A stretch of DNA of 64,000 bases from an uncultured bacterium. Lineage in GTDB: Bacteria; Patescibacteriota; Patescibacteriia; Magasanikbacterales; UBA922. The notes below the pieces were generated by a model. It was not told the DNA's origin. It saw only the letters and a program-made list of their open reading frames with translations, and did no database searches. The DNA lies in assembly GCA_937861125.1 (NCBI GenBank), contig CALMAY010000037.1, positions 132,941 through 196,940 on the forward strand, written 5' to 3'. The position numbers were made by a program, and so were the translations under genes. Within the stretch, counting starts at the first letter, position 1; every line of letters starts with the position of its first letter. Shown here in pieces: positions 1 through 64,000 of this stretch.

Positions 1-259
1 CTATTTGTATTGGTATTTGGTCATTTTTGTATACAACAGAATATACAAAAATGAAGATTCACCCGAAAAAGAGAGCAGATTAAGAGTTCTGTCTTTCTTG
101 CTATAAAAATAGTGAGAAGGACAGTGTGTGAGTTGCAATGAACTACATAAATAAGTATAGCATATTCTATACATTCTGTCAAGACTAGTAATATTTAGCT
201 GTATATAGCGTAAAAATGTCTATTTTTAGCATATTTTTGTCTACAAAAGTGTATACAAG

Positions 260-319
260 TGTGGATAAAAAGCGAGAGTTATCCCCATTTACCCACAGTT
301 ATACACAGAGTTATCCACA
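260..319. promoter_or_regulatory. cluster of four DnaA-box-like 9-mers (candidate oriC segment)
   Basis: TGTGGATAA 260-268 (perfect box, reverse orientation), TTATCCCCA 279-287, TTATACACA 299-307 and TTATCCACA 311-319 (perfect). They lie inside a ~460-bp AT-rich stretch with no convincing ORF. Confidence 0.4.
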
Positions 320-460
320 ATGTATAGAATAGTGTAGACAAACTTGATAATACCTTTTAGGTGTTTGTGGTGTATTATTACTTGGTATATTAAGTATGTG
401 TGCCCGATGTCTTTACTTTGTTTAAAAAGTGCAGTACAATCATAAACACTTTTGTTGTAT

Positions 461-541
461 GGGCTAGTGGTGAAATGGTATACACGAGAGACTTAAAATC
501 TCTTGACGAAAGTCGTGCGGGTTCGAGTCCCGCCTGGCCCA
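461..541 (+). tRNA. tRNA-Leu (anticodon UAA), type II with long variable arm
   Basis: Hand-folded cloverleaf: acceptor GGGCTAG/CTGGCCC, 3-bp D stem GTG/CAC, anticodon stem AGAGA/TCTCT with loop CTTAAAA, variable arm TGACGAAAGTCGT, T arm GCGGG-TTCGAGT-CCCGC. CCA is not encoded. Confidence 0.9.
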
Positions 542-596
542 CAGTCTCCTGCGGGAGAAAGGTACAAATTACAATAACCAAATTCAAATTTTTGTT

Positions 597-1292
597 ATGA
601 GTGATGGTGGGTCGATTCCAAAACATGTCGCTATAATAATGGATGGAAATCGTCGCTGGGCTACAGCGCATGGTTTACCGAAGTTGCTCGGCCACACCAA
701 GGGGGCAAATATAGCTAAACGAGTGGTGAAACGTGCTAGCGAACGTGGAGTAGAATACATTACTCTTTGGGCACTTTCAACGGAAAATGTGAAAGAACGA
801 ACCCCACAAGAGGTAGATCACTTATTTTCTTTATTAGAAAATGTTGTGGAGTATTTGGGTGAATTACTAGATGCTGGTGTGCGGTTTCAGGTAATTGGAA
901 ATATTGCAGAAATTCCACAGAAAGCTCAGCAGGTAGTATATGATGTGGTAGAACAGACAAAACATAACACTGGTATTGTGTTAACTTTAGCTATTAATTA
1001 TGGTGGCCGTGATGAGATTGTCCGCTTGGTGCAGCGATATGTACAGAGTGGACAGGGGGTTGGGGCGGTGACTGAGGAGGGTTTAGGGCAATATTTGGAT
1101 ACCGTAGGAATGCCTGAGCCTGATTTGATTATTCGTACGGGCGGTAAACATCGACTTTCTGGATTTTTACCTTGGCAAAGTGTGTATTCCGAGCTCTATT
1201 TTACTGATACCCTTTGGCCTGATTTTGATGAAGCGATGTTTGATGCAGCATTGGGGTGGTATGGGACGGTTGAGCGAAATTTTGGCAAGTAA
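597..1292 (+). CDS. uppS: undecaprenyl-diphosphate synthase (cis-prenyltransferase)
   Basis: 231 aa with the HVAIIMDGNRRWA and IRTGGKHRLSGFLPWQ motifs typical of UppS. Confidence 0.9.
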   Translation: MSDGGSIPKHVAIIMDGNRRWATAHGLPKLLGHTKGANIAKRVVKRASERGVEYITLWALSTENVKERTPQEVDHLFSLLENVVEYLGELLDAGVRFQVIGNIAEIPQKAQQVVYDVVEQTKHNTGIVLTLAINYGGRDEIVRLVQRYVQSGQGVGAVTEEGLGQYLDTVGMPEPDLIIRTGGKHRLSGFLPWQSVYSELYFTDTLWPDFDEAMFDAALGWYGTVERNFGK

Positions 1293-1297
1293 TCCCC

Positions 1298-1326
1298 TTG
1301 ACAACATCCAAGAGATTTGATATATT
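1298..1326 (+). promoter_or_regulatory. sigma70-type promoter of rpsF-ssb-rpsR
   Basis: TTGACA (1298-1303), 17-nt spacer, TATATT (1321-1326), about 35 nt upstream of the rpsF ATG. Confidence 0.55.
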
Positions 1327-1361
1327 CATCTTGAATTAAATGTAAAGACATTGTTTATATT

Positions 1362-1847
1362 ATGCAATACGAGCTTATCTATATTTTGCCAGGAACGCTT
1401 GCTGAGACTGAGGTCCAGACTGCGACACAGAAGATCAAAGAAATGATGACCGAAACAGGCGCATCAGATATAGTAGTTACAGAGGTTGGTAAAAATCGCC
1501 TCGCATATCCAATGAACCACATTCGTTATGGATATTTCTTTATCGCTCGTTTTGCTGCTGAGCAAAGTGCCGTTGAAGGTATCAAAGAAAAATTGCGTCT
1601 CAGTGGTGAGATCCTACGCATGATGATCACTGTGTATGATCCAAAACATCCAACTGAAGCAAAAATCAATTACCCTACACAAACAACACAAACAGCGGGA
1701 AAAGATTTGACAATGCCAGAACTTGCTGACGCACCAGTTGCAATCCACGCACGTGAAGATAAAAAAGCGATTGAGAAGCCAGTAGTAAGTATGGAAGAAA
1801 TTGGTGAGAAACTTGATGAAATTTTGGACAAAGATATTGTCGTCTAA
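1362..1847 (+). CDS. rpsF: 30S ribosomal protein bS6 with acidic C-terminal tail
   Basis: N-terminal ~95 aa look like bS6 (MQYELIYIL...KNRLAYP...GYFF). Gene order rpsF-ssb-rpsR is the conserved one. Confidence 0.9.
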   Translation: MQYELIYILPGTLAETEVQTATQKIKEMMTETGASDIVVTEVGKNRLAYPMNHIRYGYFFIARFAAEQSAVEGIKEKLRLSGEILRMMITVYDPKHPTEAKINYPTQTTQTAGKDLTMPELADAPVAIHAREDKKAIEKPVVSMEEIGEKLDEILDKDIVV

Positions 1848-1873
1848 ACATTTACTCATTTTCATTTACTTGT

Positions 1874-2308
1874 ATGGACCTAAACCGTGTCACTATTATC
1901 GGTCGCCTCACACGTGACCCAGAGGTAAGAACTACTCCAAATGGTAAAACGGTTGCGAGTATGTCTGTGGCGACAGGTCGTTCATGGGTAGATCAGTCAG
2001 GAGCCAAACAAGAGAAAACAGAGTTTCATAACTGTGTACTCTGGGGAAAACTTGGAGAGATTGCTGGTCAGTATTTGGCCAAAGGTCGCAAGGTGTATCT
2101 AGAAGGAAGACTCGAAACACGTGATTGGACAGGCACTGATGGAGTAAAAAAATATCGCACAGAAATAATTGCTGAAAACATGATCATGCTTGATGGGAAC
2201 AAAACTGGTGGTGCACCAAGTACACAGTTTAGCGATGGTGCTCCAATTCCATCAAGTCATGTAGAAGAAGTTGTGGAAGAAGTCAAAGTAGAGGATATTC
2301 CATTTTAA
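1874..2308 (+). CDS. ssb: single-stranded DNA-binding protein
   Basis: OB-fold N-terminus NRVTIIGRLTRDPEVRTTPNGK, flexible linker, acidic tail ending EDIPF. Confidence 0.9.
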   Translation: MDLNRVTIIGRLTRDPEVRTTPNGKTVASMSVATGRSWVDQSGAKQEKTEFHNCVLWGKLGEIAGQYLAKGRKVYLEGRLETRDWTGTDGVKKYRTEIIAENMIMLDGNKTGGAPSTQFSDGAPIPSSHVEEVVEEVKVEDIPF

Positions 2309-2338
2309 TTTATACCATTTTGAAACGTACCATTATCT

Positions 2339-2587
2339 ATGGCAGCTCCAAAAAAACGTAAAATAGTGAAAGCAATTAAAGAACGTCCAAGTGTCTGTCA
2401 CTTTTGTGCAAACAACAAGGTAGTACTTGATTATAAAGATCCTGCATTACTTCGCCGATTTGTTTCTTCATATTACAAAATTGCTCCACGCAAACGTAGT
2501 GGACTTTGTGCACTTCATCAACGTAAGTTGGCAAATGCAATTAAGCAAGCTCGTATTGCTGGTATCATGCCATTTATTGCTCGTTAA
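2339..2587 (+). CDS. rpsR: 30S ribosomal protein bS18
   Basis: LDYKDPALLRRFVS...KIAPRKRSGLCALHQRKLANAIKQAR. Confidence 0.9.
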   Translation: MAAPKKRKIVKAIKERPSVCHFCANNKVVLDYKDPALLRRFVSSYYKIAPRKRSGLCALHQRKLANAIKQARIAGIMPFIAR

Positions 2588-2616
2588 CAGTGGGCATGTA
2601 ACAAGTAACATATAAC

Positions 2617-2650
2617 AAACGAAACACAATGGTGTTTCGTTTTTGTTTTG
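2617..2650 (+). terminator. intrinsic terminator after rpsR
   Basis: AAACGAAACAC / GTGTTTCGTTT 11-bp stem, 4-nt loop, followed by TTGTTTTG. Confidence 0.65.
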
Positions 2651-2706
2651 CGTCTGTACATGGTACAATGTATGCTACATGGTATATGATACATGTGTAT
2701 CGCAAT

Positions 2707-3174
2707 ATGAACTCATTTGAAATAGAAAAAAAATTTGATACATTGCAAAAGAGGACTGTGGAAGCGGCGCGAGAGTCACGTGAAACAAGAGAAGCAGAAA
2801 CAGATCCAGAATTACAAGCAGCTGCAAGCAAAGAACGAGCCGATTATCTGGTCAAAGAGGTAAAAACAAATCAACAACAAGTGCAAAATATTGCTTTGCA
2901 TATTGTACAAGTACAACAAGCACTAAAAAAATTACGAGCAGAACTCCAGCTCAGTGAACAAGGTGATAGTATGTCAGTTCAGCAAGATAGAGCGCGAATT
3001 GAGATACTCAAAAAACAGATTAGTGAATATATAGGTGAACTGGTCGCGATGAAAGAGGATTTAATACGATTTGAAATACAAGAGTTAGAAAAACAAAATG
3101 TACCACAAGACGTGCGAGAACATCTCGCGCAGCAGAGGGTGGATGCGCTCCTCCAACAATTACAAACCACATAA
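2707..3174 (+). CDS. hypothetical coiled-coil protein
   Basis: The ORF track starts at 2629, but that start runs through the rpsR terminator. ATG 2707 (MNSFEIEKKF) is the first start beyond it. The sequence is heptad-like and E/Q/K-rich, with no recognised family. Confidence 0.45.
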   Translation: MNSFEIEKKFDTLQKRTVEAARESRETREAETDPELQAAASKERADYLVKEVKTNQQQVQNIALHIVQVQQALKKLRAELQLSEQGDSMSVQQDRARIEILKKQISEYIGELVAMKEDLIRFEIQELEKQNVPQDVREHLAQQRVDALLQQLQTT

Positions 3175-3175
3175 T

Positions 3176-5068
3176 GTGATACAGAGAAATTTTCATGTAT
3201 ACAAAGGTGTTTTACTTCTTGATTCTCTCATTGGGATTGGGGTGTTTTTGTTGTTTACGGTTGGTATTTATTCTGGTATTCAATATACTTTTACGTCGGT
3301 GTATGTGTCTCGTGTGCGAATTTTGGAGACATCTATCTTGAATGAACAGATGGAGCTGGTACGCAATCTCGCGTTTGATGATATTGGTATAGTACAGGGT
3401 GCGCCAGCGGGTGTATTGCAGCGTACTGTGACCACTACGAGAAATGGAATTGAGTTTGTCATTACTCGAACAGTGCGAAGCATTGATGATGGATTTGATG
3501 GTGTGATTGGTGGCGGCAATGATGGAAAATCAACCATTTGTCATAACGGCAACACACTCCGTGTTGGTGCGCCTGCACAACAGGCACACATCAATCATGG
3601 GGATACATCTGGTCCGTGTCCAGGAGACAGTGAACCAACACTGCAAAACGACCTTTCTCCTGCTGATTATAAAATGGTACAGTTCGATATTATTTGTGCG
3701 TCTTGCAACCAGCGACAGCCGCTTTCTGCAACAACATATGTGGGTCCAAAGTTTCTCGAAGGCGATCCTACGCATGGGGCGCTCAAGGTGGTGGTGATTG
3801 ATAGCGAGGGTCAACCGGTAGTAGATGCAGATGTGCATATTGTTGCGACCAGTACTGACCCAACGTATGATTTTGTTGATACGACAAATAATTCTGGTGA
3901 GTTGCTCATACCAGATTTGGATGCTGGGCAAAATGCGTATTCAATAACTGTCTCAAAAAGTGGATATACGACTGATCAAACACGTAATACGATTGCTAAT
4001 CCAATGAAGCCACCAGCTTCTGTGGTAGCACAAGATATTCAGACGGTTACGTTTGAGATTGATGAGGCAGCTACCATGGATATCACTGCGTATACAGCGG
4101 TATGTACACCCATCTCTGGTGCATCAATTCGTACTATGGGAACGGTGGTTATTGGAACAGCACCAAACACCTTGTTGGTAGACACAACAAATAATACTTC
4201 TGGATCAGGGAATATTACACTGAGTTCATTACGTTGGGATGACTATGTGTTTGATGCGACTGGGTATAACATTGTTGGCGCGATTCCAATGATGGCTGTT
4301 CGTCTATTGCCTGGAGAAGAAAAGCCAGTTACATTGATTTTGGGGAGTGCTAGTACACACTCATTATTGATGCATGTACAAGACAATGTTTCTCTCCAAC
4401 CCATCTCAAACGCGACTGTCACGTTGACAGGAAGTGGTTATTCGCAAGAGAAAGAGACAGGGGTGGGACATGTGCGCCAAAGTGATTGGTCACTTGGTAT
4501 TGGTGGTGAAACGTTTACTGAAGGATATTTTGGGCAGAGTGATGGCAATATCGTATTTACAAATTCACCTGGAAATGTGATGTTACGTCATAATGGTATT
4601 TCTTATGTTTCCTCTGGTGTACTTGAGTCTGCTACGTTTGATGTGGGTGTGTCTGCAAACTTTGTGTCTCTTGTGTGGGAACCACTTGCACAACCATCAC
4701 AAACAGATATAGCATTTCAAGTCGCTGTGAGTAATAGTTCAACACCAAGTGTATGGGAATATCGTGGACCAGATGGAACAGCAAATACATACTATACTAT
4801 ACAAAATAGTTCATTAAGTGGTGTGTCTGGCCAGTATATACGATATAAGGTATTTTTAACTTCAGAAGCTGGTAATGATACTCCAACACTTTCGGACGTT
4901 GCACTGAGTTACACAACAAGCTGTACCCCACCAGGGCAGTCATATTTTGGTGGTTTGAGCAATCAGACATATACAGCGGTTGTTACCGCAGATGGGTACG
5001 CACCAGTATCTATTGATATTGGAGTAAATGGTGAGACACGGTATGTCGCCAATATGACACCACTGTAA
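3176..5068 (+). CDS. large (630 aa) type IV prepilin-like protein
   Basis: An in-frame GTG at 3176 lies directly after the upstream stop. It gives the leader (M)IQRNFHVYKG followed by VLLLDSLIGIGVFLLF, which is a G(-1)/acidic(+5) prepilin pattern plus a hydrophobic helix. The long C-terminal region is T/S/G-rich and probably beta-rich. The upstream part of the 3098 ORF overlaps the previous gene. Confidence 0.5.
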   Translation: MIQRNFHVYKGVLLLDSLIGIGVFLLFTVGIYSGIQYTFTSVYVSRVRILETSILNEQMELVRNLAFDDIGIVQGAPAGVLQRTVTTTRNGIEFVITRTVRSIDDGFDGVIGGGNDGKSTICHNGNTLRVGAPAQQAHINHGDTSGPCPGDSEPTLQNDLSPADYKMVQFDIICASCNQRQPLSATTYVGPKFLEGDPTHGALKVVVIDSEGQPVVDADVHIVATSTDPTYDFVDTTNNSGELLIPDLDAGQNAYSITVSKSGYTTDQTRNTIANPMKPPASVVAQDIQTVTFEIDEAATMDITAYTAVCTPISGASIRTMGTVVIGTAPNTLLVDTTNNTSGSGNITLSSLRWDDYVFDATGYNIVGAIPMMAVRLLPGEEKPVTLILGSASTHSLLMHVQDNVSLQPISNATVTLTGSGYSQEKETGVGHVRQSDWSLGIGGETFTEGYFGQSDGNIVFTNSPGNVMLRHNGISYVSSGVLESATFDVGVSANFVSLVWEPLAQPSQTDIAFQVAVSNSSTPSVWEYRGPDGTANTYYTIQNSSLSGVSGQYIRYKVFLTSEAGNDTPTLSDVALSYTTSCTPPGQSYFGGLSNQTYTAVVTADGYAPVSIDIGVNGETRYVANMTPL

Positions 5069-5069
5069 T

Positions 5070-5690
5070 ATGTTTTTGTTGTCTCATAACAAACAAGCAG
5101 GTTTTACTCTTCTTGAGGTGATTGTTGCTCTGGGTATTTTTACCTTATTTGTTGGTACTGTTATTATGCTGTTTTCGACTGGGTATTCGTATAATCTGAT
5201 TTTGTGGGAACAACTTGCGACGCAAAATGATGGTCGTAAAGCATTGAGACTTATTGCAGATGATGTGCGACGGGCCGAAGAATCTAGTATTGGGAGTTAT
5301 CCTCTTGCGACGGTTGGTCCGTATGAATTAGTACTGTATGCAAATGATGATGAAGATATTGCACGTGAACGAATTCGATACTATGTCGATAATCAGACAC
5401 TCTATCGAGGGGTCGTGCAGCCGGCAGGTACACCGCTTTCGTATACGACATCTACAGAGGTGTCGACAGAGGTTGCCCAGGCAGTAGTCAATGTGTCAAA
5501 AAACGTACCGATATTCCTTTATTTTGACGAGTCGTTTACAGGAGCACAGAATCCACTTACACAGCCTGTAGATATTACAGTGGTTCGTCTCATCAAAGCA
5601 CAGCTTGAATTAGAAGCTGACCCTACACAGAGTCCGGTCCCGCTTCATGTAGAAACATATGCACATATTCGCAATCTCAAAACAAATTAA
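5070..5690 (+). CDS. prepilin-type N-terminal cleavage/methylation domain protein (minor pilin/pseudopilin)
   Basis: Canonical MFLLSHNKQAG|FTLLEVIVALGIFTLFV motif (G-1, F+1, E+5). Confidence 0.8.
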   Translation: MFLLSHNKQAGFTLLEVIVALGIFTLFVGTVIMLFSTGYSYNLILWEQLATQNDGRKALRLIADDVRRAEESSIGSYPLATVGPYELVLYANDDEDIARERIRYYVDNQTLYRGVVQPAGTPLSYTTSTEVSTEVAQAVVNVSKNVPIFLYFDESFTGAQNPLTQPVDITVVRLIKAQLELEADPTQSPVPLHVETYAHIRNLKTN

Positions 5691-7104
5691 AGATTTTTTT
5701 TCTATACAAGTACGAAGAGGTTCATCGCTGATTCTGTTTACGTTGGTATTTGGTACTATTACTGTTTCTATGATTGTGTTGGGTGTAGCGCAGTATGCTC
5801 TGACAGAGTACAAGGCGTCGATCCATACGTATCATCGCGATGTGGCATTGCATATTGCAGAAGCTGGTATACAGTATTATCGTTGGCATCTCGCACATGA
5901 TAGCGATGATTTTTTTGATGGTACTGGCGGACTTCCTGGTCCGTATCAGCATGAGTTTTATGATAAAAACGGTGATGTACTTGGGTATTTTTCACTTGAG
6001 ATAACTCCACCTGCAAGTGGTTCTACTATTGTGGTAGTAAAGTCTACTGGTTGGACGACCAATCAACCACAATCAAGCCGTACTATTTCGGTTCGTCTTG
6101 GGTTTCCAGCTTTGACAGATTATGCGTTTATCCAAAATGGAAATATGTCGTTTAGTGCTACGACTCAGGTGCATGGCAAGGTGCATAGTAATGGTGGTAT
6201 TGAGTTTAATGGCACCACCGATGCGCTTATTGAGAGCGCCAAGACGACATATACAGTGAATGGACAAACAAAAAATGGTGTTTGGGGAATTGGTGGACCA
6301 CAAGAATTTTGGAACTTTCCTGTTCCAGCAAAAGATTTTGTCGGTATTACTGCTGACCTGACAGCTATAAAGACAATGGCGCAAAATGGCGGTCTGTATT
6401 TTAATTCTACGGGTCAACAGGGGTATCAGGCAGTGTTTCTATCCAATGGAACGTTTCAGTTGTATCGTATTCGCAATGTTGATTGTTATAATGGGTATAA
6501 TATAAGCGGGTCTTATGGAAGTGGCTCACTGTGCTATGATGAACGTCAGAGTAATCGAGTTAATCTCGGTAACTATGCTATTCCAAGTAATGGCGTTATC
6601 TTTTTTGAAGATCATGTCTGGGTAGAGGGAGTGGTTGATGGGCGAGTGACATTGGCCGCTGGGCGTTTTCCTGTTGTCTCATCGCAATATCGAAATATCT
6701 ACATATCAGACAACCTAACATATGAACAAAAATCTGGTGATGACGTGCTTGGATTAATTGCACAAGGATATATTATCGTTCCGCACAATGTGCCAACAAA
6801 TATGGAAATAAATGCAGCTGCGCTGTCACAGTTCCGCTCCATTTATCGACCGCACTATCGAAATGTTGGGTGTACCAATTGTGGAAGCACAAGTGCTGTG
6901 AATGCAACGCGTAACTCTCTTTCATTTTTTGGTTCACAAATCTCATACGAGACAGGTGGGTGGAAATATATTTCAGGTAATACTGTTGTGTCAGGATTTA
7001 TAAATACAAATCACACATATGATGGAAATCTACTGTACACTATTCCACCAGGATTTCCTGTAGGAGAAACATATGAATTAATTAGTTGGGAAGAAATATT
7101 GTAA
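5659..7104 (+). CDS. PilX-N-like pilus-associated protein (481 aa)
   Basis: N-terminus RRGSSLILFTLVFGTITVSMIVLGV resembles the PilX N-terminal anchor. It overlaps the preceding pilin gene by 32 nt. The rest is unrecognised. Confidence 0.45.
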   Translation: MHIFAISKQIKDFFSIQVRRGSSLILFTLVFGTITVSMIVLGVAQYALTEYKASIHTYHRDVALHIAEAGIQYYRWHLAHDSDDFFDGTGGLPGPYQHEFYDKNGDVLGYFSLEITPPASGSTIVVVKSTGWTTNQPQSSRTISVRLGFPALTDYAFIQNGNMSFSATTQVHGKVHSNGGIEFNGTTDALIESAKTTYTVNGQTKNGVWGIGGPQEFWNFPVPAKDFVGITADLTAIKTMAQNGGLYFNSTGQQGYQAVFLSNGTFQLYRIRNVDCYNGYNISGSYGSGSLCYDERQSNRVNLGNYAIPSNGVIFFEDHVWVEGVVDGRVTLAAGRFPVVSSQYRNIYISDNLTYEQKSGDDVLGLIAQGYIIVPHNVPTNMEINAAALSQFRSIYRPHYRNVGCTNCGSTSAVNATRNSLSFFGSQISYETGGWKYISGNTVVSGFINTNHTYDGNLLYTIPPGFPVGETYELISWEEIL

Positions 7105-7159
7105 TAGTGTACTATATTTTGTTCGTACTATTTGATATACTACTAAAAAAGAAAAATCT

Positions 7160-8020
7160 ATGTTTTTTTCTATGAAAAAACCAATTGTTCGTAAGGGTGT
7201 GATTACTGTAGCAGGTCTTGGAACTCGTTTTTTGCCAGCCACCAAAGCGATGCCAAAAGAAATGCTCCCAGTGCTTGATAAACCGGTTGTACAATATATA
7301 GTAGAAGAGATGGTGGGTAGTGGCATTACAGACATTATGTTTGTGACGAGTAGTCAAAAACGTGCTATAGAAGATCATTTTGATCGTGATTACGATTTTG
7401 AAGAATATCTCAAAAAGAAAGGAAAGTTGGATCGTATTGCTTCACTTATTGATCTCAATGAAAAAGTACGTTTTTTCTATACACGTCAAAGTGCACCGCT
7501 AGGTAATGGTCATGCATTGCTTTGTGCCAAAGAATTTTGTGGAGACGAACCATTTGTATTTTCTGATGGTGATAGTATTATTGATGCTAAAACACCAGTA
7601 CTCAAACAACTCATTAAAGTTTTTGGAGACAAGCAGTCATCTGTGATCGGGGTGCAAAAAATTTCTGATACAGCTGCAATGACAAAGTACGGTAATGTCT
7701 ATGGCAAAAAAGCGGGAAGTGACAAGGTGTTTCGAGTAGAAAAATTTGTAGAAAAACCAACAGTAGATAAAGTGTCTCCTCATGGGCTTATTGTTGGTGG
7801 AATGCGTTACGTTTTGACAAATGATATTTGGAAACATTTAGAATCACAGGGTGAAGGGCGAGATGGTGAGATTTGGCTCTCAGATGCAGCCAACTCTTTG
7901 GCACAGAAAAAACCATTCTTTGCCTACGAATACGAAGGATTGTATCTCGATACAGGTACACCCGAGGCGCTTCTCAAGGCGACGATGCATTTCGCAAAAA
8001 AACAAGGGATATTATCATAA
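7160..8020 (+). CDS. galU: UTP--glucose-1-phosphate uridylyltransferase
   Basis: VITVAGLGTRFLPATKAMPKEMLPVLDKPVVQYIVEE is the GalU signature. The start may instead be ATG 7172. Confidence 0.85.
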   Translation: MFFSMKKPIVRKGVITVAGLGTRFLPATKAMPKEMLPVLDKPVVQYIVEEMVGSGITDIMFVTSSQKRAIEDHFDRDYDFEEYLKKKGKLDRIASLIDLNEKVRFFYTRQSAPLGNGHALLCAKEFCGDEPFVFSDGDSIIDAKTPVLKQLIKVFGDKQSSVIGVQKISDTAAMTKYGNVYGKKAGSDKVFRVEKFVEKPTVDKVSPHGLIVGGMRYVLTNDIWKHLESQGEGRDGEIWLSDAANSLAQKKPFFAYEYEGLYLDTGTPEALLKATMHFAKKQGILS

Positions 8021-8026
8021 TCATAT

Positions 8027-8836
8027 ATGACCATTTTACAAAAAACCAGTGCGGTGTTGGTGGCGGCGGTTTTTTGTTTTTTGTTTATGGATAGTGTAAA
8101 AGCAGAAGATTTATATTGTAATTGTGATTATGAAATTACAATATCAGGATGTCGTGGGCAACGACAAGGTACAAGTATGCCAGTAGAAACTGGAGGAACA
8201 TATTTTGTGAGATTTCCGTTTGAGTTGGATGGGAGCAAGACGCTTGAGGGTATAGAAAGTGCGATGAATGGGTTCATTGTTGCTTCGTGTGCTGGTAAGG
8301 TAGTTGCTGCGGTTGATGCAGCAAATAGTCGGGCTATACATACCACGTGGCATGGAGTAACTACTCCTATAACAAGTAGTACGTGTGCCGGACGTTTTAA
8401 TGCTGGACCACCAGTTAGTTTGGATGGTGGCGTTGACATACCTGGTAGTTTGATAAGCATTTCCTGTTCTGTTGGAGCGTTAGGTGTCTCTGCGCCAGCA
8501 CCGTCTTTGGCGGCTGCAGTACCGGCGTACGAACCCATTGCCTGGAGCTTCCCGACAGACAAAATAAACGCACTCAATAAAGTGGGAATTTCTGGAACAG
8601 GGACAACGCAGGTGCAGCTACTGATCGGTCGTTTGATAAAATACGTTGTTGGTTTTTTGGGTGCATTGGCACTATGTCTTGTCATTTATTCAGGACTTCG
8701 ATTTATGCTTTCAGAAGGAGATGAGGGAAAACAAGAAGAGTCTCTAAAAATGATGTTGTGGGCAGGAGTTGGTATTGTGGCGTTACTTGGCAGTTATTCG
8801 ATGGTGACGTTTGTACTGGGTGTTTTGAGAATTTAG
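8027..8836 (+). CDS. secreted two-TM pilin-like protein (TrbC/VirB2-type topology), family member 1/11
   Basis: Signal peptide MTILQKTSAVLVAAVFCFLFMDSVKA, a Cys-containing variable region, and the C-terminal core LVIYSGLRFMLSEGDEGKQEESLKMMLWAGVGIVALLGSYSMV. Confidence 0.6.
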   Translation: MTILQKTSAVLVAAVFCFLFMDSVKAEDLYCNCDYEITISGCRGQRQGTSMPVETGGTYFVRFPFELDGSKTLEGIESAMNGFIVASCAGKVVAAVDAANSRAIHTTWHGVTTPITSSTCAGRFNAGPPVSLDGGVDIPGSLISISCSVGALGVSAPAPSLAAAVPAYEPIAWSFPTDKINALNKVGISGTGTTQVQLLIGRLIKYVVGFLGALALCLVIYSGLRFMLSEGDEGKQEESLKMMLWAGVGIVALLGSYSMVTFVLGVLRI

Positions 8837-8907
8837 ATTAAGAATTAGATTGAGATAAATTTCTGTTATTATTACTTTTGTTCGGTATTAATGTTACGCA
8901 CAGTCTG

Positions 8908-8916
8908 TGGTATAAT
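8908..8916 (+). promoter_or_regulatory. extended -10 element (TGGTATAAT) upstream of the solute-binding lipoprotein gene
   Basis: TGG+TATAAT ends 9 nt before ATG 8926, which implies a nearly leaderless mRNA. I found no clear -35. Confidence 0.35.
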
Positions 8917-8925
8917 ACACTGTAT

Positions 8926-10299
8926 ATGAATAAAAAAATTCTCTTTTTTACAATTCTCACACCACTCGTACTATTTGGTATTGGATGCAAGGGGCTCTCC
9001 GCAGATCAACAGGCTGCTATCAAACCAATTACACTTAATTACTGGACAGTATACAATGATACGGCTCAGCTGCGTGCTTTTGCTGATGCATATACCAAAA
9101 TTCGTCCATATGTAACAATCAATATTCGGCAAGTTCGTTCAGATACATTTGACAATTTATTTGTCACAGCACTTGCTGACAATGTTGCACCAGATATTAC
9201 CTCAATGCATATTCGAGATTTGGCAAAACATCAAGGAAGATTGGATCCAATGCCTAGTAGTGTTCAGGTTGCAACTATGTATGAAAAGGGGAAATATCGC
9301 AAAGAATTGGTGGTTGAACAAGTAACACAAAACATGCCAAGCAAAACTGAGATAACAAAAAATTATATTGGAACGGTCGCACCAGATGTGACTATTGGGG
9401 GCAATGTATACGGGTTACCGCTCGCGGTTGACACATTGGCAGTATATTACAATCGTGGTTTGCTTGATAAAGCTGGTATTCCACAGCCTCCAACGACATG
9501 GGCAGAGTTTCTTGGGGCTGTAGAAAAAACCACAGCGTACAATAGTCGTAGTGAGGTGGTCCAATCAGGAGTGGCGATGGGTACAAGCAATAATATTTCA
9601 AATGCATTTGATATATTTTCTGCGTTACTACTACAAAATAAGGTAGTGATTGCCAAGGGGTCGTCAGTTCAGTTGACAAACGGTCTAGAGCCAAAGACAG
9701 CTGAAAGTCACCCTGTTATTCAGACACTTAATTTTTATACTGATTTCGCACGTCCGACAAAGAAAGTATATAGCTGGAATGCAGACATGAAAGATGCATT
9801 TGAGTCATTTGTTAGTGGTCAGAGTGCATTTTATATCGGATATGCATTTGAATACAAGCGAATGCAGGCACGAGCTCCGCAGATGGTGATTGAGAGCGCT
9901 CCATTGTTTCAGCTCAATGCTGATGACCCACAAAATATAGCAAATTATTGGGTAGAAACAGTAGTAAAAGAAGGGAAAAATAAAGATGAGGCGTGGGATT
10001 TTGTTCGGTTTATGACTTCAGCAGAAAATGTAAAAAAATATACTGAGGCCACAGGGCAACTTAGTCCATATCGTGCACAAATTAGTGAGTTACTCAATGA
10101 TCCGGTACGAGGTCCGTTTGCAACACAGGCACTGGTAGCTCAACATTGGTATCGAGGAAAAGATTTTCCTGCAGCAAAAAAAGCGTTTGATGATTTGATT
10201 ACAGGCTACTTGCGACCATATGCACTAGATGAAAAGCCAATAGAGCGAGATGTACAGCTTGTCAATCGTGCGGCGCAGGTGTTGAGACAGACGTATTGA
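8926..10299 (+). CDS. extracellular solute-binding lipoprotein (ABC-type, family-1-like)
   Basis: MNKKILFFTILTPLVLFGIGC has a lipobox. Size (~457 aa) and overall pattern fit sugar-type SBPs. No permease or ATPase gene is adjacent. Confidence 0.7.
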   Translation: MNKKILFFTILTPLVLFGIGCKGLSADQQAAIKPITLNYWTVYNDTAQLRAFADAYTKIRPYVTINIRQVRSDTFDNLFVTALADNVAPDITSMHIRDLAKHQGRLDPMPSSVQVATMYEKGKYRKELVVEQVTQNMPSKTEITKNYIGTVAPDVTIGGNVYGLPLAVDTLAVYYNRGLLDKAGIPQPPTTWAEFLGAVEKTTAYNSRSEVVQSGVAMGTSNNISNAFDIFSALLLQNKVVIAKGSSVQLTNGLEPKTAESHPVIQTLNFYTDFARPTKKVYSWNADMKDAFESFVSGQSAFYIGYAFEYKRMQARAPQMVIESAPLFQLNADDPQNIANYWVETVVKEGKNKDEAWDFVRFMTSAENVKKYTEATGQLSPYRAQISELLNDPVRGPFATQALVAQHWYRGKDFPAAKKAFDDLITGYLRPYALDEKPIERDVQLVNRAAQVLRQTY

Positions 10300-10314
10300 A
10301 AGAGTCATGATCAC

Positions 10315-10725
10315 ATGATCTTATGATCAAATGATCAGTATGTCACATAAAGAGTTTTATGAATTAAGTATTTGGAAGAATGGGTATACTTTACTCATGT
10401 CTGTGTATGATTGTATAGAGGTATTTCCTTATAAAGAACGCTTTGCACTTGCAGACCAACTTTGTCGTTCGGCAAATTCAATTATTGCAAATATTGCGGA
10501 ATCCAGTGGTCGTTATTCATATGCAGACAAAGTTCGGGTGCTGTATATATCGCGAGGGGAAATATCTGAGACACGAAGTCATTTGTCTGTTGCACTGGGA
10601 AGAAAGTACATATCAAAAGAAACATTTTCAAAGCTCAATGATGTATATAAACAACTTATCAAAGAATTAAATTTGTATATCAATACGTTATCAAAGTATA
10701 AGTGATCATTTGATCATAAGATCAT
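10315..10725. repeat. perfect 23-bp inverted repeat bracketing the four-helix-bundle gene
   Basis: ATGATCTTATGATCAAATGATCA (10315-10337) is the exact reverse complement of TGATCATTTGATCATAAGATCAT (10703-10725). The arms overlap the start and stop codons, and each contains three GATC. Confidence 0.9.
10331..10705 (+). CDS. four-helix-bundle protein (23S rRNA intervening-sequence protein family)
   Basis: YELSIWKNGYTLLMSVY...FPYKERFALADQLCRSANSIIANIAESSGR...SRGEISETRSHL matches the family pattern as I remember it. The start may be ATG 10340. Confidence 0.8.
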   Translation: MISMSHKEFYELSIWKNGYTLLMSVYDCIEVFPYKERFALADQLCRSANSIIANIAESSGRYSYADKVRVLYISRGEISETRSHLSVALGRKYISKETFSKLNDVYKQLIKELNLYINTLSKYK

Positions 10726-10768
10726 TTGACCTTTCTCTCACCCGTGGTATACTATCAACGTAAAAAAT

Positions 10769-11431
10769 ATGACTTTGTCCAAAAAACAAACATATAGCAT
10801 CGCAACAGTACTTGTTTTAGGTTGTTGCGTTTTGTTTTTTGTGCCGAGTGTTGTTGATGCTGCTGGGTTGATCAATACGAGTGGATGCGAGGTGCCAGGG
10901 GCAGATACAGGTGGGCAGTGTAGAAACATTGAACTTTTGCTTATCCAAGCTATTTCTCTTATTGAATATCTCTTTGGTATTATTGGAACGCTTGCGTTTG
11001 CGATGTTTATCTACGGTGGTCTCAAGATGATTTTGGCATTTGGGAGCGAGGATAAGTTTGGTGAGGGTAAAGAAGCAATGGTAAATGCTGTTATAGGGAT
11101 GATTATTGCCTTTAGTGCGTATATTTTGGTCAATTTTGTGTTGGATGTGTTGGGCGTCAAGAATGATTTCCGTGCAGTTGGCGGTAGTTCTCAAGTACAA
11201 GAAGATGCTGGCATAGCCAGCTCGGGCCAATGTGACACGAGTAATGACTGTGGTAATCCTCAATTAGTTTGTAGAGACCATGCGTGTGTCGACGCCTGTG
11301 GTGGAGTACCTGGACAGTGTGGAGAGTGGGACTCGACGAGTTGTTCTGGACCATCCAGTACTATACAGTCAGGTTTTTGTCCAATTCCAGATGGAAATAC
11401 TAATTGGAAATGCTGCACCTCAGCTCCATAA
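10769..11431 (+). CDS. secreted two-TM pilin-like protein, family member 2/11, with Cys-rich C-terminal module
   Basis: Signal peptide ending VVDA, core MFIYGGLKMILAFGSEDKFGEGKEAMVNAVIGMIIAFSAYILV, then a tail with 10 Cys in ~68 aa. Confidence 0.6.
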   Translation: MTLSKKQTYSIATVLVLGCCVLFFVPSVVDAAGLINTSGCEVPGADTGGQCRNIELLLIQAISLIEYLFGIIGTLAFAMFIYGGLKMILAFGSEDKFGEGKEAMVNAVIGMIIAFSAYILVNFVLDVLGVKNDFRAVGGSSQVQEDAGIASSGQCDTSNDCGNPQLVCRDHACVDACGGVPGQCGEWDSTSCSGPSSTIQSGFCPIPDGNTNWKCCTSAP

Positions 11432-11433
11432 AT

Positions 11434-12165
11434 ATGAAAAAAACACTTTTGTTTAGCGTCATTTCATTTATATTTTTTCTGTCTACTACGCAGGGGGTGC
11501 TTGGCGTGGATCAATGCAGCTGTACCGTTCAATTCAATGTGGGTACGTATGATTGTGAAGCAACCTCTGTATTTGCCATTGGTAATACGCCATCAAACAA
11601 TATAGCCGGTGTAATTGGCTGGGTTTTGGTACAAGGACAGACATGTGTGCCCGCACCGAGAGACAGCCTGTTCCAGATAAATGATTTGGATAGATTACTT
11701 AATAAGTTGACAGCACCCATTGCGACTACGCCGCTCTCTAGTGAGAGTCTGTGTCAAAATTTGTGCGATTTAGGCAATGATTGTGATGATAGCGGTGCTT
11801 GGCGTACGCGTGTTCGGTGTGAGTATATAGCTGGTGTAGCTCCTCCAACTTCTTCTGCATTGGCTCCAGTTTTTGTTCCTCCGCCTAGTATTCCACTCAT
11901 CAATCCACTCACGGGTACGACGAGTTCAGAAAGTATTCCTGACTTTGTGGGTAATATTATTGAACGTGTATTGGGTATCCTTGGGAGTATCTCTCTTGTT
12001 GTTTTTATGTATGGCGCCTTTAAATGGATCACCTCTGAGGGCGAGTCAGACGATATTGCGGAGGGGACCCATACAATGGCCTACGCGGCGATCGGTATAT
12101 TGGTTATCTTTGCATCCTATGGTATACTATCAAGCGTGATTGGTGGGATAACACGTGGCGGATGA
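11434..12165 (+). CDS. secreted two-TM pilin-like protein, family member 3/11
   Basis: ATG 11434 (MKKTLLFSVISFIFFLSTTQG) follows the upstream stop by 2 nt. It has a Cys-rich N-terminal ectodomain and the core VFMYGAFKWITSEGESDDIAEGTHTMAYAAIGILVIFASYGIL. Confidence 0.6.
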   Translation: MKKTLLFSVISFIFFLSTTQGVLGVDQCSCTVQFNVGTYDCEATSVFAIGNTPSNNIAGVIGWVLVQGQTCVPAPRDSLFQINDLDRLLNKLTAPIATTPLSSESLCQNLCDLGNDCDDSGAWRTRVRCEYIAGVAPPTSSALAPVFVPPPSIPLINPLTGTTSSESIPDFVGNIIERVLGILGSISLVVFMYGAFKWITSEGESDDIAEGTHTMAYAAIGILVIFASYGILSSVIGGITRGG

Positions 12166-12381
12166 TTTTTTTTAAAAATTATGCGAAAATGAAGCAAAAA
12201 TAAAACGGAAATCATTACCAAATATTTGTATCATTTTTGATTAATTTTCGTCAATTTCATATGACGTTGGTCACTAGATGAATGTCTCTAGAAAGAACGT
12301 ACTAGAAACACTCATCCTATGATCAAACATAGGAATGCGACGTCGCATTTTACTTCTTTTGAAGAAAGGTAGGTGAAAACT

Positions 12382-12846
12382 ATGACACAAACAATTTCAC
12401 TTTTTGTTTTGAAAAACAAAACTTTGTTGGCAGTTCTTACTGCAGTTGTATTGGCTATGACTTTTGTAGCTCCTACATTCGCTTTTGATGAGACAGATCC
12501 AGGAGATACTCTTGGTTTAGCAGATCTCACAGAACATGGCGTTGCTGGAACCGATGGTACGGGTATTCAGCTTGGTACGACCAAACTTGAGTCAACTATT
12601 GCCTCTTTGATCAACACATTTATCGGATTGCTCGGTATCGTTGCTGTGATTATCATCCTTATCGGTGGTTTCCAATGGATGACTGCTGGTGGAGATGATG
12701 AAAAGATTGGTGGCGCAAAGAAGATGATCTATGCTGGTGTAGCCGGCCTCGCAGTTATCTTGGCAGCGTATGCTATCGCATCATTTATCATCGAACAACT
12801 TACAACTGCTACTGGATTTGACAGTGGCAGTGGCACTACGCCTTAA
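12382..12846 (+). CDS. secreted two-TM pilin-like protein, family member 4/11 (short form; candidate major subunit)
   Basis: AGGTAGG lies ~10 nt upstream of ATG 12382 (GTG 12373 is an alternative start). Signal peptide ends TFA. Core IILIGGFQWMTAGGDDEKIGGAKKMIYAGVAGLAVILAAYAIA. The gene has its own leader and terminator. Confidence 0.6.
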   Translation: MTQTISLFVLKNKTLLAVLTAVVLAMTFVAPTFAFDETDPGDTLGLADLTEHGVAGTDGTGIQLGTTKLESTIASLINTFIGLLGIVAVIIILIGGFQWMTAGGDDEKIGGAKKMIYAGVAGLAVILAAYAIASFIIEQLTTATGFDSGSGTTP

Positions 12847-12865
12847 TAATGGTAGATTATATTAT

Positions 12866-12899
12866 TTTTTGTGGGGTGGGGAAACTCACCCTACAAAAA
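12866..12899 (+). terminator. strong hairpin terminator after pilin-like gene 4
   Basis: TTTTTGTGGGGTG pairs with TCACCCTACAAAAA (13-14 bp including G:U), 20 nt after the stop. Confidence 0.6.
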
Positions 12900-12953
12900 G
12901 TATATTGTGAACAGTGATAAGAAATTTTTTATCAGTTTTCATAATATATTTCT

Positions 12954-13358
12954 ATGAATTTGTTCTCTTTTCCTCGATTTATTGTTCCTTTTTTTGCTGG
13001 GCTATGTTTGCTTCAGTCTATATTTTTGTTTTCGCCAGTACAGGCAGCGTGTGATGGATATGACCCAAATGATCCGTATGGTCTGGATTGTGGCGAAGGG
13101 ACCAATCTTACAGATAAAGATGCACGAGACGTGGTGGCAAATCTTATCAATGTAGTATTACAAATTACTGGGATCATTTTGGTTTTGTATATTATCTATG
13201 CCGGGTATCTATGGATGACAGCGGCTGGCGATGATGAGCAGATTGGTAAAGCGAAGTCTATTGTGAGTGCTTGTGTGATGGGACTCATGCTCGTGTTGGC
13301 ATCGTACTCTATTGCAAGTTTTGTAATTGAAAAATTACGGAGTGCTACAGGGACATAA
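12954..13358 (+). CDS. secreted two-TM pilin-like protein, family member 5/11
   Basis: Signal peptide ending PVQA; core YIIYAGYLWMTAAGDDEQIGKAKSIVSACVMGLMLVLASYSIA. Confidence 0.6.
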   Translation: MNLFSFPRFIVPFFAGLCLLQSIFLFSPVQAACDGYDPNDPYGLDCGEGTNLTDKDARDVVANLINVVLQITGIILVLYIIYAGYLWMTAAGDDEQIGKAKSIVSACVMGLMLVLASYSIASFVIEKLRSATGT

Positions 13359-13369
13359 TTATATATATT

Positions 13370-13945
13370 ATGAAAAAATTTCTTGCTTGTCTTTCTATCG
13401 CATTTGTACTTATTACTCCAGTATTTGCGCAAGATTATGGACTAGGTGCTACGGCTGATGCTGCCAATCTCAGAGGTGAGAGTAACCCAACCGTAATACT
13501 GGGTAAAATAATTGGTGCAGGACTCTCATTGATAGGTATCGTCTTTTTTGTCTTGACTCTGTATGCTGGTATTACATGGATGGTAGCACGCGGAAATGAA
13601 GAGAGTGCAAAAAAAGCGATTAATACCATCATTGCCGCGGCGATTGGTATGATTATTACTATGTCTGCTTATGCGATTACGAGCTTTATCCTCGAGGCGG
13701 CAAATCAAAGTGCGTTGGGTAGTGGGTCAATACCACAGCCACAAAATAATATATACACAGGATGTCAGTGTTATAGAGTTGACCCACCTGGATCTAATTT
13801 TGGAAGTTGTAATAATGATAGTACTATTCAAAATTTGAATGACTGTAAGCAAATGTGTTCAGGTCTAGATATTCAAGAGCAAATACCAGGCGGAGTTCAG
13901 GGGACAACACAGAGAGTAACATTGGATGGAAAATTGTGTGGATAG
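13370..13945 (+). CDS. secreted two-TM pilin-like protein, family member 6/11, Cys-containing C-terminal module
   Basis: Signal peptide MKKFLACLSIAFVLITPVFA; core LTLYAGITWMVARGNEESAKKAINTIIAAAIGMIITMSAYAIT; tail CQCYRV...SCNND...DCKQMC...LCG. Confidence 0.6.
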   Translation: MKKFLACLSIAFVLITPVFAQDYGLGATADAANLRGESNPTVILGKIIGAGLSLIGIVFFVLTLYAGITWMVARGNEESAKKAINTIIAAAIGMIITMSAYAITSFILEAANQSALGSGSIPQPQNNIYTGCQCYRVDPPGSNFGSCNNDSTIQNLNDCKQMCSGLDIQEQIPGGVQGTTQRVTLDGKLCG

Positions 13946-13953
13946 ACAAAATT

Positions 13954-14631
13954 ATGTATAGAAAAAATAAAATGAAATTAAATAAAAAATATCATAATTT
14001 AGTGTTAATTTTCTGTATTAGTATTTTTTATTTTATTCCTCAATTTGTATCTGCTCAAACCGCAGGTGACATCGCAAAAAATACATTGCAACAGGGTTTT
14101 GTTCAAAACACAGGGGTTGTACAGGGGAATTTGGGTATTACGATTTCAAGTATTGTTACTATCTTGTTGAGTTTTTTGGGTATTATTTTTTTTATCCTTG
14201 CGGTATATGCTGGGTACATCTGGACGACTGCTGAAGGGGATGAAGGCAAGATAGGTGAGGCAAAACAAACGATCATTCGTGCATCACTTGGGTTTTTTGT
14301 CGTCATTTCATCGTATGCATTGTCCTCTTTTATTACTACTCAGTTTGCTGAGCAAGCGAATGTGCCTGGAAATGGTAATGATACACCGCTTACACCAGGC
14401 CCTCTTGGCTGTTGTCTAGATAAAGTGAGTGCAACTGGTAGACCCGGTCCAGACGGTTTGGGAGTATGGACTGATCGGTTTGCTACGCAAGATGAATGTT
14501 CTCGGGTAGGTAATGATCCAAACGATCCAGGAGATGTGCGATATGGCGACGGGACATGGCAATGGCGAGCAGATATTACCCCAGATAATGGAGGCGAACC
14601 AGCGTGTGAGGAAGCACGGAGAGCAAAATAA
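13954..14631 (+). CDS. secreted two-TM pilin-like protein, family member 7/11, C-terminal module
   Basis: ATG 13954 (or 13972) lies after the upstream stop. Signal peptide ends FVSA. Core LAVYAGYIWTTAEGDEGKIGEAKQTIIRASLGFFVVISSYALS. Tail GCCLDK...DECSRVGNDPNDPG...ACEE. Confidence 0.55.
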   Translation: MYRKNKMKLNKKYHNLVLIFCISIFYFIPQFVSAQTAGDIAKNTLQQGFVQNTGVVQGNLGITISSIVTILLSFLGIIFFILAVYAGYIWTTAEGDEGKIGEAKQTIIRASLGFFVVISSYALSSFITTQFAEQANVPGNGNDTPLTPGPLGCCLDKVSATGRPGPDGLGVWTDRFATQDECSRVGNDPNDPGDVRYGDGTWQWRADITPDNGGEPACEEARRAK

Positions 14632-14654
14632 TTTGGTAAACTAATTTGTTTGAT

Positions 14655-15047
14655 ATGAAATCATTTTTTTTATGGAGTATTGGTGGGATAATGGGGATGT
14701 TTTGCTTCTGTCTTTTTTTTGTACCAATTGTGTCTGCTGAAATAGGCAATTTGTCTAGTGCTGACAATTTGTTACAAGATGCTGGTAGAGATACAGGCAT
14801 TGGTCAGGGATCTGAATTGGGTAGTCTACCAAATGCCATCGCAGCAGCACTTCGATTTATTTTGTCAATTCTAGGCACACTGATGTTTGGGTATATGGTG
14901 TATGCTGGGTATCTATGGATGACAGCGCAGGGTGATGAGGGTGCCATTGGTCATGCCAAAGGCATTATGGTCAATACGGTCATTGGTTTTCTCGTTGTGG
15001 TGAGTGCGTGGGCAATTACCTATCTTGTTCAATCACGTTTTCAATAA
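14655..15047 (+). CDS. secreted two-TM pilin-like protein, family member 8/11
   Basis: ATG 14655; signal peptide ending IVSA; core YMVYAGYLWMTAQGDEGAIGHAKGIMVNTVIGFLVVVSAWAIT. Confidence 0.6.
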   Translation: MKSFFLWSIGGIMGMFCFCLFFVPIVSAEIGNLSSADNLLQDAGRDTGIGQGSELGSLPNAIAAALRFILSILGTLMFGYMVYAGYLWMTAQGDEGAIGHAKGIMVNTVIGFLVVVSAWAITYLVQSRFQ

Positions 15048-15052
15048 AAGGT

Positions 15053-15442
15053 ATGAATACTATTAAAACATTTTTCACCTCTCTTATTGTTTGTACTATT
15101 GCTTTTGTTGGGTTTTTGGAGCCCACGTATGCCGTGCTTAATACAGGTATTGGTGGGGATGGTATAGCAGGGCAGGCGGCTGCGGGTGCAGGGTATAGTC
15201 AGACCGATGAGTTTACGTTGTCGATGATTATTGGGTTGGTGGTACAATTCGTCTTTGGGTTTTTTGGAGTACTTTTTACTTTACTCACTGTGTATGCTGG
15301 GTTCAACTGGATGACTGCTCAGGGTGATAGTGGAAAGGTGGAAACAGCACAAAATACTATTCAGCAGGCAATTATTGGTATGATTATTTGTTTTTCTGGA
15401 TATGGTATTTCCAATTTTGTTCTCAATGCGTTTTTTGGTTAA
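15053..15442 (+). CDS. secreted two-TM pilin-like protein, family member 9/11
   Basis: ATG 15053 (MNTIKTFFTSLIVCTIAFVG); core LTVYAGFNWMTAQGDSGKVETAQNTIQQAIIGMIICFSGYGIS. Confidence 0.6.
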   Translation: MNTIKTFFTSLIVCTIAFVGFLEPTYAVLNTGIGGDGIAGQAAAGAGYSQTDEFTLSMIIGLVVQFVFGFFGVLFTLLTVYAGFNWMTAQGDSGKVETAQNTIQQAIIGMIICFSGYGISNFVLNAFFG

Positions 15443-15446
15443 AACT

Positions 15447-15947
15447 ATGATGTATCGTTTATATATCATTGGTGTTAGTACTTTCTTTGTTTTTTTTGGA
15501 ATGTCTTTTTGTGTACAGGACGTATTAGCACAGAAAATAATTACTGGTACTAGTAGTGTCGATGCGGTTAGACAATTAAATAGTGCTGGAGTACTAAATT
15601 CAAGTGCAAGTACAACGCTTGCGCAAGATCCACGTGTGACAGCAGCGATTGCGGTTCGATATTTTCTTTCTTTACTCGGTACAATTTTGCTTATTCTTAT
15701 TGTCATGTCTGGGTACTGGTATTTTACCGCACGTGGTGATGACGAAAAGATTACGCGCGCACAGACGACGATCAAACAGGCATTGATGGGGATGGTGCTT
15801 ATTTTGACTGCATATGCGATTGCTACATATACAATCAATAGTCTTTCATCCACTCTCAAAAAAGGGGATCAAGATGGGGTGCGTGATGAGTTGAGATTTG
15901 ATCCAGATGTGCGTGATGTGGGTGATCTATCTATCCCGAATTTTTGA
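15447..15947 (+). CDS. secreted two-TM pilin-like protein, family member 10/11
   Basis: ATG 15447 (MMYRLYIIGVSTFFVFFGMSFC); core LIVMSGYWYFTARGDDEKITRAQTTIKQALMGMVLILTAYAIA. Confidence 0.6.
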   Translation: MMYRLYIIGVSTFFVFFGMSFCVQDVLAQKIITGTSSVDAVRQLNSAGVLNSSASTTLAQDPRVTAAIAVRYFLSLLGTILLILIVMSGYWYFTARGDDEKITRAQTTIKQALMGMVLILTAYAIATYTINSLSSTLKKGDQDGVRDELRFDPDVRDVGDLSIPNF

Positions 15948-15955
15948 TTAACAGT

Positions 15956-16558
15956 ATGTTTTATTTTTTTGGCAAAAAGATAAATATAGTATATGCGATC
16001 GTATTGGTTATATTTGGTGTATCTTTTTTCTCTCAGCCAATAATTGTTATTGCGGAAGACGCTCCGTCTCAGCAAGCAATGATTTTTCAACAAAATAATG
16101 CATTTGCAGAGAGTTCTGGGCTTGATGAGATAGATAGTGATCCTAGATTGCTTGTCGCACTTGTCATTCAGGTTGTGTCAAGTGTCCTTGGTATCGCACT
16201 CGTCTGTTATGGCGTATATGGTGGATATATAATGATGCTTGCCAATGGTGATAGTGAGCAAATATCAATGGGAAAGAAGGCGGTGACTCGTGCAATTATA
16301 GGGAGTGTTATTATTGTGTCAGCATATTCAGTCTCGCGGTTTGTTGGGTCCACACTTCAGCGCAATGTGCTGCCAAACGCAGCAAATGGTGGTTTTACTT
16401 CACCACAAGGAAATGGTGAACCACAGCTTAATGATCCATTTTATGAACGGGATGATACTTTTTGTACTGGTATCACATGTGAGGAGAATGGTATTAGTGG
16501 TACGATTTTTCCTGACACGCCTGACAATGGAAGTGGGTGGACTATTGAAGTAAACTAG
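15956..16558 (+). CDS. secreted two-TM pilin-like protein, family member 11/11
   Basis: ATG 15956; signal peptide ending VIA; core CYGVYGGYIMMLANGDSEQISMGKKAVTRAIIGSVIIVSAYSVS; C-terminal tail with CTGITCEE. Confidence 0.55.
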   Translation: MFYFFGKKINIVYAIVLVIFGVSFFSQPIIVIAEDAPSQQAMIFQQNNAFAESSGLDEIDSDPRLLVALVIQVVSSVLGIALVCYGVYGGYIMMLANGDSEQISMGKKAVTRAIIGSVIIVSAYSVSRFVGSTLQRNVLPNAANGGFTSPQGNGEPQLNDPFYERDDTFCTGITCEENGISGTIFPDTPDNGSGWTIEVN

Positions 16559-17633
16559 ATGTGTCAGAACGAGAGAGTGCCTCAAGAATTAATTTTGAGG
16601 CATTTTTTATTTCTTGTGGCACATACCATTGTGGAATTGTATTTATATCATTGGAAATGGTAGACGGCGTCGTGTGTTTTGCAAGGTTGTGTTGAATGGT
16701 ATAGTGTGCGTTTTCTTCCTCTTGTCCAGGAATAGGCTGATATAGAAGCATTGGTTTTTGGAGTGCAACGCACTCGCTTATAGTGCTACCACCAGGCTTG
16801 GTGACGATACATGTGGCAATACGCATATACGTATCAATAGTGTCTACCCAGCCGATGCAGTGGTATGAGATATGGTTGGGAACGATCAGACGACGTAGTT
16901 TTTTTTCGAGTGACTGGTTTTTACCACAAATGACGAATATGGTTTTTGGACTTTGATCAACAAAAAGTGCGTGGATAAGTTCTGTTGGGTCTGCTAGTCC
17001 GTGTCCACCAGTCAAAAATAATATTACAGGTCCTTGGTATGTGGGTATTTTGATGTATTTGTTTGTATTGTTGCGCTGTGTTGTATAAAAACATGGGCGT
17101 ACAGGTATTCCTGTTTCAAGGCATTGTGCAGATGGGTACAAGGATTGTATTTTTTTCTTCATTTGGTCATGTGCGATAAAATAGGTGCATATGGATGGAT
17201 GTGTCCAAAGTTTGTTTACTGTATAATCAGTGACAATGACGTGAAGCGGTGTTTGTGTGCCCAAGAGTAAATATGTGATTGCGGGATGTGTTATGATAAT
17301 GTGGTCGGGCGTGAGTGTGTGTATATGTTGTATGAGTGCTGTAATTTCTTTTTTGTACCACCAGATCCAGATGCGAAATAGCGTATGTTGTAGGAGCAAA
17401 AGAGTAAAGTAGTTGTCTGTGAGGGTATATATCATTTTCCATATACGTGGAGTTCGTGTGACAACAGTGTCGTAGGAATCAAAAAAAAGAGACTGAGCAG
17501 CTGTCTGTGTAAAAAAATCAATACAGTTTATGTGTATTGCATTATGTCCCAAGTCGTTTGCTTGTTGGCAGAATGCCTGCCCGATGAGTATGTGTCCAGA
17601 TCCGCCTGGTGCTGAGAGAATAAGTAATTTCAT
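16542..17633 (-). CDS. GT-B glycosyltransferase, MGDG-synthase/UgtP-like (GT28-like)
   Basis: N-terminus MKLLILSAPGGSGHILIGQAF plus C-terminal TKPGGSTISEC...QPIPGQEEENA resemble diacylglycerol glycosyltransferases. Confidence 0.6.
   Translation of the reverse strand: MKLLILSAPGGSGHILIGQAFCQQANDLGHNAIHINCIDFFTQTAAQSLFFDSYDTVVTRTPRIWKMIYTLTDNYFTLLLLQHTLFRIWIWWYKKEITALIQHIHTLTPDHIIITHPAITYLLLGTQTPLHVIVTDYTVNKLWTHPSICTYFIAHDQMKKKIQSLYPSAQCLETGIPVRPCFYTTQRNNTNKYIKIPTYQGPVILFLTGGHGLADPTELIHALFVDQSPKTIFVICGKNQSLEKKLRRLIVPNHISYHCIGWVDTIDTYMRIATCIVTKPGGSTISECVALQKPMLLYQPIPGQEEENAHYTIQHNLAKHTTPSTISNDINTIPQWYVPQEIKNASKLILEALSRSDTSSLLQ
16578..16608. terminator. hairpin terminator closing the pilin-like array
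   Basis: TGCCTCAA / TTGAGGCA stem followed by TTTTTT. It lies between convergent genes and overlaps the last codons of the 16542 minus-strand ORF. Confidence 0.5.
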
Positions 17634-17692
17634 ACGGTTTCAGTATAGGGGAATCTGTACAGATAATCAAGGTGTGTTATACTGTATATGTT

Positions 17693-19081
17693 ATGTATAC
17701 AACATCACTTTTTTTGTTTCATAGGGATCTGCGAATTGCTGACAATACTGGCCTCTATAGGGCACTTTCTGAGAGTCAGGTGGTTATTCCTGCCTTTATT
17801 TTTGATACACGTCAAATACAGAAAAATTCGTATAAAGGAGTGCATAGCTTAGGGTATTTGTTGCGGGCCGTAGCTGAACTACAAGAGGCCATCACTGATC
17901 GTGATGGGGTGTGTGCTATTGGGCATGGGCTGACACATGAAGTACTGGCAGAGTGGATTGATGAGGGGCGAATTGATGCGGTGTATGCCAATTATGATTA
18001 CACGCCGTTTGCGCAGCATCGAGATGCACAAATTGAACAAATGTGTCGTCAAAAAGGTATTCCATTTATTCAGACACACGATGCGCTGCTTGCCCCACCA
18101 GGGGCTGTACTCAAAGCAGATGGTACGCCATATACTATCTACACCCCTTTTTTTCGTGCTGCTTCTCGTCTGTCTGTGGCGACACCGGTGTATAAAAAAA
18201 CATTTCATTTTGCCCCTAAACTATTGAGTTCAGGTGAAACAGTAGCGAGTGTTACAAAACATGTCGGTGTGAATATGCCACCATCAACACAGACACTTCG
18301 TGCAGAAGCACTCTCTGTACTCAAACAAATGACACATTTTTCTGCATATAGTCAGAGGCGAGATGTGCCTGCAGATGACGATGGGACGACACATCTTTCA
18401 GTTCATCATAAGTTTGGTACGATTTCTATTCGTGAGACGCATGCGGCGGTGTGCCAGAGTCTTGGGGTGGATCATGCCTTGATTCGTGAGCTGTATTGGC
18501 GCGATTTTTTTACTCATATTGCCTATCATTTTCCACGTGTATTTGGTTCTTCGTTTCATGCACAGTACGATTTGCTCAAGTGGGGTGATGATCCTGCGCT
18601 ATTTCGTGCATGGTGCGAAGGGAAAACAGGATTTCCGATTGTGGATGCGGGGATGCGACAGCTCAACGAGACGGGGTATATGCACAATCGTGTTCGTATG
18701 ATTGTCGCTTCATTTTTGACCAAAGATTTGCGTATTGATTGGCGGTTGGGGGAAAAGTATTTTGCACAGAAATTATCTGACTATGATCCTGCGGTCAATA
18801 ATGGCAGTTGGCAGTGGGCAGCGTCCACTGGGTGTGATGCCCAGCCGTATTTTCGTATTTTTAATCCGTGGACACAGCAAAAAACCTATGATCCAGATTG
18901 TGAATATATTAAACGCTGGGTGCCAGAGTTACGTCAGTGTTCAGTAAAGGAAATACATGAATATGGTGCGAATCATATAGTAGTCCCAAGATATCCTAAA
19001 CCAATAGTGGATCATGACAAAGAGAGAAAAAAGACACTGGATTGGTTTTCAACAATAACACAAAAAAACATCTCCACATAA
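17693..19081 (+). CDS. phr: deoxyribodipyrimidine photolyase / cryptochrome family
   Basis: LFLFHRDLRIADNTGL, WRDFF, TGFPIVDAGMRQLNETGYMHNRVRMIVASFLTKDL and NNGSWQWAASTGCDAQPYFRIFNP. ATG 17693 is preferred over 17672. Confidence 0.9.
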   Translation: MYTTSLFLFHRDLRIADNTGLYRALSESQVVIPAFIFDTRQIQKNSYKGVHSLGYLLRAVAELQEAITDRDGVCAIGHGLTHEVLAEWIDEGRIDAVYANYDYTPFAQHRDAQIEQMCRQKGIPFIQTHDALLAPPGAVLKADGTPYTIYTPFFRAASRLSVATPVYKKTFHFAPKLLSSGETVASVTKHVGVNMPPSTQTLRAEALSVLKQMTHFSAYSQRRDVPADDDGTTHLSVHHKFGTISIRETHAAVCQSLGVDHALIRELYWRDFFTHIAYHFPRVFGSSFHAQYDLLKWGDDPALFRAWCEGKTGFPIVDAGMRQLNETGYMHNRVRMIVASFLTKDLRIDWRLGEKYFAQKLSDYDPAVNNGSWQWAASTGCDAQPYFRIFNPWTQQKTYDPDCEYIKRWVPELRQCSVKEIHEYGANHIVVPRYPKPIVDHDKERKKTLDWFSTITQKNIST

Positions 19082-19095
19082 GGAGATGTTTTGTG
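19067..19095 (+). terminator. hairpin overlapping the photolyase stop codon
   Basis: AACATCTCC / GGAGATGTT 9-bp stem followed by a T-rich run. Confidence 0.45.
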
Positions 19096-19107
19096 TAAGA
19101 TCTCAAC

Positions 19108-19183
19108 TGGGGTGACCAACGGGAATTGAACCCGTGTCCGCGGGACCACAACCCGCTGTGATAACCACTTCACTATGGCCACC
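19108..19183 (-). tRNA. tRNA-His (anticodon GUG) with encoded G-1 and CCA
   Basis: The reverse complement folds as G-1 + GTGGCCA acceptor, anticodon stem GCGGG/CCCGC with loop TTGTGGT, T arm ACGGG-TTCAATT-CCCGT, and 3' end TGGTCAC-C-CCA. Confidence 0.9.
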
Positions 19184-19232
19184 ACACTTAAGACCTTACA
19201 GGAGCCAAGTATACGGCACATTGGCCATTTTG

Positions 19233-20024
19233 TCAATATCTATATTGTGTGCGGTATATCCAAATAAAGAGAATGATACCAATACATAGTGGTACTATCT
19301 GACGGTGTCCAGCTGCTACTCCGGTCCATAGTGCGGTAGAAAAATAGAGTCCAAGTGATGCGTAGTTTGAGCTGATACGTGAGAGAGCTGGTTGTGTGTT
19401 GGTGTATCGTTTGTATAGTTCAATAAGAGATATACTTATCGCACCAGAAAATACCCACCCGAGAAAATTAGTATATGGTACATGGTAGTAGTATCCTCCA
19501 TGTATAAAAGACCAAAATCCTAGTGCAACTGCACCAGGATCCATCACGAGATCAAAGCACACAAGAAGTGCGGTACCTATGATAATATGTTGTATCGTGG
19601 TAGAGGAGGATGTGTGACTCATGACCCATGCACCAATGACGAGTGGTGGCCAAGCAAGGATGAGTGCCCATGGGGCATATCCAAAAAGAAGTCCCCCAAG
19701 TGGGTTGGTGTAGAGAAACGTGCCATAGGGAAATCCTGTATATATACCAATAGTTTCAATGCAAATACCAAATATACCAATACTCATCCACAACAGAGAT
19801 GCTTTTTTGAATCCAAACATGGCTTTTAGCCCTATATATGCTGGGAACGCGAGAAAAAGAAGTGACAGGACAGAAATAGGCGAGTGAAGCACTTCATGTG
19901 GTTGCCATGTCATGTTGTATCCAACAAACAGACAGACAGCTGCAATGCTCCATAGGTATCTCTTTTTGATGTGTGGTATACTGTGCATATATGTTGATGT
20001 CTTTTGTACGTGCTTCTCGTCCAC
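19233..20024 (-). CDS. carotenoid biosynthesis membrane protein, CruF-like (carotenoid hydratase family)
   Basis: Polytopic protein. IETIGIYTGFPYGTFLY and DLVMDPGAVALGFWSF resemble the CruF / carotenoid-biosynthesis-protein family. The start is uncertain (ATG 19988 is an alternative). Confidence 0.6.
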   Translation of the reverse strand: MDEKHVQKTSTYMHSIPHIKKRYLWSIAAVCLFVGYNMTWQPHEVLHSPISVLSLLFLAFPAYIGLKAMFGFKKASLLWMSIGIFGICIETIGIYTGFPYGTFLYTNPLGGLLFGYAPWALILAWPPLVIGAWVMSHTSSSTTIQHIIIGTALLVCFDLVMDPGAVALGFWSFIHGGYYYHVPYTNFLGWVFSGAISISLIELYKRYTNTQPALSRISSNYASLGLYFSTALWTGVAAGHRQIVPLCIGIILFIWIYRTQYRY

Positions 20025-20827
20025 GGTTTTGGATGTATATTGTCGGTCCTATTGGTCTTGCGTTTGCGTTGCGACTAACTCAGGGAGACTTGAGTTGGTC
20101 AATTTCGCTTTTTTTATTTACCCTCTATTGTATCATACCTGCCAATCTATTGATCTATGGTATCAATGATATTTTTGATTATGAGACCGATATTCTCAAT
20201 CAGAAAAAACAGGGTTATGAAGCAGTACTTGACCCGACCTATCGACCACGAATGTGGCAAGCAGTTCTCATATCGCAATTGGTTGTTCTGCCTGTGCTAT
20301 ATGCTGCGTGGGGACAAACACCATTTTTATTCGCATTTTTAGCATTTGTATGTACGGGTATTTTTTATTCAGCACCACCAATTCGTGCCAAGGTTCGTCC
20401 GATATTTGATGGGTTGTGTAATGTACTCTATATTCTCCCTGCGTTTGCTTGGTACTACCTTTCTGGCGGTGAGGGATTTTCTCTTGTTACCCTTCTCTCT
20501 GGTTGGGCATGGTGTATCGCGATGCACGCATACTCTGCTATTTCTGACATTAGTGCCGATCGTGCTGCTGGTTTAGATACGGTTGCCACGTTGCTTGGGC
20601 ATAGATATACTGTCATCTATTGTGCGGTACTCTATGGTGCTTCAGCTCTGGGTGCTGCACTAGTACTTCATCCAATTCTCGCTATCTTGGGCGTACCGTA
20701 TGTGTGGATGATGATGCGAACGTATGTTGCCACAGAATCTCAATCATTTTTGTATTACCGACAGTTTCCTCTCATCAATGCGTGTGTGGGTGCGATTCTT
20801 TGGTGGAGTATTATTTGGTTTCTGTAA
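19973..20827 (+). CDS. UbiA-family prenyltransferase (lycopene-elongase-like by context)
   Basis: SRPRFWMYIVGP, NDIFDYETD (Asp-rich motif 1) and ISDISADRAAG (motif 2), with about 8 TM helices. The start is probably 19991 or 19997. Confidence 0.65.
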   Translation: MVYCAYMLMSFVRASRPRFWMYIVGPIGLAFALRLTQGDLSWSISLFLFTLYCIIPANLLIYGINDIFDYETDILNQKKQGYEAVLDPTYRPRMWQAVLISQLVVLPVLYAAWGQTPFLFAFLAFVCTGIFYSAPPIRAKVRPIFDGLCNVLYILPAFAWYYLSGGEGFSLVTLLSGWAWCIAMHAYSAISDISADRAAGLDTVATLLGHRYTVIYCAVLYGASALGAALVLHPILAILGVPYVWMMMRTYVATESQSFLYYRQFPLINACVGAILWWSIIWFL

Positions 20828-22370
20828 TTGGGGTGGGGAGTGGATGTCCTGTATGTTCTCCAATCAGCCGTTTGTACACGAGTTCTGCTGAGATGAGACA
20901 GATTGGTACACCAATTCCTGGGTTGGTGTTTCCTCCTACATAATACAAATTGTCAATTTTTTTTGAAATGGTATCAGGACGGAAACAGGCAGTCTGACGC
21001 ATGGTGTGCGCGAGCCCTAATGCTGTACCACCGAGACTGTTATATCGACTCTCAAAATCTTTGACGCAGAATAATTTTTTGGTAATAATTCTCTCTTTGA
21101 GATTTGGGATGTCCATGTGCGTTGTGATGAGTTCTAGATACTGATCTGTTTTTGCGTCTAACTCTGCCTCTGTGTATGTGAGGTTTGCTGCAATAGGTAC
21201 GAGGACAAAGAGATTTTCATGTCCTTTTGGCGCAACAGATGGATCCGTTTTTGATGGTACACAGACGTAGAGTGATGGATCAGATGGCCATAGTGGTGTG
21301 TCAAAAATTTCTGCAAATCCTTTTTTCCAATCCTTGGCAAAGAGGAGGTTGTGATGTGAGAGGCTCGGTACTTCCCCCTCAACACCTAGATACATGATCA
21401 GTGCTGATGGAGCGAGCACACGTGTGTTCCAATATTCTTCACTGTAACTTCGATCAGCTTCTGTGAGAAGTTTCATCTCGGTGTGATGAATATCACCGTT
21501 TGATACAACAATATCTGCAGTGTGTAATTCGCCATTTTCTAGTGTAATACCAGTCGCGTGACCGTTCATTGTCTGTACTTGTGAGACAGGAGTGTTTACA
21601 TGATAGACTACGCCGTGTTTTTTTCCGATGTTTACGAGCGCTTGTACAATTTCATTCATTCCACCCTGCGGATAAAATACACCACCATTAAAATCGACAT
21701 GGGTCATGATGTTGTAGAGTGCTGGGGTGTTGTATGGTGAACTGCCCAAAAAGACGAGAGTGTATTGCATGATTTTTTTGATCGCGTCATGCGTAAAGAA
21801 GCGTGAGACGTAGCTATTCATCTTGGTAAATACTGAGAGCTTTGATCCTTCTTTGGCCATTTCCCATGTGAGGAAATCAAAAACAGACGAATAGTTTTTG
21901 TACATGAATCGATCTGTGGCAACACCGTATTGATACTCTGATCGTTTCAGATAGTCACGAAATTTTTCTCCTGCACCGGGTTCTATTTTGTCCAATGTTG
22001 CAACCGTTTTTTCAATATCCGCATACATGTCGATGATAGAGGTGCTCCCATCAGGAGTCGTCTGCATGTTTGGAATCACTTCATCCTTAAAAAAGATACG
22101 ATATGATGGTGCAAGAGGAATTAAGTTGAGATGATTTTCTACTTTTTCTCCAATGAGCGCAAAAAAGTGCTCAAAGACATCAGGCATGAGATACCATGAT
22201 GGCCCCATATCAAACCGAAATCCATCCTGTTCAATAACGCTGAGGCGTCCACCGAGCTGTTCGTTTTTTTCAAATACCTCTACACTATATCCAGCTTTTC
22301 CGAGAATACATGCAGTGGCGAGTCCTCCGATACCAGATCCGATGATAATAACTTTTTTCTGTGCTGTCAT
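20811..22370 (-). CDS. crtI: phytoene desaturase family (CrtI/CrtD-type FAD oxidoreductase)
   Basis: KKVIIIGSGIGGLATACILGKAGYSVEVFEKNEQLGGR dinucleotide fold plus C-terminal YYVGGNTNPGIGVP. Confidence 0.8.
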   Translation of the reverse strand: MTAQKKVIIIGSGIGGLATACILGKAGYSVEVFEKNEQLGGRLSVIEQDGFRFDMGPSWYLMPDVFEHFFALIGEKVENHLNLIPLAPSYRIFFKDEVIPNMQTTPDGSTSIIDMYADIEKTVATLDKIEPGAGEKFRDYLKRSEYQYGVATDRFMYKNYSSVFDFLTWEMAKEGSKLSVFTKMNSYVSRFFTHDAIKKIMQYTLVFLGSSPYNTPALYNIMTHVDFNGGVFYPQGGMNEIVQALVNIGKKHGVVYHVNTPVSQVQTMNGHATGITLENGELHTADIVVSNGDIHHTEMKLLTEADRSYSEEYWNTRVLAPSALIMYLGVEGEVPSLSHHNLLFAKDWKKGFAEIFDTPLWPSDPSLYVCVPSKTDPSVAPKGHENLFVLVPIAANLTYTEAELDAKTDQYLELITTHMDIPNLKERIITKKLFCVKDFESRYNSLGGTALGLAHTMRQTACFRPDTISKKIDNLYYVGGNTNPGIGVPICLISAELVYKRLIGEHTGHPLPTPITETK

Positions 22371-22382
22371 AGATATAGATAA

Positions 22383-23264
22383 TTATGTGGTGGAGATCTT
22401 TTTGTATGTTGGGTATGTCTTTACTACGAGCCACAATTTTTTCCAACCACTCACACGAACACGCTGCGAAAAAATATCATAGTTCGCATGTTCTATCTCA
22501 GTGAGAATCTCACTATAGAGGATTCGTGCGACCCAGACTGCAAATCGTCCGTGTGGATGGAGGAGTGGAATTCCTTTTTCACTTTCTGTGTATAGTGAGC
22601 GAGCGCGATCGATTTCATATTTCATCACTGATACAAATTGTGGTGTCACTTTTTTTTGTTTGATTGTTTGTTCTGTGACACCAAATTTCTCCATATCTTC
22701 TGCTGGAAGGTAGATGCGGTTTCGGGTAATGTAATCGTCTGAGATATCGCGGAGAAAATTGGTGAGTTGCATTGCCTCTCCGAGTGCTTTGGCATACGGC
22801 AGTGCCTTGCTATCTGAGAATTCGATGATGTAACTCATCATGAGTCCGACAACTGCAGCAGAGCCATACATATAGTACTCTAGCTCTCTATAATTCTGAT
22901 ATCGACTGACAGTGATGTCTGCTTTCATTGCAGTGAGAAACGATTCACTGTATTCGTATGGAATATGGTAGGTACCAAAAATATGTTTTGTAGCACGAAG
23001 TACTGGGTTGGTTGTTTCAGTCCCATGATACACACGACGCCATTCATCTATCCAGCTATCAAGTGCTGTTGTAATCTCCTCTGGCTTTGTATACGTAGGG
23101 TTGTCAACGATCTCATCGGGAACGCGAAAAAAAGCATAGAGAATCCAGGTCGCTTCGCGAAGATGTTTGGGAAAAAAGCGTGTGGCAAAGTAATAACTTT
23201 TGCCATGAAATTTGTGGAGTGCTCTGCAGTGTGCAATATCTGTCGTGTATTGTGGGTACGACAT
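22383..23264 (-). CDS. crtB: phytoene/squalene synthase family
   Basis: SYYFATRFFP, LYAFFRVPDEIVD and NFLRDISDDY Asp-rich motifs. Confidence 0.8.
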   Translation of the reverse strand: MSYPQYTTDIAHCRALHKFHGKSYYFATRFFPKHLREATWILYAFFRVPDEIVDNPTYTKPEEITTALDSWIDEWRRVYHGTETTNPVLRATKHIFGTYHIPYEYSESFLTAMKADITVSRYQNYRELEYYMYGSAAVVGLMMSYIIEFSDSKALPYAKALGEAMQLTNFLRDISDDYITRNRIYLPAEDMEKFGVTEQTIKQKKVTPQFVSVMKYEIDRARSLYTESEKGIPLLHPHGRFAVWVARILYSEILTEIEHANYDIFSQRVRVSGWKKLWLVVKTYPTYKKISTT

Positions 23265-23270
23265 AGTGTG

Positions 23271-24326
23271 TTACTGAATACGAACAATGATACGGTTGAG
23301 AAGATCACCAAAGAGTTGTTTTGCTTCATCTGTAAGTGTGCTTTGAGCAAGTATCGTCTGTGCATCTATGTAGGCACGTTCCATCCGTGTTTGTGTGTCT
23401 GCTGTCGCGCCAATAGAAATGAGGTATTCACGTACTTGATTTGCTTCATCTAGTGTCAGGGTTTTGCCCCACAGTGTTGAGAGAGTGGTTTCTCCTGTCT
23501 TTGCTTCGTGTGCAAACGCGTATTCGGTGATGTGGGTTCGTTCTTTATTTTGTATTTGCATGAGTGTTGGTTTCTCTAAGTTTTTGTCTACTCCAACAAT
23601 ATCGAGGAGGTCATCCTGGTACTGATATCCAAGTCCCAGTCCCGTGCCAAATGAAATACAAAATGTGTCAGCAAGTGTGGTATTACCTCCAGCGAGCGCA
23701 CCCATACGTAGTGGACGAATGGCACTATAACTTGCTGTTTTGAGATACAGTTTTTCATACAGTCGTTCTTTTGTTGCGCTCTCTCTTACCATGAGGTCTA
23801 CATCAATCATCTCTCCTGCGACTACCTCTGTCACCATGGACTGGAAATTACTCCAGATAAGAGTATTTGTTTGTGATTGTGTTTGGAGAAATCGAAACAG
23901 GCACTCAAATGCATGTGCCAGGATAAGGTCGCCGATAAGCATTGCTTGGCCATTGCTGATGTGTGTCGTGTGTGCTTCGTTTCCATCAAGTGTTTCTTTT
24001 ATGATATTGTGAATTGTCGGAGTGTTGTGACGAGTTACTGCTTCGTCAATGATATCATCATGAATCAGTGCAAATGCATGAAATAGTTCAATGGCAATAA
24101 ACAAATCTATACATGTTTCTTTCTCTCTCCCGTGTGCAGCAGTATAACCCAAAAAACAGAGGTATGCTCTGGTTCGTTTTCCTTTGGTTGCAAAAATGTT
24201 TCGTACATGAGCGCAACTTTCTCGTACAAATACATCTTTGGTGCTTGCTTGTACTCGTGTATCAATGCGATCGAATTCTTTTTCAATGTAGGGGTCAAGC
24301 CACGATTTAAATGTATCAAGCGTCAT
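23271..24326 (-). CDS. polyprenyl (geranylgeranyl) diphosphate synthase
   Basis: FARM LIHDDIIDE and SARM YQYQDDLLD. The start is trimmed to ATG 24326 because the longer ORF reads through the terminator palindrome at 24338-24367. Confidence 0.8.
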   Translation of the reverse strand: MTLDTFKSWLDPYIEKEFDRIDTRVQASTKDVFVRESCAHVRNIFATKGKRTRAYLCFLGYTAAHGREKETCIDLFIAIELFHAFALIHDDIIDEAVTRHNTPTIHNIIKETLDGNEAHTTHISNGQAMLIGDLILAHAFECLFRFLQTQSQTNTLIWSNFQSMVTEVVAGEMIDVDLMVRESATKERLYEKLYLKTASYSAIRPLRMGALAGGNTTLADTFCISFGTGLGLGYQYQDDLLDIVGVDKNLEKPTLMQIQNKERTHITEYAFAHEAKTGETTLSTLWGKTLTLDEANQVREYLISIGATADTQTRMERAYIDAQTILAQSTLTDEAKQLFGDLLNRIIVRIQ

Positions 24327-24337
24327 ATGTGTTATAT

Positions 24338-24367
24338 AAAAAAACGGGAGGCGCCTCCCGTTTTTTG
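24338..24367. terminator. bidirectional palindromic terminator
   Basis: AAAAACGGGAGGC|GCCTCCCGTTTTT is a perfect palindrome flanked by A and T runs, directly downstream of the SPFH gene stop. Confidence 0.7.
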
Positions 24368-24418
24368 TTGGTACATCGCAGAAATATCGTACCAAAAAGA
24401 TGTCTCTTTGTAAAGCGA

Positions 24419-25183
24419 TTATTCACCTTTTTTCCCTTCAAATGCACGGAGCACTTCGAGTGGTACAGCAAAGACAACTGTGTTTGATTGGTCAGAGCTA
24501 ATATCGTTGATCGAGTTGAGTGTGCGAAGGTGGAGTGCGCCTGGAGCAGCATTGAGAATGGCTGCTGCTTTGGCGAGGTTTTCCGCTGCTACCACCTCAC
24601 CACTGGATTCAATGATTACTGCACGGCGTTGACGCTCTGCTTCAGCTTGTTTGGCGATTACACGCTGCATATCGTCTGGGAGGATCACATCTTTGAGTTC
24701 TACTGTTGAGACTTCCACACCCCATGATTGTGCTGTTTTCTCAACAATTTCACGAATACGACGAGCGGTTTGTTCGCGATTACTGAGAAGTTCATCCAAC
24801 TCAAGTTCACCAACGACGTTGCGCATGGTGGTCTGTGCGAGCTGAGAGACTGCAACCCAGAAGTTTTCCACCTCAAGTGTAGCTTTGGCGACATCAACGA
24901 CGCGGTAGTAGATGACCGCATTGATTTTCGCAGAGACATTGTCACGGGTAATGGCTTCCTGGAGTGGGACGTCAACCGCTTTGACGCGAGTGTCTACCTT
25001 GGTCATGCCTTGGATAATAGGCAGAACAATGCGCCAGCCTGGCTCGACTGTTTTGTAGTATTTTCCGAGGAAAAACTTAACCCCACGTTCGTACTGGTTG
25101 ACCTGACGAATAGAGATAAGTAAGAGGAGTCCGCCCCAAAAGAGGATGTTTGAGGTGAGGAAAAAGAAAAATGCTTCGAACAT
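24419..25183 (-). CDS. SPFH/band-7 (stomatin/slipin-like) membrane protein
   Basis: N-terminal TM helix, then VNQYERGVKFFLGKY...VDTRV...ITRDNV...AEAERQRRA. Confidence 0.85.
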   Translation of the reverse strand: MFEAFFFFLTSNILFWGGLLLLISIRQVNQYERGVKFFLGKYYKTVEPGWRIVLPIIQGMTKVDTRVKAVDVPLQEAITRDNVSAKINAVIYYRVVDVAKATLEVENFWVAVSQLAQTTMRNVVGELELDELLSNREQTARRIREIVEKTAQSWGVEVSTVELKDVILPDDMQRVIAKQAEAERQRRAVIIESSGEVVAAENLAKAAAILNAAPGALHLRTLNSINDISSDQSNTVVFAVPLEVLRAFEGKKGE

Positions 25184-25227
25184 ACTATGATAATATGTAA
25201 TAAATAAAGCGTGTTTGATAGGTAGTG

Positions 25228-25299
25228 TGCCCCCGCGTGGGATCGAACCACGATCTAAAGTTTAGAAAACTCCCGTTCTATCCATTGAACTACGGGGAC
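25228..25299 (-). tRNA. tRNA-Arg (anticodon UCU)
   Basis: The reverse complement folds as acceptor GTCCCCG/CGGGGGC, D arm GTTC-AATGGATA-GAAC, anticodon stem GGAGT/ACTTT with loop TTTCTAA, and T arm CGTGG-TTCGATC-CCACG. No CCA is encoded. Confidence 0.85.
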
Positions 25300-25337
25300 A
25301 TGGATATGCACTATACTAAGCCAAAACAGCGGTTTCG

Positions 25338-26354
25338 TCAATCTTTTTTGCGGTCTTTCCCATGAAAATTCTTGTGAATATTGCGGAGTTGGGAATCAGT
25401 CACATGGGTATAGATTTGGGTGGTAGTGATGGAGGAGTGGCCGAGCATGGTCTGAACACTGCGAATATCAGCCCCGTTGCGGAGGAGATCAGTTGCAAAG
25501 CTATGTCGCAGGGTGTGTGGACTGACGTGTTTGGTGATACCGGCCATCTTGGCGTACCCTTGGACGATGCGCTGGATAGAGCGAGGGGTGAGTGGGCTGT
25601 ATTCAAAATCTTTTCCACCCTTTTTCTCTTTCTTTTTTGAAATCTCATCGTGCGAGATAAAGAGGTTTGGGTTGAGATCTCCTCTGAGTTTGGTATACTC
25701 TGCAATCCAGTATTTGGACGAGTCAGAGAGAAAGACGACGCGTGTTTTCTTGCCTTTTCCACGTACAGTGAATTCATCTCGTTTGATATTTATATCCTCT
25801 TTTTCCAAATTTGCTAACTCTGAGACACGAAGTCCGGTTGAGAAAAAAAGCTCAAGAATCGCCTTGTCGCGATATGCAATTAAACGACTTTTTGTGGCTC
25901 GTTTTTGGTCGGCTACTTCGTTGGTATTCTTTTTTTTACTACTTGTCCCTTGCTCTTTAAGTTTGGCGAGAGGTGCCTCGAGTATTCGGTCTAGATCGCC
26001 GCTGTCAAGAAAACTCACCTCTCGATCAGGCATCTTCATGAGTTCAATTTTTTCTGGAGCAAGTGTGTCTACATCCCGTTTGGCAAGGTATTTCAAAAAA
26101 GACCGCAATGCAATGAGGTGGTAGTTTTGTGTATTCTTTTTGAGTGGTTCTCCATGGACATCGACGAGTCGGTTGAGCCATAGACGGTAGTTTCGCACCA
26201 TGTCATAGGTGATTTCAGTCGGTTTGACATCTTTGCACCAGTCGACAAAGCGATGGAGATAGAAATCGTAGTTGATGAGTGTATTGCGACTACGGTTTTT
26301 TTCGATCTCGAGGTGTTCGAGGTACTCCTTTAAATATATGGATAGTTTATTCAT
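25338..26354 (-). CDS. tyrosine recombinase, XerC/XerD family
   Basis: N-terminal SAM-like YLEHLEIEKNRSRNTLINYDFYL and catalytic HTLRHSFATDLLRNGADIRSVQTMLGHSSITTTQIYTHV. A K-rich insertion is present. ATG 26354 is preferred. Confidence 0.8.
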   Translation of the reverse strand: MNKLSIYLKEYLEHLEIEKNRSRNTLINYDFYLHRFVDWCKDVKPTEITYDMVRNYRLWLNRLVDVHGEPLKKNTQNYHLIALRSFLKYLAKRDVDTLAPEKIELMKMPDREVSFLDSGDLDRILEAPLAKLKEQGTSSKKKNTNEVADQKRATKSRLIAYRDKAILELFFSTGLRVSELANLEKEDINIKRDEFTVRGKGKKTRVVFLSDSSKYWIAEYTKLRGDLNPNLFISHDEISKKKEKKGGKDFEYSPLTPRSIQRIVQGYAKMAGITKHVSPHTLRHSFATDLLRNGADIRSVQTMLGHSSITTTQIYTHVTDSQLRNIHKNFHGKDRKKD

Positions 26355-26563
26355 AAAGTGTTGGTTTGGCGTACTAGAGATTGTCTCTAAGGACACAAAT
26401 TAAAAGATACAAGGATACAAACGATACATGTTTTGTTTGTATCCTTATATCTTTTTCTTTTTAATTTCATAGGTAGTATACACTACAATATTGTACGACG
26501 CAAAAAAGAAACATGAAAACATGTATTTTTTACTTTTTTGCTCTATTTAGCAAAGAAATCATG

Positions 26564-26592
26564 TTGACAAAAGTGCATTTTTGTGCTATACT
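26564..26592 (+). promoter_or_regulatory. consensus-like sigma70 promoter with no annotated gene
   Basis: TTGACA (26564-26569), 17-nt spacer, TATACT (26587-26592). Confidence 0.55.
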
Positions 26593-26711
26593 ATATACAT
26601 ATTCATCGTGCACAGTGAATCAAAAAATATATATACGTTGGTTGCCTGCATATAGGCGCAACACTGTTCTTTTTTAGAGGAGGGAAATTAATACAAATAT
26701 ACATATACAAT

Positions 26712-26837
26712 ATGCAACAAAATAATTCCCGCTCACAAAGCGTTCAGTTTTCTGTCGTCTACGGGTATATGATCTGTGCGGTCGCCCTATTTGCGACAAT
26801 TGCAATGAGTATTCCACATATTAGTGTTGGGCCATGA
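26712..26837 (+). CDS. possible 41-aa single-TM micro-protein
   Basis: MQQNNSRSQSVQFSVVYGYMICAVALFATIAMSIPHISVGP lies between the promoter at 26564 and the terminator at 26858. GGAGG sits ~19 nt upstream, which is too far to be a good SD. Confidence 0.25.
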   Translation: MQQNNSRSQSVQFSVVYGYMICAVALFATIAMSIPHISVGP

Positions 26838-26857
26838 TAAAGTAATTGTTTCTGTAT

Positions 26858-26885
26858 CCCCGCTGTTGCGGGGTTTTCCGTTTTT
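26858..26885 (+). terminator. intrinsic terminator
   Basis: CCCCGC-TGTT-GCGGGG followed by TTTTCCGTTTTT. Confidence 0.7.
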
Positions 26886-26893
26886 ACGCCATT

Positions 26894-27036
26894 GTCATTC
26901 CGACCGAAACGAAGTGAAGTAGAGGAATCCCTTTCGTAAGCCTACACGTTTTTGTTCACTTCGTTCTGGTTAAATCATCTATAAGAAAGGGATCCTTCGA
27001 CTGCACTTCGCTACGCTACGTTTCGCTCAGGATGAC
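26894..27036. repeat. MITE-like element, full copy A (143 bp) with imperfect terminal inverted repeats
   Basis: It starts GTCATTCCGACCGAAACGAAGTGAAG...GGAATCCC and ends GGGATCCTTCGACTGCACTTCGCTACG...CTCAGGATGAC. The internal CACTTCGTTCTG..TAAGAAAGGGATCC is shared with the copy at 52697-52806. Confidence 0.7.
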
Positions 27037-27057
27037 AAAAACGCACAAAAAAGAAAT

Positions 27058-27594
27058 ATGACCAAGTATCTCGTTCTCCCAGACATACGTTCGACTCATA
27101 ATGTGGGTGCTTTTTTTCGTACCGCTGATGCGTTTGGGTTTGATAAGATATTTTTATGTGGGATTACTCCGCAGCCACCACGAGCGGATATTGCCAAGGT
27201 GTCGCTGGGAGCTGAGACGTGGATTCCGTTTGAATATCATCCCAACGTGGTGACGCTTCTTCGTCGTCTACAAGGACAAGGATCCACTGTAGTTGCATTG
27301 GAAAAAATAGATACAAGTATTTCAATGAATGAGATAAAGACTCTTTTGGAGGTTACTCAGGTTTCTAAAGATACTAAGGGCGCTAAGGGTGCTAAAATAA
27401 ATTTAGAAGCATCATTAGAAACATCAGCACCCTCAGTAACCTTAGTAGTTGGAAACGAGGTGTTCGGTGTACACGAAGATGTACTTGCATTATCAGATCT
27501 CGTCGTACATATCCCAATGGTGGGAAAAAAAGAAAGTCTCAACGTGAGTGTGGCTGGAGGTATCGCGATGCATTGGCTCTCTGAGCTCAAATAA
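27058..27594 (+). CDS. SpoU/TrmH-family RNA 2'-O-methyltransferase
   Basis: HNVGAFFRTADAFG, LVVGNEVFGV and IPMVGKKESLNVSVAGGIAM. A K/A-rich insertion includes a 9-bp repeat. Confidence 0.75.
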   Translation: MTKYLVLPDIRSTHNVGAFFRTADAFGFDKIFLCGITPQPPRADIAKVSLGAETWIPFEYHPNVVTLLRRLQGQGSTVVALEKIDTSISMNEIKTLLEVTQVSKDTKGAKGAKINLEASLETSAPSVTLVVGNEVFGVHEDVLALSDLVVHIPMVGKKESLNVSVAGGIAMHWLSELK

Positions 27595-28316
27595 TGTATA
27601 CTAAGGGGTATATGCATCATAGTACTGTCATTCATACTCTCAAAATTTTTGAACGTATCTATAAAGATCTGCCACCATTGCTGCCAGATGAGATTCGACA
27701 TGATATGGGGGTGGCGATTGAGCAAGTGCGACACAATTTTTCTCTCACTGTTGAAGAACTTGAGGATACAATGGTGATGTTTGCCAAACGTGCGTGGCCA
27801 TATCGCCAGGCGTTTCATGAGTTTATCGATGTCTATGAGGGCAAGATGGGTGAGTCGTTGTTGTTACAAAAATTGACACCAGAATTAAAAAAAGAATACG
27901 AACGGTTTATTGCTCATGGTGGGAGCTATCGTGATTTGGTGGTAGGTGGACCGACACATTTTTTTTCTCCTGAGGAGCGTGTGGAGATTGCAGTGACATT
28001 GATTTCTATTCGCAAAGCAATTCGTGATCATGTGGAGCAAGCAGTACTCTCTACTGAGCGTGCGGCGTATGAGGCACGTGTGTTTGAATTTCATGATATT
28101 CTCGATGAGCTGGAAAAGCGACTCGATACACTGCGTCTGATGGCGGATAACGAGCAGGAACATCCAGAGCTCGCAGCAGAGATCCGCGAGCAGGTCAAAG
28201 CGTTTGAATATGGTTTGGCATCACTTGGGCCACATACACAGATACATTCGGTGATGGGGAGTGCGGAGCATTTTATTGGGAGGAAGAAGGAGAAAAACAG
28301 TTTAAGAGTGTTGTAG
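27594..28316 (+). CDS. hypothetical helical protein (240 aa)
   Basis: The start overlaps the TrmH stop (TAATG). Clean ORF with no motif I recognise. Confidence 0.5.
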   Translation: MYTKGYMHHSTVIHTLKIFERIYKDLPPLLPDEIRHDMGVAIEQVRHNFSLTVEELEDTMVMFAKRAWPYRQAFHEFIDVYEGKMGESLLLQKLTPELKKEYERFIAHGGSYRDLVVGGPTHFFSPEERVEIAVTLISIRKAIRDHVEQAVLSTERAAYEARVFEFHDILDELEKRLDTLRLMADNEQEHPELAAEIREQVKAFEYGLASLGPHTQIHSVMGSAEHFIGRKKEKNSLRVL

Positions 28317-28324
28317 AATGATAT

Positions 28325-31186
28325 ATGAATGAGCGCGAAGGATATATCGACAGTTTATTCCAGAGATATCGAAGAGAGTTTGAGGAAAGTCGTGACAAGG
28401 CTTCCTTTGTTCGTCATGCAAAAAAATATGTAGATGCAGCGGATGCTGGACAGTTGGGGGCAGGTGTGCATGGAGACCAGGTAGAGGCGACGAGGAGATT
28501 TTTGTCAAGCATCTCTGAAACGGATTTAGAAGTATATCAAACAGAGGCATTATCACGTTTTGTTGATAGGCAGTGGTGGCAGGAGGGCGGAACGGAATAT
28601 AGTAACGACTTTGATATAGATTTGAGTGGTATGGAAAGATTTCCTAAATACGTGTTAGATTTTTTATTGGGCGGCCTATCCATTCCTCTTAAAGAGATTC
28701 TTCATCCTAACTATGATGGAAAGATTACACCAGCACTCCCCGGTCCGTTTATACTGAGAACATTAAATTTATACCAAGAAATGTTTTCCCCTTCAGTAGG
28801 GCAGAAGGTAGATAGTATTCAATTTAATATATCAAAATCTGTTTTAGAAGCTAGTGGTGATGAGCCAGTAGTTAAGTTCCCAGATTCATTAGGTAAAATA
28901 AAATATATTCCAACACCGCATGGATGGATGCCTGTTTGTTCAGAAGAAAGTCTCGGTGTTAGTACGAAAGTCACTTTGGATCCAGAAGATCCACTCAAAC
29001 ATCGTATTAATTGTTATCTCAGTTGTTTGGGTGATATTCAGTTTGTGCGTCATAACGATGTTGATGTGGAGGGGGTGAGGCGATGTGCACCGACCGAAAA
29101 AGAGAAACAATTTTTGTCTCGTATTTGTCCTTTGCCGAAACCTGTGTTGCAAGAAATTGAAAAAGCACCTTCAGATTGTGTCGATATAGTTTTTCGATAT
29201 GTTACCGATAGGTTTCAATACGTAGTCCATAGTGGATATCGTGCACTTTTAAATGAGTTTTCAGGCGATATTCCGCTTATTGTCAATGAACTTGGAATTG
29301 GGCACTGTGCATTGATTGCACACATGTCAGTGATGTATTTACGTCAAGTTGGTGTGTCAGCTGTAATGATTGATGAACTGCCAACTAATGGCGACGGAAC
29401 TCAATTTAGGGCAATCAGTCATGTTTCTGTTGGTATTTATGATACTAATGGTTTGAATCGGCATAATCCAACGAACGATTGTATATTTAATAGAGCACTG
29501 TGTCAGCCGTATTTTCCAGATGATGAGTATACAGTTTTGGCAACTCAATTACGTGCTGCAACAAGTATTGAACAAAAAAGAATAATTCTGCAATCGTTTA
29601 CACAAATACTTGCAAAATATACCAAGGAGCTTGGAAAAGATGAACCAACATCCCAGTTGAGAGGTTTGCTAGAAGGTTTAGCGGACGAGTCAGTTCTTGT
29701 GTGGACAGAAGTATCTCGTTATTTGTATTCTAATTGGGATGGGGGAGATGAATATTACACAGTTCCAAATGATGAGTATCTACCGGTAGAGCACGCTTTT
29801 TATAGACGCTTGTATGAGGTATTCAGAAAAAAAAGAAGTTCTCAATTACTTAACATCCTTATTTGTTCTTGTTTTTATAAACATATTTGTAAGGTGCATG
29901 TAGATGGACAGAAAGAAAATGATAAAAAAACACAAGAGGATTCGCCTTATTTACTTGATTATAGTTATGCCTTTTATTCATTTTATGCCCGACTTGCTCC
30001 ACAAGAAGTAGAAAAGCTTTTTTTAAATGAGTGGAAGACAGGTGAAGATTTGGAAGAGTATATAAAAGATACCCTTGGAGATATAAGAACCTTGGGAGGT
30101 ACTTTGAATATGGATGTGCGAGATTTTGGTCCCCCGATAGAATCTTTTTTATTTTCTGCCACTGCGAAAAAACGTATAACAAAACTTTTGGCCATGCACC
30201 CTACGTTGTGGGATTCATGTTTGAAAACATGGAATGCAAAACATAGAGATGCTGATTTGGCCATAGAAATTGAATTACATTTTTTTATCAATCTGTGTGC
30301 TCGAGCGCTCTCCGACAAGGCAAAGCGAGAAAAAATTGAACGACAATTCGCTGTATCAGAGAATTTTTGGAAAGAACTTGCTGAAACAATTGAGCCTAAG
30401 TTAAAGCATCCTATGGTGGTGCATCATGATAAAAAACTATCGATTTCTGTTTTAACAGAGGAAGATAAACAGCTGGTCAAACAAGAAAGTTCACAGCCAG
30501 AAAATTTTACGTACGTCACCGAAGATATTATTCGTACTTCAAGAATTGTCGAGCAGTTTCTATCAGCGATCAGATATCAAAGCAGGGCTAAACAACCCGA
30601 ACGTGGGTATATAACAGAGCCGTACGATCCATATGCACACGATGTGCGTGATATTAATTGGGGTATATTGGCAAAGACTGGATTAGTTATGGCACGTAGA
30701 AAAGAATCAGAACTAAGTGAACAAAAATCATTATGTGTTTTTATTGATTCTGATATTGCAGATACTGTCGAGATTGCCATGGGGACACTCAGAGGTATTT
30801 TATTAGGTATACAGAAATTTGCAAAGCAGACAAATACGACAGTATATATCAGTGGTGCAGGGTTTGATGCATTTGTTCGTTTGCCAACTGATGTAAAGCA
30901 TAACACTATGTTAGCGCGTGTGCTAATGAGGGGTGTTAGACCTAATGCGGGCAATTTTCGTTTTGGTTTTCGTCCCACGACTGAAACAAGATCGATGCCA
31001 CTTGTGTATGTGTCAGCAAATGAGGGACGTATGGCAGCTGTAGCTTCGCAGTTACCAAAATCTACTCTTCAAACGATGAACACGCGTGCGCTTGATTTAG
31101 ATGTGCATCCGCTGTTGTCTGATGCCACACGTCTAACAGACCGGTCTGTGGTGTATAGGCCTCTTCATCTTTCGCAGACAGTGTGA
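28325..31186 (+). CDS. large cytosolic protein with transglutaminase-like core and DUF58/vWA-like C-terminal region
   Basis: GIGHCALIAHMSVMYLRQVGVSAVMI...ISHVSVGIYD...HNPTND resembles a Cys-His-Asp/Asn transglutaminase core. EPYDPYAHDVRDINWGILAKTGLVMARRKESE...LCVFIDSD resembles the DUF58 signature. Confidence 0.5.
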   Translation: MNEREGYIDSLFQRYRREFEESRDKASFVRHAKKYVDAADAGQLGAGVHGDQVEATRRFLSSISETDLEVYQTEALSRFVDRQWWQEGGTEYSNDFDIDLSGMERFPKYVLDFLLGGLSIPLKEILHPNYDGKITPALPGPFILRTLNLYQEMFSPSVGQKVDSIQFNISKSVLEASGDEPVVKFPDSLGKIKYIPTPHGWMPVCSEESLGVSTKVTLDPEDPLKHRINCYLSCLGDIQFVRHNDVDVEGVRRCAPTEKEKQFLSRICPLPKPVLQEIEKAPSDCVDIVFRYVTDRFQYVVHSGYRALLNEFSGDIPLIVNELGIGHCALIAHMSVMYLRQVGVSAVMIDELPTNGDGTQFRAISHVSVGIYDTNGLNRHNPTNDCIFNRALCQPYFPDDEYTVLATQLRAATSIEQKRIILQSFTQILAKYTKELGKDEPTSQLRGLLEGLADESVLVWTEVSRYLYSNWDGGDEYYTVPNDEYLPVEHAFYRRLYEVFRKKRSSQLLNILICSCFYKHICKVHVDGQKENDKKTQEDSPYLLDYSYAFYSFYARLAPQEVEKLFLNEWKTGEDLEEYIKDTLGDIRTLGGTLNMDVRDFGPPIESFLFSATAKKRITKLLAMHPTLWDSCLKTWNAKHRDADLAIEIELHFFINLCARALSDKAKREKIERQFAVSENFWKELAETIEPKLKHPMVVHHDKKLSISVLTEEDKQLVKQESSQPENFTYVTEDIIRTSRIVEQFLSAIRYQSRAKQPERGYITEPYDPYAHDVRDINWGILAKTGLVMARRKESELSEQKSLCVFIDSDIADTVEIAMGTLRGILLGIQKFAKQTNTTVYISGAGFDAFVRLPTDVKHNTMLARVLMRGVRPNAGNFRFGFRPTTETRSMPLVYVSANEGRMAAVASQLPKSTLQTMNTRALDLDVHPLLSDATRLTDRSVVYRPLHLSQTV

Positions 31187-31242
31187 AGTATATGTACGCT
31201 ATGTAGATTAAAAAACATTGTTACATAAAGTGAGCAGAGAAT

Positions 31243-31272
31243 AAAACCAACCAGTAATGTGGTTGGTTTTTT
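31243..31272 (+). terminator. intrinsic terminator after the 953-aa gene
   Basis: AAAACCAACC / GGTTGGTTTT 10-bp stem followed by TT. Confidence 0.65.
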
Positions 31273-31407
31273 GAAACAAAAAACAGCTTCCAGTATGCCT
31301 CCTACGATTTACATCAAATTATTTGATATGAATCGCAGGGGCTGGAAGCTGTCTTCCGTGTACCCTTCTTGTCTTCATCGATAGATGAAGGTGTGGCGAG
31401 TGCCGTT

Positions 31408-31764
31408 CTATTGACCGGCAGCGACTTGGTAAACGCCGTTGTTGCAGTGGGCCATGTCGACGCCGACCGAGTTGGCTGCCGTCATCCAGTCGCCGCCGCT
31501 GACTTGTACCCGGTTGTACCATCCGGAGATGTGCACCAGGTGTCCGCGGTGCGACCAGTAGATCCCGTCCGAGTTGGTTTCGTTTGTGACGCTCGCATCA
31601 TCGAGCTTCCAACACAGCACTGGCTCTCCAGTGTAGTTGTACTGGACGATGATCCAGTCCGCACCGAATCCTCGGGCGATGTCTGATCGACAGCCGCGGG
31701 CAAACCCGTCACAGCCAGCGATCATCAGGGTGAAGATTGCAAGAATCCACAAGTTACGTTTCAT
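31408..31764 (-). CDS. small lipoprotein of unknown family, encoded in a GC-rich island
   Basis: MKRNLWILAIFTLMIAGC lipobox, with AGGAG 8 nt upstream of the ATG. I counted 53-68% G+C per 60-nt line, against ~30-45% in the flanks. Confidence 0.6.
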   Translation of the reverse strand: MKRNLWILAIFTLMIAGCDGFARGCRSDIARGFGADWIIVQYNYTGEPVLCWKLDDASVTNETNSDGIYWSHRGHLVHISGWYNRVQVSGGDWMTAANSVGVDMAHCNNGVYQVAAGQ

Positions 31765-32016
31765 GATGGTCTACTCCTATCCTCTGTATACGGGGAATCC
31801 GTTTTTTTTGCGAGGATAAATAAGTGTAGCAAAGAGAGAGAGTTGTCAAGGTTTACTTGGGGACAAAAATGACCGTAGAGACGCGGCGCTGCCACGTCTC
31901 CGTCGTTGTCTGGTCGGTGCGTAATGGTACGATTGTTTACAAAAATAATTGTGTACAAAATCTTGTTTGTAGATAAAAAGACGGGGTAGCGCCTCGTCTT
32001 TACATATGTGTTTGTG

Positions 32017-32048
32017 TCACGCCTCAGCGGAATTCCGCTGAGGCGTGA
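32017..32048. terminator. perfect palindromic (bidirectional) terminator hairpin
   Basis: TCACGCCTCAGCGG-AATT-CCGCTGAGGCGTGA has 14-bp arms and lies just downstream of the PfkB kinase stop. Confidence 0.65.
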
Positions 32049-32062
32049 TGCTTGCTGTAGTG

Positions 32063-33028
32063 CTAAATTTTCTTTACCACCAACTTACTCCCATACTTCT
32101 TCCTCGCCGCCTTTAACTTTGATTTAGTCAACAATCCAATCTGTGCTCCGAGATGTCCCATTACGCTGTTGGCACTGAGAATGCCGTTTTGTAGTGCGGT
32201 GATGATGTCTTGGCTTTGGAGTATGGCGTGGAGAAATCCAGTAGAGAATGCATCGCCCGCGCCAGTCTTGCCGACAGGATTAGTTTCAAGTGCGTTGATA
32301 TGGTATTGGGCTTGACCATCACCTGCTGTCGCACCGCGATCACCGTCTGTGATGACAACGATATCAGTACCAAGTGTACAAAGACGTTCTATCGCTTTCT
32401 TTTCATTGTTGAGTCCACTGAGTGCATAGGCTTCCTCTTTGTTGAGCAGGAGGAGGTCAGTGTAGGGGATCATCTTCAGAATTTCTTCTTTACCATGAGC
32501 GATTTGATAACTTCCTGGATTCATCGCGACAAAAATTTCTGGATGTTTGGTGAGGTATTTGATGAGTTGTGTTTGAAGTTTTTCAAATGTATGACCTAGG
32601 GATGTGTAGTAGATCGCTTGAGTTGGTTTGAGTGGTGGAAGCACGTAATTTCTTTTTGATTTGCCACTGAGAATGGTGCGTTCACCGAGCACGTTGAGCA
32701 CGACACTGTAGCGTGTATCATGAGGAACAAAACGTGTGAGTGATGTGTCTACGTGTTCACTTTTGAAATGGTCCGCAATCATGTGGCCATTGATATCATC
32801 TCCGAGTTCTGTGACAATACTCGTTTTGTGTCCCAGACGTGCGAGGCCAACTGCAACATTGGCAGCGTTGCCACCGACTGACTGGGCTGTGTCGTCAATG
32901 CTAATCTTGGCACCATATCCTAGTGTGAGTTCTTTCTTTTTTTTGTTTACTGAGACGACGTGTCCGTCTGCTTCTAGATCTAGAAATGTGTCGATGGTAG
33001 AGTCGCCAATGGTGATGATGTCAAACAT
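32063..33028 (-). CDS. PfkB-family carbohydrate kinase (ribokinase-like)
   Basis: GGNAANVAVGLARLG near the N-terminus and PVGKTGAGDAFSTGFL near the C-terminus. Confidence 0.8.
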   Translation of the reverse strand: MFDIITIGDSTIDTFLDLEADGHVVSVNKKKKELTLGYGAKISIDDTAQSVGGNAANVAVGLARLGHKTSIVTELGDDINGHMIADHFKSEHVDTSLTRFVPHDTRYSVVLNVLGERTILSGKSKRNYVLPPLKPTQAIYYTSLGHTFEKLQTQLIKYLTKHPEIFVAMNPGSYQIAHGKEEILKMIPYTDLLLLNKEEAYALSGLNNEKKAIERLCTLGTDIVVITDGDRGATAGDGQAQYHINALETNPVGKTGAGDAFSTGFLHAILQSQDIITALQNGILSANSVMGHLGAQIGLLTKSKLKAARKKYGSKLVVKKI

Positions 33029-33043
33029 ATATTTGTATTGCTA

Positions 33044-33367
33044 TTAATATTTCATTTTTCCCATTCTCTCGTATTTTTCTACATCAGATTTTTTGTGTTT
33101 GTGGTAACCGAGATAGATTTCAAAAAATTCAATCGTGGCGGCGATAAAGATACCGCCCATTGCAATAGAGAAAAGAAGATTTTGAATATACATCGCGTAA
33201 ACAAAAAGTGAGAGTGATCCAATCATGCGGACCAGATCACGTCGGTTTTCTGCTTCGACAAATTGTGAGTAGACGATCATGAATACGCCGACAATTGAGA
33301 CGGCAAAAACGGCGTATTCGAGGCGGTCTGTGGGAAGGATTGGGAGGATATTTTCGAGGAGAAACAT
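33044..33367 (-). CDS. small integral membrane protein (107 aa, ~3 TM)
   Basis: Hydrophobic segments separated by short charged loops. No family recognised. Confidence 0.5.
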   Translation of the reverse strand: MFLLENILPILPTDRLEYAVFAVSIVGVFMIVYSQFVEAENRRDLVRMIGSLSLFVYAMYIQNLLFSIAMGGIFIAATIEFFEIYLGYHKHKKSDVEKYERMGKMKY

Positions 33368-33446
33368 ATGGTTTCAGAGTTAAGAGGCTTACAAAGCTTA
33401 GTATACCAAAGTGTTGGGAAACAAAAAAGACCCTTTTGGGACTTTT

Positions 33447-34418
33447 TTATGCCTGCCACTTGTTGATGTATTCAATCGCACTGAGAGCGGCTGTGGCTCC
33501 TTGGCCGGCGGCGATGATGATTTGGTTGTAGGGGATGTTTGTGACATCTCCCGCAGCAAAGATACCTGGGATGTTGGTTGCACCTGTGAGTGAAACGATA
33601 ATTTGTTTTGCGGCGTCTTTTTCTAGTTGTGGGACAAAAGTAGAGTTTGGAATAACGCCGATGTGTACCATGACGCCGTTGATCTCCAGTTCTTTGGGTT
33701 CGTTTGATACTGTGTCTGTGTATGTCAGATGTGAGACCAAGCCATTTCCTTTGATTTCTGTTGTGTTTGCGTTGTAAATGATTTCAATATTTGGAAGTGC
33801 TTTTACTTTTTCTACCAAGACTACCTCACCTTTGGGAAACCCGCCGTTTGTTTCCTTTGTATCTGGGTATTTGGTAAGGAGGTACACTTTGGAAGCAATG
33901 CCTGCCATCATGAGGGCTGATTCGAGTGCGGCGTTGCCTGCGCCGACTGTGGCTGTGGTTTTATTTCTAAAGAGTGGGCCATCGCATACTGTACAGTAGG
34001 TCACACCTTTTCCACGAAACTCATCTTCGCCTGGGATACCGAGTGTTCGTGGATGAATACCTGTTGTAATAATAACAGTTTTTGTTCTCCATTCACGTTT
34101 GTCACCACCCCAAGTTTGTCCCTCGACTATGTGTATATTTCCTTCCTGACGAATTGCAGTGACCTCAATTCCTTCTTCAATTGTTGGATTGTAGGATTTC
34201 ATGTGATCACTAAACTGCTTCGCTAGGGCGATACCAGTCGTGTGTTCAATACCTGGCCAGTTTTCTACTTCTCCTGAGAGTGCTACCTCACCGCCAATAT
34301 CTTTGGTAAGCATGACAAAGTTGAGGCGTCGGCGAGATGCGTAGATCGATGCGGAGGGACCTGCTGCGCCACCACCAATGATGACAAGGTCGAGGAGTTG
34401 TTCGTGGGATTCTGACAT
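33447..34418 (-). CDS. trxB: thioredoxin-disulfide reductase
   Basis: LDLVIIGGGAAGPSASIYA, redox-active CTVCDG and GIFAAGDV. ATG 34418 is preferred over 34466. Confidence 0.9.
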   Translation of the reverse strand: MSESHEQLLDLVIIGGGAAGPSASIYASRRRLNFVMLTKDIGGEVALSGEVENWPGIEHTTGIALAKQFSDHMKSYNPTIEEGIEVTAIRQEGNIHIVEGQTWGGDKREWRTKTVIITTGIHPRTLGIPGEDEFRGKGVTYCTVCDGPLFRNKTTATVGAGNAALESALMMAGIASKVYLLTKYPDTKETNGGFPKGEVVLVEKVKALPNIEIIYNANTTEIKGNGLVSHLTYTDTVSNEPKELEINGVMVHIGVIPNSTFVPQLEKDAAKQIIVSLTGATNIPGIFAAGDVTNIPYNQIIIAAGQGATAALSAIEYINKWQA

Positions 34419-34535
34419 AGGAGTTTTTAGTCTGGATAGTGTATAGGATTGGACGTTTGATTTCAAGAGAGAGAAAAATAATTAAGATTGAGATTAAGAT
34501 TAGTGCTGTATGCTAAGATAATTTTATTCTCAATC

Positions 34536-35180
34536 TTAATCTTTTGTAATAATGCTTTGTAAACGTTCAATATTTTCTATAGGTGTTCTCTCATTTCCAA
34601 ACACCGCACTACCAGGGCACACTGCATCTACACCACTTGTGATAATATCAGGGAGTGTTGTTTCGTTTACTCCGCCATCAAGTGCACAAAACAGAGTAGG
34701 GTATGTTTGTTTGAATTCTTTTATTTTTTCCAGGACTGCTGGTTGAAACGCGCGCCCCTGTCCACCTGGCTCAACACCTAACAATAATACAGCATCGATG
34801 TGCTCAATGTGTGGCTTTAGGACAGAAATGGGTGTTTGTGGTTTGAGGGCAATACCTACCTGCCAGCCATGTTCGCGAATAAGTTCGAGTGTTTTTTGGT
34901 TAAAATCAGCACATTCTGCATGGATATAGACACGGCGAATGTGTGTGTTGTTATGCCACTGTGTCAGTGTGGTGCAGGGGTGCTCGACCATGAGGTGTAA
35001 CTCTATTTGGAGTGTTCCAATGTGGAGATTAGTGAGATCGTTATTGTCCAGTGTTTTTTCTGGCACAAACACACCATCAGCGATATCAATCTGGACTATC
35101 TCACATGCGCCCTGAAGTTCATCGAGTGAGTTGGTATAGATGAGTTGGTCGTCGGTGAGGAGAGAGGGGATTATTTGCAT
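34536..35180 (-). CDS. rpe: ribulose-phosphate 3-epimerase-like
   Basis: IIPSLL, IDIADGVFVP, ELHLMVEHP, GVEPGGQGRAF and LDGGVN fit the Rpe TIM-barrel pattern. Confidence 0.7.
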   Translation of the reverse strand: MQIIPSLLTDDQLIYTNSLDELQGACEIVQIDIADGVFVPEKTLDNNDLTNLHIGTLQIELHLMVEHPCTTLTQWHNNTHIRRVYIHAECADFNQKTLELIREHGWQVGIALKPQTPISVLKPHIEHIDAVLLLGVEPGGQGRAFQPAVLEKIKEFKQTYPTLFCALDGGVNETTLPDIITSGVDAVCPGSAVFGNERTPIENIERLQSIITKD

Positions 35181-35638
35181 ATCTTTTTTTCGTACATATC
35201 AATTTTTTTCCTGCGTCGAGCATACTTCCCACCCATCGCCTCCGTAGTTTCGAGGTATTTTTTGACAATTGCCATGGCGTGCTCTTCTGTTAGCACGCGA
35301 GCGGCGAGGGCGAGACCATTAGCGTCGTTGTGTTTGACTGCGAGTTCGGCTGCTTCAATATTGTATCCGATTGTCATGCGCATGCCTGGCACCTTGTTCC
35401 CTGCAATAACCTCTCCAGCACCACTGCCACAGCAGGCGATGAGACGTCCTCCGTTTTTGACCGTTTTTTCAGCTGCTGGGATGACGAAGTCTGGAAAGTC
35501 ATCTTCTTTTGCATAGCTTTTTGGACCACAGTCAGTCGCTTTTATTTTGAGTTCATTTTTGAAAAAGCGAAGGAGTCGGCGTTTGAGCTGGTAGCCAGCG
35601 TGGTCGGAGCAGATGTAGAGGGGGCCTGAGTACAACAT
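35171..35638 (-). CDS. rpiB: ribose-5-phosphate isomerase B (RpiB/LacAB family)
   Basis: YICSDHAGYQLK and LIACCGSGAGEVIAGNKVPGMR. It overlaps rpe by 10 nt. Confidence 0.85.
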   Translation of the reverse strand: MLYSGPLYICSDHAGYQLKRRLLRFFKNELKIKATDCGPKSYAKEDDFPDFVIPAAEKTVKNGGRLIACCGSGAGEVIAGNKVPGMRMTIGYNIEAAELAVKHNDANGLALAARVLTEEHAMAIVKKYLETTEAMGGKYARRRKKIDMYEKKICK

Positions 35639-35722
35639 ATAAGATACATGGAACAAGTTACAAAATATAAAAGTAGTGTAGCATTGTCGTGTCTGTTCAT
35701 CAATATATGCTTTTTGTCTCTA

Positions 35723-35751
35723 TTGACAGCAAAAAAAAGTTGGAGTAGTAT
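35723..35751 (+). promoter_or_regulatory. sigma70-type promoter of the ileS leader
   Basis: TTGACA (35723-35728), 17-nt spacer, TAGTAT (35746-35751). Confidence 0.5.
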
Positions 35752-35770
35752 GAATTATAGAAGCATTTGA

Positions 35771-35964
35771 CTCGACGATCAATCGAGAACGTCCGCCCAA
35801 GGCGGACAAGCTAGAGGAAGAAAACAATGTTATTTGTGTAAAGTCGGGGATTCTTCGACTTCGCTCAGGATGACGTTGTCAGTAGAGCCTCTCGGGCAAG
35901 CCCGTCACAGCAGTAAGTAAGTAAAAGCGCAAGATGGTACCGTCTCCCGTAGTGGGGACTCTTG
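35771..35964 (+). promoter_or_regulatory. T-box-like riboswitch leader of ileS (Ile specifier)
   Basis: The hairpin CTCGA-CGAUCAA-TCGAG (35771-35787) presents AUC followed by A. The antiterminator-type element has helix CAAGA/TCTTG (35930-34 / 35960-64), a 7-nt bulge UGGUACC (35935-41) and inner helix GTCTCCC/GGGGAC. Confidence 0.65.
35846..35874. repeat. partial (one-arm) copy of the MITE-like element
   Basis: GGGGATTCTTCGACTTCGCTCAGGATGAC matches the right terminal repeat of the copies at 26894 and 52697. It lies inside the ileS leader. Confidence 0.6.
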
Positions 35965-35996
35965 GCACGTTAATAGCGTGTTTTTGTTTTTTCTAT

Positions 35997-38888
35997 ATGT
36001 ATAACTCCAATCAAAACGAACTCGATATACTCGAGTTTTGGGACAAGGATCAAACATTTCAAAAATCAATCGATCAGCGTCCGGATAATAAACCGTATGT
36101 GTTTTATGATGGCCCTCCGTTTGCAACTGGGTTGCCGCATTACGGACATATTGTGGCATCTACCATGAAAGATGTAATCCCTCGTTACAAAACGATGCAG
36201 GGATATCGTGTGAATCGTGTGTGGGGGTGGGACTGTCATGGATTACCAATTGAAAATATTGTGGAAAAAGAGTTGGGTACCAAGAGTAAAAAAGAGATCG
36301 AAGAGATGGGTGTGGCGAAGTTTAATGAATTGTGTGAGACCAAAGTGCTCGGGTATGTAGATGATTGGAAAAAGGTGATCCGACGTTTGGGTCGCTGGGT
36401 AGATATGGATCATGCGTACAAGACAATGGATCTGACATATATGGAGAGTGTCTGGTGGGTATTCAAACAGCTCTGGGACAAGGGATTGGTATATCAGGGG
36501 TATCGTGCGATGCATATCTGCCCTCGTTGTGAAACGACACTTTCTCAGCAGGAGGTGAGTGAGGGGTATAAGGATGTGAAAGATATATCAGTAATTGCCA
36601 AATTCAAAATTACAAATTCAAAAGAAATTTCTAATTCCAAATTTCTAATTTCTAATGACCTGCCAATATATGTTTTGGCTTGGACAACAACACCGTGGAC
36701 GTTGCCGGGAAATGTGTTACTTGCTGTTGGTGCTGATATTGAATATTCAGTCGTTGTATTTGAAGGTGCTCACTATATCGTGGCAAAAGAGCTTGTGTTA
36801 TCCGTATTTGCTGATAAAGAATTTCAAGTGGTGGATAGTTGTGTCGGTGCTGATTTAGTTGGACTCACATACGAACCACTTTTTCCATATTATGGACATG
36901 TGGAAGGAATTGAGAATGCGTATCGTGTGGTTACTGCTGATTTTGTCACGACCACTGATGGTACAGGTGTGGTACATATCGCTCCTGCGTTTGGAACTGA
37001 TGACTATGAAGTATTCAAAAAAGAAAAAGTACCATTTATCCAGCATGTGGGTATGGATGGTAGGTTTAAAAAAGAGGTGCTTGATTTTGCAGGAGTACAT
37101 GTCAAACCGATTGGTGATCATACTGCGACAGATGTGGAGATCATCAAATATCTTGCACACAACGGAAAATTGTTTAGCAAATTAAAATATGAACACAGTT
37201 ATCCACATTGCTGGAGATGCGACACACCGCTCCTCAATTACGCAACATCATCATGGTTTGTTTCTGTTGAAAAAGTAAAAGAACGTGCACTAGAATTGGC
37301 GAAAGATATCAACTGGTCACCAGAACATATCAAAGAAGGACGATTTGGTCAGTGGCTCGCGGGGGCAAGGGACTGGTCTATCTCACGTCAGCGTTTTTGG
37401 GCGACGACGATTCCTGTCTGGCAGAGTGAGGATGGTGATACAATTTGTTATGGATCAGTCGCTGAGCTTGAAGCGGATAGTGGGGTAACTGTGACTAATT
37501 TGCACAAGCATAAAGTGGATGAGATTGTAGTAGAAAAAAATGGTAAAACATACAAACGTGTGCCTGATGTACTCGATACATGGTTTGATTCAGGCTCAAT
37601 GCCATACGCGGAGCGTCATTATCCATTTGAAAAGAAGGGTGAATTTGAGGGAAGTTTTCCAGCAGAGTTTATCGCCGAAGGTCAGGACCAGACTCGTGCG
37701 TGGTTTTACTATCTGCATGTGCTTGCGACTGCCGTGATGGATAAACCAGCGTTCAAAAATGTAATTGTCAACGGAATTGTATTGGCAGAAGATGGAAAAA
37801 AGATGAGTAAAAAATTGCAGAACTATCCAGATCCAATGAAGCTCATTGAGAGTTATGGATCAGATGCACTGCGATACTATCTCATGACCTCACCAGTTGT
37901 TGCTGCAGAGAATCTCAACTTTGCCGAAGCAGGTGTGCGTGAGGTGTTTAGTAAGCTTGTGAATACATTGTGGAATGTGCTAGAGATGTATAAACAGGTG
38001 TCAGTTAGCCAGTCAGCCAGTTTTCAGTCCGAACACGTGCTTGATCGATGGATCGTGGCAAAATTGCATGTGTTGATTCGTGATGTGACAGATGGACTTG
38101 AGAAATACGAATTGCATACAGCATCTCGTCCTATTGCGGATTTTGTGCTTGGTGATTTGTCACAGTGGTATGTGCGTCGTTCTCGTGATCGATTTGAGAG
38201 TGGTGAGGGTGTGGAGACACTGCGTATGGTGCTTGAGACTGTGTCGAAGCTACTTGCTCCGTTTACGCCGTTTATTACTGAGACAGTATATCGAGAAACA
38301 GTGATTAGTAATCAGGACACAAAGCAGAGCGTACATCTGGAAATGTGGCCTGTGTGTGATGAATCTTTGATTGATGCTATGCTTCTCGAAGATATGGATC
38401 GTGCACGAAAAGTTGTAGAGATGGGATTGTCATTGCGTAAAGAAGCCGGTATAAAAGTTCGTCAACCACTGTCGTCTCTAGTTACCAGTTACCAGTTACC
38501 AATTACTCTACTGTCTGTCGTTGCTGATGAATTGAATATAAAACAAGTGGTAGTGGGAGCAGTTGAAGCAGAGAACGGTGTGGTAGTAAAGGAAGATGGA
38601 GATCTGAAAGTTGGTCTGTATATAGAAGTAACACCAGAGTTAAAACGTGAAGGTCTTGCTCGTGAAATCGTTCGTGCAATTAATAGTTTACGAAAAGAAA
38701 AAGGATTGCGTGCAAGTGACAAGATTACTATTACGTGGTCTACTCAGAGTGAGACATTGCGATCTGTGTTGGTGGAATTTGCATCAGGTATTGCATCTGA
38801 TACTGCAGCAACTGCTGTTAGTGAGGGTGCAGGAGAGACGTTAGTAGAAATTGAGGGCGAAGAAATATTGATTTCATTTAACAAGTAA
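35997..38888 (+). CDS. ileS: isoleucine--tRNA ligase
   Basis: FYDGPPFATGLPHYGHI (HIGH), WTTTPWTLP and KMSKKLQNYP (KMSKS). The ATG at 35934 in the ORF track lies inside the T-box bulge, so ATG 35997 (MYNSNQNELDILEFW) is preferred. Confidence 0.9.
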   Translation: MYNSNQNELDILEFWDKDQTFQKSIDQRPDNKPYVFYDGPPFATGLPHYGHIVASTMKDVIPRYKTMQGYRVNRVWGWDCHGLPIENIVEKELGTKSKKEIEEMGVAKFNELCETKVLGYVDDWKKVIRRLGRWVDMDHAYKTMDLTYMESVWWVFKQLWDKGLVYQGYRAMHICPRCETTLSQQEVSEGYKDVKDISVIAKFKITNSKEISNSKFLISNDLPIYVLAWTTTPWTLPGNVLLAVGADIEYSVVVFEGAHYIVAKELVLSVFADKEFQVVDSCVGADLVGLTYEPLFPYYGHVEGIENAYRVVTADFVTTTDGTGVVHIAPAFGTDDYEVFKKEKVPFIQHVGMDGRFKKEVLDFAGVHVKPIGDHTATDVEIIKYLAHNGKLFSKLKYEHSYPHCWRCDTPLLNYATSSWFVSVEKVKERALELAKDINWSPEHIKEGRFGQWLAGARDWSISRQRFWATTIPVWQSEDGDTICYGSVAELEADSGVTVTNLHKHKVDEIVVEKNGKTYKRVPDVLDTWFDSGSMPYAERHYPFEKKGEFEGSFPAEFIAEGQDQTRAWFYYLHVLATAVMDKPAFKNVIVNGIVLAEDGKKMSKKLQNYPDPMKLIESYGSDALRYYLMTSPVVAAENLNFAEAGVREVFSKLVNTLWNVLEMYKQVSVSQSASFQSEHVLDRWIVAKLHVLIRDVTDGLEKYELHTASRPIADFVLGDLSQWYVRRSRDRFESGEGVETLRMVLETVSKLLAPFTPFITETVYRETVISNQDTKQSVHLEMWPVCDESLIDAMLLEDMDRARKVVEMGLSLRKEAGIKVRQPLSSLVTSYQLPITLLSVVADELNIKQVVVGAVEAENGVVVKEDGDLKVGLYIEVTPELKREGLAREIVRAINSLRKEKGLRASDKITITWSTQSETLRSVLVEFASGIASDTAATAVSEGAGETLVEIEGEEILISFNK

Positions 38889-38892
38889 CTAT

Positions 38893-39744
38893 ATGGAAAA
38901 AATTATTCTTTATTATAAATTTGTCCCAGTGCCAGATCCTGAAACTGCAATGTGTTGGCAGCGAGATTTGTGTAAATCTCTTGGTCTCAAGGGGCGTATT
39001 ATTATCTCTAAGCATGGTATCAATGGAACGCTCGGTGGTGATATCAAGAATGTCAAAAGCTATGTAAAGGCGATGAATCAACATAGTTTTTTCAAAGACA
39101 TTGAGTATAAGTGGAGCGATGGTGGTGTTGATGATTTTCCACGTTTGAGTGTCAAAGTTCGTGATGAGCTCGTGACGCTTGCGCCAGGCGAAGAGTTTGA
39201 TGTGTTCAATAGTACCAAGGGGCTTCGTCCTAAGCAATGGCACGAATACCTTGAGGCACATCCAGATGTAATTGTGCTCGATGCGCGTAATGGTTATGAG
39301 TCAGATGTAGGTGTCTTTGATGTCAAAAATCTCGTAGCACCAAAAATCAATGCATTCAAAGAGATTAAAAAAGAATTGGAAAAATTACCAAAAGATAAAA
39401 CAATTTTGACCTACTGTACGGGAGATATTCGTTGTGAATACCTCAGTGCCTATATGCGTCACAAAGGATTTCAAGACGTCTACCATCTCGATGGTGGTAT
39501 CGTAAAATACGGTGAAGCATTCAAAGACGAAGGAAAGTGGAAAGGAAAATGTTTTGTCTTTGACAAACGTATGGGGCTTGCGTTTTCAGACAAGAGTGAG
39601 GACATTGGGCACTGTAGTCACTGTAACGCATTGACGAGTCGATTTGTGAATTGTGAGGAGATGTCGTGTCATGATTTGGTATTGGTGTGTGAAGCGTGTG
39701 CTGATAAAGTAAAAACGAGATGTAACGTACACGTACAAGTCTAG
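38893..39744 (+). CDS. trhO: rhodanese-domain tRNA uridine(34) hydroxylase TrhO/YceA family
   Basis: ILYYKFVPVPDPE...GLKGRIIISKHGINGTLGG and the rhodanese loop YCTGDIRCE, with a Cys-rich C-terminus. Confidence 0.8.
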   Translation: MEKIILYYKFVPVPDPETAMCWQRDLCKSLGLKGRIIISKHGINGTLGGDIKNVKSYVKAMNQHSFFKDIEYKWSDGGVDDFPRLSVKVRDELVTLAPGEEFDVFNSTKGLRPKQWHEYLEAHPDVIVLDARNGYESDVGVFDVKNLVAPKINAFKEIKKELEKLPKDKTILTYCTGDIRCEYLSAYMRHKGFQDVYHLDGGIVKYGEAFKDEGKWKGKCFVFDKRMGLAFSDKSEDIGHCSHCNALTSRFVNCEEMSCHDLVLVCEACADKVKTRCNVHVQV

Positions 39745-39753
39745 TACGCTCAT

Positions 39754-41583
39754 ATGTTGTGCGCTGTTGCTATAAAAAAAATTGGTACACACATTCGTCA
39801 ATCTATTGTTCGTAACGGATGTCCTCCTGTTCCTCAATGCATACCTTCCGTAGAGTATTTTTTTGATAGTGCCAAAACTGTAGCTGATAAGATTTGGAAG
39901 GATGTTGTAGCAGAAGAGGTTGCATTGTTGTTGAAGCAGTGGTCAAAAGAAGTCGAGTCATTAGGTTCTGGATATACCAACCATGATCAGATTCACTATC
40001 TCTTCTCTCATCCAAAAGAATTTGAAAAAAAGTTAGCCATACGTCAATTAAGTATTTTTGAATCGTTACGAATTGTGGCTCCAGATGTGTGGAGCTCTCT
40101 TTTATTGTTATCATCTAAACGCCAACAACACACCATGTCTTTGGTAAGACAGTGGGCAGAGCAGTTGAATGAAAAAAACAAGATTAAAGGAATAATATCA
40201 AAACAAGAGATTATCTTGTTGATTGACCTTGCTATGTTAGTGGGACCGTGGGTTGATGCTGCATATATACAGCAGGTGAAGTACACTACTTTGTTAGAGC
40301 AAGACAAAGCAAGATACGCATCAAAAAGAGATGTACATTCTCCATATATGTATCTTGTAGAGGAAAATACAAGAGAAACATTTGCTGATTTGTTTGGGGT
40401 AGAGATGAGACAGATTTCAAAAGGTCTAAAAAAATCGGTTTGCACTATTCGTATACTTATTTTGCAAGAGAAGTTACCAAACATATACAGCGAGTTTGCT
40501 ATGTATCTAGAAAAGATGGCAGAGCTGTTTGTAACCACTGCCGAAGATGTAAAAAAGAAGAATGTGAACGTGAACAAAGAATGGTCCGTATTGAGAAAAC
40601 AAATGGGCCAGCTTATTGTGAGCGGTTGTCCTATTGTAGTTGTCCCACAAGCATGCTCGTCCATTTCCAGTGTGAGTGATGTAGTGGATATTGAGTTACG
40701 GTTTGGTTTTCAGACAGATGAAACGAAACAGATGCAACAGGTTGCAGAAATTTTTAGAGAAAAAACACAACAAATTAATGATGCATATCAGTCCCGTTCA
40801 TCGAGTCAGATGAAACAAAAACAAGTTCCTTTTGTCGCTGCTGTGTACATGCCATTTTCTTTTGGACCGAATTTGTACTGGAATACGCGTGGCGAAGCAG
40901 GCGTCGACTCGATTATATTGCATCCAAATTCTATACGGACGAGCGCAAAAGATAAAGAGATTGTACTGTTAAAAAAAGCATTTGACTCGTCATATTTGGC
41001 GCAGTACGTAAATACGTGTAGACAGGCTGTTTTTTTGGACAGTACACTTCATGAACTGGGCCACGTGGTGTATAGCAAGGAAAACAAACGTGTACGCGCT
41101 ACGATAAAAACAGTCAATCAAATTTCCCAAGATATTCTTGAAGAGCTAAAAGCGGAGACATACGGAATGTATTTGTTATTGGAGTACTTGCATGATTTGA
41201 GGGTTGTGGATCACCAGATCAACATGGAGGAACAGCTGGTGTATAAGATTGGTACCAATCTTGATTACATCATGTATAAATCTCCGTATGGAAGTGGGGA
41301 GCGGTATTACAAGACAGGTTTGATTGTGCTGAAAACTCTTGTCGCCTGCGGCGGTATGGTGATAGACCATAACGGTGCTGCTCGTATAGCTGATGTATCT
41401 GCTGGTGCACGAGCCTTGGCACAGCTCCATCTGAACGTGGTTTCTTTTTATCAAACGGGTGATTCCAAAACGGTAGAGCACTATATCCATGCTGCTGAAT
41501 CTATTCATCAAGATGTCTGTAAAGGCGGTGCTGTACGAGGTGCTCATACAGATATAATTCGTATGCTTCGTCTGCTTGTTTAA
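39754..41583 (+). CDS. putative zinc metallopeptidase, M49 (DPP-III)-like motifs
   Basis: STLHELGHVVY followed ~35 aa later by EELKAETYGMYLL resembles the HExxGH / EExxAE pair of family M49. The remaining ~450 aa are unrecognised. Confidence 0.35.
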   Translation: MLCAVAIKKIGTHIRQSIVRNGCPPVPQCIPSVEYFFDSAKTVADKIWKDVVAEEVALLLKQWSKEVESLGSGYTNHDQIHYLFSHPKEFEKKLAIRQLSIFESLRIVAPDVWSSLLLLSSKRQQHTMSLVRQWAEQLNEKNKIKGIISKQEIILLIDLAMLVGPWVDAAYIQQVKYTTLLEQDKARYASKRDVHSPYMYLVEENTRETFADLFGVEMRQISKGLKKSVCTIRILILQEKLPNIYSEFAMYLEKMAELFVTTAEDVKKKNVNVNKEWSVLRKQMGQLIVSGCPIVVVPQACSSISSVSDVVDIELRFGFQTDETKQMQQVAEIFREKTQQINDAYQSRSSSQMKQKQVPFVAAVYMPFSFGPNLYWNTRGEAGVDSIILHPNSIRTSAKDKEIVLLKKAFDSSYLAQYVNTCRQAVFLDSTLHELGHVVYSKENKRVRATIKTVNQISQDILEELKAETYGMYLLLEYLHDLRVVDHQINMEEQLVYKIGTNLDYIMYKSPYGSGERYYKTGLIVLKTLVACGGMVIDHNGAARIADVSAGARALAQLHLNVVSFYQTGDSKTVEHYIHAAESIHQDVCKGGAVRGAHTDIIRMLRLLV

Positions 41584-41589
41584 GAAGGG

Positions 41590-42495
41590 CTATTCTGCAG
41601 ACACATTTGTATAGATGCGCTGGGGAATTTTTTGAAATCCCCAATTTTCTTTCCAACCACAATCGTTTGTGAGGGCATCATATTTTTTTGCCTTGTATTG
41701 TAAGGCTTCCTCTAATTTTGCTACTTTGGTATAGGTGTGGAAATCTTTTGGTGCACTTGCGGATATACCACCATTGATGGCGATATACGTTTCTTTGTAT
41801 GTGAGAGATAGAAACACAGCTGCCTTTTGACCATCGAGCTCTATGGTGAGGAGAGCTGGATGAAACATCTCTGCTTGAGTGAGATCTTTATAGATTGTTT
41901 CACGGTTTGGGTAATAGAAGGTTGATTTTTCTCCAAACTGCTCTTTATTTAACGAAAATAAAAGTTCTAAATCGTCCAGCTTGTTTGTATACACTACAAT
42001 CGAGTGTTCTGACAACATTTTTCTTGCTCGTCTTTGAATTTCTCTTCTCTTGTCGCTACTGACAAGTTTGTGGAGATACTCATCTGTAGTGGTAACGGTA
42101 TCAATTGGTGCAATGAAATGATAGTCTATAATGGGTAGTTGAGACGTAAAAGCATTCGTACCAGCTATGTATGAGAGCGTCGTTGGTACTGGTAATGATG
42201 AAAAAAATAACTCAGCTGAAGATTCATATCCAGGCAAGAGAAAGAGCGTGTTATCATCCATGAAGTTGCCTCCAAAAAATTCGAGTTGTTTTGTTTGCTC
42301 ATTGATTTGGAGTGGGAGAAGTCCGATGGGGGTGTCGCCGTCATATCCAGTGTAAAAAGCAATAGGTTGACGCGTGTATTTATAAAAAATGTATCGGAAT
42401 TCCCATGTGTCAAAAATTGATTCTTTAGGGCTTAATAGATCCCAAAGCCGTTGCGCCTCTGTGATATCCTCAATTTTTTTGATTGTGATTGTCAT
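41590..42495 (-). CDS. CelD/BioF2/FemAB-like acyltransferase-fold protein, paralog 1
   Basis: 301 aa, paralogous to the next gene (RLWDLLSPKESIFDTWEFRYIFYKY vs RIWDMLSPKETIYDVWEFRNCFYKY; GLLPLQ...LEFFG in both). The pattern is reminiscent of the GNAT-related CelD family. Confidence 0.45.
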   Translation of the reverse strand: MTITIKKIEDITEAQRLWDLLSPKESIFDTWEFRYIFYKYTRQPIAFYTGYDGDTPIGLLPLQINEQTKQLEFFGGNFMDDNTLFLLPGYESSAELFFSSLPVPTTLSYIAGTNAFTSQLPIIDYHFIAPIDTVTTTDEYLHKLVSSDKRREIQRRARKMLSEHSIVVYTNKLDDLELLFSLNKEQFGEKSTFYYPNRETIYKDLTQAEMFHPALLTIELDGQKAAVFLSLTYKETYIAINGGISASAPKDFHTYTKVAKLEEALQYKAKKYDALTNDCGWKENWGFQKIPQRIYTNVSAE

Positions 42496-42500
42496 ATTAG

Positions 42501-43421
42501 TTACAGTGTATATGTAAAGCTATGTTGCGGAATTTGATCAAAATGCCAACGTGCCTTACCTTGTTGGTTGCCACCTCGTGCGTCGTATTGTTTGGCTCCG
42601 CATGAGATAGCGTTCTGTATGTCGATAAGTAAAAGATAACTAAGAATGTCAGGAAGAATATTTGTGTCTACTCCCATGTTTATTCCAATATAGCTATCCC
42701 GGTATTGAAGTGAAAGACAAACACCAATAATTTTGTCTTGGTAGAGTAAGGTAGTTAGATTTGACTTACAGCAATGTAGTTGCAAAAAGTCTCGAAATAT
42801 CTCTTTTCTGTGTGGCCACACAAACGATGACTCATTTCCAAAATGCTGTATATTGAGTTCGAAAAGATGTTCTATGTCTGTAGATACATTGTAGCGCTTC
42901 TCTAGCTTAATGTCTTCGTATGTTTTAATAATATTTTTTATTTGTTTTTTTTTACTACCGTGTAATCTATCGTCTGTATACTCTGTGGTGGTGGAGTATG
43001 TACTGAGCGGGAGGAGATGTGTGTAGTCTGTAATTGGTAGTTGTTCGATAATCTTCTCATGTCCAGTAAGGCTGTCTAATTGTGCAGGCATCGTTATGTT
43101 TTGTAGTAGAAGTGCAACCAAAGCCTCCTTATTATCAGTAGTAGTAAAGATCTTATTTTGATCCATCCACCCCTTATGATCTCCAAAAAATTCCAGAAGA
43201 CCTGTCTCTGGATTGAGTTGTAGAGGTAAGAGACCGACGGGAACATTTTGTAGATATACAGTATAAAAAAATAGTCTATAATTAAGGTATTTGTAGAAAC
43301 AATTACGAAATTCCCAAACATCATAGATTGTCTCTTTTGGTGAGAGCATATCCCAAATTCGTCTGCATTCATTCAGATCAGAAATAATTCGTATGTCGTA
43401 TTGTTGGTGGTTTACATCCAT
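42501..43421 (-). CDS. CelD/BioF2/FemAB-like acyltransferase-fold protein, paralog 2
   Basis: 306 aa. See paralog 1. Its start overlaps the ATP-grasp gene stop by 10 nt. Confidence 0.45.
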   Translation of the reverse strand: MDVNHQQYDIRIISDLNECRRIWDMLSPKETIYDVWEFRNCFYKYLNYRLFFYTVYLQNVPVGLLPLQLNPETGLLEFFGDHKGWMDQNKIFTTTDNKEALVALLLQNITMPAQLDSLTGHEKIIEQLPITDYTHLLPLSTYSTTTEYTDDRLHGSKKKQIKNIIKTYEDIKLEKRYNVSTDIEHLFELNIQHFGNESSFVWPHRKEIFRDFLQLHCCKSNLTTLLYQDKIIGVCLSLQYRDSYIGINMGVDTNILPDILSYLLLIDIQNAISCGAKQYDARGGNQQGKARWHFDQIPQHSFTYTL

Positions 43422-45820
43422 ATAAGATGTTGTTTTGTTTTTTTGTAGCGTTGAACTGCGGCGTAAATAATTTTTTCCACTGTTTCAGTATACGTAAGCC
43501 CCATCAGTTTGGCTGCTACCATAAAGTCACTATATTCGTATAATGGTGGATTTGGGTCGACTTCTAATACATATGGATTGCCATGGGTGTCAATGCGGAT
43601 ACCTACATAGCCATAGTCGTGACAGCGAGTGATGCGGTATGCATCCAAGGCGATTTCAGTGATTAATTGGGATTGTTTAGTATCAAGTTTTTTGCTTGCA
43701 GCAACTGCGTGTGGGCGTAGGAGCAACTTAGATGTTTCGGCAGTAACAATATTGTATGCATGTTTATTTTTTTTCGCGTTCATCTTTGTAAGCGGGAGTA
43801 CTTGTAGGTCAATATCGAAATTTCCGATAATTGATACTTCATATTCTTCGCCGTCAATATACTCTTCAATAAGAGCGGGCATGTGGAGTGTCTCAATAAT
43901 ATGTCGGGCCTGTTTGAGGAGCTCTTTTTTTGTGCGTACAATAGAAGCATTGGTGATTCCAAGTGAGTCATCTGCAGCGCCTGGTTTTACAATCATCGGA
44001 AAGCGTAAATCAGAGCGAAATGTATCGTCGATAGTACGCATGTAGTCCCATTTTGGTGTCGGAATATCGTGGTATTCAAACAGTTTTTTTACGCGAATTT
44101 TATCTTTGCATAATGCTAGGTTGTATGAGCTAGTACCGGTTATTGGCATATGAAATGCCTCTATAAGGGCTGCTGCTTGTGGCAACAGAGTTGTATCTTG
44201 TCCGATTCCCTCAGTAGTATTGAACATGAGATCAACTCCAGATGTTGGAAGTGTCTGTAGTAGTTCTGGTATATTATTGAAATCAAATTCGGTAATTTTG
44301 TATCCAGCTTGGCGGAGTGACTTTTCAATATGGTTGAGGACTAGTGAATCAGCACCGTGCTTTTTTCTTTGACCATGTGTTCTGTTTCCAGCAATACCAA
44401 TATGGAGTTTACGCATTTCTTGTCGTGAATCAGCGGTGCGCACCCGTTCGATCTTTGCTGCTTTGATAAGTTGTTGTGTTTTTACTACTGCTGCAGACAG
44501 GTTTGAGTTACGTATTGTTTTTCCCAACGATGATTCCGTGTCAAATTCGGTGATCGTGTAGTGAATGTGCGAAAGAGCGACTTGTAGGTTATCTTCAGCG
44601 TCCAACGTGTTAGTACCTGAAACAGTAATCCAACCCATTGTGTCGTATCCTTCTGGTGGACGCAACACTACATCTCCGACACTTTTAGAAATATATGATC
44701 CGGTGACAAATGGAAGCTTGTGAAATTCTTCATCTATGGTCAAGGAGGTGAGGATGCCAGAAACATCTATTTGTAAATCCCAGCCGATTACATATTCGTA
44801 AGGTTCTTCTTTTTTGGCAATTTTTGGTATAAAAATGCCAAGTGCAATATTGACGGCTTGTTCGACAAAGTCAACGTGCCATGCATCTTTGAGGTATGAG
44901 TAAATATAGTCACCCCCCATGCGCAGGTTGCACTCAATTGGGTAGATACCGTTGTTTGTTACCTTTGCTTCAAAATGGACGATGGCGTTATAGATGTTTA
45001 ATTTTTCCAATAAGTCCTCTGTGAGTCGTTCGAGTGCATCACAATCTTCCTTTGGTAATAATGATGGGAGAGACTGTCCACTGTCAACAAAAAACTTACC
45101 TTTATTTTTATTGAAGTTGTCTGCCACAGAGATAAATTTTACTTTACCGTTTTGTAACACTACATCGACGTCCACCTCATCACCGTCCACGTATTCTTCG
45201 ACGAGAAGTTCAAATGTAGGAAATTCTGACGCATCGACCGAAGATTTGATGGAATTTTTGATATAGTCAAATGTTTCCTCAAAATCTTTTCTGTCTGTTA
45301 CTTTTATAACAAAAACACTTGCATTTCCATATACTGGCTTGATAACAAGTGGGTAATTCATCTTCTTTTCTATTTTTGTAATTTCTGCTTTGGATTGTAT
45401 GTGGGTGAATTTCGGTGTTGGTATATTGTGTGTTTTACAAAAATCACGAAAACGAAATTTGTTTCGTACTTGCTCTGAGATACTCAATGGGATTCCTATC
45501 AGCTTGAGATGGTCTGTAATTCTGGATGTGAGTGTGACTACATCATCCCAAAACGTGACAGCCCCATCTATATGAATAAGTGGGTGTTTACGGATAAAAT
45601 TTTCTAGTGCCAACATACTGTCATGATGATTCATGAGGTCGGCGAGTATCCAGTGGTCAATATACGGATCAAGTACATCAACCTTTTCTTTGTTTATACA
45701 CACTATAGTTAGACCAAGCCTCTTAAGTTTTTTAAAAATGAATTTTTTCTTCGCACTTCCTGCGTGTACCACAAGTATGGTCTTTCCTTTGTGTGGATTT
45801 TTCTTTTGTTCAGTTTTCAT
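43412..45820 (-). CDS. fused double ATP-grasp ligase (~802 aa)
   Basis: Module 1: RFRDFCKTHNIPTPKF...YPLVIKPVYGNASVFV...LVEEYVDGDEVDVD...ECNLRMGG. Module 2 (Ddl-like): LCKDKIRVKKLFEYHDIPTPKW...FPMIVKPGAADDSLGI...LIEEYIDGEEYEVS...VLEVDPNP. ATG 45820 (MKTEQKK) is preferred over 46054. Confidence 0.65.
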   Translation of the reverse strand: MKTEQKKNPHKGKTILVVHAGSAKKKFIFKKLKRLGLTIVCINKEKVDVLDPYIDHWILADLMNHHDSMLALENFIRKHPLIHIDGAVTFWDDVVTLTSRITDHLKLIGIPLSISEQVRNKFRFRDFCKTHNIPTPKFTHIQSKAEITKIEKKMNYPLVIKPVYGNASVFVIKVTDRKDFEETFDYIKNSIKSSVDASEFPTFELLVEEYVDGDEVDVDVVLQNGKVKFISVADNFNKNKGKFFVDSGQSLPSLLPKEDCDALERLTEDLLEKLNIYNAIVHFEAKVTNNGIYPIECNLRMGGDYIYSYLKDAWHVDFVEQAVNIALGIFIPKIAKKEEPYEYVIGWDLQIDVSGILTSLTIDEEFHKLPFVTGSYISKSVGDVVLRPPEGYDTMGWITVSGTNTLDAEDNLQVALSHIHYTITEFDTESSLGKTIRNSNLSAAVVKTQQLIKAAKIERVRTADSRQEMRKLHIGIAGNRTHGQRKKHGADSLVLNHIEKSLRQAGYKITEFDFNNIPELLQTLPTSGVDLMFNTTEGIGQDTTLLPQAAALIEAFHMPITGTSSYNLALCKDKIRVKKLFEYHDIPTPKWDYMRTIDDTFRSDLRFPMIVKPGAADDSLGITNASIVRTKKELLKQARHIIETLHMPALIEEYIDGEEYEVSIIGNFDIDLQVLPLTKMNAKKNKHAYNIVTAETSKLLLRPHAVAASKKLDTKQSQLITEIALDAYRITRCHDYGYVGIRIDTHGNPYVLEVDPNPPLYEYSDFMVAAKLMGLTYTETVEKIIYAAVQRYKKTKQHLIWM

Positions 45821-46084
45821 ATATAAAAAACGCAGTATACCATATAGTAACACTGCGCGTAAGAAAATATACGTGTTTTTGGCGTATTGTTTGGATTGTG
45901 TAACTATCGGGTTCTTCGCTTCTAGAATAGTTTGATTCCATATAGGATAGCTGATAGTATAGCCATTTTTTGGTATCTTGTCAACGGGTATTTTTTTTAG
46001 TATCCTACCTAGTAATATGCAATATATAGTGGGGTAATACCCAAGATATTGCATGTTATTCTATGCATGTTGTATTTTTTAGCT

Positions 46085-47080
46085 ATGATGACCGTAAAAC
46101 AAATATTTGATCTTGGAATTGAGATGGGAATTGCTGCTGATCCTCGTGGGGTCAGAGGTGTCAAAGAATACCTCAACAGAGCCAAAAAAGACTATGAAAA
46201 GGCATCTGGTCGTGAAAAAGAGTACTTTGATACTGAGCGTTTGACCAATCCATATATTGACTCGGTAGTGCATGTTGATGATGGAAAAACAAAGGTCAAG
46301 AGAATTATGGCTGGTATTGATATCAATTCTGCCGATATTTTGGTCGCAAGTCAGCTTGCGGAACGTGGGAAACCAGTTGATTTGGTGATTGCCCATCATC
46401 CGATTGGCAAGGCGATTGCACGTCTCCATGATGTGATGGATCTCCAGACTGATGTATATCATGCTGAGGGGCTGCCTATACATTTGGCAGAAAAAATCAT
46501 GGATGATCGCATCTGTGAAGTGGGTCGCGGGGTGCATGGGATGAATCATTACCAAGTCGTGGATGTGGCACGTATTTTGGGCATTAATTTGATCAATACG
46601 CACACTATTACGGACAACATGGTGGATCAGTATATTCGTCAGTATTTAGAGAAAAAAGAACCATATCGTCTGGCTGATTTGCTAGATATGCTGATGGAGA
46701 TTCCTGAATACCAGATTGCCACTCGTCAGGGGTCAGGTCCGACACTTTTTAGTGGGAGTCTCAAACATCGTGTCGGTAAGTTTGTAGTAGAAATGACAGG
46801 CGGTACAGAGCCTTCCAACAAGCTCTATGAGCATTTTTCACGTATTGGCATATCAACGCTTGTTTCGATGCATATTCGAGAAGCATCAATGGAAAAGGCC
46901 AAAGAACAGGGGATGAATATCGTAGTGGCTGGTCATATGTCATCTGATTCATTGGGTATGAATCTCTTTTTGGATGAGCTTGAGAAGCGTGGAATTGAGA
47001 TTGTTCCGTGTGGAGGTCTTATCCGTGTTTCAAGAAATAAAGCTACGAAGAAGGAAAATAGTAAAGCCAAGAAGAAATAG
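46085..47080 (+). CDS. NIF3-like (dinuclear metal centre) family protein
   Basis: DLVIAHHPIG and VVAGHMSSDSLGMN resemble the two NIF3 metal-binding segments. There is a K-rich tail. Confidence 0.45.
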   Translation: MMTVKQIFDLGIEMGIAADPRGVRGVKEYLNRAKKDYEKASGREKEYFDTERLTNPYIDSVVHVDDGKTKVKRIMAGIDINSADILVASQLAERGKPVDLVIAHHPIGKAIARLHDVMDLQTDVYHAEGLPIHLAEKIMDDRICEVGRGVHGMNHYQVVDVARILGINLINTHTITDNMVDQYIRQYLEKKEPYRLADLLDMLMEIPEYQIATRQGSGPTLFSGSLKHRVGKFVVEMTGGTEPSNKLYEHFSRIGISTLVSMHIREASMEKAKEQGMNIVVAGHMSSDSLGMNLFLDELEKRGIEIVPCGGLIRVSRNKATKKENSKAKKK

Positions 47081-47168
47081 GATTGACTTAATAGATTAAG
47101 AATTAAGATTTTTGCCAGTCAATAATCATATCCTCTGAACTATTGGCTTTGAACTGTGAACTAGTAAT

Positions 47169-47741
47169 GTGATTTCAACTCTCCGTGGTATTGTGCACAT
47201 CTCACTTGATCGTAGATCTGTCGTTATAGAAACGTCAGGTGGTGTTGGGTATGTCGTATTTGTCACACCTGCCTGTGCTGCGTCACTGACGGAAGGAAAA
47301 GAGGCAACACTCTTTACATATCTTCGTGTGGCAGAGGCAGTGATGGATTTGTATGGTTTTGAGAGTCTTGAAGCCAAGGGGTTGTTTGAGCGATTAATTT
47401 CGGTCTCTGGTGTAGGGCCCAAAACAGCACTAAGTGTGCTGGGAAGTGGATCTTTTGCTTCACTACAAGATGCTATTTCTCGTGGAGATGTTTCGTATCT
47501 GACGTCAGTACAAGGTATTGGTAAAAAGACGGCAGAGCGTCTCGTTGTTGAACTCAAAGGAAAAGCATTTTCGGGTGTATCGTCACATGTGTATGCATCA
47601 TCAGCACTGGGTGATGTGGCAGAAGCGCTCGTGTCTATGGGGTATGTGGCTAGCGATATACAAAGAGTACTGCAATCTGTCCCAGAGCAATATACTCAAC
47701 CTGAGCAAGTAATCAAATACGCATTAACGCAATTACAATAA
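47169..47741 (+). CDS. ruvA: Holliday junction branch migration complex subunit RuvA
   Basis: MISTLRGIV...GGVGYVVFV and HhH motifs SVSGVGPKTALSVL / IQGIGKKTAERLVVELK. Confidence 0.9.
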   Translation: MISTLRGIVHISLDRRSVVIETSGGVGYVVFVTPACAASLTEGKEATLFTYLRVAEAVMDLYGFESLEAKGLFERLISVSGVGPKTALSVLGSGSFASLQDAISRGDVSYLTSVQGIGKKTAERLVVELKGKAFSGVSSHVYASSALGDVAEALVSMGYVASDIQRVLQSVPEQYTQPEQVIKYALTQLQ

Positions 47742-47751
47742 TGTATATTAT

Positions 47752-48894
47752 ATGGCAAGAGAGATAGGGCATCGACCACCTGAAATACCCCCTTTTTTAG
47801 AGGCGCAAAGTTCTATTGGCTTTGAGGTGGCGGTGGGTCTGCTTGGATCTGAAAAGGAGGGAAGGCCAAATGAGGATAGTGTATTGGTAGATAGCGAACG
47901 TGGTATTTTTGGTATTTTTGATGGTATGGGAGGACATGGTAATGGTGATGTAGCATCAGCGCAAGCGTCAGAAGAGTTTGGAAAATTGCTTCAAGATAAG
48001 GTGTTCTACGATGAGGCTACTGTGGGTGATCGTCGGAAAACTTTTCTGGTTTCGAGGAAAATGGTGGATGCTTTTTTTAAAGTAAATAATACTTTATTGA
48101 ATATACCCACAGATGAAGGTGGTCGGCGTAGGCCAGGGACAACAGCAAGTGTTGTAAAGATAGAACGAGTGGGTGATAAAATTCAGATGATCCTCGGTCA
48201 TGTGGGTGACAGTCGGGTATATCGATATGATTCATCAGTGGGCTATATCGATTGTCTAACACCAGACGCAAATCCATTTTTTTCTTCTTTTCATACTGAT
48301 TTTTTTGGTACTAACGTCGACAGCATTCTGCGTTCAGATCAAATTGCGTTCATATGTACAAGACTGCAAGATATGGGCAGGTTAGACAATGTGCAGGGCT
48401 CTTTGTTTCGTTTGTTTCGTAAAATTGATCAAACGTATGAAAAAACAAATATCTCAAAAATACAGAGATATTTTTCACAAAAAACAGCAGTTCGTAATAA
48501 GGATGTGTGTATTTCTACACTAGCAACTATGAGTGATAACGAAATAGCTGAATTTTTATTAGACGAATATTGGCTGGCTAATCGACACTATGTTTCTAGT
48601 GCTCTAGATGGTCAAAGTGTTGGTGAAATAGTTATACAAGAACATACTCTCCAAAGAGGGGATATACTTGTATTTATGACAGATGGTATGACTGATTGCG
48701 GATTATCGGATCAGGCGATGTTAGATATTTTACAAAGCAAAAGCGATGATGGATTTAGTACATTACCACGTGCGTTTGAATCATATGTGGCATCTCAGCA
48801 AGAAGCTGCAGAACGTGCGGTGCAAGAAGGATTAGATAGTGTACCTTTGTTCAAACCAGATGACAGATATTGTTTTTTTGTACGCGTGATATAA
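47752..48894 (+). CDS. PP2C-family Ser/Thr phosphatase with large internal insertion
   Basis: EDSVLV...GIFGIFDGMGGHGNGDVAS, GHVGDSRVYRY and ILVFMTDGMTD. Confidence 0.65.
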   Translation: MAREIGHRPPEIPPFLEAQSSIGFEVAVGLLGSEKEGRPNEDSVLVDSERGIFGIFDGMGGHGNGDVASAQASEEFGKLLQDKVFYDEATVGDRRKTFLVSRKMVDAFFKVNNTLLNIPTDEGGRRRPGTTASVVKIERVGDKIQMILGHVGDSRVYRYDSSVGYIDCLTPDANPFFSSFHTDFFGTNVDSILRSDQIAFICTRLQDMGRLDNVQGSLFRLFRKIDQTYEKTNISKIQRYFSQKTAVRNKDVCISTLATMSDNEIAEFLLDEYWLANRHYVSSALDGQSVGEIVIQEHTLQRGDILVFMTDGMTDCGLSDQAMLDILQSKSDDGFSTLPRAFESYVASQQEAAERAVQEGLDSVPLFKPDDRYCFFVRVI

Positions 48895-49431
48895 TTATTG
48901 CTTTTGTATCATGATACTCATTATGTTGACATGTTGAGCGGTATCAGCTGTGTTTGGTAGGAGTGTGTGAGGGATGTGATGGGTTTGTAGGAGTGTTGTA
49001 ATTCGATCATCCATTTCATCTCGAAACTCTTTGTCAGTAGATCGTACCCCATCAGCTTCCGCTTCAAGTGGAAGTTTGTGTGTTTTGAATATATGAGTAT
49101 ATGTTTTTGCGTGTGCAATGGCAGCGCGTTTGATGCGTGAGATATCTTGGTCATCGGCGACGCGTTCGAGATAGGCGAGATTGTCAATCGAAGCTCGGTC
49201 GCACAACAGTATGACATCTGGTTTGTCATACTTTTTTTCTTGTTCTTTTTGTTGGTGTTGGATCCACATCTGTGCGGTGAGGGTGGTTTGTTCGTTGATA
49301 GGAAATGGGCAGAGTCGGGCATACTCGGGGAGAATAATCACCGTTTTACCATTTCGTGTGAGTTCATGAGCGAGTGCATTGAGAATGGTGGTTTTACCTG
49401 TTGAATGTGTGCCAATGATGGCTATTTTCAT
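48895..49431 (-). CDS. P-loop NTPase (AAA_28 / NadR-kinase-like)
   Basis: MKIAIIGTHSTGKTT Walker A and LLCDR Walker-B-like. 178 aa. Confidence 0.55.
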   Translation of the reverse strand: MKIAIIGTHSTGKTTILNALAHELTRNGKTVIILPEYARLCPFPINEQTTLTAQMWIQHQQKEQEKKYDKPDVILLCDRASIDNLAYLERVADDQDISRIKRAAIAHAKTYTHIFKTHKLPLEAEADGVRSTDKEFRDEMDDRITTLLQTHHIPHTLLPNTADTAQHVNIMSIMIQKQ

Positions 49432-49519
49432 AGTAAAAAGTTTATAAAGTGAGAAAGTCCATAAAGTTTGTAAAGTAATACCTTTAACACTTTTTACTTT
49501 ATGAACTCAATATATTGTA

Positions 49520-49548
49520 CAAAAAACCCCGAATTAACATCGGGGTTC
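49520..49548 (-). terminator. gyrA intrinsic terminator
   Basis: On the minus strand, AACCCCGA-TGTTAAT-TCGGGGTT is followed by TTTTTT, 6 nt after the gyrA stop. Confidence 0.7.
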
Positions 49549-49553
49549 TTAAA

Positions 49554-52034
49554 CTATAGAATCGCACTACTTGCCACAGAATCACCCTCTTCTTTGAAAC
49601 GCATGATGCGTACGCCCTGTGTCGCACGTCCGAGCGTTGAGATTGATTTCAGTGGAGTACGAATCACTTGTCCTTTGACAGAGATGACCATGAGGTCGTG
49701 TTCTTCGCTTGTATTGACAATGTGTGAACCGACAATCGGCCCTGTTTTGTCTGTGACTGCCATGGTTTTGATACCACTTCCACCACGACCTTGCACTTTA
49801 TATTCATCGATCGGTGTTCGTTTTCCAAGTCCGTGCTCGGAGAGTACGAGTAGCTCAATAATTTCTTTTTTCAAAAGCTCATTTGGAATAGCGTCCATGC
49901 CGACGATAAAATCATTACTCTTGAGTTTCATACCGCGTACTCCGCCTGCAGTGCGACCCATTGGGCGGACATCTTTTTCTTTGAGATGAATGGCTTGACC
50001 ATCAGCACTGACCATGATGAGTGTGTCTGACCCACTCGTTGGGCGGACCCACTCGAGCATGTCGTCTTCTTTGAGTTTCAAAGCGATGATACCGTTGCGG
50101 CGTACACTCTTGAAGTCCTCGAGTTCTGTTTTTTTGACGGTTCCTTTGGTGGTGGTCATGACAAGATATTTGTATTTGTTCATGTCATCCATTGAAAGCA
50201 TGACGGTCACTTTTTCATTTGGTGCGAGCTGCAAGAAGTTGACCACTGCCTGTCCCTTGCTGGTGCGACTTGCGAGTGGTACATCATACGCATGGAGTTG
50301 AAATACTCGACCACGATTGGTAAAGAAGAGCATGTTGTCGTGGGTGTTGGTACTAATAATTTGTTGGACAATATCTTCTTCTTTGGTAGTGAGACCCATC
50401 ACACCTTTACCGCCGCGTTCCTGGGTGCGGAACGTGTCTGGTGGAATGCGCTTGATATACCCATCACGAGTGATCATGACGATAGTCGCCTCATTTGGTA
50501 CGAGATCTTCCATACTAAATTCTTTGACACCACCAGATACGACTTGTGTGCGTCGTTCATCAGCGTAGCGTGTTCGTAGATCAGTAATTTCATTTCTAAT
50601 CACGCCGAGAATCTTCTTTGGACTTGCTAAAAGTGCTTCAAGTTCTTTGATCAAAGCGAGTTTTTCTTTGAGTTCATCTTCAATTTTTTGACGTTCAAGG
50701 TTTGCCAATTGTTGCAAACGCATTTCCAAAATTGCCATTGTCTGGCGCTCGGTAAATCCAAATTTTTTCATCAAGTTTGTCTTCGCTTCTTCTTTATCTT
50801 TGGATTCTCGGATTGTTTTGATAACGAGATCAATTTTATCAAGTGCTTTACTAAGACCTTCGAGAATGTGAGCACGATCTTTGGCGACGACAAGATCAAA
50901 TTCTGTACGACGACGGACCACTTCTTGGCGGTGTTTGATGTGTTCTTCGAGCACTGTTTTGAGATTGAGGAGGCGAGGTTGGAGACCATCTACGAGAGCG
51001 ATGAGGTTGATGTGAAACGTCGTCTGCATCTCTGTCATTTGAAAGAGACGGTTGAGTACCTTTTTTGGATATGAGTCACGTTTGAGTTCAACGACAATAC
51101 GAACACCCTCTTTGTTACTTTCATCGCGGAGATCTTTGATACCATCAATCTTTTTTTCTTGTACCAATTCAGCAATCTTTTCAATCAACTTTGCTTTGTT
51201 GACTTGGTATGGTACCTCACTAATGACGATCATAAACTGACCATCTTTCTTTTCTTGGATATCGGCTTTGGCACGCACGACGATACCGCCACGACCAGTA
51301 GCGTAGGCGACAGCGATATCTTTTTTGTTGTAGATGATACCACCAGTTGGAAAATCTGGCCCTTTGATATATTCAAGTAATTCTTCCACTGTCGCTTTTG
51401 GATTATCAATGAGATGTGTTGTTGCATCACAGATTTCACCGAGATTGTGGGGTGGAATATTGGTGGCCATACCTACCGCGATACCCATACTACCATTGAG
51501 GAGAAGATTTGGAAGTTTGCTTGGGAGGACGCGTGGCTCTTTGGTCGAACCATCGTAGTTTGGTGAAAAATCAACGGTATCTTTTTCAATATCAAAAAGA
51601 AGTTCTTCAGCGATTGCAGCAAGTTTGGCTTCGGTATAACGCATCGCAGCGGCCGAGTCTCCATCCATACTTCCAAAGTTTCCTTGACCGTTGACGAGGA
51701 TTTGGCGCATGGAGAAATCTTGCGCCATACGAACCAATGAATCGTAAATCGCAGAGTCACCGTGTGGGTGATATTTTGCCATTACTTCACCGACCACGTG
51801 AGCACTTTTTTTGTATCGAGAGTTGTAGCGAAGACCAACCTTCCACATTGCATAAAGGATGCGTCGGTGTACTGGTTTGAGACCGTCACGAACATCAGGA
51901 AGTGCACGAGAGACGATGACACTCATCGCATAGTCGAGGTAACTGCGCTGCATTTCATCTACGAGTTGGATTGGCTCGACGCGACTTGGAGTGAGAGAGA
52001 GCTGTTGTGGTTTTAGTTCTTCTTTTTTTGGCAT
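49554..52034 (-). CDS. gyrA: DNA gyrase subunit A
   Basis: YAMSVIVSRALPDVRDGLKPVHRRILYAM, HPHGD and a C-terminal beta-pinwheel repeat region. ATG 52034 (MPKKEELK) is preferred. Confidence 0.92.
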   Translation of the reverse strand: MPKKEELKPQQLSLTPSRVEPIQLVDEMQRSYLDYAMSVIVSRALPDVRDGLKPVHRRILYAMWKVGLRYNSRYKKSAHVVGEVMAKYHPHGDSAIYDSLVRMAQDFSMRQILVNGQGNFGSMDGDSAAAMRYTEAKLAAIAEELLFDIEKDTVDFSPNYDGSTKEPRVLPSKLPNLLLNGSMGIAVGMATNIPPHNLGEICDATTHLIDNPKATVEELLEYIKGPDFPTGGIIYNKKDIAVAYATGRGGIVVRAKADIQEKKDGQFMIVISEVPYQVNKAKLIEKIAELVQEKKIDGIKDLRDESNKEGVRIVVELKRDSYPKKVLNRLFQMTEMQTTFHINLIALVDGLQPRLLNLKTVLEEHIKHRQEVVRRRTEFDLVVAKDRAHILEGLSKALDKIDLVIKTIRESKDKEEAKTNLMKKFGFTERQTMAILEMRLQQLANLERQKIEDELKEKLALIKELEALLASPKKILGVIRNEITDLRTRYADERRTQVVSGGVKEFSMEDLVPNEATIVMITRDGYIKRIPPDTFRTQERGGKGVMGLTTKEEDIVQQIISTNTHDNMLFFTNRGRVFQLHAYDVPLASRTSKGQAVVNFLQLAPNEKVTVMLSMDDMNKYKYLVMTTTKGTVKKTELEDFKSVRRNGIIALKLKEDDMLEWVRPTSGSDTLIMVSADGQAIHLKEKDVRPMGRTAGGVRGMKLKSNDFIVGMDAIPNELLKKEIIELLVLSEHGLGKRTPIDEYKVQGRGGSGIKTMAVTDKTGPIVGSHIVNTSEEHDLMVISVKGQVIRTPLKSISTLGRATQGVRIMRFKEEGDSVASSAIL

Positions 52035-52047
52035 ATTTTTATATAAT

Positions 52048-52129
52048 CGTACTGCGTACAACGTACTGCGTACTACGTATAACGTGTTACGAACGATATA
52101 TCATTCGTAGTACGCTGTACGTAATACGT
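52048..52129. promoter_or_regulatory. ACGT-rich repeat array upstream of gyrA
   Basis: CGTACTGCGTAC occurs twice (52048-59, 52062-73). TACGAACGATATATCATTCGTA (52088-52109) is a near-palindrome. Further GTACG/CGTA units extend to 52129. Confidence 0.4.
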
Positions 52130-52681
52130 CTAGGGTGTGCTCGTAGTAGTGGTTGAATATAATAGAGTACTCAATGCTGCTTTGAGATGAGTCTGCTGTG
52201 TTGATGTTGTAGTGGTAGCCGGTGATGGTGATGTCTGTGCTTGGAGTTCGTCGAGTTTGGCACTGAGAGTATCTTGTTCTTCGATATAATTAATGATGTC
52301 ACTAAAATCATCGCCTACGTTGGAGAGGATTTGTTTCTCTGCGCTTGGTGCAGCAAAGACGCTATTGACCATGCTCTTCATGTTCCATGCCCAGAGTCCG
52401 AGGATGGTGACCATCAGCAATGCTACACCAACTACTAATAATACGCCAGAGTGTTGTGGTGGTTGATATGTGTGTGATGGAGGTATCATTGATGGTCGTG
52501 GTGGCTGTGTGTCTTCTGTTTGTTTTGATTGAATAGAATTGATAGTGTTTTGATCAATCAAAAGAGATGGCAGTGAGTTGACTGCCTCTGTTATATCTCG
52601 TTGCACAGACGTTGGGATAGACGTTTTTTTGGTATGTGCAATTTTTTTGTGAGTTGTTTTTTTTGATTGACCTTTTGGCAT
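52130..52681 (-). CDS. hypothetical single-pass membrane protein
   Basis: ATG 52681 (MPKGQSKKTTHKK) was chosen because the upstream 42 codons of the ORF are a translated MITE copy. It has a K-rich N-terminus, one TM helix (VLLVVGVALLMVTILGLWAW) and a T/S-rich C-terminus. Confidence 0.5.
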   Translation of the reverse strand: MPKGQSKKTTHKKIAHTKKTSIPTSVQRDITEAVNSLPSLLIDQNTINSIQSKQTEDTQPPRPSMIPPSHTYQPPQHSGVLLVVGVALLMVTILGLWAWNMKSMVNSVFAAPSAEKQILSNVGDDFSDIINYIEEQDTLSAKLDELQAQTSPSPATTTTSTQQTHLKAALSTLLYSTTTTSTP

Positions 52682-52696
52682 AGGTTTTTTACAACT

Positions 52697-52806
52697 GTCA
52701 TTCCCGCGAAGGCGGGAATCTATTTTGAAACCAACAGACTGTGGTTTCACTTCGTTCTGATTCAACGTAGTAAGAAAGGGATCCCTCGGCTTCGCTCGGG
52801 ATGACA
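52697..52806. repeat. MITE-like element, copy B (110 bp)
   Basis: GTCATTCCCGCGAAGGCGGGAATC...CACTTCGTTCTGATTCAA..TAAGAAAGGGATCCCTCGGCTTCGCTCGGGATGAC. It shares the termini and internal block of copy A. Confidence 0.7.
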
Positions 52807-52818
52807 ATGTGCGAACGT

Positions 52819-53430
52819 TTATTCCTTTTCAAGAAGATACACCACTGTTTCTTCTTGTGGTAAATCTTTTTGTTTAATAATAATTTTCTTTTGCGATTCT
52901 GGTGTTGCTCCCATTTCTTTGAGGAACGCCGCTGCACTTTGCGCTTTTGGATCATTATCAGACTGCATTGCCATTGGTATGACAATACGTGGTTCGACTG
53001 CTGCAACAACTTTGGCAGCGATATCAGGCGCAAGTGCATCTCCGTGTCCGACGGGGACAAAGAGAATATCGACACCGGATATGACTTCAAGTGCATCTTT
53101 ACTTGGTGTAGTACTGGTGAGTCCGATGTGTCCGATACTGATATCTTCTGCATCAAATCGAAAGACGACATTGTCTGGTCCGGTATGTGAAGCACCGGCG
53201 ATGAGAACTCCTTTTGTTTCACATTCACCTGGGTGTTCCATGATAAATGGATTACCTGAAATTGTAATTGATCCTTCAGATCCCCTTGTGTACAAGACAA
53301 CGTCAGGTGCTAGTGAGCGAGGAAAGTCGCCTGTTGTTGGTTTGTATGGGTCTACAAGAATGGTGACGTCAATATCAAATGGTTTTGTGGTAATTTTGAC
53401 TGTTGTGCCTCCAAGCCAGGAAATGTGCAT
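52819..53430 (-). CDS. metallo-beta-lactamase-fold hydrolase (UPF0173-like)
   Basis: MHISWLGGTTVKI...ILVDPY...VLYTRG...GHIGL...VPVGHGDAL fits short MBL-fold proteins. Confidence 0.5.
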   Translation of the reverse strand: MHISWLGGTTVKITTKPFDIDVTILVDPYKPTTGDFPRSLAPDVVLYTRGSEGSITISGNPFIMEHPGECETKGVLIAGASHTGPDNVVFRFDAEDISIGHIGLTSTTPSKDALEVISGVDILFVPVGHGDALAPDIAAKVVAAVEPRIVIPMAMQSDNDPKAQSAAAFLKEMGATPESQKKIIIKQKDLPQEETVVYLLEKE

Positions 53431-53520
53431 ATAGAAATAGATGAATGCAGAATTCAGAATGATGAATTATTTTTGATAGTAGTATATCGTATATGTCAGC
53501 GGAGGGCAAGGGTGAAAAAC

Positions 53521-53551
53521 AAAAAATCACCTGCTTTATGAGTGATTTTTT
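53521..53551. terminator. hairpin terminator between the GNAT and MBL genes
   Basis: AAAAAATCAC / GTGATTTTTT 10-bp stem with an 11-nt loop. Confidence 0.45.
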
Positions 53552-53648
53552 GATCTCTTTTTTACCTCAAGTTGTATTGGGGTACAAAAGTCATGTCTGC
53601 GGGGTTCCGGGCAGACTCCGGTTGCGCGTGGGCGCCGTTCCCTCCTTG

Positions 53649-54188
53649 TTAGATGCCGGAGGGCACACCCCTATACCCAAAATACAGCAACCCCTTCTGA
53701 CACCCCCCAAGTGTCGTTAGAGATCGCAGATACCTCGGGTAGTTGTGTGTTCCCTCGACGGTTGCGACTAGAAACTGATCGACTTGCTCTGCTTCGAAGT
53801 AATCGAGCAGTGTGGTCGTCAGTAATTGGCCAACTCGACGTCCTCGGAACTCCGATGAGACGCCAAAAAGGGCTTTGTAGCCAATCTTGGTGCCTGTCAG
53901 GAATTCTTGAGGGATGTCGAATTTATTGGCCACTTCTGCGGGTGGACCGACGTATCCGGCGATGAATCCGGCCACACGACCGTCTTCAGTTGCGACGTAC
54001 CACACCATGGTGGGGTCGCTCAGAAGTTGTTGGTCGCGTGCGTCCTGCTCTTCGTCCACTTGCCACGGCGGCTCGTTAAAGACAAGACGCAGGAGTTTCC
54101 TGACTTCGTCGACCATATCGTCGGTCATTTCGACGATTTCCACAAGTCCTCCGTGTTGTGGGGTTATTGTTTTGGTGTAGATCTGCAC
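53649..54188 (-). CDS. GNAT-family N-acetyltransferase in a GC-rich island
   Basis: VAGFIAGY...ALFGVSSEFRGRRVGQLLTTTLLDYF (GNAT motif A). Sampled lines within the island give 62-65% G+C. Confidence 0.65.
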   Translation of the reverse strand: MQIYTKTITPQHGGLVEIVEMTDDMVDEVRKLLRLVFNEPPWQVDEEQDARDQQLLSDPTMVWYVATEDGRVAGFIAGYVGPPAEVANKFDIPQEFLTGTKIGYKALFGVSSEFRGRRVGQLLTTTLLDYFEAEQVDQFLVATVEGTHNYPRYLRSLTTLGGCQKGLLYFGYRGVPSGI

Positions 54189-54348
54189 CGAGCAGATGAC
54201 AGGATTCTTTCATACGCTCGGTGGAGATATTATTTTTTTCGATACACAATAAAACCATATATAGGAGGTGATGTCAATAAATTTTTTGGGGATAATGTTG
54301 AGTATGCGCCTGTTAATTGGTATGATAGGTATATATTTTATATAGTAT

Positions 54349-54951
54349 ATGCCAGAACTTCCACGTTCACTCCCTCTTTCAGACGATAGTAGACTTGCTA
54401 TCGGGGCTGAAAAAACTGTTCATATTGATGGTGTGGATAGAGTGGTAAAGGTGTACAGAGGTAATCACAAGGACAAAAGCGCTGCCGTTGTTCCAGATAG
54501 GCCATATAATCAGCAGAGGTGGAAACGATTACTTGCGCAAGAGTTTTATGTAACAAAAATTGTTTGCTTACTGTTTCCTCATACGGTTGCAGATATTCAT
54601 ATGGCATCGGTTGCAAGTGATATTGCGCCGCAGTCTGTCCATGAAAAAATATCTCCAGCTACTGATGTGTTGAGTAGATTGCGAGATATATACGCGTTTT
54701 TTGCTGATGTACAGCGTGATTCAGACAAGGCGAGAGATATTGCGGATGCATATTGGGATGCTGGGGTCACGCTTCAGTTTACAAAAGATAATTTTACCTA
54801 CGATGAACAGAGGCGTTTACAATATGTGGACAGTCTTGCGATACGAGATATAGACCTATTACAGCAGGCTATTCGCGAACGCCTTTCGGGAGATGAACAG
54901 AAGAAGGCTCAGAGGTATCTAGACCGTTTACGGCATCACCTTTCTGTGTGA
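54349..54951 (+). CDS. hypothetical protein (200 aa)
   Basis: Clean ORF of typical composition. No motif recognised. Confidence 0.45.
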   Translation: MPELPRSLPLSDDSRLAIGAEKTVHIDGVDRVVKVYRGNHKDKSAAVVPDRPYNQQRWKRLLAQEFYVTKIVCLLFPHTVADIHMASVASDIAPQSVHEKISPATDVLSRLRDIYAFFADVQRDSDKARDIADAYWDAGVTLQFTKDNFTYDEQRRLQYVDSLAIRDIDLLQQAIRERLSGDEQKKAQRYLDRLRHHLSV

Positions 54952-55110
54952 GTTAAATACGCCAGGATAGACCCCTTGCTTTTTTTCCTTCGTTGTGCTA
55001 TAGTGCACTCACAAATAAATACTTGCGCTGTTTTTACCTCACCTGACGTACAGCGCCGTCAGGGCCCTCTCTCCTTTTTTGGGCTAATTTAAGAGGAGTT
55101 TTTTAATTCT

Positions 55111-56301
55111 ATGGCAACAAATACAAAAAGTTTTGCCGATTTACTCAAGGACTATCCAGTCAAGCTGCCAAGTGCAGGTGATGTCGTCAAAGGAACCATC
55201 GTTTCAATTGACAATGGCGTTGTTCGTATTGACGTAGGTGGTGTCGCTGTCGGTGTGATCCGTGGCAACGAGCTCTTTGGTGAGTCTCGCGAGTACGGTA
55301 GTCTCGAAGTAGGTAAAGAGGTAGAAGCAATCGTTATTGAGGATGAAAATGAGGCAGGTGAGATGGAGCTCAGTTTCCGTGCTGCTGGTAAAGAGCGCGT
55401 GTGGGATTCTATGGCCAAGCTTCGTGATGATGGAATTACTGTTTCATGTAAAATTCTCCAGGCAAACAAAGGTGGTTTGATGGTACAGGTAGATGCACTC
55501 GCTGGGTTCCTCCCAGTGTCCCAGCTCTCTCCTGAGCACTACCCACGCGTTCCTGGTGGCGACAAGAGTCGTATCCTTGAACAACTCAAAGAACTTATTG
55601 GAAAAACCGTTCAAGCGAAGATTATTGATGTCAACCCAGCGGATGAAAAGCTGATTGTCTCAGAAAAAGCAGTGTGGGAAGATAGTCAAAAAGCAGTACT
55701 CGACACCTACAAGATCGGCGATACTGTATCTGGTGAAATCTCAGCTCTGACTTCATTTGGCGCCTTTGTCAAATTTGGTGATGGCCTCGAAGGATTGGTA
55801 CACATCTCTGAGATCGTTTGGCAGCGCATTGATCATCCAAAGGATATTCTCAAAATTGGAGATCAGGTCAAAGCACAGATTATTGACCTCAACAAAAGCA
55901 AAATTTACCTCTCAATGAAACGTCTTGTTGACGATCCATGGAAGAGTGTGAAAGATAAATACAAGATTGGTCAAATCGTCAACGGTGAAGTCCACAAGAT
56001 CGAACCATTTGGTTTGATGGTCAAGCTTGACGAGGAGATCCATGGTCTCGCACACGTCTCAGAGCTCTCTGATAGTCCACTCAAGAGTGTTGAGGACGTC
56101 AAAAAACTCTTTGAAATCGGCAAAGCATACGACTTCGAAATTGTCTCTATTGAGCCAAATGAGCACCGTCTTGGATTGAAAGTCCCTGGTGTTAAAGGTA
56201 AGCAGAAAGCGGCTGCGAAGGATGCTGAGGGTGCTAAGGAAGCTAAGGCTGCTGAGGTTGCTCCTGAAGCGACTGAAGAGAAAGCTGAGGCAGCAGAGTA
56301 A
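55111..56301 (+). CDS. rpsA: 30S ribosomal protein bS1 (four S1 domains, K/A/E-rich tail)
   Basis: Repeated S1 OB motifs (GDVVKGTIVSI, GKTVQAKIIDV, GDTVSGEISALTSFGAFVKF, GQIVNGEVHKIEPFGLMVKL). AAGAGGAG lies 13 nt upstream of the ATG. Confidence 0.88.
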   Translation: MATNTKSFADLLKDYPVKLPSAGDVVKGTIVSIDNGVVRIDVGGVAVGVIRGNELFGESREYGSLEVGKEVEAIVIEDENEAGEMELSFRAAGKERVWDSMAKLRDDGITVSCKILQANKGGLMVQVDALAGFLPVSQLSPEHYPRVPGGDKSRILEQLKELIGKTVQAKIIDVNPADEKLIVSEKAVWEDSQKAVLDTYKIGDTVSGEISALTSFGAFVKFGDGLEGLVHISEIVWQRIDHPKDILKIGDQVKAQIIDLNKSKIYLSMKRLVDDPWKSVKDKYKIGQIVNGEVHKIEPFGLMVKLDEEIHGLAHVSELSDSPLKSVEDVKKLFEIGKAYDFEIVSIEPNEHRLGLKVPGVKGKQKAAAKDAEGAKEAKAAEVAPEATEEKAEAAE

Positions 56302-56302
56302 T

Positions 56303-56347
56303 CGAAGTTTGCGAAGTTGGCTGAGTTTTCTAAGTTGGCTAAGTTTA
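56303..56347. repeat. degenerate 9-bp tandem repeat x5
   Basis: CGAAGTTTG CGAAGTTGG CTGAGTTTT CTAAGTTGG CTAAGTTTA, immediately after the rpsA stop. Confidence 0.6.
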
Positions 56348-56375
56348 AAATCCTCCGGTTTTCCGGAGGATTTTT
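56347..56375 (+). terminator. rpsA intrinsic terminator
   Basis: AAAATCCTCCGG-TTTT-CCGGAGGATTTT, a 12-bp stem with a T tail. Confidence 0.8.
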
Positions 56376-56438
56376 GTATATAGATAACATGAAAAACCTC
56401 AGCACCTACCAACACTCTCAGTATCCCCACTTTTCCCC

Positions 56439-56467
56439 TTGACACAGCCAAAAAAGAGGTATATACT
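56439..56467 (+). promoter_or_regulatory. consensus-like sigma70 promoter of an unassigned transcription unit
   Basis: TTGACA (56439-56444), 17-nt spacer, TATACT (56462-56467). Confidence 0.55.
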
Positions 56468-56469
56468 GA

Positions 56470-56764
56470 TGTCCATACGCAAGAAAGCGGTTATACATAT
56501 TGACACAACAGGCAATTTGTATTATCACCTTCCTCGTACATTTTTAGTCACTTTGTATTGGGTCTTTCGCCAAAACGATGAACCTGATCAGACGCGACCA
56601 CGGGCTCTCTGGTTACACTGTGTCCGACTGGCATCCACTCCCTCTGGGTATGTGGTGAGAATGCTCCGAAGCGCGCATCATATTACGGGCAACATGATGC
56701 AAGCAGAGGAAACAACCAAATAAAACATAAGAATGTGGACATAGTCCGCATATTTTTTGTTTTT
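56470..56764 (+). other. unassigned ~290-nt unit: candidate structured ncRNA or 84-aa basic protein
   Basis: It is bounded by the promoter at 56439 and the terminator hairpin ATGTGGAC/GTCCGCAT + T-run (56733-56764). The core (56580-56700) is more GC-rich than the surrounding intergenic DNA. An ATG at 56470 opens an 84-codon frame with no recognisable family. Confidence 0.3.
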
Positions 56765-56866
56765 TAGATTCCAGAATCCAGTTTACAAACAGATTTCAAA
56801 ATACAAATATCAATCGTTTGAAATTTGAAACCTATAATCTGTTTGGAGTTTGGTGCCTGGAATCTA
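56765..56866. repeat. 102-nt imperfect palindrome upstream of rpoB
   Basis: TAGATTCCAG (56765-74) pairs with CTGGAATCTA (56857-66). Inner pairs are AAACAGATT/AATCTGTTT and TTTCAAA/TTTGAAA. Confidence 0.6.
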
Positions 56867-56911
56867 AAAGATAATACATTTGTTAATTAATTATTTATTT
56901 ATCCACACGGT

Positions 56912-59900
56912 ATGCCAGTGTACAAGCGTCAACCGCTCAAGGACAAAGAACGCAAGTTCTTTACCTCACTTCGTCCAGCCGTTGGACTCGACAACCTTAT
57001 CGAGTCTCAACACAGCTCATACGAATGGTTACTCAAAGATGGTATCAAAGAACTCTTTGCGGAGGTCTCACCAATTACTGACTTTACAGGTCGTGATTTG
57101 GAGCTGTCATTCGAAGATTATTATCTCGATGAACCAAAATTCGATGAGGTGACGTGTCGTCAACGCAACCTGACATTTGAAGCACCGCTTCGTGTCAAAG
57201 TTCGTCTCAACAACAAGCGCACCAAAAAAGAAAGTGTGCAGGAGATTTATCTCGGTGATATGCCACTGATGACTGATCGTGGTACATTTGTGGTCAATGG
57301 TATTGAGCGCGTGGTGATCAGTCAGTTGATTCGTTCTGCTGGTGCATTTTTCACGGCCAAAAATGTTCGTGGTCGTCGCTACTATGGTGCAAAAATTATT
57401 CCAAACCGTGGCGCATGGATTGAAATTGAAACAGATCAAAACAATGTGATTTGGGTCAAAGTTGATCGCAAACGCAAAGTCGCAGCTACATCATTGCTCC
57501 GTGCATTTGGTAAAGGCAACAACGAAGAAATCATCAAACTTTTTGAAGATGTCAATGTACATCCAAGTATCGACTATGTCGATGCGATGATCAAACGTGA
57601 TGCTGCGACAAATGAAGAGGAAGGATTGATTGAAGTCTATCGCCGTATTCGTCCAGGTGATTTGGCTACTGCTGATAATGCCAAAAGTTTGATCCATGCC
57701 ATGTTCTTTAACTTCGATCGTTATGATTTGGGACGTGTGGGTGTATACAAATTCAATACCAAATTTGATCTCGGTTTGAGTGAGGCTGATTTTGATCTCC
57801 AAGAACATCGTGTCTTGTCTGCTGAGAAATTGATGCTTGTACTCAAAGAAGTGGTTCGTCTCAACGTCACACAAGAAGAACCAGATGATATTGATCACTT
57901 GGGAAACCGTCGTGTGCGTGGTGTGGGTGAGTTGGTACAAAATCGTTTCCGTGTTGGCCTCGCTCGTATGGAGCGTATCATCAAGGATCGCATGAGTACA
58001 TATGAACTTGAAGGTCTTTCTCCAAGTAAATTGGTTAACGCTCGTCCAGTGATTGGTGCAGTGCGTGAATTCTTTATGAGCTCACAGCTTTCTCAGTTTA
58101 TGGACCAGATCAATCCACTCGCTGAGCTCGAGAACAAGCGCCGTGTGTCAGCTCTTGGACCTGGTGGACTTTCACGTGATCGTGCTGGATTTGAGGTACG
58201 TGACGTACACACGACTCACTATGGTCGTATTTGTCCGATTGCTACTCCTGAAGGACCAAACATTGGTTTGGTAGGACATCTTTCTAGTTTTGCAAAAATT
58301 AATGACTTTGGATTTATCGAAACACCATACCGTCGTGTGCTGAAGAGTGTTTCAAATCAAGCAAGTTTGACAGAGGGTGAAATTCTTCGTGAAGACGTCA
58401 AAGGTGTGGCCAAGGCAGGTGAAAAAATCACCAAAGAAATTGCAAAGAAACTTGAAGGTATCAAAGATCTTAAAACAATCGAAGTGCGTCCACGCGTTAC
58501 TGATGAGATTGTCTATATTAACTCATTCCAAGAAGAGCGTGTGACAACTGCAGCTGCAACTACTCCGGTAGATGCAGACGGGTATCTCCTCCCTGGTCGT
58601 GTGCCAGCTCGTGTGCATGGTGAACCAGTAACGATTGATACATCAACCATTGATTATCTCGATATTGCGTCAAATCAGATTTTGAGTGTTGCGACTGCAA
58701 TGATTCCATTCCTTGAGCACGATGATGCAACTCGTGCGTTGATGGGCACAAACATGCAGCGTCAGGCAGTTCCAACAATTTTCCCAGAAGCACCACTTGT
58801 CGGAACTGGTATGGAGCGCGCAGTGGCACGCAACAGTGGCTATGTCGTGATCGCACCAGAAGATGGTGAGATTACTCATGTGGATGGTAACAAAATCGAG
58901 CTGACAACAAAGAAAGGTATTACCCATGTCTATCGCATGAGTAAATATGTTCGCAGTAATGCTTCATCAAGTATCAACCAACGTCCAACCGTTGTACTTG
59001 GTCAGAAAGTAAAGAAAGGTGATGCACTCTGTGATGGTCCTGCAATTCAAGATGGTGAAAGTGCACTTGGTAAAAACGTTCTCGTTGCGTATATGGTTTG
59101 GGATGGATACAACTATGAGGATGCGATTATTATTTCTGAGCGTTTGGTGCACAAAGATACATATACATCTATCAGTATCGAGCATTACACCAATGATGTG
59201 CGTGAGACAAAACTTGGGCCTGAGGTGGTAACATCAGATATCCCAAATGTCTCTGAAGAAAAACTCAAGAACCTCGATTCAGAAGGTGTGATTCGTGTGG
59301 GTGCTGAGGTGCATTCAGGTGATATTTTGGTAGGAAAAATTACTCCAAAAGGTGAAACAGAACTCACTCCAGAAGAGCGCTTGCTTCGCGCTATCTTTGG
59401 TGACAAAGCACGCGATGTCCGTGACTCATCACTCTACCTTGAACACGGTGAACAAGGAAAAGTGATTGACATCAAACATTTCTCAGCAGATGAAGGCGAC
59501 AAACTCCAGCCAGGTGTGATGAAACAAGTACAGATCACAGTGGCAGATATGCGCAAGATTCAGGTGGGTGACAAAATGGCAGGACGTCACGGAAACAAAG
59601 GTGTGGTCTCACGTGTGGTACCAGTAGCTGATATGCCATTCCTTGAAGACGGTACGCCAGTTGACATTATTCTCTCACCACTGGGTGTGGTCTCACGTAT
59701 GAACCTCGGACAGTTGCTTGAGACCCACTTGGGACTTGCTGCTAACGCACTTGGGTACAAAGCAGCAACACCAGTGCTCGACGGTATTACAGAAGAACAG
59801 ATCAAAGCAGAGCTTGAGAAAGCAGGCTTCCCTACAGATGGTCAGATGCAGCTCTATGATGGACGTACTGGTGAAGCGTATGACCACAAGACAACAATCG

Positions 59901-60331
59901 GATACTCATACATGCTCAAGCTCAACCACATGGTGGAAGACAAGATTCATCAACGTAGTATTGGACCATACTCTCTCATTACACAGCAGCCACTTGGAGG
60001 TAAAGCCCAGTTTGGTGGACAGCGTTTTGGAGAGATGGAAGTTTGGGCGCTCCAAGCATATGGTGCTGCTCATACACTCCAAGAAATTTTGACCATCAAA
60101 TCAGATGATGTACCGGGTCGCAGCAAAGCGTATGAGTCAATTATCAAAGGCTTGCCAATTGACCGTGTCGACATCCCTGAATCGTTCAATGTGCTCGTGC
60201 GCGAACTCAAAGGTCTGGCGCTCGATGTCAAACTCCTCAAACAACTTGAGGGTGGTGAGTTGGTGCTCGCGGATGAATACAAGAAAGCAAACGCACCAGC
60301 AGAGTCAGATCAAAATGAAGAACAGCGTTAA
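56912..60331 (+). CDS. rpoB: DNA-directed RNA polymerase subunit beta
   Basis: 1139 aa with conserved blocks [57 protein letters not shown] and [13 protein letters not shown]. Confidence 0.95.
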
Positions 60332-60366
60332 TTTCTATTCTTCATTTACTCTCATTACGAAACTAT

Positions 60367-63300
60367 ATGAATACCTTTAAACGAGACACATTGCACCTTT
60401 CAGACTTTGACGCACTGTCATTGTCTGTCGCATCTCCTGAGGTGATCCGCAACTGGTCATTTGGTGAAGTAGACAAACCAGAAACGATTAATTACCGTAC
60501 ACAAAAACCAGAAAAAGGCGGTCTTTTCGCCGAAGAAATTTTTGGACCAACCAAAGATTGGGAATGTTATTGTGGAAAGTACAAAAAAATCCGCTACAAG
60601 GGCATTGTTTGTGACAAGTGTGGTGTGGAAGTCACACACTCACTCGTGCGTCGTGAACGTATGGGTCATATTGAGCTCGCTGCTCCAGTGACACATATCT
60701 GGTTCCTTCGTTCTGTGCCAAGTAAAGTTGGTTTGGTACTCGATCTTTCTATTCAGGCGATTGAAAAAGTGGTGTATTTTGCATCATTCATCATCACGCG
60801 TGTAGATGAAGATCTCAAAAAAGAAACAGCGGAAGCACTCAAAAAAGAGTACAAATCAAAACACGCACAATTGATGAATGAACGTGAGCAAAAAATTGCA
60901 GCAGCAACAAGTGACGCTGCAAAAAAAGAAGCTGCAAACATGGTGGATGAAAAGATTGCAGCACTTGATGAAGATGTGGAAGCAGCAGAAGAGGAGCTCA
61001 AGGATTTGCGTGTCATGAACATTGTTTCAGAAAATCGATACCAAGAGCTCTCACTTCGCTACGGTCACATCTTTGACGCGGAGATTGGTGCTGGTGCGAT
61101 CCACGCACTCTTACAACGTTTGAACCTTGATAAAACAATTGAAGCATTGCAGGTTGAAATTGATAAAAGTAAAGGAGCCAAGAAAGAACGCTTGATTCGT
61201 CGCATGAAAGTGCTCGCAAGTCTCAAGAAAAACAATATCAATCCAGAGTGGATGGTGTTGACCAATATCCCAGTGATTCCACCAGATCTTCGCCCGATGG
61301 TGGCACTTGATGGTGGTCGTTTTGCGACATCAGATCTTAATGATTTGTATCGCCGTGTGATCAATCGCAACAATCGTCTGCGTAGACTTCTGGAGCTCAA
61401 TGCACCTGAAGTGATCACTCGCAATGAAAAACGCATGTTGCAAGAAGCAGTCGATGCACTCATTGACAACAATGCTCGTGCAAGTAAGACAGTGACAGCA
61501 AGTACAGGACAAAAACGTCAGCTCCGTTCACTCGCAGATATTCTCAAAGGTAAACAAGGGCGTTTCCGTCAGAACTTGCTGGGTAAACGTGTAGATTATT
61601 CTGGTCGTTCTGTTATCGTTGTGGGTCCTGAGCTCCACATTGATCAATGTGGTTTACCAAAACGCATGGCACTTGAGCTCTTCAAACCATTTGTCATGGG
61701 TGAAATTATCAAACGTGAACTCGCTCACAATGTGCGCAGCGCTTCTCGCTTTATCGAGAGTAATGCACCTGAGGTCTGGGATATTTTGGAAGAAATTACC
61801 AAACATACTCGCGTGCTCCTCAACCGCGCACCAACATTGCACCGTCTTGGTATCCAGGCATTCCGCCCACTTCTTATTGAGGGAAAAGCGATTCGCTTGC
61901 ACCCACTCGTCTGTCCAGCGTTCAATGCTGACTTTGATGGAGACCAGATGGCGGTACATGTCCCACTCACTGTTGAAGCACGTTGGGAAGCAGAAAACCT
62001 GATGGCAGCGGAGAAAAACTTGCTCAAACCAGCGACAGGAAATCCAGTGGTTACTCCACAGCAGGATATTGCACTTGGTATGTATTACCTCACCAAATAT
62101 GCTGAAGGAGATACTGGTGAAGTAAAAAAGTTCTTTAGTAATATTCGCGATGCAAAATTTGCATACAAAAATCGATACATTAGTCTCAAAGAACGTATCA
62201 AAGTACGCTTTGATGATCTCAGTAAATTCGGAGAGGGAACATACCCAATCATTGAGACCTCGATTGGTCGTATCTTCTTCAACGAAATTTTGCCAAACAA
62301 ACTTCCATACTACAATGAAACAATCACCAAAAAACAAATGGGTGGTATCATTCAGTTCTTGCTCGAAGTTTATGGACAGCAGGAAACTGCAGTAGTACTT
62401 GATAAGATCAAGGCACTTGGTTTCAAATATGTGACTAAGTCTGGATATTCACTCGGTATGGACAACTTTGGACGTATCGATGAAAAGAAGGCTATTGTGG
62501 AAGATGGAGATGCTCAGATTCAGGTGGTAGAAGAACAGTTCCAAGAAGGATTGCTCACTGATTCTGAACGTCACGCCAAAGTGCTTGAAATCTGGACAGA
62601 GGTTAAAGACAAGGTTGTTTCACACAATAAAAAAGTACTCGACAAAGATGGATCAGTATTTGCAATGATTGACTCCGGTGCTCGTGGAAGTTGGGGTCAG
62701 CTCGGTCAGGTTATTGGTATGAAGGGTCTCGTGGCTTCTCCATCTGGAGAAATTATCGAGTTGCCAGTAAAAGGAAACTTCAAAGAAGGATTCCAGGTGC
62801 TTGAGTTCTTTATCAGTAGTCACGGTACACGTAAAGGTTTGTCAGATACTGCGCTTCGTACTGCGAACGCTGGATATTTGACACGTCGTTTGGTTGATGT
62901 GGCACAGGATGTAGTGGTACACACTAATGATTGTGGAGATACAACGGGTGAGCTCTTTACTCGTGCACAATCTGCTGAGCTTGGTCAAACACTCGGCGAA
63001 CGTGTACTTGGACGCTTTGTTATTGCAGATGTTGTAGTAGGCAAAGAAACGATTGTTGGTGCTGGCGAATTTGTCACAGAAGCAATGGCTCGCGCAATTG
63101 AAAAACATCAGGTCAATGAGGTACATGTACGTTCAGTCTTGCAATGTTTGTTACCAAAAGGAGTCTGTACCAAATGTTATGGTGCCGATCTTGGAAACGG
63201 TATGCCTGTCAAAGAGGGTATTGCGGTAGGTGTGATCGCTGCACAGAGTATCGGTGAGCCTGGTACTCAGTTGACGATGCGTACCTTCCACCTTGGAGGT

Positions 63301-64000
63301 GTTGCGGGTGGTGGAGATATTACTCAGGGTTTGCCTCGTGTAGAAGAGCTCTTTGAATCACGTACACCAAAACGTAAAGCAATTCTCTCAGATGTTCGTG
63401 GAAAAGTAGATATTGAAGATGCTGATGGAAAAGTGGTGACAAGTGTGACTGGACGCAAGATCTTTGAAGGACGTCGCGGTCAAAAAATTGTCAAAGTCCA
63501 TTTTGAAGGAGCGGATGAGGTGGCTATCACCTACAGTGCTGAAGATGAGGTGCGAGTAGAAGATGGTGCGACTGTGAAAAAGGGTGATGTGCTCTTTGTT
63601 CGTGGTGCAACTGCAGAAGAAGTTATCGCAGATTATCCAGGAAAGATCAAAAAAGATGGCAACCGTATCACATTGTCATTTGAAGGAAAATATACCAAAG
63701 AGTATATTATCCCACTAGGATACAAACTCTGGGTCAAAGCAGGGGACACTGTAGAAAAAGGTGATCAACTCACAGAAGGTAGTGTGGATCTCCAAGAACT
63801 CTACGATCTCAAAGGGCGCGACGCGGTCAAACGCTACGTGCTCAGTGAGATCCAGTCTATCTATGCAGCACAGGGTCAGAGACTCAATGATAAGCATATC
63901 GAAATCATCGTCAAACAGATGTTTAGTCGTATGTATATCCTCGACTCTGGCGACACTGATCTCCTCCCTGGAGAAACAGTCGAGCGTGCACAGTTGATGA
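60367..64000 (+). CDS. rpoC: DNA-directed RNA polymerase subunit beta' (5' partial, runs off the window)
   Basis: My own translation from ATG 60367 gives [45 protein letters not shown]...[23 protein letters not shown] (zinc ribbon)...[15 protein letters not shown]. The frame stays open to 64000, which explains its absence from the ORF track. Confidence 0.93.

Follow-up and report, generated by a model that had tools for sequence, protein, structure and literature searches.

A gene set predicted to make an acyclic C50 carotenoid beside a photolyase gene in a Candidatus Magasanikbacteria-like bacterium

Can a CPR bacterium with a reduced genome make its own carotenoid, and if so, which one? The question is raised by a run of genes in a 64-kb stretch of DNA (the whole stretch analyzed, hereafter the window); with 10 kb upstream, the inspected DNA amounts to ∼74 kb, out of a genome of about 1 Mb. 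The initial annotation had listed a photolyase, a CruF-like protein, a UbiA-family prenyltransferase, a CrtI-type desaturase, a phytoene synthase, and a polyprenyl diphosphate synthase. Every gene on that list coincides with an ORF at the position given, and Pfam and NCBIfam matches bear out the full set (Table 1). Its guess of a reduced, CPR-like host also holds, because RpoB is 78 to 82% identical to that of Ca. Magasanikbacteria; by this measure the contig belongs to that reduced lineage and not to a non-reduced, phototroph-associated one. The host DNA additionally carries T4SS-pilin gene arrays of the CPR type (pilin genes taken from precomputed Pfam matches). We consider it likely that a Ca. 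Magasanikbacteria-like bacterium carries here, on its chromosome, a functional locus that joins pigment synthesis with DNA repair and makes an acyclic C50 carotenoid of the bacterioruberin type.

Table 1. Features of the photolyase-carotenoid region (window coordinates)
Feature	Position	Strand	Basis or remark
Class I CPD-photolyase-type gene, 462 aa	17693..19081	+	PF00875, PF03441
Terminator-like hairpin and T-run past tRNA-His, overlapping photolyase 3′ end	19065..19092	-	Scan; putative function
tRNA-His (GTG)	19108..19182	-	ARAGORN; Rfam RF00005, 62.7 bits
Promoter-like TTGACA-17-TATACT, 11/12 matches	19208..19236	-	Just upstream of tRNA-His, overlaps cruF stop
cruF-like carotenoid hydratase, 251 aa, start ATG 19988	19233..19988	-	PF04240, public gene calls, relatives
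Extended -10-like TGGTATACT	19974..19982	+	Read from sequence; putative function
lyeJ-type lycopene elongase/hydratase, UbiA superfamily, 278 aa	19991..20827	+	NF009516, motifs, tree
CrtI-family desaturase nearest bifunctional CrtI/CrtD ("CrtID"), 519 aa	20811..22370	-	NF058655, TIGR02734
Phytoene synthase, crtB-type, SQS_PSY, 293 aa	22383..23264	-	PF00494, 246 bits
Short-chain trans-prenyl diphosphate synthase, 351 aa, ATG 24326	23271..24326	-	PF00348, 131 bits; gene calls
Hairpin CGGGAGGCGCCTCCCG, terminator-like, after band7	24333..24366	-	Read from sequence; putative function

The UbiA-CruF-desaturase arrangement had been likened to the LyeJ-CruF-CrtD set of the haloarchaeal C50 pathway, a likeness supported by calibrated HMMs, a distance tree, and catalytic motifs. 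The UbiA protein scores 212.4 bits on the LyeJ model NF009516, a margin of only 7 bits above the cutoff of 205. For calibration, the same model gives 397.5 for LyeJ of the Halarchaeum crtB-crtI-lyeJ-cruF cluster, while the CrtEb-type model NF009608 gives 440 for the gene of an Arthrobacter crtE-B-I-Ye/Yf-Eb cluster. A CrtEb-type identity was rejected, the window protein scoring 130 bits on NF009608 against a cutoff of 217. Its NDxxDxxxD and DxxxD motifs are invariant, and in a neighbor-joining distance tree (drawn without support values) it nests within a bacterial LyeJ-like clade, nearer to haloarchaeal LyeJ than to CrtEb; the outgroups, UbiA and MenA of E. coli, lie at a distance. By model, motif, and tree, it is a LyeJ-type lycopene elongase/hydratase. 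The exact protein is present on 14 public contigs. Many LyeJ homologues carry the automatic JGI name "4-hydroxybenzoate polyprenyltransferase."

The divergently encoded neighbor proved CruF-like at the family level, matching PF04240 ("Caroten_synth") at 130.5 bits and keeping 20/20 of the invariant residues common with haloarchaeal CruF. Its scores on the C50-hydratase models CruF_Halo (115) and TIGR03460 (114) lie under both cutoffs, level with the CruF of Gillisia limnaea, and are twice that on the gamma-carotene 1′-hydratase model NF045693 (56 bits).

The initial annotation had described cruF and lyeJ as overlapping head to head. The maximal ORFs, each taken from its furthest GTG (19233-20024 and 19973-20827), do overlap at 19973-20024, but public gene calls and comparison with relatives place the two ATGs a mere 2 nt apart (CATATATG), and we reject the coding overlap as an artefact of maximal ORF calling. 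In this comparison of starts, the conserved MHSI start is preceded in a 76%-identical relative (L004) by a stop codon at a distance of 4 codons, and the lyeJ Met lies 8 residues ahead of a conserved SRPRFW, as it does in a Magasanikiibacteriota locus (L071). Given ATGs this close, the other part of the claim stands, namely, that starts are internal and that promoters lie within coding DNA. The convergent 17-nt overlap of the lyeJ and crtI ends, also noted at the outset, is found at 20811-20827 and is again 17 nt in L004.

How might such tightly packed genes be expressed? The -10-like TGGTATACT lies ahead of the lyeJ ATG at a distance of 8 nt, antisense within the first cruF codons, and a TATACT-N8/9-ATG spacing is common to lyeJ, a glycosyltransferase gene, and the photolyase gene phr, where a TG-extended -10-like TATACT ends 9 nt ahead of the ATG. 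Boxes of this kind, 6 to 9 nt before ATGs, may drive leaderless-like expression, with the lyeJ promoter located inside cruF. This model is weak, because promoter-like sites were not enriched over shuffled sequence in an 8-kb scan (15 found versus 18.7 expected). At the far end of the cluster, the hairpin CGGGAGGCGCCTCCCG is flanked by A6 and T7 and followed by TATATA 6 nt ahead of the prenyl synthase ATG; these elements speak against the TTG start at 24395, to which the maximal ORF extends. The tRNA-His noted between photolyase and cluster was recovered by both ARAGORN and Rfam. The site ahead of it, the top consensus match in the promoter scan, may serve this tRNA, and the hairpin beyond it has an 11-pair stem followed by TTTGTGTT.

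No lycopene cyclase, rhodopsin, or carotenoid oxygenase was found in any scanned ORF of the 64-kb window, in keeping with the initial annotation, which had remarked on the lack of the latter two, and it is for this reason that we predict an acyclic C50 product of the bacterioruberin type. The prenyl synthase carries DDIID and DDLLD motifs and falls under the NCBIfam equivalog cutoffs; it is probably a GGPP synthase (GGPPS), C20 being the chain length we infer. The phytoene synthase falls under every such cutoff, and its C40 assignment rests on gene context. In the proposed pathway, a minus-strand operon GGPPS-crtB-crtI (24326 to 20811) would make GGPP and carry it through phytoene to lycopene, after which LyeJ would extend both acyclic ends, attaching a C5 unit at C-2 and hydroxylating C-1. 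The cluster's only desaturase, of the CrtI family, would additionally form the 3,4 and 3′,4′ double bonds, and CruF would hydrate both added C5 units. The expected end product, a red pigment, is bacterioruberin, an acyclic C50 tetrol, or else its mono- and bis-anhydro precursors. Substrate and product identity, the bifunctionality of the desaturase, and the physiological role discussed below are predictions from sequence.

For comparison with the haloarchaeal bacterioruberin cluster (Haloarcula japonica c0507-c0504, encoding CrtI/D, CrtD, LyeJ, and CruF), we used Halarchaeum sp. CBA1220 plasmid pCBA1220-01 (L085) as a representative. Shared with the window are phytoene synthase (37% identity), a CrtI/D-type desaturase (47%), a LyeJ-type UbiA elongase/hydratase (39%), and CruF (35%), and the predicted chemistry is the same. 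The organization differs: the Halarchaeum genes crtB-crtI-lyeJ-cruF are co-directional, partly overlapping, and free of a prenyl synthase gene, whereas in the window cruF diverges from lyeJ, lyeJ converges with crtI, and the cluster has a GGPPS gene of its own. Moreover, the window CruF and desaturase score under the haloarchaeal equivalog cutoffs, and the host is no halophile but a member of the CPR with a reduced genome. In Arthrobacter agilis and A. bussei (lye-crtD-cruF), as in CrtEb systems, a UbiA-family enzyme elongates lycopene to C50; the Lye of these bacterioruberin producers, which shares ∼37% identity with that of Halobacterium (PMC9122864), is about as far from haloarchaeal Lye as that of the window. 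The decaprenoxanthin-type CrtEb-CrtYe/Yf cluster of Arthrobacter sp. StoSoilB13 (L086) is different in having C50 cyclase subunits, no CruF, and another NCBIfam model.

Whether one desaturase suffices bears directly on the product. Acting only as a phytoene desaturase, or as a partly bifunctional enzyme, it would yield C50 diols or tetrols with a lower degree of desaturation (dihydro- or tetrahydro-bisanhydrobacterioruberin-like) instead of genuine bacterioruberin, an outcome that we regard as unlikely. The enzyme scores just below the CrtID cutoff of NF058655 (624 versus 640), bifunctionality has been demonstrated for two Haloarcula japonica enzymes only, C0507 and D1086, each combining CrtI and CrtD (PMC11946383), Arthrobacter and Haloarcula both retain a separate CrtD (in Arthrobacter in addition to CrtI; PMC9122864), and a second desaturase could sit beyond the DNA inspected. 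Yet CrtID is by far the top model for this protein, which reaches 278 and 233 on the CrtD models and 513 on TIGR02734 (cutoff 238). The haloarchaeal representative likewise has one desaturase beside lyeJ, and the lyeJ-adjacent desaturase of the flavobacteria Gillisia and Jejuia scores lower still (555) in organisms that do make 3′,4′-didehydro products.

These cultured flavobacteria, in which product chemistry correlates with gene content, point to another possible product. Jejuia pallidilutea makes the C45 carotenoid 2′-isopentenylsaproxanthin (PMC4256183) and has lyeJ plus desaturase, with cruF absent nearby (L066); Gillisia limnaea DSM 15749, cited in PMC10784355 as making 3″-hydroxy-2′-isopentenylsaproxanthin, has the same set plus cruF (L062). 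In both, a LyeJ-type enzyme adjoins a desaturase resembling CrtID, and cruF accompanies them only in the species that hydroxylates the C5 unit; protein scores are near those of the window (LyeJ 216 and 212, CruF 117-123). If a cyclase encoded elsewhere in the genome closed one end, the Magasanikbacteria-like organism could similarly make a monocyclic C45 (3″-hydroxy-)2′-isopentenylsaproxanthin-type product, and the fraction of the genome inspected leaves room for such a gene. Still, we rate this as quite improbable. The flavobacteria cyclize one end by means of an extra, separate crtI-crtB-crtY-crtZ cluster, a full zeaxanthin cluster unlikely in a reduced genome, while neither the cluster nor the window here contains a cyclase, and CPR loci with GGPPS form a self-contained cassette, [cruF]-lyeJ-crtI-crtB-GGPPS.

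Many other bacteria share this cassette. The order cruF← →lyeJ ←crtI ←crtB ←GGPPS occurs in ∼30 of the 80 fetched loci (L005-L084), with hosts among Acidobacteriota (Pyrinomonadaceae and "Chloracidobacterium" MAGs), among Abditibacteriota and Armatimonadota, and among Patescibacteria, the last with over 20 species representatives; preservation of gene order and orientation across dozens of genomes that are unrelated makes chance clustering most implausible. LyeJ and CrtI of these loci are 40 to 47% and 50 to 63% identical to the window proteins, the closest loci being the Magasanikiibacteriota locus (CrtI 63%, CrtB 60%) and an Uhrbacteria locus that also has a Band7 gene alongside (L026). In contrast to the window, loci outside the Magasanik-like lineage have cruF-lyeJ spacers of ∼40 to 190 nt and no overlap of the lyeJ and crtI ends. 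We found no literature report of carotenoid chemistry for the cassette-bearing bacterial lineages.

It would be very surprising if the UbiA protein prenylated some other acceptor and the cluster made only hydroxylated C40 carotenoids, with CruF in the 1,2-hydratase role that it has in Deinococcus. The CruF family does include gamma-carotene 1′-hydratases, the UbiA superfamily is functionally diverse, and the automatic JGI name would fit such a reading. Against this, none of the quinone, heme, and chlorophyll prenyltransferase models in NCBIfam exceeds 34 bits on the protein, lyeJ keeps its place between cruF and crtI from phylum to phylum, the match of chemistry and genotype in Jejuia and Gillisia favors an elongase, and the window CruF prefers the C50-hydratase models.

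A pigment pathway in a CPR genome had been called unexpected. The gene set is indeed present, but the surprise is lessened by the breadth of the cassette in Patescibacteria and by a 2023 report of lyeJ, crtD, and cruF in Ca. Patescibacteria of Lake Baikal (PMC9948471). The Baikal homologues came from HMM searches of read bins and MAGs and are explicitly unclustered: cruF was distant from lyeJ and crtD, or different reads carried the genes. In the window, by contrast, the genes for every step from prenyl synthase to CruF adjoin one another on a long contig that was assembled repeatedly; there is one desaturase, and a photolyase gene lies alongside.

That the locus is a contaminant or chimera, or a silent remnant lacking a C5 precursor pathway, is scarcely credible: although this type of CPR often lacks both MEP and MVA (PMC6107057, PMC9166423) and neither was found in the scanned window ORFs or 10 kb upstream, the cluster shares one 64-kb stretch with rpoB, gyrA, ileS, and the pilin arrays, at least 14 public contigs, drawn from several samples, carry the locus in identical form, a relative's 433-kb contig is syntenic, dN/dS against L004 is at most 0.19, and uppS in the window (597-1292) requires the same IPP. 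The cell needs IPP anyway, given this uppS, in a setting where MVA is rare and MEP sparse in Parcubacteria-type CPR (PMC6107057) and where, for most freshwater CPR classes, the encoded enzymes cover just the C10-C20 steps (PMC9166423). Purifying selection acts on all five carotenoid genes (dN/dS 0.035-0.19, the desaturase lowest at 0.035), and the set is real, intact, and in all likelihood functional.

The photolyase falls under the NCBIfam equivalog cutoffs, and its best matches among solved structures are the CPD photolyases 2e0i (349 bits), 1owl, and 1dnp. In the proposed scheme, the pigment would be a membrane lipid that adds rigidity, counters oxidation, and screens light, while the adjoining class I CPD photolyase would repair UV damage. 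A light-exposed lifestyle is only one reading of this pairing; the alternative is a role in membrane rigidification or cold adaptation, as proposed for Arthrobacter (PMC9122864) and for the Baikal CPR (PMC9948471). Genes already known from Patescibacteria here form an intact set, predicted to make a pigment, beside a photolyase in a CPR genome.

Six-frame translation recovered all six genes of the initial annotation where it had placed them, with families upheld by Pfam and NCBIfam, and the tRNA-His gene described beside the photolyase gene and the cluster was likewise present. The convergent 17-nt overlap between the 3′ ends of lyeJ and crtI (20811-20827) also proved to be real, and it is repeated in L004, the syntenic locus of a 76%-identical relative. 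A head-to-head overlap of cruF and lyeJ had been proposed as well, but this is seen with the maximal ORFs only. In gene calls on identical public contigs, cruF spans 19233-19988 and the UbiA gene 19991-20827; in L004, the cruF frame reaches back no more than four codons beyond the conserved MHSI start; and the UbiA methionine at 19991 lies 8 residues ahead of a conserved SRPRFW motif, as it does in the Magasanikiibacteriota locus L071. On the strength of these gene calls and comparisons, we place the two ATGs back to back, 2 nt apart, within the palindrome CATATATG.

Positions of the carotenoid cassette and of other features discussed in the text
Feature	Position	Strand	Basis or remark
UppS	597-1292		
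ORFs of 481, 953 and 609 aa	5659-7104; 28325-31186; 39754-41583	+	no Pfam/NCBIfam match at E<=0.001
About 11 tandem PF18895 genes	8027-8836 and 10769-16558	+	T4SS-pilin
MGDG-synthase/GT28-type glycosyltransferase	16542-17633	-	
Photolyase	17693-19081	+	six-frame ORF list
tRNA-His(GTG)	19108-19182	-	confirmed also by Rfam
PF04240 membrane protein (cruF)	19233-20024	-	six-frame ORF list; maximal ORF
UbiA-family protein (lyeJ)	19973-20827	+	six-frame ORF list; maximal ORF
CrtI-family flavoprotein	20811-22370	-	six-frame ORF list
SQS_PSY protein (crtB)	22383-23264	-	six-frame ORF list
Polyprenyl synthase (GGPPS)	23271-24326	-	six-frame ORF list; maximal ORF extends to TTG 24395
SPFH/Band7 protein	24419-25183	-	stomatin/flotillin-like
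ATP-grasp protein and two FemAB-like genes	41590-46054	-	
RpoB	56912-60331		

The identity of the UbiA-family protein is central to the predicted chemistry. It passed the NF009516 model (PRK12875) by a small margin, with 212.4 bits against a cutoff of 205, while scoring 130 on the CrtEb-type model NF009608 (cutoff 217), 127 on NF010119, and at most 34 bits on all models of quinone, haem, tocopherol, and chlorophyll prenyltransferases. NF009516 and NF009608 are anonymous "prenyltransferase" models, which we calibrated with two fetched reference clusters: the LyeJ of a haloarchaeal plasmid cluster (Halarchaeum sp. CBA1220; crtB-crtI-prenyltransferase-cruF) reached 397.5 on NF009516, and the CrtEb of a decaprenoxanthin-type cluster (Arthrobacter sp. 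StoSoilB13; crtE-crtB-crtI-[two small ORFs]-UbiA) reached 440 on NF009608. So calibrated, the scores indicate a LyeJ-type rather than a CrtEb-type protein.

A neighbour-joining tree of 81 sequences, computed without support values, gave the same picture. That is, the window's protein pairs with that of L004, followed by those of L071 and L048, all within a large bacterial LyeJ-like clade; haloarchaeal (Halarchaeum) LyeJ splits off deeper, CrtEb deeper still, and Escherichia coli UbiA and MenA form a long-branch outgroup. The initial annotation's suggestion of a LyeJ-like protein, as opposed to MenA or UbiA, was thus borne out by both the models and the tree. The Asp-rich motifs NDxxDxxxD and DxxxD are intact, with N59, D60, D63, and D67 (GINDIFDYETD) as well as D186 and D190 (DISAD) invariant across 24 homologues, and the linkage to cruF and crtI recurs in about 30 of 80 comparison loci. 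Identity to Halarchaeum LyeJ is 39%, comparable to the ∼37% that separates the Lye of bacterioruberin-producing Arthrobacter from the Halobacterium enzyme (PMC9122864). We predict that the window's enzyme adds a C5 unit at C-2 and hydrates C-1 of the psi-end.

The neighbouring membrane protein carries a PF04240 (Caroten_synth) domain (130.5 bits, cutoff 25; residues 51-254 of the 263-aa ORF). It stays below the cutoffs of both bisanhydrobacterioruberin-hydratase equivalog models, scoring 115 on NF041333 (cutoff 300) and 114 on TIGR03460 (cutoff 154.7), and obtained only 56 bits on the model for the gamma-carotene 1′-hydratase CruF. As the CruF of the flavobacterium Gillisia limnaea scores at the same level on the first two models (117 and 123), their cutoffs are evidently tuned to haloarchaea. 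We file the protein as CruF at the family level only. An alignment of 12 sequences, Halarchaeum CruF among them, shows that it retains all 20 columns invariant between bacterial and haloarchaeal CruF, including E78, T84, G85, P87, Y88, D146, D150, and W178.

Two flavobacteria with published carotenoids allow genotype to be compared with chemotype. Jejuia pallidilutea makes the C45 carotenoid 2′-isopentenylsaproxanthin; the paper on its genome points out a "phytoene dehydrogenase plus lycopene elongase" pair (PMC4256183), and lyeJ and a desaturase are indeed present at its locus (L066), with no cruF nearby. In Gillisia limnaea DSM 15749, reported to make 3′′-hydroxy-2′-isopentenylsaproxanthin (Takatani 2015, as cited in PMC10784355), the locus (L062) contains cruF as well. 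Hence, as far as that citation conveys the chemistry, whether cruF stands next to lyeJ tracks whether the 3′′-hydroxyl is present, a correlation which supports the CruF assignment in bacteria. The pattern also fits the haloarchaeal division of labour, in which LyeJ provides the C5 unit and the 1-hydroxyl, the desaturase the 3,4 double bond, and CruF the hydration of the C5 unit. The flavobacterial LyeJ and CruF proteins have model scores on a par with the window's.

The desaturase clearly passed the CrtI family model TIGR02734 (513.5, cutoff 238). Its best model was NF058655, "bifunctional phytoene desaturase/3,4-desaturase" (CrtID), where it fell narrowly short of the cutoff (624.3 versus 640), with the Halarchaeum cluster desaturase at 754 and the Gillisia enzyme at 555. 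This model derives from Haloarcula japonica C0507 and D1086, the only enzymes proven to perform both phytoene and 3,4-desaturation, that is, to have both CrtI and CrtD activity (PMC11946383). Because the cassette holds a single desaturase, the window's enzyme would, by analogy, have to carry out both reactions. CrtB has a PF00494 (SQS_PSY) domain of 246 bits and the expected Asp-rich motifs; its best equivalogs, HpnD (203, cutoff 279) and cyanobacterial CrtB (185, cutoff 550), both remain under cutoff, and the neighbouring genes point to C40 phytoene as its product. Similarly, the prenyl synthase (PF00348, Polyprenyl_synt, 131 bits) reaches no equivalog cutoff but retains DDIID and DDLLD. A phenylalanine at position −5 before the insertion-free first Asp-rich motif, which under chain-length rules we take to specify C20, combines with the gene context to suggest GGPP as its product. 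All five genes are under purifying selection relative to L004, with dN/dS values of 0.035 for crtI, 0.10 for crtB, 0.08 for GGPPS, 0.13 for lyeJ, and 0.19 for cruF.

The ORFs scanned in the window yielded no lycopene cyclase, rhodopsin, heliorhodopsin, or carotenoid oxygenase, in line with the earlier statement that rhodopsin and carotenoid oxygenase genes are missing there. With both lycopene ends remaining acyclic, the cassette should, judging from its gene content, yield bacterioruberin or its anhydro precursors. As a membrane lipid, the pigment would probably add rigidity, act as an antioxidant, and screen out light. The adjacent photolyase combines PF00875 (125 bits) and PF03441 (273 bits), the N-terminal photolyase and FAD-binding domains; it reaches no NCBIfam equivalog cutoff, and its top solved structures (2e0i, 1owl/1qnf, 1tez, and 1dnp) are all CPD photolyases. 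By these matches it is assigned to the cryptochrome/photolyase family as a class I CPD photolyase, which fits UV exposure. A photolyase gene within a few kb of the cassette is recurrent but not universal, being found also in L036, L053, L081, and L082. Cold and membrane adaptation has been proposed as the role of such carotenoids in Arthrobacter and in Baikal CPR (PMC9122864, PMC9948471); the UV/light and cold/membrane roles are not separable here.

Two further neighbours are membrane related. The Band7 gene is the immediate upstream neighbour of the carotenoid operon, with a terminator-like hairpin between it and GGPPS, and it keeps this position both in L004 and at the Uhrbacteria locus L026 (68% identity). 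In Firmicutes, membrane microdomains that depend on isoprenoids or carotenoids are organised by proteins of the flotillin type, and by analogy a functional link between the Band7 protein and the carotenoid operon is conceivable. The glycosyltransferase, which scored 180 bits on the diglucosyl-diacylglycerol-synthase model, under its cutoff, is divergent from the photolyase gene, and the 59-nt spacer between the two holds two TATACT −10-like boxes (17642-17683). It could be a glycolipid synthase; there is also a slight chance that it glycosylates the carotenoid, as in bacterioruberin glycosides.

As for the host, the best named matches of RpoB, with 78-82% identity, belong to Candidatus Magasanikbacteria and Patescibacteria, and tandem PF18895 T4SS-pilin genes typical of CPR are present, so the reduced CPR-like host presumed earlier is upheld. 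The window also carries the housekeeping genes ileS, gyrA, rpsF, ssb, ruvA, and uppS. GC skew is positive in all of its 2-kb bins, and dnaN, rpmH, and rnpA lie ∼9-10 kb upstream of its start, which probably puts it just downstream of the replication origin. The PF18895 genes encode small secreted or membrane proteins with a conserved C-terminal "...WMTAQGD..." and run up to the glycosyltransferase and photolyase genes; they are 52-81% identical to L004, far below the housekeeping genes. Elsewhere, an 880-aa protein with two ATP-grasp modules, one L-amino-acid-ligase-like and one D-Ala-D-Ala-ligase-like, is followed by two FemAB-like PF13480 genes, and this region may constitute an unusual module for peptidoglycan stem-peptide or cross-bridge synthesis. 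Of the three long ORFs lacking a family match, the 953-aa one is missing at the matching place in L004.

Compared with L004 over window positions 16542-33028, protein identity changes sharply at a boundary within the cassette. To the right of lyeJ it ranges from 83 to 97% (CrtI 96, Band7 95, XerC/D 97, hyp240 95), versus 39 to 81% to the left (PHR 63, CruF 57, glycosyltransferase 39), with LyeJ itself at 76%. Either recombination with some divergent lineage or a higher evolutionary rate on the envelope-related side could account for this. A recent transfer of the cluster between the two relatives, which the contrast of CrtI with CruF might suggest, was rejected, the contrast being regional and not specific to the carotenoid genes. 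We likewise rejected a genomic island flanked by tRNA-His, tRNA-Arg, and an integrase: the recombinase is XerC/XerD-like (227 and 223 bits) and syntenic in L004, and the genes beyond it are conserved equally. With this recombinase conserved in place, the cluster does not look like an obvious mobile island. Contamination or chimerism is very unlikely, since the locus is assembled identically on at least 14 contigs of up to 329 kb from several samples and keeps its synteny in a related species, on a JGI contig of 433 kb.

To place the cassette more broadly, we scanned one genome per GTDB species, which yielded at least 597 loci with relatives, of which 80 were kept. The exact layout cruF(-) lyeJ(+) crtI(-) crtB(-), often with GGPPS(-) next, occurs in ∼30 of these 80, which are spread over Acidobacteriota (Pyrinomonadaceae among them), Abditibacteriota, Armatimonadota, and Patescibacteria. 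Patescibacterial genomes account for more than 20 of the 80 (Paceibacteria, Saccharibacteria, Uhrbacteria, Magasanikiibacteriota, and Parcubacteria). Sharing of this divergent-then-convergent order across phyla argues for an old, widely distributed cassette, and the extreme compaction of its spacer and overlap is the sole lineage-specific trait of the layout, L071 being similarly tight. Three loci (L048, L064, and L069) come from MAGs labelled "uncultured Gammaproteobacteria"; the L048 cassette is near-identical to that of L071 in sequence and layout, and its label is probably a binning or taxonomy error.

A TG-extended −10-like box, TGGTATACT (19974-19982), lies 8 nt upstream of the lyeJ ATG, within the first cruF codons, and a TATACT-N8/9-ATG pattern is also seen in front of both the photolyase gene and the glycosyltransferase gene divergent from it. 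Upstream of the prenyl synthase ATG (24326), a hairpin with A6 and T7 flanks is followed by TATATA-N6. No Shine-Dalgarno motifs were found upstream of these four genes. Expression might be leaderless or near-leaderless, with GGPPS-crtB-crtI transcribed together and lyeJ and cruF each separately, a model we put forward tentatively because consensus promoter sites were not enriched over shuffles (15 found versus 18.7 expected in the promoter scan). As a separate observation, TAnnnT boxes ending 6-9 nt before the ATG precede the first-in-unit genes for the glycosyltransferase, photolyase, LyeJ, GGPPS, and Band7 (17633-17693, 19974-19991, 24326-24338, and 25183-25200), again lacking Shine-Dalgarno motifs, which suggests that leaderless mRNAs are common in this organism. 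Rfam matches in the window were limited to three tRNAs; riboswitches and other regulatory RNAs were not found near the cluster.

How the cell supplies the pathway is a separate matter. The 10 kb upstream of the window encode dnaN, rpmH, rnpA, trigger factor, and others; neither there nor in the window itself was any MEP or MVA gene found, and a look-up of the ORF at the window's right edge gave no match. As UppS uses the same IPP to make the carrier lipid for peptidoglycan, the cell must have some way of obtaining it. In Parcubacteria-type CPR, MVA is rare and MEP sparse (PMC6107057), and most freshwater CPR classes have the C10-C20 steps only (PMC9166423). We consider it possible, though rather doubtful, that a Magasanikbacteria-type CPR bacterium with no fatty-acid synthesis and possibly no MEP/MVA makes C50 bacterioruberin from scavenged C5/C15 precursors via a five-gene cassette with one bifunctional desaturase, and that, owing to the same mobile cassette, C45/C50 carotenoids are widespread but unrecognised as membrane lipids in CPR, Acidobacteriota, and Abditibacteriota.

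The enzymes, the pathway, and their occurrence in Patescibacteria are already known, lyeJ, crtD, and cruF having been reported there in 2023, unclustered and from read bins (PMC9948471), and nothing here overturns current knowledge. What is new is a complete set of five contiguous cassette genes, with one desaturase among them, on a robust contig from Magasanikbacteria; the extremely tight packing of these genes; and the finding that CPR and several other phyla commonly carry the same cassette. Specialists in carotenoids or CPR would not be surprised; we regard the finding as useful and moderately interesting. Cultured examples of LyeJ-type elongation come from haloarchaea, a few Actinobacteria, and a few flavobacteria, and our survey suggests that it is far wider in bacteria than these cases imply. 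With its single desaturase, the cassette could also be a compact tool for making bacterioruberin in heterologous hosts. CPR bacteria are assumed to depend on their hosts for most lipids. If the prediction is true, a self-contained pathway to a C50 membrane-spanning carotenoid would provide one of the few lipid-type molecules that CPR bacteria make themselves, and its pigment or Raman signal would offer a handle to sort or image uncultured CPR cells.

Follow-up and report, generated by a model that had tools for sequence, protein, structure and literature searches.

A GC-rich lipoprotein gene, probably laterally exchanged, in a variable slot beside pfkB of a Magasanikbacteria-like Patescibacterium

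Within the 64,000 nucleotides analysed here (the window), taken from an uncultured Magasanikbacterales bacterium (GenBank assembly GCA_937861125.1, contig CALMAY010000037.1), a stretch of about 650 nt stands out by its high G+C content and encodes one small lipoprotein. An earlier note, made from the sequence alone, took this island for a likely recent horizontal acquisition from a high-GC organism. Was the gene indeed acquired, and if so, from what kind of genome and how long ago? Our answer, to which we give a probability of roughly two in three, is that the island consists of one gene, exchanged laterally within a recombination hotspot, and that the host is a Magasanikbacteria-like Patescibacterium.

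Composition and integrity of the island

The line counts of the earlier note were reproduced to the percent: the 60-nt lines over 31381-31740 contain 53, 68, 60, 55, 57 and 60% G+C, and a second patch at 31861-31920 contains 62%. With a GC of 0.589, the stretch 31381-31740 is the top of the window, whose mean is 0.421, and the maximum of 360-nt windows outside the island is 0.556. The excess lies mainly within the 118-aa lipoprotein ORF (31408-31764, minus strand; GC 0.577), in which the GC of codon positions 1, 2 and 3 is 0.55, 0.45 and 0.73. Its third-position value (GC3 0.731) ranks first among 57 non-overlapping ORFs of the window (mean 0.383, sd 0.091, z 3.8) and only one ORF is more atypical in synonymous-codon usage (z -2.8), so that sliding GC and codon usage both confirm a foreign-like make-up. 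Specifically, 32 of the 36 two-fold Y-ending codons end in C, compared with a fraction of 0.45 in the co-oriented genes. The shift does not concern C3 alone, as G3 is also doubled (0.24 vs about 0.11). The choice of Arg and Leu codons was uninformative as a test of foreign origin, because the host itself already favours CGN.

The earlier note had also raised the possibility of a chimeric assembly. The island DNA is identical over all shared bases in three independent assemblies, namely in a 72-kb contig of ENA ERZ724543, a 149-kb contig of ENA ERZ724544 and an 18-kb contig of Logan SRR5676446, and an assembly artefact is therefore excluded. A GC island by itself can neither date nor source a transfer. 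As a side observation, one gene caller chose an antisense ORF over the lipoprotein gene on identical DNA, because of the GC-rich composition.

A native expression frame with variable cargo

Related genomes were located via PfkB, since the neighbouring 953-aa protein has no homologues (a search among 5.8e9 proteins returned only its self-match). Among the PfkB relatives with a name, the best are about 50% identical and belong to Candidatus Magasanikbacteria or Patescibacteria. Five close relatives were compared, L111 (JGI 3300055046), L112 (SRR27197505), L113-115 (SRR2642192x), L119 (JGI 3300079086, a 433-kb contig) and L120 (SRR30597359), together with one distant relative, the Magasanikbacterium L117. 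PfkB of the window shares 77-93% amino acid identity with the five close relatives at a dS of 0.61-1.75, the value being 0.61-0.86 for four of them and 1.75 for L113. In the window, IleRS, RpiB, Rpe, TrxB, a 107-aa membrane protein and PfkB are encoded before the island, and a 240-aa protein, SpoU and a Xer-type recombinase past it; the order RpiB-Rpe-TrxB-107aa-PfkB-slot-240aa-SpoU-Xer is retained in the five close relatives and in the distant one. A presence/absence comparison, as the earlier note had suggested, gave a uniform result: the lipoprotein gene is missing at this locus in all six.

Alignment of the window with its relatives shows three shared stretches, namely the 240-aa gene as far as 28310, a block of 135 nt at 31227-31367 (85-91% identity) and pfkB from 32053. 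There are two separate differences, the 953-aa gene (28325-31186, plus strand) and the lipoprotein segment from 31366 to about 32052. The former, an ORFan, separates the 240-aa gene from its terminator and marks a second variable position, at which L111, L112, L119 and L120 have nothing and L113 has a different, 161/180-aa membrane protein. For the latter, we compared the GC of each cargo or slot segment with that of its locus; the cargo ORFs are oriented as the lipoprotein gene. The window carries the 118-aa lipoprotein (GC 0.58 vs 0.42 for the locus), L111 a 41/49-aa membrane peptide (0.39 vs 0.43), L112 a 75-aa protein with a signal peptide and a C-terminal TM helix (0.48 vs 0.445), L113-115 a 56-aa hydrophobic ORF (0.52 vs 0.40), L119 a 190-aa weakly NUDIX-like protein (0.53 vs 0.46) and L120 a 153-aa protein of no known kind (0.51 vs 0.46). 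This amounts to six distinct cargos in seven genomes. Most of the other cargos are somewhat GC-richer than their own genomes, which could mean a local process instead of donor composition. L111 and L119 have different cargos at a PfkB dS of only 0.22; therefore, turnover of the slot is fast, and the cargo changes faster than pfkB gains a dS of 0.2 while the slot keeps promoter and terminator. In the distant L117, a RimK-like gene lies between pfkB and a 236-aa homologue of the 240-aa gene.

Together, pfkB and the 240-aa gene enclose an expression slot, in which the frame (an insulating hairpin, a TTGACA/CT promoter and a long-hairpin terminator) is native and the cargo varies. Read on the minus strand, in the sense of the gene, the slot consists of a hairpin with U-run, the promoter, the variable segment with one ORF, the long hairpin and U6. 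The promoter core (31827-31849, minus strand) contains TTGACA as the -35 element, a (CT)5 tract and TTTGCTA, and its exact form is common to L111-L113 and to L003, a lipoprotein-bearing contig described below. In L111-L113, TTGACA, the CT tract and TTTGC are followed by a TATATT-like -10 element; L119 and L120 have retained TTGACA only, with a different spacer. The strength of the window promoter is uncertain, because the best -10 hexamer that the CT tract allows, TACACT, comes after only 15 nt. Repeat tracts in the promoter spacer are a feature of phase-variable surface-lipoprotein promoters such as those of Mycoplasma hyorhinis vlp and H. influenzae hif. The slot is similar to these in having (CT)n between the -35 and -10 elements of a putative surface-lipoprotein promoter and in a tract and spacer that vary in length from genome to genome (spacer 13-19 nt). 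Unlike them, its tract is short (4-7 units between genomes), identical in the three consensus assemblies of this population and missing in L119 and L120.

The 5' UTR of the cassette (31765-31826, minus strand), which contains a CCUC...GAGG stem, is homologous to L003 and not to the relatives without the gene. The 3' UTR (31366-31407, minus strand) is likewise homologous to L003; homology to the gene-less relatives stops exactly at 31365/31367, and the variable segment ends at a base-exact boundary (GGGTACAC...) where the long hairpin starts. This long imperfect hairpin with its U-run (31273-31365, minus strand; arms 31280-31293 / 31342-31355) is the 70-nt palindrome that the earlier note had placed at the left boundary of the island. 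The inverted repeats do exist, but they mark neither an island border nor an att site, because the palindrome is native and about 90% identical in relatives that lack the lipoprotein gene (L111 and L112; 85% in L113), being conserved in all five close relatives. Folding of 31225-31372 gave a very stable structure of -65 kcal/mol (z -9.95). Across six genomes, 6 of the 40 pairs of the long hairpin show compensatory changes, and further pairs change to wobble pairs that are workable on the slot-transcript strand only. The long hairpin behaves as terminator and 3' structure of the slot transcript. The same 135-nt block holds a perfect 11-bp-arm hairpin with a T-run (31243-31270, plus strand), which is native and terminates the converging transcription unit of the 240-aa and 953-aa genes.

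Three hairpins (32017-32048, 31977-32001 and 31878-31900) separate pfkB from the promoter in the window, compared with one in each relative, and all three are single-copy in the window and absent from the relatives. The one just upstream of the promoter, a GC-rich hairpin followed by UUUUU (31866-31905, minus strand; arms 31878-31887 / 31891-31900), forms the second GC patch and lies at the place where the relatives and L003 carry a different terminator hairpin. A terminator-like hairpin with U-run lies downstream of PfkB at 31977-32001 (minus strand). A post-pfkB hairpin with U-run occurs in every relative, with one sequence common to L111-L113 and L119, and L120 and the window each having another. 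The palindrome at 32017-32048, 32 nt long with a central GAATTC, is unique in the window; it is perfect, as the earlier note had described it, with arms of 16 nt rather than 14. One Logan contig terminates within it. Extra copies of the promoter core, the hairpin and the palindromes were found neither in the 64-kb window nor in the viral collection, no mobility gene, direct repeat or att site was found at the island junctions, and an Rfam scan of the window returned tRNAs only.

Two small ORFs at this locus were discarded. The doubtful 65-codon ORF at 31761-31958, which the earlier note had listed, is unsupported as a gene because it spans the promoter core and its counterpart in L003 has indels of 2, 4 and 5 nt. 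For a small plus-strand ORF across the long palindrome (31259-31384), the substitutions between relatives are mostly non-synonymous.

The lipoprotein and its family

The description of the product as a small lipoprotein with a good ribosome-binding site was borne out. The AGGAG motif, read from the sequence at 31774-31778 (minus strand), lies 9 nt before the ATG and is kept as AGGAG in L003. The N-terminus has the make-up by which bacterial lipoproteins are recognised in sequence, with a positive n-region (MKRN), a hydrophobic h-region (LWILAIFTLM) and, in agreement with the lipobox pattern [LVI][ASTVI][GAS]C, IAG followed by C18. Among 120 aligned family sequences, C18 is invariant, as are W37, W52, E62, D66, G67, W70, H78, G81-W-Y-N-R85 and Q87 (GWYNRxQ), and C25 and C51 are nearly invariant; 12 family members match Pfam LPAM_1 weakly. 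We found 296 homologues at E <= 0.01, and an exhaustive profile search of 1.84 billion cluster representatives (50% clustering) gave 187 matches, almost all of 90-190 aa. The dN/dS between the window and L003 genes is 0.18, and the AlphaFold (AF2) model (pLDDT 87) contains five strands and one helix after the signal peptide. The gene is thus real and functional and under purifying selection, as shown by the dN/dS, the roughly 300 homologues and the confident model.

Searches of Pfam, NCBIfam and PHROG with the window lipoprotein gave no match, and Foldseek found none for its model in PDB and BFVD (TM about 0.3). Pfam DUF5052 was matched weakly in 23 of the 120 family members (best E 4.7e-4); in the inspected member P0018, the match reached 12.3 bits vs 29.4 and covered residues 9-65, signal peptide included. 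Assignment to DUF5052 or another curated family was rejected, as no score exceeded a gathering threshold. A PDB sequence profile gave only 4csq_A, below threshold (E 0.73), with an alignment over the DW..DG..W..E..DG.W motif, and a literature search for 4CSQ or DUF5052 found no paper.

Named genomes that carry the family include Doudnabacteria, Moraniibacteria, a "Patescibacteria group" and MAGs labelled Gammaproteobacteria and Bdellovibrionales. Further copies were found on IMG/VR contigs of 200-480 kb, which have tightly packed small co-directional ORFs as well as Ro60/TROVE, TnpB, ThyA and radical-SAM genes, and one lies on the 485-kb GenBank "uncultured phage" LR745208.1. Among 42 distinct loci there was no recurrent neighbour gene. 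This uncharacterised, context-free family has a patchy distribution that takes in CPR bacteria, some few other bacteria and huge-phage-like contigs. Being common to CPR bacteria and huge-phage-like genomes, with about 300 members and a confident fold that lacks a match, it is a candidate cell-surface factor in episymbiont-host-phage interactions.

The composition of the gene was then set against that of its host at 69 family loci for which the flank measured 1.5 kb or more (host GC 0.33-0.69). Gene GC follows host GC (r 0.82, slope 0.71), and robust regression gave positive outliers (L010, the window, L072/L013 and L011) as well as negative ones (L008, L078, L046 and L075). Single-gene GC islands also occur in Doudnabacteria L010, where the GC-rich stretch coincides with the ORF as in the window, and in Moraniibacteria L013. 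Outliers in both directions are the pattern expected for a gene that moves occasionally between hosts of differing GC. With C3 of 0.49, G3 of 0.24 and an NNC fraction of 0.89, the window gene resembles members native to 51-65% GC genomes, and the regressions give an expected source of about 0.55-0.57 GC. The gene composition fits a source genome of about 52-58% GC rather than a very high-GC one. The high-GC donor that had been proposed was not found. No donor was identified at all, the best homologue being the 70% identical protein of L003, from the same lineage, and the next ones (L007 at 66% and L004 at 57%) belonging to low-GC hosts; the hosts of these three nearest protein relatives all have a GC of 37-47%.

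Age and route of the acquisition

L003, a 1.5-kb contig from GCA_020049755.1, bears directly on the age of the cassette. Window and L003 have in common the ORF, the promoter core, the 5' UTR including the stem before the RBS, and the 3' UTR, which in L003 runs to the contig end "...GAGAAGGG", the start point of the native hairpin. The hairpin upstream in L003 is that of the lineage itself and differs from the L112 one by compensatory changes, and the cassette follows epmA-like and efp (EF-P) genes instead of pfkB. The dS between the two cassettes is 1.03, above the PfkB dS to four of the five gene-less close relatives, and the L003 gene is also GC-rich (GC 0.54, GC3 0.66, flank 0.47). The shared frame at this dS means that the lipoprotein allele has long been associated with the slot frame of this lineage, and the GC-richness itself has persisted for long. 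The lipoprotein gene is best seen as one allele of a pool that is exchanged among members of the lineage. Of the claim of a recent horizontal acquisition, the acquisition is supported by composition and by absence from the relatives, whereas the recency is not supported, given the L003 cassette.

The earlier note had named one alternative to transfer, that of selection for high GC3, and a fuller version of it runs as follows. The gene could be an old resident of the slot, with its high GC3 kept by selection or by a biased process and with loss or replacement in the relatives; examples would be translational selection for NNC codons, if this Lpp-like lipoprotein were very highly expressed, or a GC-biased repair process acting on the recombination hotspot. 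Over the 73 synonymous third positions compared between the window and L003, a decay model (lnL -73.40; ancestral GC3 about 0.87, support interval 0.7-1.0) and a stationary model (lnL -73.41; GC3 0.66) fit equally well, and on the present data a GC-rich acquisition with partial amelioration is therefore inseparable from a maintained GC3. Long residence would also agree with the GC-rich L003 cassette and its shared promoter, UTRs and ORF at dS 1.03, with the 32 of 36 C-ending codons, with the perfect TTGACA -35 and the strong RBS, with the low-GC nearest protein relatives of several GC-rich CPR copies, and with the mild GC-richness of other slot cargos. On the other hand, many members in low-GC hosts are not GC-rich (L004, L007, L031 and L098), G3 is raised as well as C3, negative compositional outliers exist (L008 and L078), and six relatives lack the gene at the locus. 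We consider this explanation unlikely, although by no means negligible.

Delivery by a phage is another route to be weighed. Phage morons and the superinfection-exclusion lipoproteins encoded by phages, such as T5 Llp and phi80/N15 Cor, offer a comparison: like them, the present lipoprotein gene is small and solitary, deviates in GC, brings 5' and 3' signals of its own and has family members carried by phages. It would then be a moron-like unit that a huge phage left in the genome along with the unit's own expression signals. Homologues on 200-485-kb phage-like contigs, where the gene matches the contig in GC, and the reported virus-mediated HGT in Patescibacteria (PMC12455944) speak for this route. 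However, the present gene lies outside any prophage, resembles neither Llp nor Cor nor any other phage lipoprotein in sequence, PHROG matches or fold, and is only 38-54% identical to the phage copies of the family. The surroundings of the island contain neither phage genes nor an integrase remnant or att repeats; its flanks are the syntenic core genes for PfkB, TrxB, Rpe, RpiB, SpoU and Xer, and promoter and terminator are native. A prophage moron is unlikely on these grounds, and delivery by a huge phage appears very improbable to us.

The sharp junction at the long hairpin could suggest a site-specific, integron- or Xer-like exchange of cassettes. In common with integron cassettes, the slot has one ORF of the promoterless type and, after it, an imperfect palindrome that at about 70 nt is attC-like in size; the base at which homology is lost (GGGTACAC...) is the same in every genome, whatever the cargo, a tyrosine recombinase is encoded 5 kb away, and the slot unit also occurs after EF-P in L003. 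Yet the arms CAGCTTCCAG / CTGGAAGCTG, as read from the sequence, lack the R''/R' motifs (RYYYAAC/GTTRRRY). The recombinase gene belongs to the conserved core in the relatives too; its product classifies as XerC/D at about 225 bits and attains only 119 bits, against a cut-off of 265, with the integron integrase TIGR02249. The slot is single, with an element that occurs once in the window and nowhere in the viral collection, and the U-run and wobble pairs fit an RNA terminator. Since attC consensus, IntI and array are all missing, an integron gene cassette is excluded, and we regard site-specific exchange of any such kind as scarcely credible.

Lateral exchange in a recombination hotspot, the reading we prefer, is of a known kind: cargo replacement between core genes, an ordinary though neat lateral replacement. 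Chromosomal HGT hotspots are located between conserved core genes and are filled by homologous recombination after DNA uptake; Oliveira et al. 2017 is reportedly an example for this concept. The present locus resembles them in that the interval is fixed, with a syntenic core gene on either side (pfkB on one, the 240-aa gene on the other), in cargo that differs with each relative, in the atypical composition of that cargo and in the absence of mobility genes. The host phylum is suitable as well: Saccharibacteria are naturally competent and recombine by homology (PMC10633639), and individual gene transfers into Patescibacteria come mostly from other Patescibacteria, with some via viruses (PMC12455944). 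Unlike such hotspots, the slot retains a conserved promoter core and a structured terminator around its cargo, so that incoming ORFs are plugged into a ready-made expression frame; moreover, the cargo is one small gene, and a second variable position adjoins it.

In mechanistic terms, the gene and its UTRs may have entered by DNA uptake, with recombination through the conserved slot or the core-gene flanks. The immediate source would most likely be another member of the same lineage and the ultimate source a genome of roughly 52-60% GC, with third codon positions that are probably still short of equilibrium with the 42% GC host. Transcription would start from the native promoter and translation from AGGAG. 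By its signal sequence, the product is predicted to be exported, lipidated at Cys18, anchored outside the cell membrane and displayed on the surface, with an ectodomain that is modelled as a compact domain of five strands and a helix. Because the family is solitary, mobile and phage-associated in its distribution, our best guess, by analogy with other small solitary lipoproteins of phages, is that the protein might serve as a surface shield, exclusion or immunity factor.

The features of note at this locus are a promoter/terminator frame that is conserved and has base-exact limits, the rapid turnover, the adjacent ORFan position and an uncharacterised lipoprotein family shared with huge-phage-like genomes, and they provide a base-resolved example of single-gene renewal in streamlined CPR genomes. 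One may speculate further that the conserved frame is a dedicated 'plug-and-play' slot or a small mobile unit, which captures and expresses foreign single genes, possibly from a phase-variable promoter, and that the lipoprotein is an allele of a lineage-wide pool of surface or defence cargo shared with huge phages; we hold this extension to be rather doubtful. Six genomes have the frame itself after pfkB, and L003 has it after efp.

The slot unit and its promoter

A complete slot unit, of the kind that otherwise occupies the variable-cargo interval between pfkB and the 240-aa gene, was identified in L003, the 1.5-kb contig with the closest homologue of the island's lipoprotein (GCA_020049755.1, JAHZTO010593774.1, 930-1471). 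It comprises the lineage-type insulating hairpin, the promoter core, the UTRs and the lipoprotein gene, and the expected start of the long hairpin coincides exactly with the contig end. Since the upstream genes of this unit are epmA-like and efp, not pfkB, it represents either a rearrangement or else a mobile unit.

In the slot promoter, a (CT)n tract separates the -35 from the -10 element (window 31827-31849, minus strand; L003; the close relatives L111-L113). Both the number of CT units (4-7) and the implied spacer (13-19 nt) vary from genome to genome; no variation in tract length was seen across three assemblies of the window's population. Phase-variable surface-protein promoters are known to have this layout, with a repeat tract in the -35/-10 spacer.

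A 953-aa ORF and a palindrome

A 953-aa ORF (28325-31186, plus strand) is inserted exactly between the stop codon of the 240-aa gene and that gene's terminator. Searching 5.8 billion proteins, we recovered no homologue other than the ORF itself, and apart from that it gave only a hit to a transglutaminase core that fell below threshold (E 0.014). Its position is empty in four of the five close relatives and holds a different gene in the fifth, L113; its GC3 of 0.29 is below the genome mean. Just 3' of pfkB lies a perfect palindrome of 32 nt centred on an EcoRI site (32017-32048), lacking a T-run and present in a single copy in the window. None of the relatives has this palindrome, and the Logan contig SRR5676446_2696 terminates within it.

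Other islands of the lipoprotein family

Further members of the lipoprotein family form single-gene compositional islands at L010 (4920-5303), L013/L072, L008 (4902-5330) and L078 (1580-1954). Those in Doudnabacteria and Moraniibacteria MAGs are rich in GC; the AT-rich ones lie in two contigs of higher GC. In a profile comparison, the family alignment A2 matched the structure of an 'uncharacterized protein', PDB 4csq_A, below threshold (E 0.73), with the family's invariant DW..DG..W..E..DG.W residues aligned; 4csq_A was absent from the 50 best Foldseek matches listed.

Compositional features elsewhere in the window

A second, weaker GC peak was observed at 53581-54180 (0.57 over 240 nt). At this peak, a 179-aa GNAT acetyltransferase gene (53649-54188, minus strand) has a GC of 0.535, a GC3 of 0.59, an NNC fraction of 0.70 and the third most atypical codon usage among the window ORFs, and it may be another acquired gene. 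The minus-strand ORFs 61065-61472 and 62842-63126 are also atypical in codon usage or GC3 (z -3.5; GC3 0.705); neither matched Pfam, and they may be wrong-frame calls or more foreign genes.

Third codon positions are strongly strand-asymmetric throughout the window. In the genes checked adjoining the island, C3 is about 0.09 on the plus strand versus about 0.32 on the minus strand; across the whole window, NNC makes up 0.23 of the two-fold Y-ending codons on the plus strand and 0.45 on the minus strand, and GC skew is positive over all 64 kb.

Follow-up and report, generated by a model that had tools for sequence, protein, structure and literature searches.

Results

Leader and promoter of ileS

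The window, i.e., the whole 64,000-nt stretch analysed, contains an ileS gene preceded by a promoter and a structured leader, the features of which are listed in Table 1. Judging from the position of the promoter, transcription would start near 35757-35760. The promoter was orthologous among relatives: the pattern TTGAY-N16-18-TAnnnT preceded Stem I in 29 of 46 related leaders, compared with 1.6% of control windows, and ended 13-55 nt upstream of Stem I (13-35 nt in 27 of the 29). A metagenome scan for close relatives gave a best match of 72% identity over the N-terminal 300 aa and yielded no near-identical leaders.

The true start of ileS was assigned to ATG 35997, since the isoleucyl-tRNA synthetases (IleRS) of relatives align from residues 1-8 of the protein that begins there. 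An upstream ATG had been dismissed as an artefact of the ORF list in the first-pass annotation, and we agree: this ATG, at 35934-36, spans the last base of helix A1 and the adjoining bulge. No Shine-Dalgarno (SD) site was present at the 35997 start. SD-like motifs were found at 2 of the 61 ORFs of the window genome, which is essentially SD-less.

Table 1 Features of the ileS locus, in window coordinates.
Feature	Position	Strand	Details
sigma-70-type promoter	35723..35751	+	TTGACA 35723-35728, 17-nt spacer, TAGTAT 35746-35751; 10/12 consensus match
Basal helix of Stem I, 5' strand, and bulged strand	35762..35770	+	AGC 35762-64 pairs with GCU 35810-12; then AUUUGA, K-turn-like bulged strand
Ultrashort Stem I	35771..35787	+	CTCGA 35771-75 / TCGAG 35783-87, 5 bp; 7-nt specifier loop CGAUCAA with AUC (Ile) 35778-80 and conserved purine A 35781
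Extra hairpin	35791..35807	+	GUCCGCC-CAA-GGCGGAC, an insertion at the base of Stem I, on its 3' side
Basal helix, Stem II proximal and S-turn, 5' strands	35810..35822	+	GCU of basal helix; Stem II proximal AGAGG 35813-17; S-turn AAGAA 35818-22
Distal Stem II	35824..35879	+	unusually long hairpin; apex 35846-35875 is a dispersed repeat copy (GGGAUUCUUCGACUUCGCUCAGGAUGACG)
S-turn and Stem II proximal, 3' strands	35881..35892	+	AGUAGAG 35881-87; CCUCU 35888-92
Stem IIA and IIB pseudoknot partner	35893..35911	+	IIA CGG 35893-95 / CCG 35902-04, loop GCAAGC
Purine-rich linker	35912..35929	+	AGUAAGUAAGUAAAAGCG; contains the conserved AAG and AAAG purines, which lie on either side of Stem III in other T-boxes
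Discriminator (antiterminator)	35930..35964	+	A1 CAAGA 35930-34 / UCUUG 35960-64; 7-nt bulge UGGUACC 35935-41; A2 35942-47 / 35954-59, 6 pairs, loop CGUAGU; -10.7 kcal/mol
Intrinsic-terminator-like hairpin and U-run	35964..35993	+	GGCACGUU-AAU-AGCGUGUU (35964-82), then U-run (UUUGUUUUUU)
ileS, type-2 (eukaryote-like) IleRS	35997..38888	+	963 aa; PDB IleRS matches of 700-755 bits

Decoding domain

Ultrashort Stem I T-boxes of ileS were reportedly described by Sherwood and colleagues in 2015 in Actinobacteria (Mycobacterium tuberculosis, Mycobacterium smegmatis and Nocardia farcinica). The element at the base of Stem I in the window coincides with the K-turn position both of the N. farcinica T-box and of the Rfam T-box model RF00230 as aligned to one relative, L052. 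Its 5' strand AGC-AUUU-GA fits a K-turn; the 3' strand GA is replaced by AAC-hairpin-AA, and the junction accordingly becomes a three-way junction. About half of the relatives carry a hairpin of differing sequence at this position; it is absent in the others, and relatives without it show the ...GA-GCU form at the Stem I base. As read from the sequences, relatives differ in this basal helix by compensatory changes (AGC/GCU, GAC/GUC, GGC/GUC, and AUC/GAU).

According to the first-pass annotation, a truncated Stem I carries in its terminal loop the Ile codon AUC and a following purine; this reading was upheld by both comparative and profile evidence. Of 52 related leaders, about 45 displayed AUC(A) in the loop of a hairpin with at least 4 pairs, with many different stem sequences, and the window loop aligned with CCAUCAC of N. 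farcinica T99. Covariation of Stem I was moderate on a structure-blind alignment. Stem I was assessed separately in this way and its pairs were left out of the covariation count made on the covariance-model (CM) alignment A3, which misreads the extra hairpin as Stem I where leaders have one. Bacterial tRNA-Ile has the anticodon GAU and the discriminator base A73. A search for the tRNA-Ile gene, intended to check the anticodon and the discriminator base, found none, either in the window or among 60 related loci (L001-L060).

The proximal helix of Stem II was paired in 97.8% of the cells of the family alignment, with compensatory changes at all 5 pairs. The S-turn motif AGUAGA is nearly invariant in the family and corresponds to AGUAGAA of N. 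farcinica T99, in which A69-G70-A71 of the S-turn contact the specifier. The distal part of Stem II bears at its apex the repeat that the first-pass annotation had noticed inside the leader, and further copies were indeed found at 26990-27036 and 52779-52805; the 16-mer core occurs 4 times, against 0.36 expected. Since relatives have 10-25 nt at this position, the repeat is best regarded as an insertion at a length-tolerant apex. A putative leader-peptide mini-ORF in the same hairpin (AUG-UUA-UUU-GUG-UAA, 35827-41, behind GAGGAAG) was rejected. What looks like an SD element, GAGGAAGAA, represents the conserved motif of Stem II and its S-turn, and the genome makes no use of SD sites. Moreover, the mini-ORF sits in the repeat-bearing hairpin that relatives lack, and it contains no Ile codon.

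A pseudoknot, Stem IIA/B, occurs in most T-boxes except glyQS. In the family, IIA was 100% and IIB 94% paired, and compensatory variants of IIB were found in L008 (GGAA/UUCC), L047 (AGCAU/AUGCU), and L039 (GGUA/UACC). IIB of the window consists only of G35900-C35911 and C35901-G35910, the third pair being broken (A-A).

The window RNA has the full decoding domain of the ultrashort class, comprising a K-turn-like base, Stem I, the Stem II S-turn, and IIA/B. The promoter, the specifier hairpin, A1, and the bulge all lay exactly where the first-pass annotation had put them; three elements between the specifier and the bulge had escaped it, namely Stem II (including the S-turn), IIA/B, and the purine-rich linker.

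Family search and covariation

A covariance model of the decoding domain only (CM R1) was built from 13 relatives with the window excluded. It scored the window at 35779-35921 with 55.1 bits (E = 5e-8), its sole match in the 64 kb; the leader as a composite therefore exceeds chance. Among 161 Patescibacteria ileS loci, CM R1 matched 52, all on the + strand and upstream of ileS. Although the bulge motif was not part of the model, UGGUACC came 3-100 nt after every one of the 52 matches (exact in 50 and with one base changed in 2).

Stem II, IIA, and IIB together were 95.4% paired and contained 203 compensatory cells; the corresponding paired fractions were 70.1% for shuffles and 28-47% for slid controls. 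On a structure-blind MAFFT alignment, A1 and A2 were 86.8% paired and had 49 compensatory cells, whereas shuffles gave 70.8% and 15.8, respectively, and 0 of 500 of them reached the observed result; RNAalifold concurred. A structure-guided parse of A1/A2 was kept out of these statistics, as choosing the 3' strand by its pairing would be circular.

A profile of the decoding domain aligned end-to-end with N. farcinica T99 at 34.3 bits, whereas the best of 2000 shuffles reached 6.8. As the window is a member of the profiled family by CM, the likeness to the actinobacterial ultrashort ileS T-boxes drawn in the first-pass annotation was substantiated.

These results bear on the idea that unrelated hairpins and a fortuitous TGGTACC, the palindrome of a KpnI site, merely look like a T-box. 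The 7-mer by itself is not significant, several being expected in 64 kb, and Rfam gave no match (see below). Against this stand the E-value of the CM match, the co-occurrence of decoding domain and bulge upstream of ileS in 52 of 52 cases, the covariation of the helices, and the homology to T99, which together led us to discard coincidence as having a vanishingly small probability. The same evidence, namely the window-free CM match, covariation, bulge co-occurrence, and the T99 profile alignment, supports the original identification of a T-box leader of ileS.

Comparison with Rfam and the known T-box classes

In Rfam scans, RF00230 gave no match on the window at its gathering threshold of 93 bits, nor at E<=10 on slices of 421 nt and 231 nt. 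The scans returned only noise (MIR821, mir-1898, and KCNQ1OT1), as did that of L010, the relative nearest to the window in type, and none of 16 relatives tested matched RF00230 at the gathering threshold. The model did align L052 over its positions 1-219, with a 76-position deletion in Stem I (47.3 bits, E = 1e-9). The first-pass annotation held that its assignment would fall if a covariance-model match and conservation of the AUC loop and UGGUACC bulge in orthologous leaders were both lacking; the window had no Rfam match, while conservation was overwhelming, with both the loop and the bulge kept.

The leader shares much with the actinobacterial ultrashort class. In both, the controlled gene is ileS (in the window a type-2 ileS), a Stem I of 4-5 bp, on a base that is K-turn-like in the window, displays AUC and a purine in its terminal loop, and the distal double T-loop platform is missing. 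The Stem II S-turn AAGAA/AGUAGA, the IIA/B motif CGGGxxAGCCCGUxAxAGC, the order and sequence of the motifs, and UGGN within a 7-nt discriminator bulge are likewise common to them. The host, however, belongs to Patescibacteria/CPR instead of Actinobacteria, and a helix and U-run stand beside the discriminator without SD, in place of an SD sequestrator. Furthermore, the window has no Stem III, whereas the actinobacterial RNAs have one; it carries in addition the hairpin at the Stem I base and the repeat at the Stem II apex, and its IIA is one pair shorter. A crystallised member of the actinobacterial class is the ileS T-box of N. farcinica (PDB 6UFM, as cited in PMC10651847).

With the canonical transcriptional T-boxes (RF00230; Bacillus subtilis tyrS and glyQS), the leader has in common a specifier codon for the cognate tRNA, UGGNACC between A1 and A2, and a downstream helix with a U-tract. 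L052 aligns to the entire RF00230, and its terminator uses the 3' strand of A1. Approximately 76 Stem I model positions, which include the distal loop, the AG bulge, and the platform, are missing; in the field, these parts are regarded as essential to transcriptional T-boxes. The window itself differs further, as it falls below any reporting threshold, has no Stem III, has G-C instead of G-U as the basal pair of A2, and has a short terminator (-6.9 kcal/mol) whose overlap with the antiterminator is 1-3 nt, compared with approximately 12 in the canonical leaders.

Linker, Stem III, and discriminator

A purine string, 5'-RRRxG...AA-3', flanks Stem III, which is held to be integral to the discriminator and indispensable for binding of the tRNA 3' end. 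No Stem III helix is possible in the window, where just 13 nt separate the linker AAG from the bulge; both flanking purine strings are retained (GUAAG and AAAAG). The helix is likewise missing in about 20 of the 52 relatives, and the segment upstream in the linker is 10 nt or shorter in 11 of the 26 leaders listed. We considered whether a 3' hairpin, acting as a permuted Stem III, is required in all Stem-III-less leaders, and rejected this generalisation because L011, L081, L020, L006, and L063 lack both.

The canonical UGGUACC bulge between A1 and A2, as proposed initially, was corroborated by its conservation in the family (see above) and by covariation of both helices. The location proposed for A2 was also correct; its division into strands of 7 and 6 nt was slightly off, as the helix has 6 pairs. 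The G-U wobble closing A2, held to be the primary steric sensor of the aminoacyl group, is absent: the basal pair beside the bulge is G35942-C35959 in the window, and across the family it is GC in 11, UA in 5, AU in 4, GU in 1, and UG in 1.

Terminator and regulatory output

The terminator-like hairpin has 8 pairs, 3 of them G-C, and is followed by TTTGTTTTTT. It was described as weak in the first-pass annotation, and rightly so: its energy is -6.6 to -6.9 kcal/mol, compared with an average of -19.5 kcal/mol for canonical T-box terminators (TBDB). It follows A1 with zero spacing, G35964 being common to both, and the overlap becomes 3 nt if A1 is extended. The same zero-spacing arrangement was found in L004, L010/L087, L017, L016, L012, L013, L007, and L019. 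In the window, A1 and A2 amount to -10.7, the hairpin to -6.9, and both together to -17.3 kcal/mol. Since the combined fold is the most stable option tested, A1/A2 and the hairpin are not mutually exclusive in secondary structure; the switching step in the window would thus depend on the 1-3 nt overlap and on a steric argument, both of them inferred.

In relatives of subtypes a, b, and d, antiterminator and terminator clearly exclude each other. In 15 relatives, a terminator of -12 to -15 kcal/mol uses the 3' strand of A1, which is the canonical competition. For 13 others, the partner of the strand preceding the U-run is the 5' strand of Stem III or the linker, and in these leaders cognate complementarity exceeded non-cognate complementarity (0 of 20000 permutations). 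Of 42 parsed leaders, 41 had a U-run no more than 60 nt from A1, at a median distance of 11 nt, compared with 17% of control windows.

Lacking an obvious competing terminator, the first-pass annotation had suggested that regulation may be translational. This suggestion was not supported, given the U-run next to the discriminator in nearly all parsed leaders, the textbook terminator of one subgroup, and the SD-poor genome. Because a helix and U-run recur in the family and SD sites are hardly used, transcription attenuation is likelier than translational control.

In a translational T-box, tRNA binding would set the access of ribosomes to the SD-less start at 35997: undocked linker purines (35912-35927) would pair with the U-rich tract (35983-35992), and bound tRNA would free this tract as a landing site. 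The known ultrashort-Stem-I ileS T-boxes do act at translation, through SD sequestration, and here the AUG lies just 15 nt 3' of a hairpin that is weak and compatible with A1. In the minimum free energy fold of 35912-35992, AAAAGCG is paired to the U-tract so as to enclose both helices; such pairing would equally lengthen a terminator stem. AAGGA/GAGGA occurs within the terminator 3' strands of subgroup a, although AAGGA is 18-24 nt from the AUG, too distant for an SD site. The scarcity of SD sites, at ileS and genome-wide, speaks against this mechanism, as does the U-run of relatives, which stays by the discriminator even when ileS begins 140-385 nt further on or another ORF intervenes. We therefore regard translational control as unlikely.

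Another reading is a decaying or partly disabled T-box. Loss of Stem III, of the G-U sensor, and of the overlapping terminator strand would have left a copy in the window that still binds tRNA-Ile through its decoding domain but no longer discriminates its charging, and the hairpin and U-run would act as a constitutive leaky attenuator. The absence of Stem III and the G-U pair, the two-pair IIB, the repeat inserted into Stem II, the want of energetic exclusion between A1 and the hairpin, and the failure of Rfam to detect the leader would all fit. However, at least eight other species (the loci listed above, with L010 alone of its pair), whose IleRS are only 56-59% identical to that of the window, retain this layout with zero spacing and no Stem III. 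AUC, the S-turn, and UGGUACC are invariant across these species and A1/A2 show compensatory changes, which indicates purifying selection on the discriminator instead of decay; the two flanking purine strings of Stem III have been kept as well. Such partial disablement is accordingly quite improbable.

Discussion

Taken together, the leader at 35757-35996 is probably a tRNA-Ile-sensing, ultrashort-Stem-I ileS T-box that controls ileS, most likely via transcription attenuation. By analogy with solved T-boxes, the anticodon GAU of tRNA-Ile would pair with AUC and the S-turn of Stem II would buttress the duplex. The free 3' NCCA end of uncharged tRNA would then pair with UGGU of the bulge, stacking on A1 and stabilising it, while an aminoacyl group would block this pairing, again as in the solved structures. 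Without a stabilised A1, the hairpin 35964-35982 is predicted to form in full, including its base beside the U-run, and the polymerase would terminate before ileS. When uncharged tRNA is bound, a rigid A1 would abut the hairpin at zero spacing and may be extended through G35927-C35966 and C35928-G35965. The tRNA-locked A1 would thereby withhold, or sterically block, the bottom 1-3 pairs of the weak hairpin, allowing read-through.

A broader reading, which is possible although rather doubtful, is that Patescibacteria have a minimal co-transcriptional T-box without a tRNA-elbow platform, the window subgroup being also without the Stem III helix and the G-U sensor. The expression platform would have been rewired several times by lineage, the strand before the U-run competing with the 3' strand of A1, the 5' strand of A1, or the 5' strand of Stem III/purine linker, or forming a zero-spacing hairpin under A1. 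In this rewired platform, the window hairpin may be a circularly permuted Stem III, the completion of which is sterically blocked by the tRNA-locked A1.

The ultrashort class has so far been described only in Actinobacteria, and the window copy is apparently wired to a transcription terminator. Current generalisation links an ultrashort Stem I to slow, reversible translational control, and transcriptional T-boxes are viewed in the literature as needing a long Stem I for fast tRNA capture. The Patescibacteria family challenges both, as its ultrashort Stem I is accompanied by terminators, some of which overlap in textbook fashion. It also challenges the indispensability of Stem III, given that about 40% of its members, the window among them, lack the helix yet keep both purine strings. 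The family is a natural source of minimal constructs with which the real requirements of a T-box can be tested.

No report of T-boxes in the candidate phyla radiation was found in the literature searched, and the present leaders extend tRNA-sensing riboswitches to this group. The Rfam gathering threshold misses 17 of 17 members tested, so that such leaders currently go unannotated. In hosts with minimal metabolism that import amino acids, sensing of tRNA-Ile charge at ileS is one of the few regulatory circuits that are visible.

Leader elements and the start of ileS

All the elements that the first-pass annotation had listed for the ileS leader, read there as a T-box, were found in the window, where it had placed them. 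It had also dismissed the ATG at 35934 as an artefact of the ORF caller, rightly so: this ATG spans helix A1 and the bulge, and the IleRSs of relatives align from residues 1–8 of the protein begun at ATG 35997 (MYNSNQ...), a type-2, eukaryote-like IleRS. A promoter-like site on the minus strand, with a −35 box reverse-complementary to the specifier loop GAUCAA, is directed at a divergent gene ending at 35656.

Features of the ileS leader and repeats in the window
Feature	Position	Details
Promoter	35723–35728; 35746–35751	TTGACA, 17-nt spacer, TAGTAT
Promoter-like site (−)	35782–35754	TTGATC, 17-nt spacer, TATAAT; 10/12 match
Predicted leader 5' end	35757–35763	AUAGAAG; pairable with UUUCUAU in 35989–35996, immediately 5' of the ileS AUG (MFE fold, whole leader)
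Specifier hairpin	35771–35787	CUCGA-CGAUCAA-UCGAG
Inserted hairpin	35791–35807	17 nt
Helix A1	35930–35934/35960–35964	CAAGA/UCUUG
T-box bulge	35935–35941	UGGUACC
Helix A2	35942–35947/35954–35959	
Possible A1 extension	G35927–C35966, C35928–G35965	two pairs
Hairpin after A1	35964–35982	then UUUGUUUUUU
Dispersed repeat	26894–26909 (−), 26990–27036 (+), 35846–35875 (+), 52779–52805 (+)	hairpin-forming; consensus GGGAUyCyUCGrCU...CGCUCrGGAUGAC
Tandem paralogous genes	12644–16252	share repeated 40–76 nt segments, 60–82% identity (families D1–D3)
Inverted repeat I1	56749–56882	65 nt, 4-nt spacer, 71% complementary; longest in window

Conservation in related leaders

The nearest IleRS genes, at most 65% identical to that of the window, came from Patescibacteria/CPR MAGs (Magasanikbacteria, Falkow-, Moran-, and Uhrbacteria); some relative MAGs carry wrong labels in TPA records. 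TGGTACC was located 5' of ileS in 29 of the first 80 loci, with compensatory A1/A2 changes in its flanks visible by eye. These leaders share a hairpin with the loop NNAUCAN, a second motif (gCUnnnGGAAGAA), a variable hairpin, and then AGUAGAACCnnnCGGGUAAGCCCGUAAUAGCUGUAAUUAAG. Together, these motifs make up a T-box decoding domain. Its basal helix has a K-turn-like internal loop; an ultrashort Stem I carries the specifier at its tip, in the terminal loop; Stem II contains an S-turn; and the loop of the IIA hairpin pairs with a downstream GCU (IIB).

A covariance model was built from 13 relatives without the optional hairpin, the window being left out. It gave 52 matches among 161 sources (~1 Mb, both strands), all on the ileS strand and 5' of ileS; the window scored 55.1 bits (E 5e-8), the sole match in its 64 kb. 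UGGUACC, a motif outside the model, followed all 52 matches at 3–100 nt (50 exact, two one-base variants). From a MAFFT alignment of 26 leaders, RNAalifold recovered Stem II, IIA, A1, and A2, with double changes in 21 of 23 pairs. In Stem II, IIA, and IIB, 95.4% of cells were paired, compared with 70.1% in shuffles and 28–47% with slid partners, and compensatory cells numbered 203 versus 60. In a structure-blind alignment, A1 and A2 were 86.8% paired versus 70.8%, with 49 compensatory cells versus 15.8. Stem I covariation was only moderate in that alignment because 6- and 7-nt loops shift the register; direct listing revealed a constant AUC-A loop on many stems (CCCG/CGGG, GGGG/CCCC, CCUG/CAGG, UGAGG/CCUCG, GUUUG/CAAAC, and CUCGA/UCGAG). 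Chance resemblance is excluded. That the leader is a decaying T-box is contradicted by the same layout being kept across species with IleRSs <60% identical, in which AUC and UGGUACC are invariant and compensatory changes occur. On these comparisons, the window leader is very likely an authentic T-box for tRNA-Ile that belongs to the ultrashort class.

Relation to known T-boxes

The ultrashort class has been described as translational and mostly actinobacterial, with every member regulating ileS. A short Stem I carries the specifier in its terminal loop, and both Stem II and IIA/B are essential. The crystallised decoding domain from the ileS T-box in Nocardia farcinica is GGCGACGAUCCGGCCAUCACCGGGGAGCCUUCGGAAGAAC...CAGUAGAACCGAACGGGUGAGCCCCGUCACAGCUCG. 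Over positions 8–96, this domain aligned to a sequence-only profile of CPR leaders with 34.3 bits, versus 6.8 for the best of 2000 shuffles. Therefore, the CPR leaders are homologous to the actinobacterial class, which bears out the resemblance suggested in the first-pass annotation.

The Rfam T-box model RF00230 aligned one related locus, L052, over model positions 1–219 with 76 Stem I positions deleted; Stem II, IIA/B, Stem III, and the antiterminator all fell into register. The score was 47.3 bits, the gathering threshold being 93. The model gave no match to the window or to L010, another related locus, even at E ≤ 10, and none in 16 relatives at the gathering threshold. The T-box proposal was to be abandoned if both a covariance-model match and conservation in orthologous leaders were missing; the Rfam scan of the window was negative and the conservation was found, so the proposal stands.

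Structure of the window leader

The 17-nt hairpin, inserted on the 3' side at the base of Stem I, turns the K-turn into a three-way junction; approximately half of the relatives have a hairpin at this position. Distal Stem II measures 56 nt, versus 10–25 nt in relatives. Its apex, a length-tolerant position, is the repeat copy already noticed inside the leader, one of 4 in the window (0.36 expected). The repeat pair at 26.9–27.0 kb is inverted, ~110 nt apart, and MITE-like.

Just two Watson-Crick pairs are left in the window IIB. Stem III, called indispensable for tRNA 3' end binding in the review literature, is absent from the window leader, whose conserved linker AAG and bulge lie only 13 nt apart. 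The purines flanking Stem III in other T-boxes are retained (GUAAG-[U]-AAAAG, versus AAUUAAG-[GCCACUUGGC]-AAAG in locus L003), and the deletion is common to ~20 of the 52 leaders. The A2 pair adjoining the bulge is G-C in the window and mostly Watson-Crick across the family, whereas canonical T-boxes have a G-U wobble there, described as the primary aminoacyl sensor.

Regulatory output

Of 42 parsed leaders, 41 had a U-run after the discriminator (control windows, 17%), the median distance from A1 being 11 nt. The U-run keeps beside the discriminator even with ileS 140–385 nt downstream or, in L050, with a 137-aa ORF between, which would put an operon of two genes under T-box control. Shine-Dalgarno-like motifs (GGAG/GAGG/AGGA, ≤18 nt 5' of an ATG start) were present at 2 of 61 ORFs of ≥150 aa in the window and not at ileS; therefore, the sequestration known from Actinobacteria has no target in this essentially Shine-Dalgarno-less genome. 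Control of translation via the U-rich tract is possible but agrees poorly with the comparative data. The U-runs, their position, and the scarcity of Shine-Dalgarno motifs favour transcription attenuation for the family, and the window leader probably acts in this way. In several relatives, T-box and terminator lie 500–900 nt 5' of ileS (L050, 2521–2934; L004, 2540–3000; also L045, L031, L023, and L058–L062); the L004 spacer holds no plus-strand ORF.

The helix leading into the U-run has at least four kinds of wiring. In subtype a (15 loci, e.g. L052, L025, and L067), it uses the A1 3' strand (CCUUAGCAC...GUGUUAAGG, −12 to −15 kcal/mol), which is canonical competition. In subtype b (at least 13 loci, e.g. 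L003, L086, L006, and L011), it uses the segment directly after the linker AAG, the Stem III 5' strand where existing (GCCAC/GUGGU, GCUACC/GGUAGC, GCACCAA/UUGGUGU, and GCCACGAUA/UAUUGUGGU); cognate complementarity was 5.85 versus 4.44 for non-cognate strands (0/20000 permutations). The whole discriminator then lies within one long hairpin 5' of the U-tract, a layout hinting at a switch between Stem III and the terminator. In these four loci, L001, and others, the U-run is preceded by a strand that pairs with the 5' strand of Stem III or the purine linker, not A1. Subtype d (L063 and L146) uses the A1 5' strand. Subtype c (the window, L004, L010/L087, L017, L016, L012, L013, L007, and L019) has a self-contained 5–8 bp hairpin at zero spacing after A1.

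By nearest-neighbour energies, A1+A2 of the window amounts to −10.7 kcal/mol (−13.7 with the two-pair extension), the hairpin alone to −6.9, and both together to −17.3 kcal/mol; therefore, they are not mutually exclusive. We tentatively propose that tRNA-locked A1, possibly extended, would withhold or sterically block the bottom pairs of the weak hairpin, which would need to form directly beside the U-tract. The kept zero spacing and recurrent potential for a two-pair extension in subtype c are consistent with such a switch, without proving it.

The kind of element, an ultrashort ileS T-box, is already known. The phylum appears new for T-boxes: our literature search found no paper linking them with CPR, Patescibacteria, or Parcubacteria, and TBDB applied its ultrashort model in Actinobacteria only. 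Natural Stem-III-less discriminators, of which the search found no report, likewise appear new. As judged from the leader sequences, the diversity of platform rewiring in this family also appears new, as does the coupling of an ultrashort Stem I to intrinsic terminators, counter to the stated generalisation, though Sherwood et al. 2015 may mention terminator-type ultrashort leaders.
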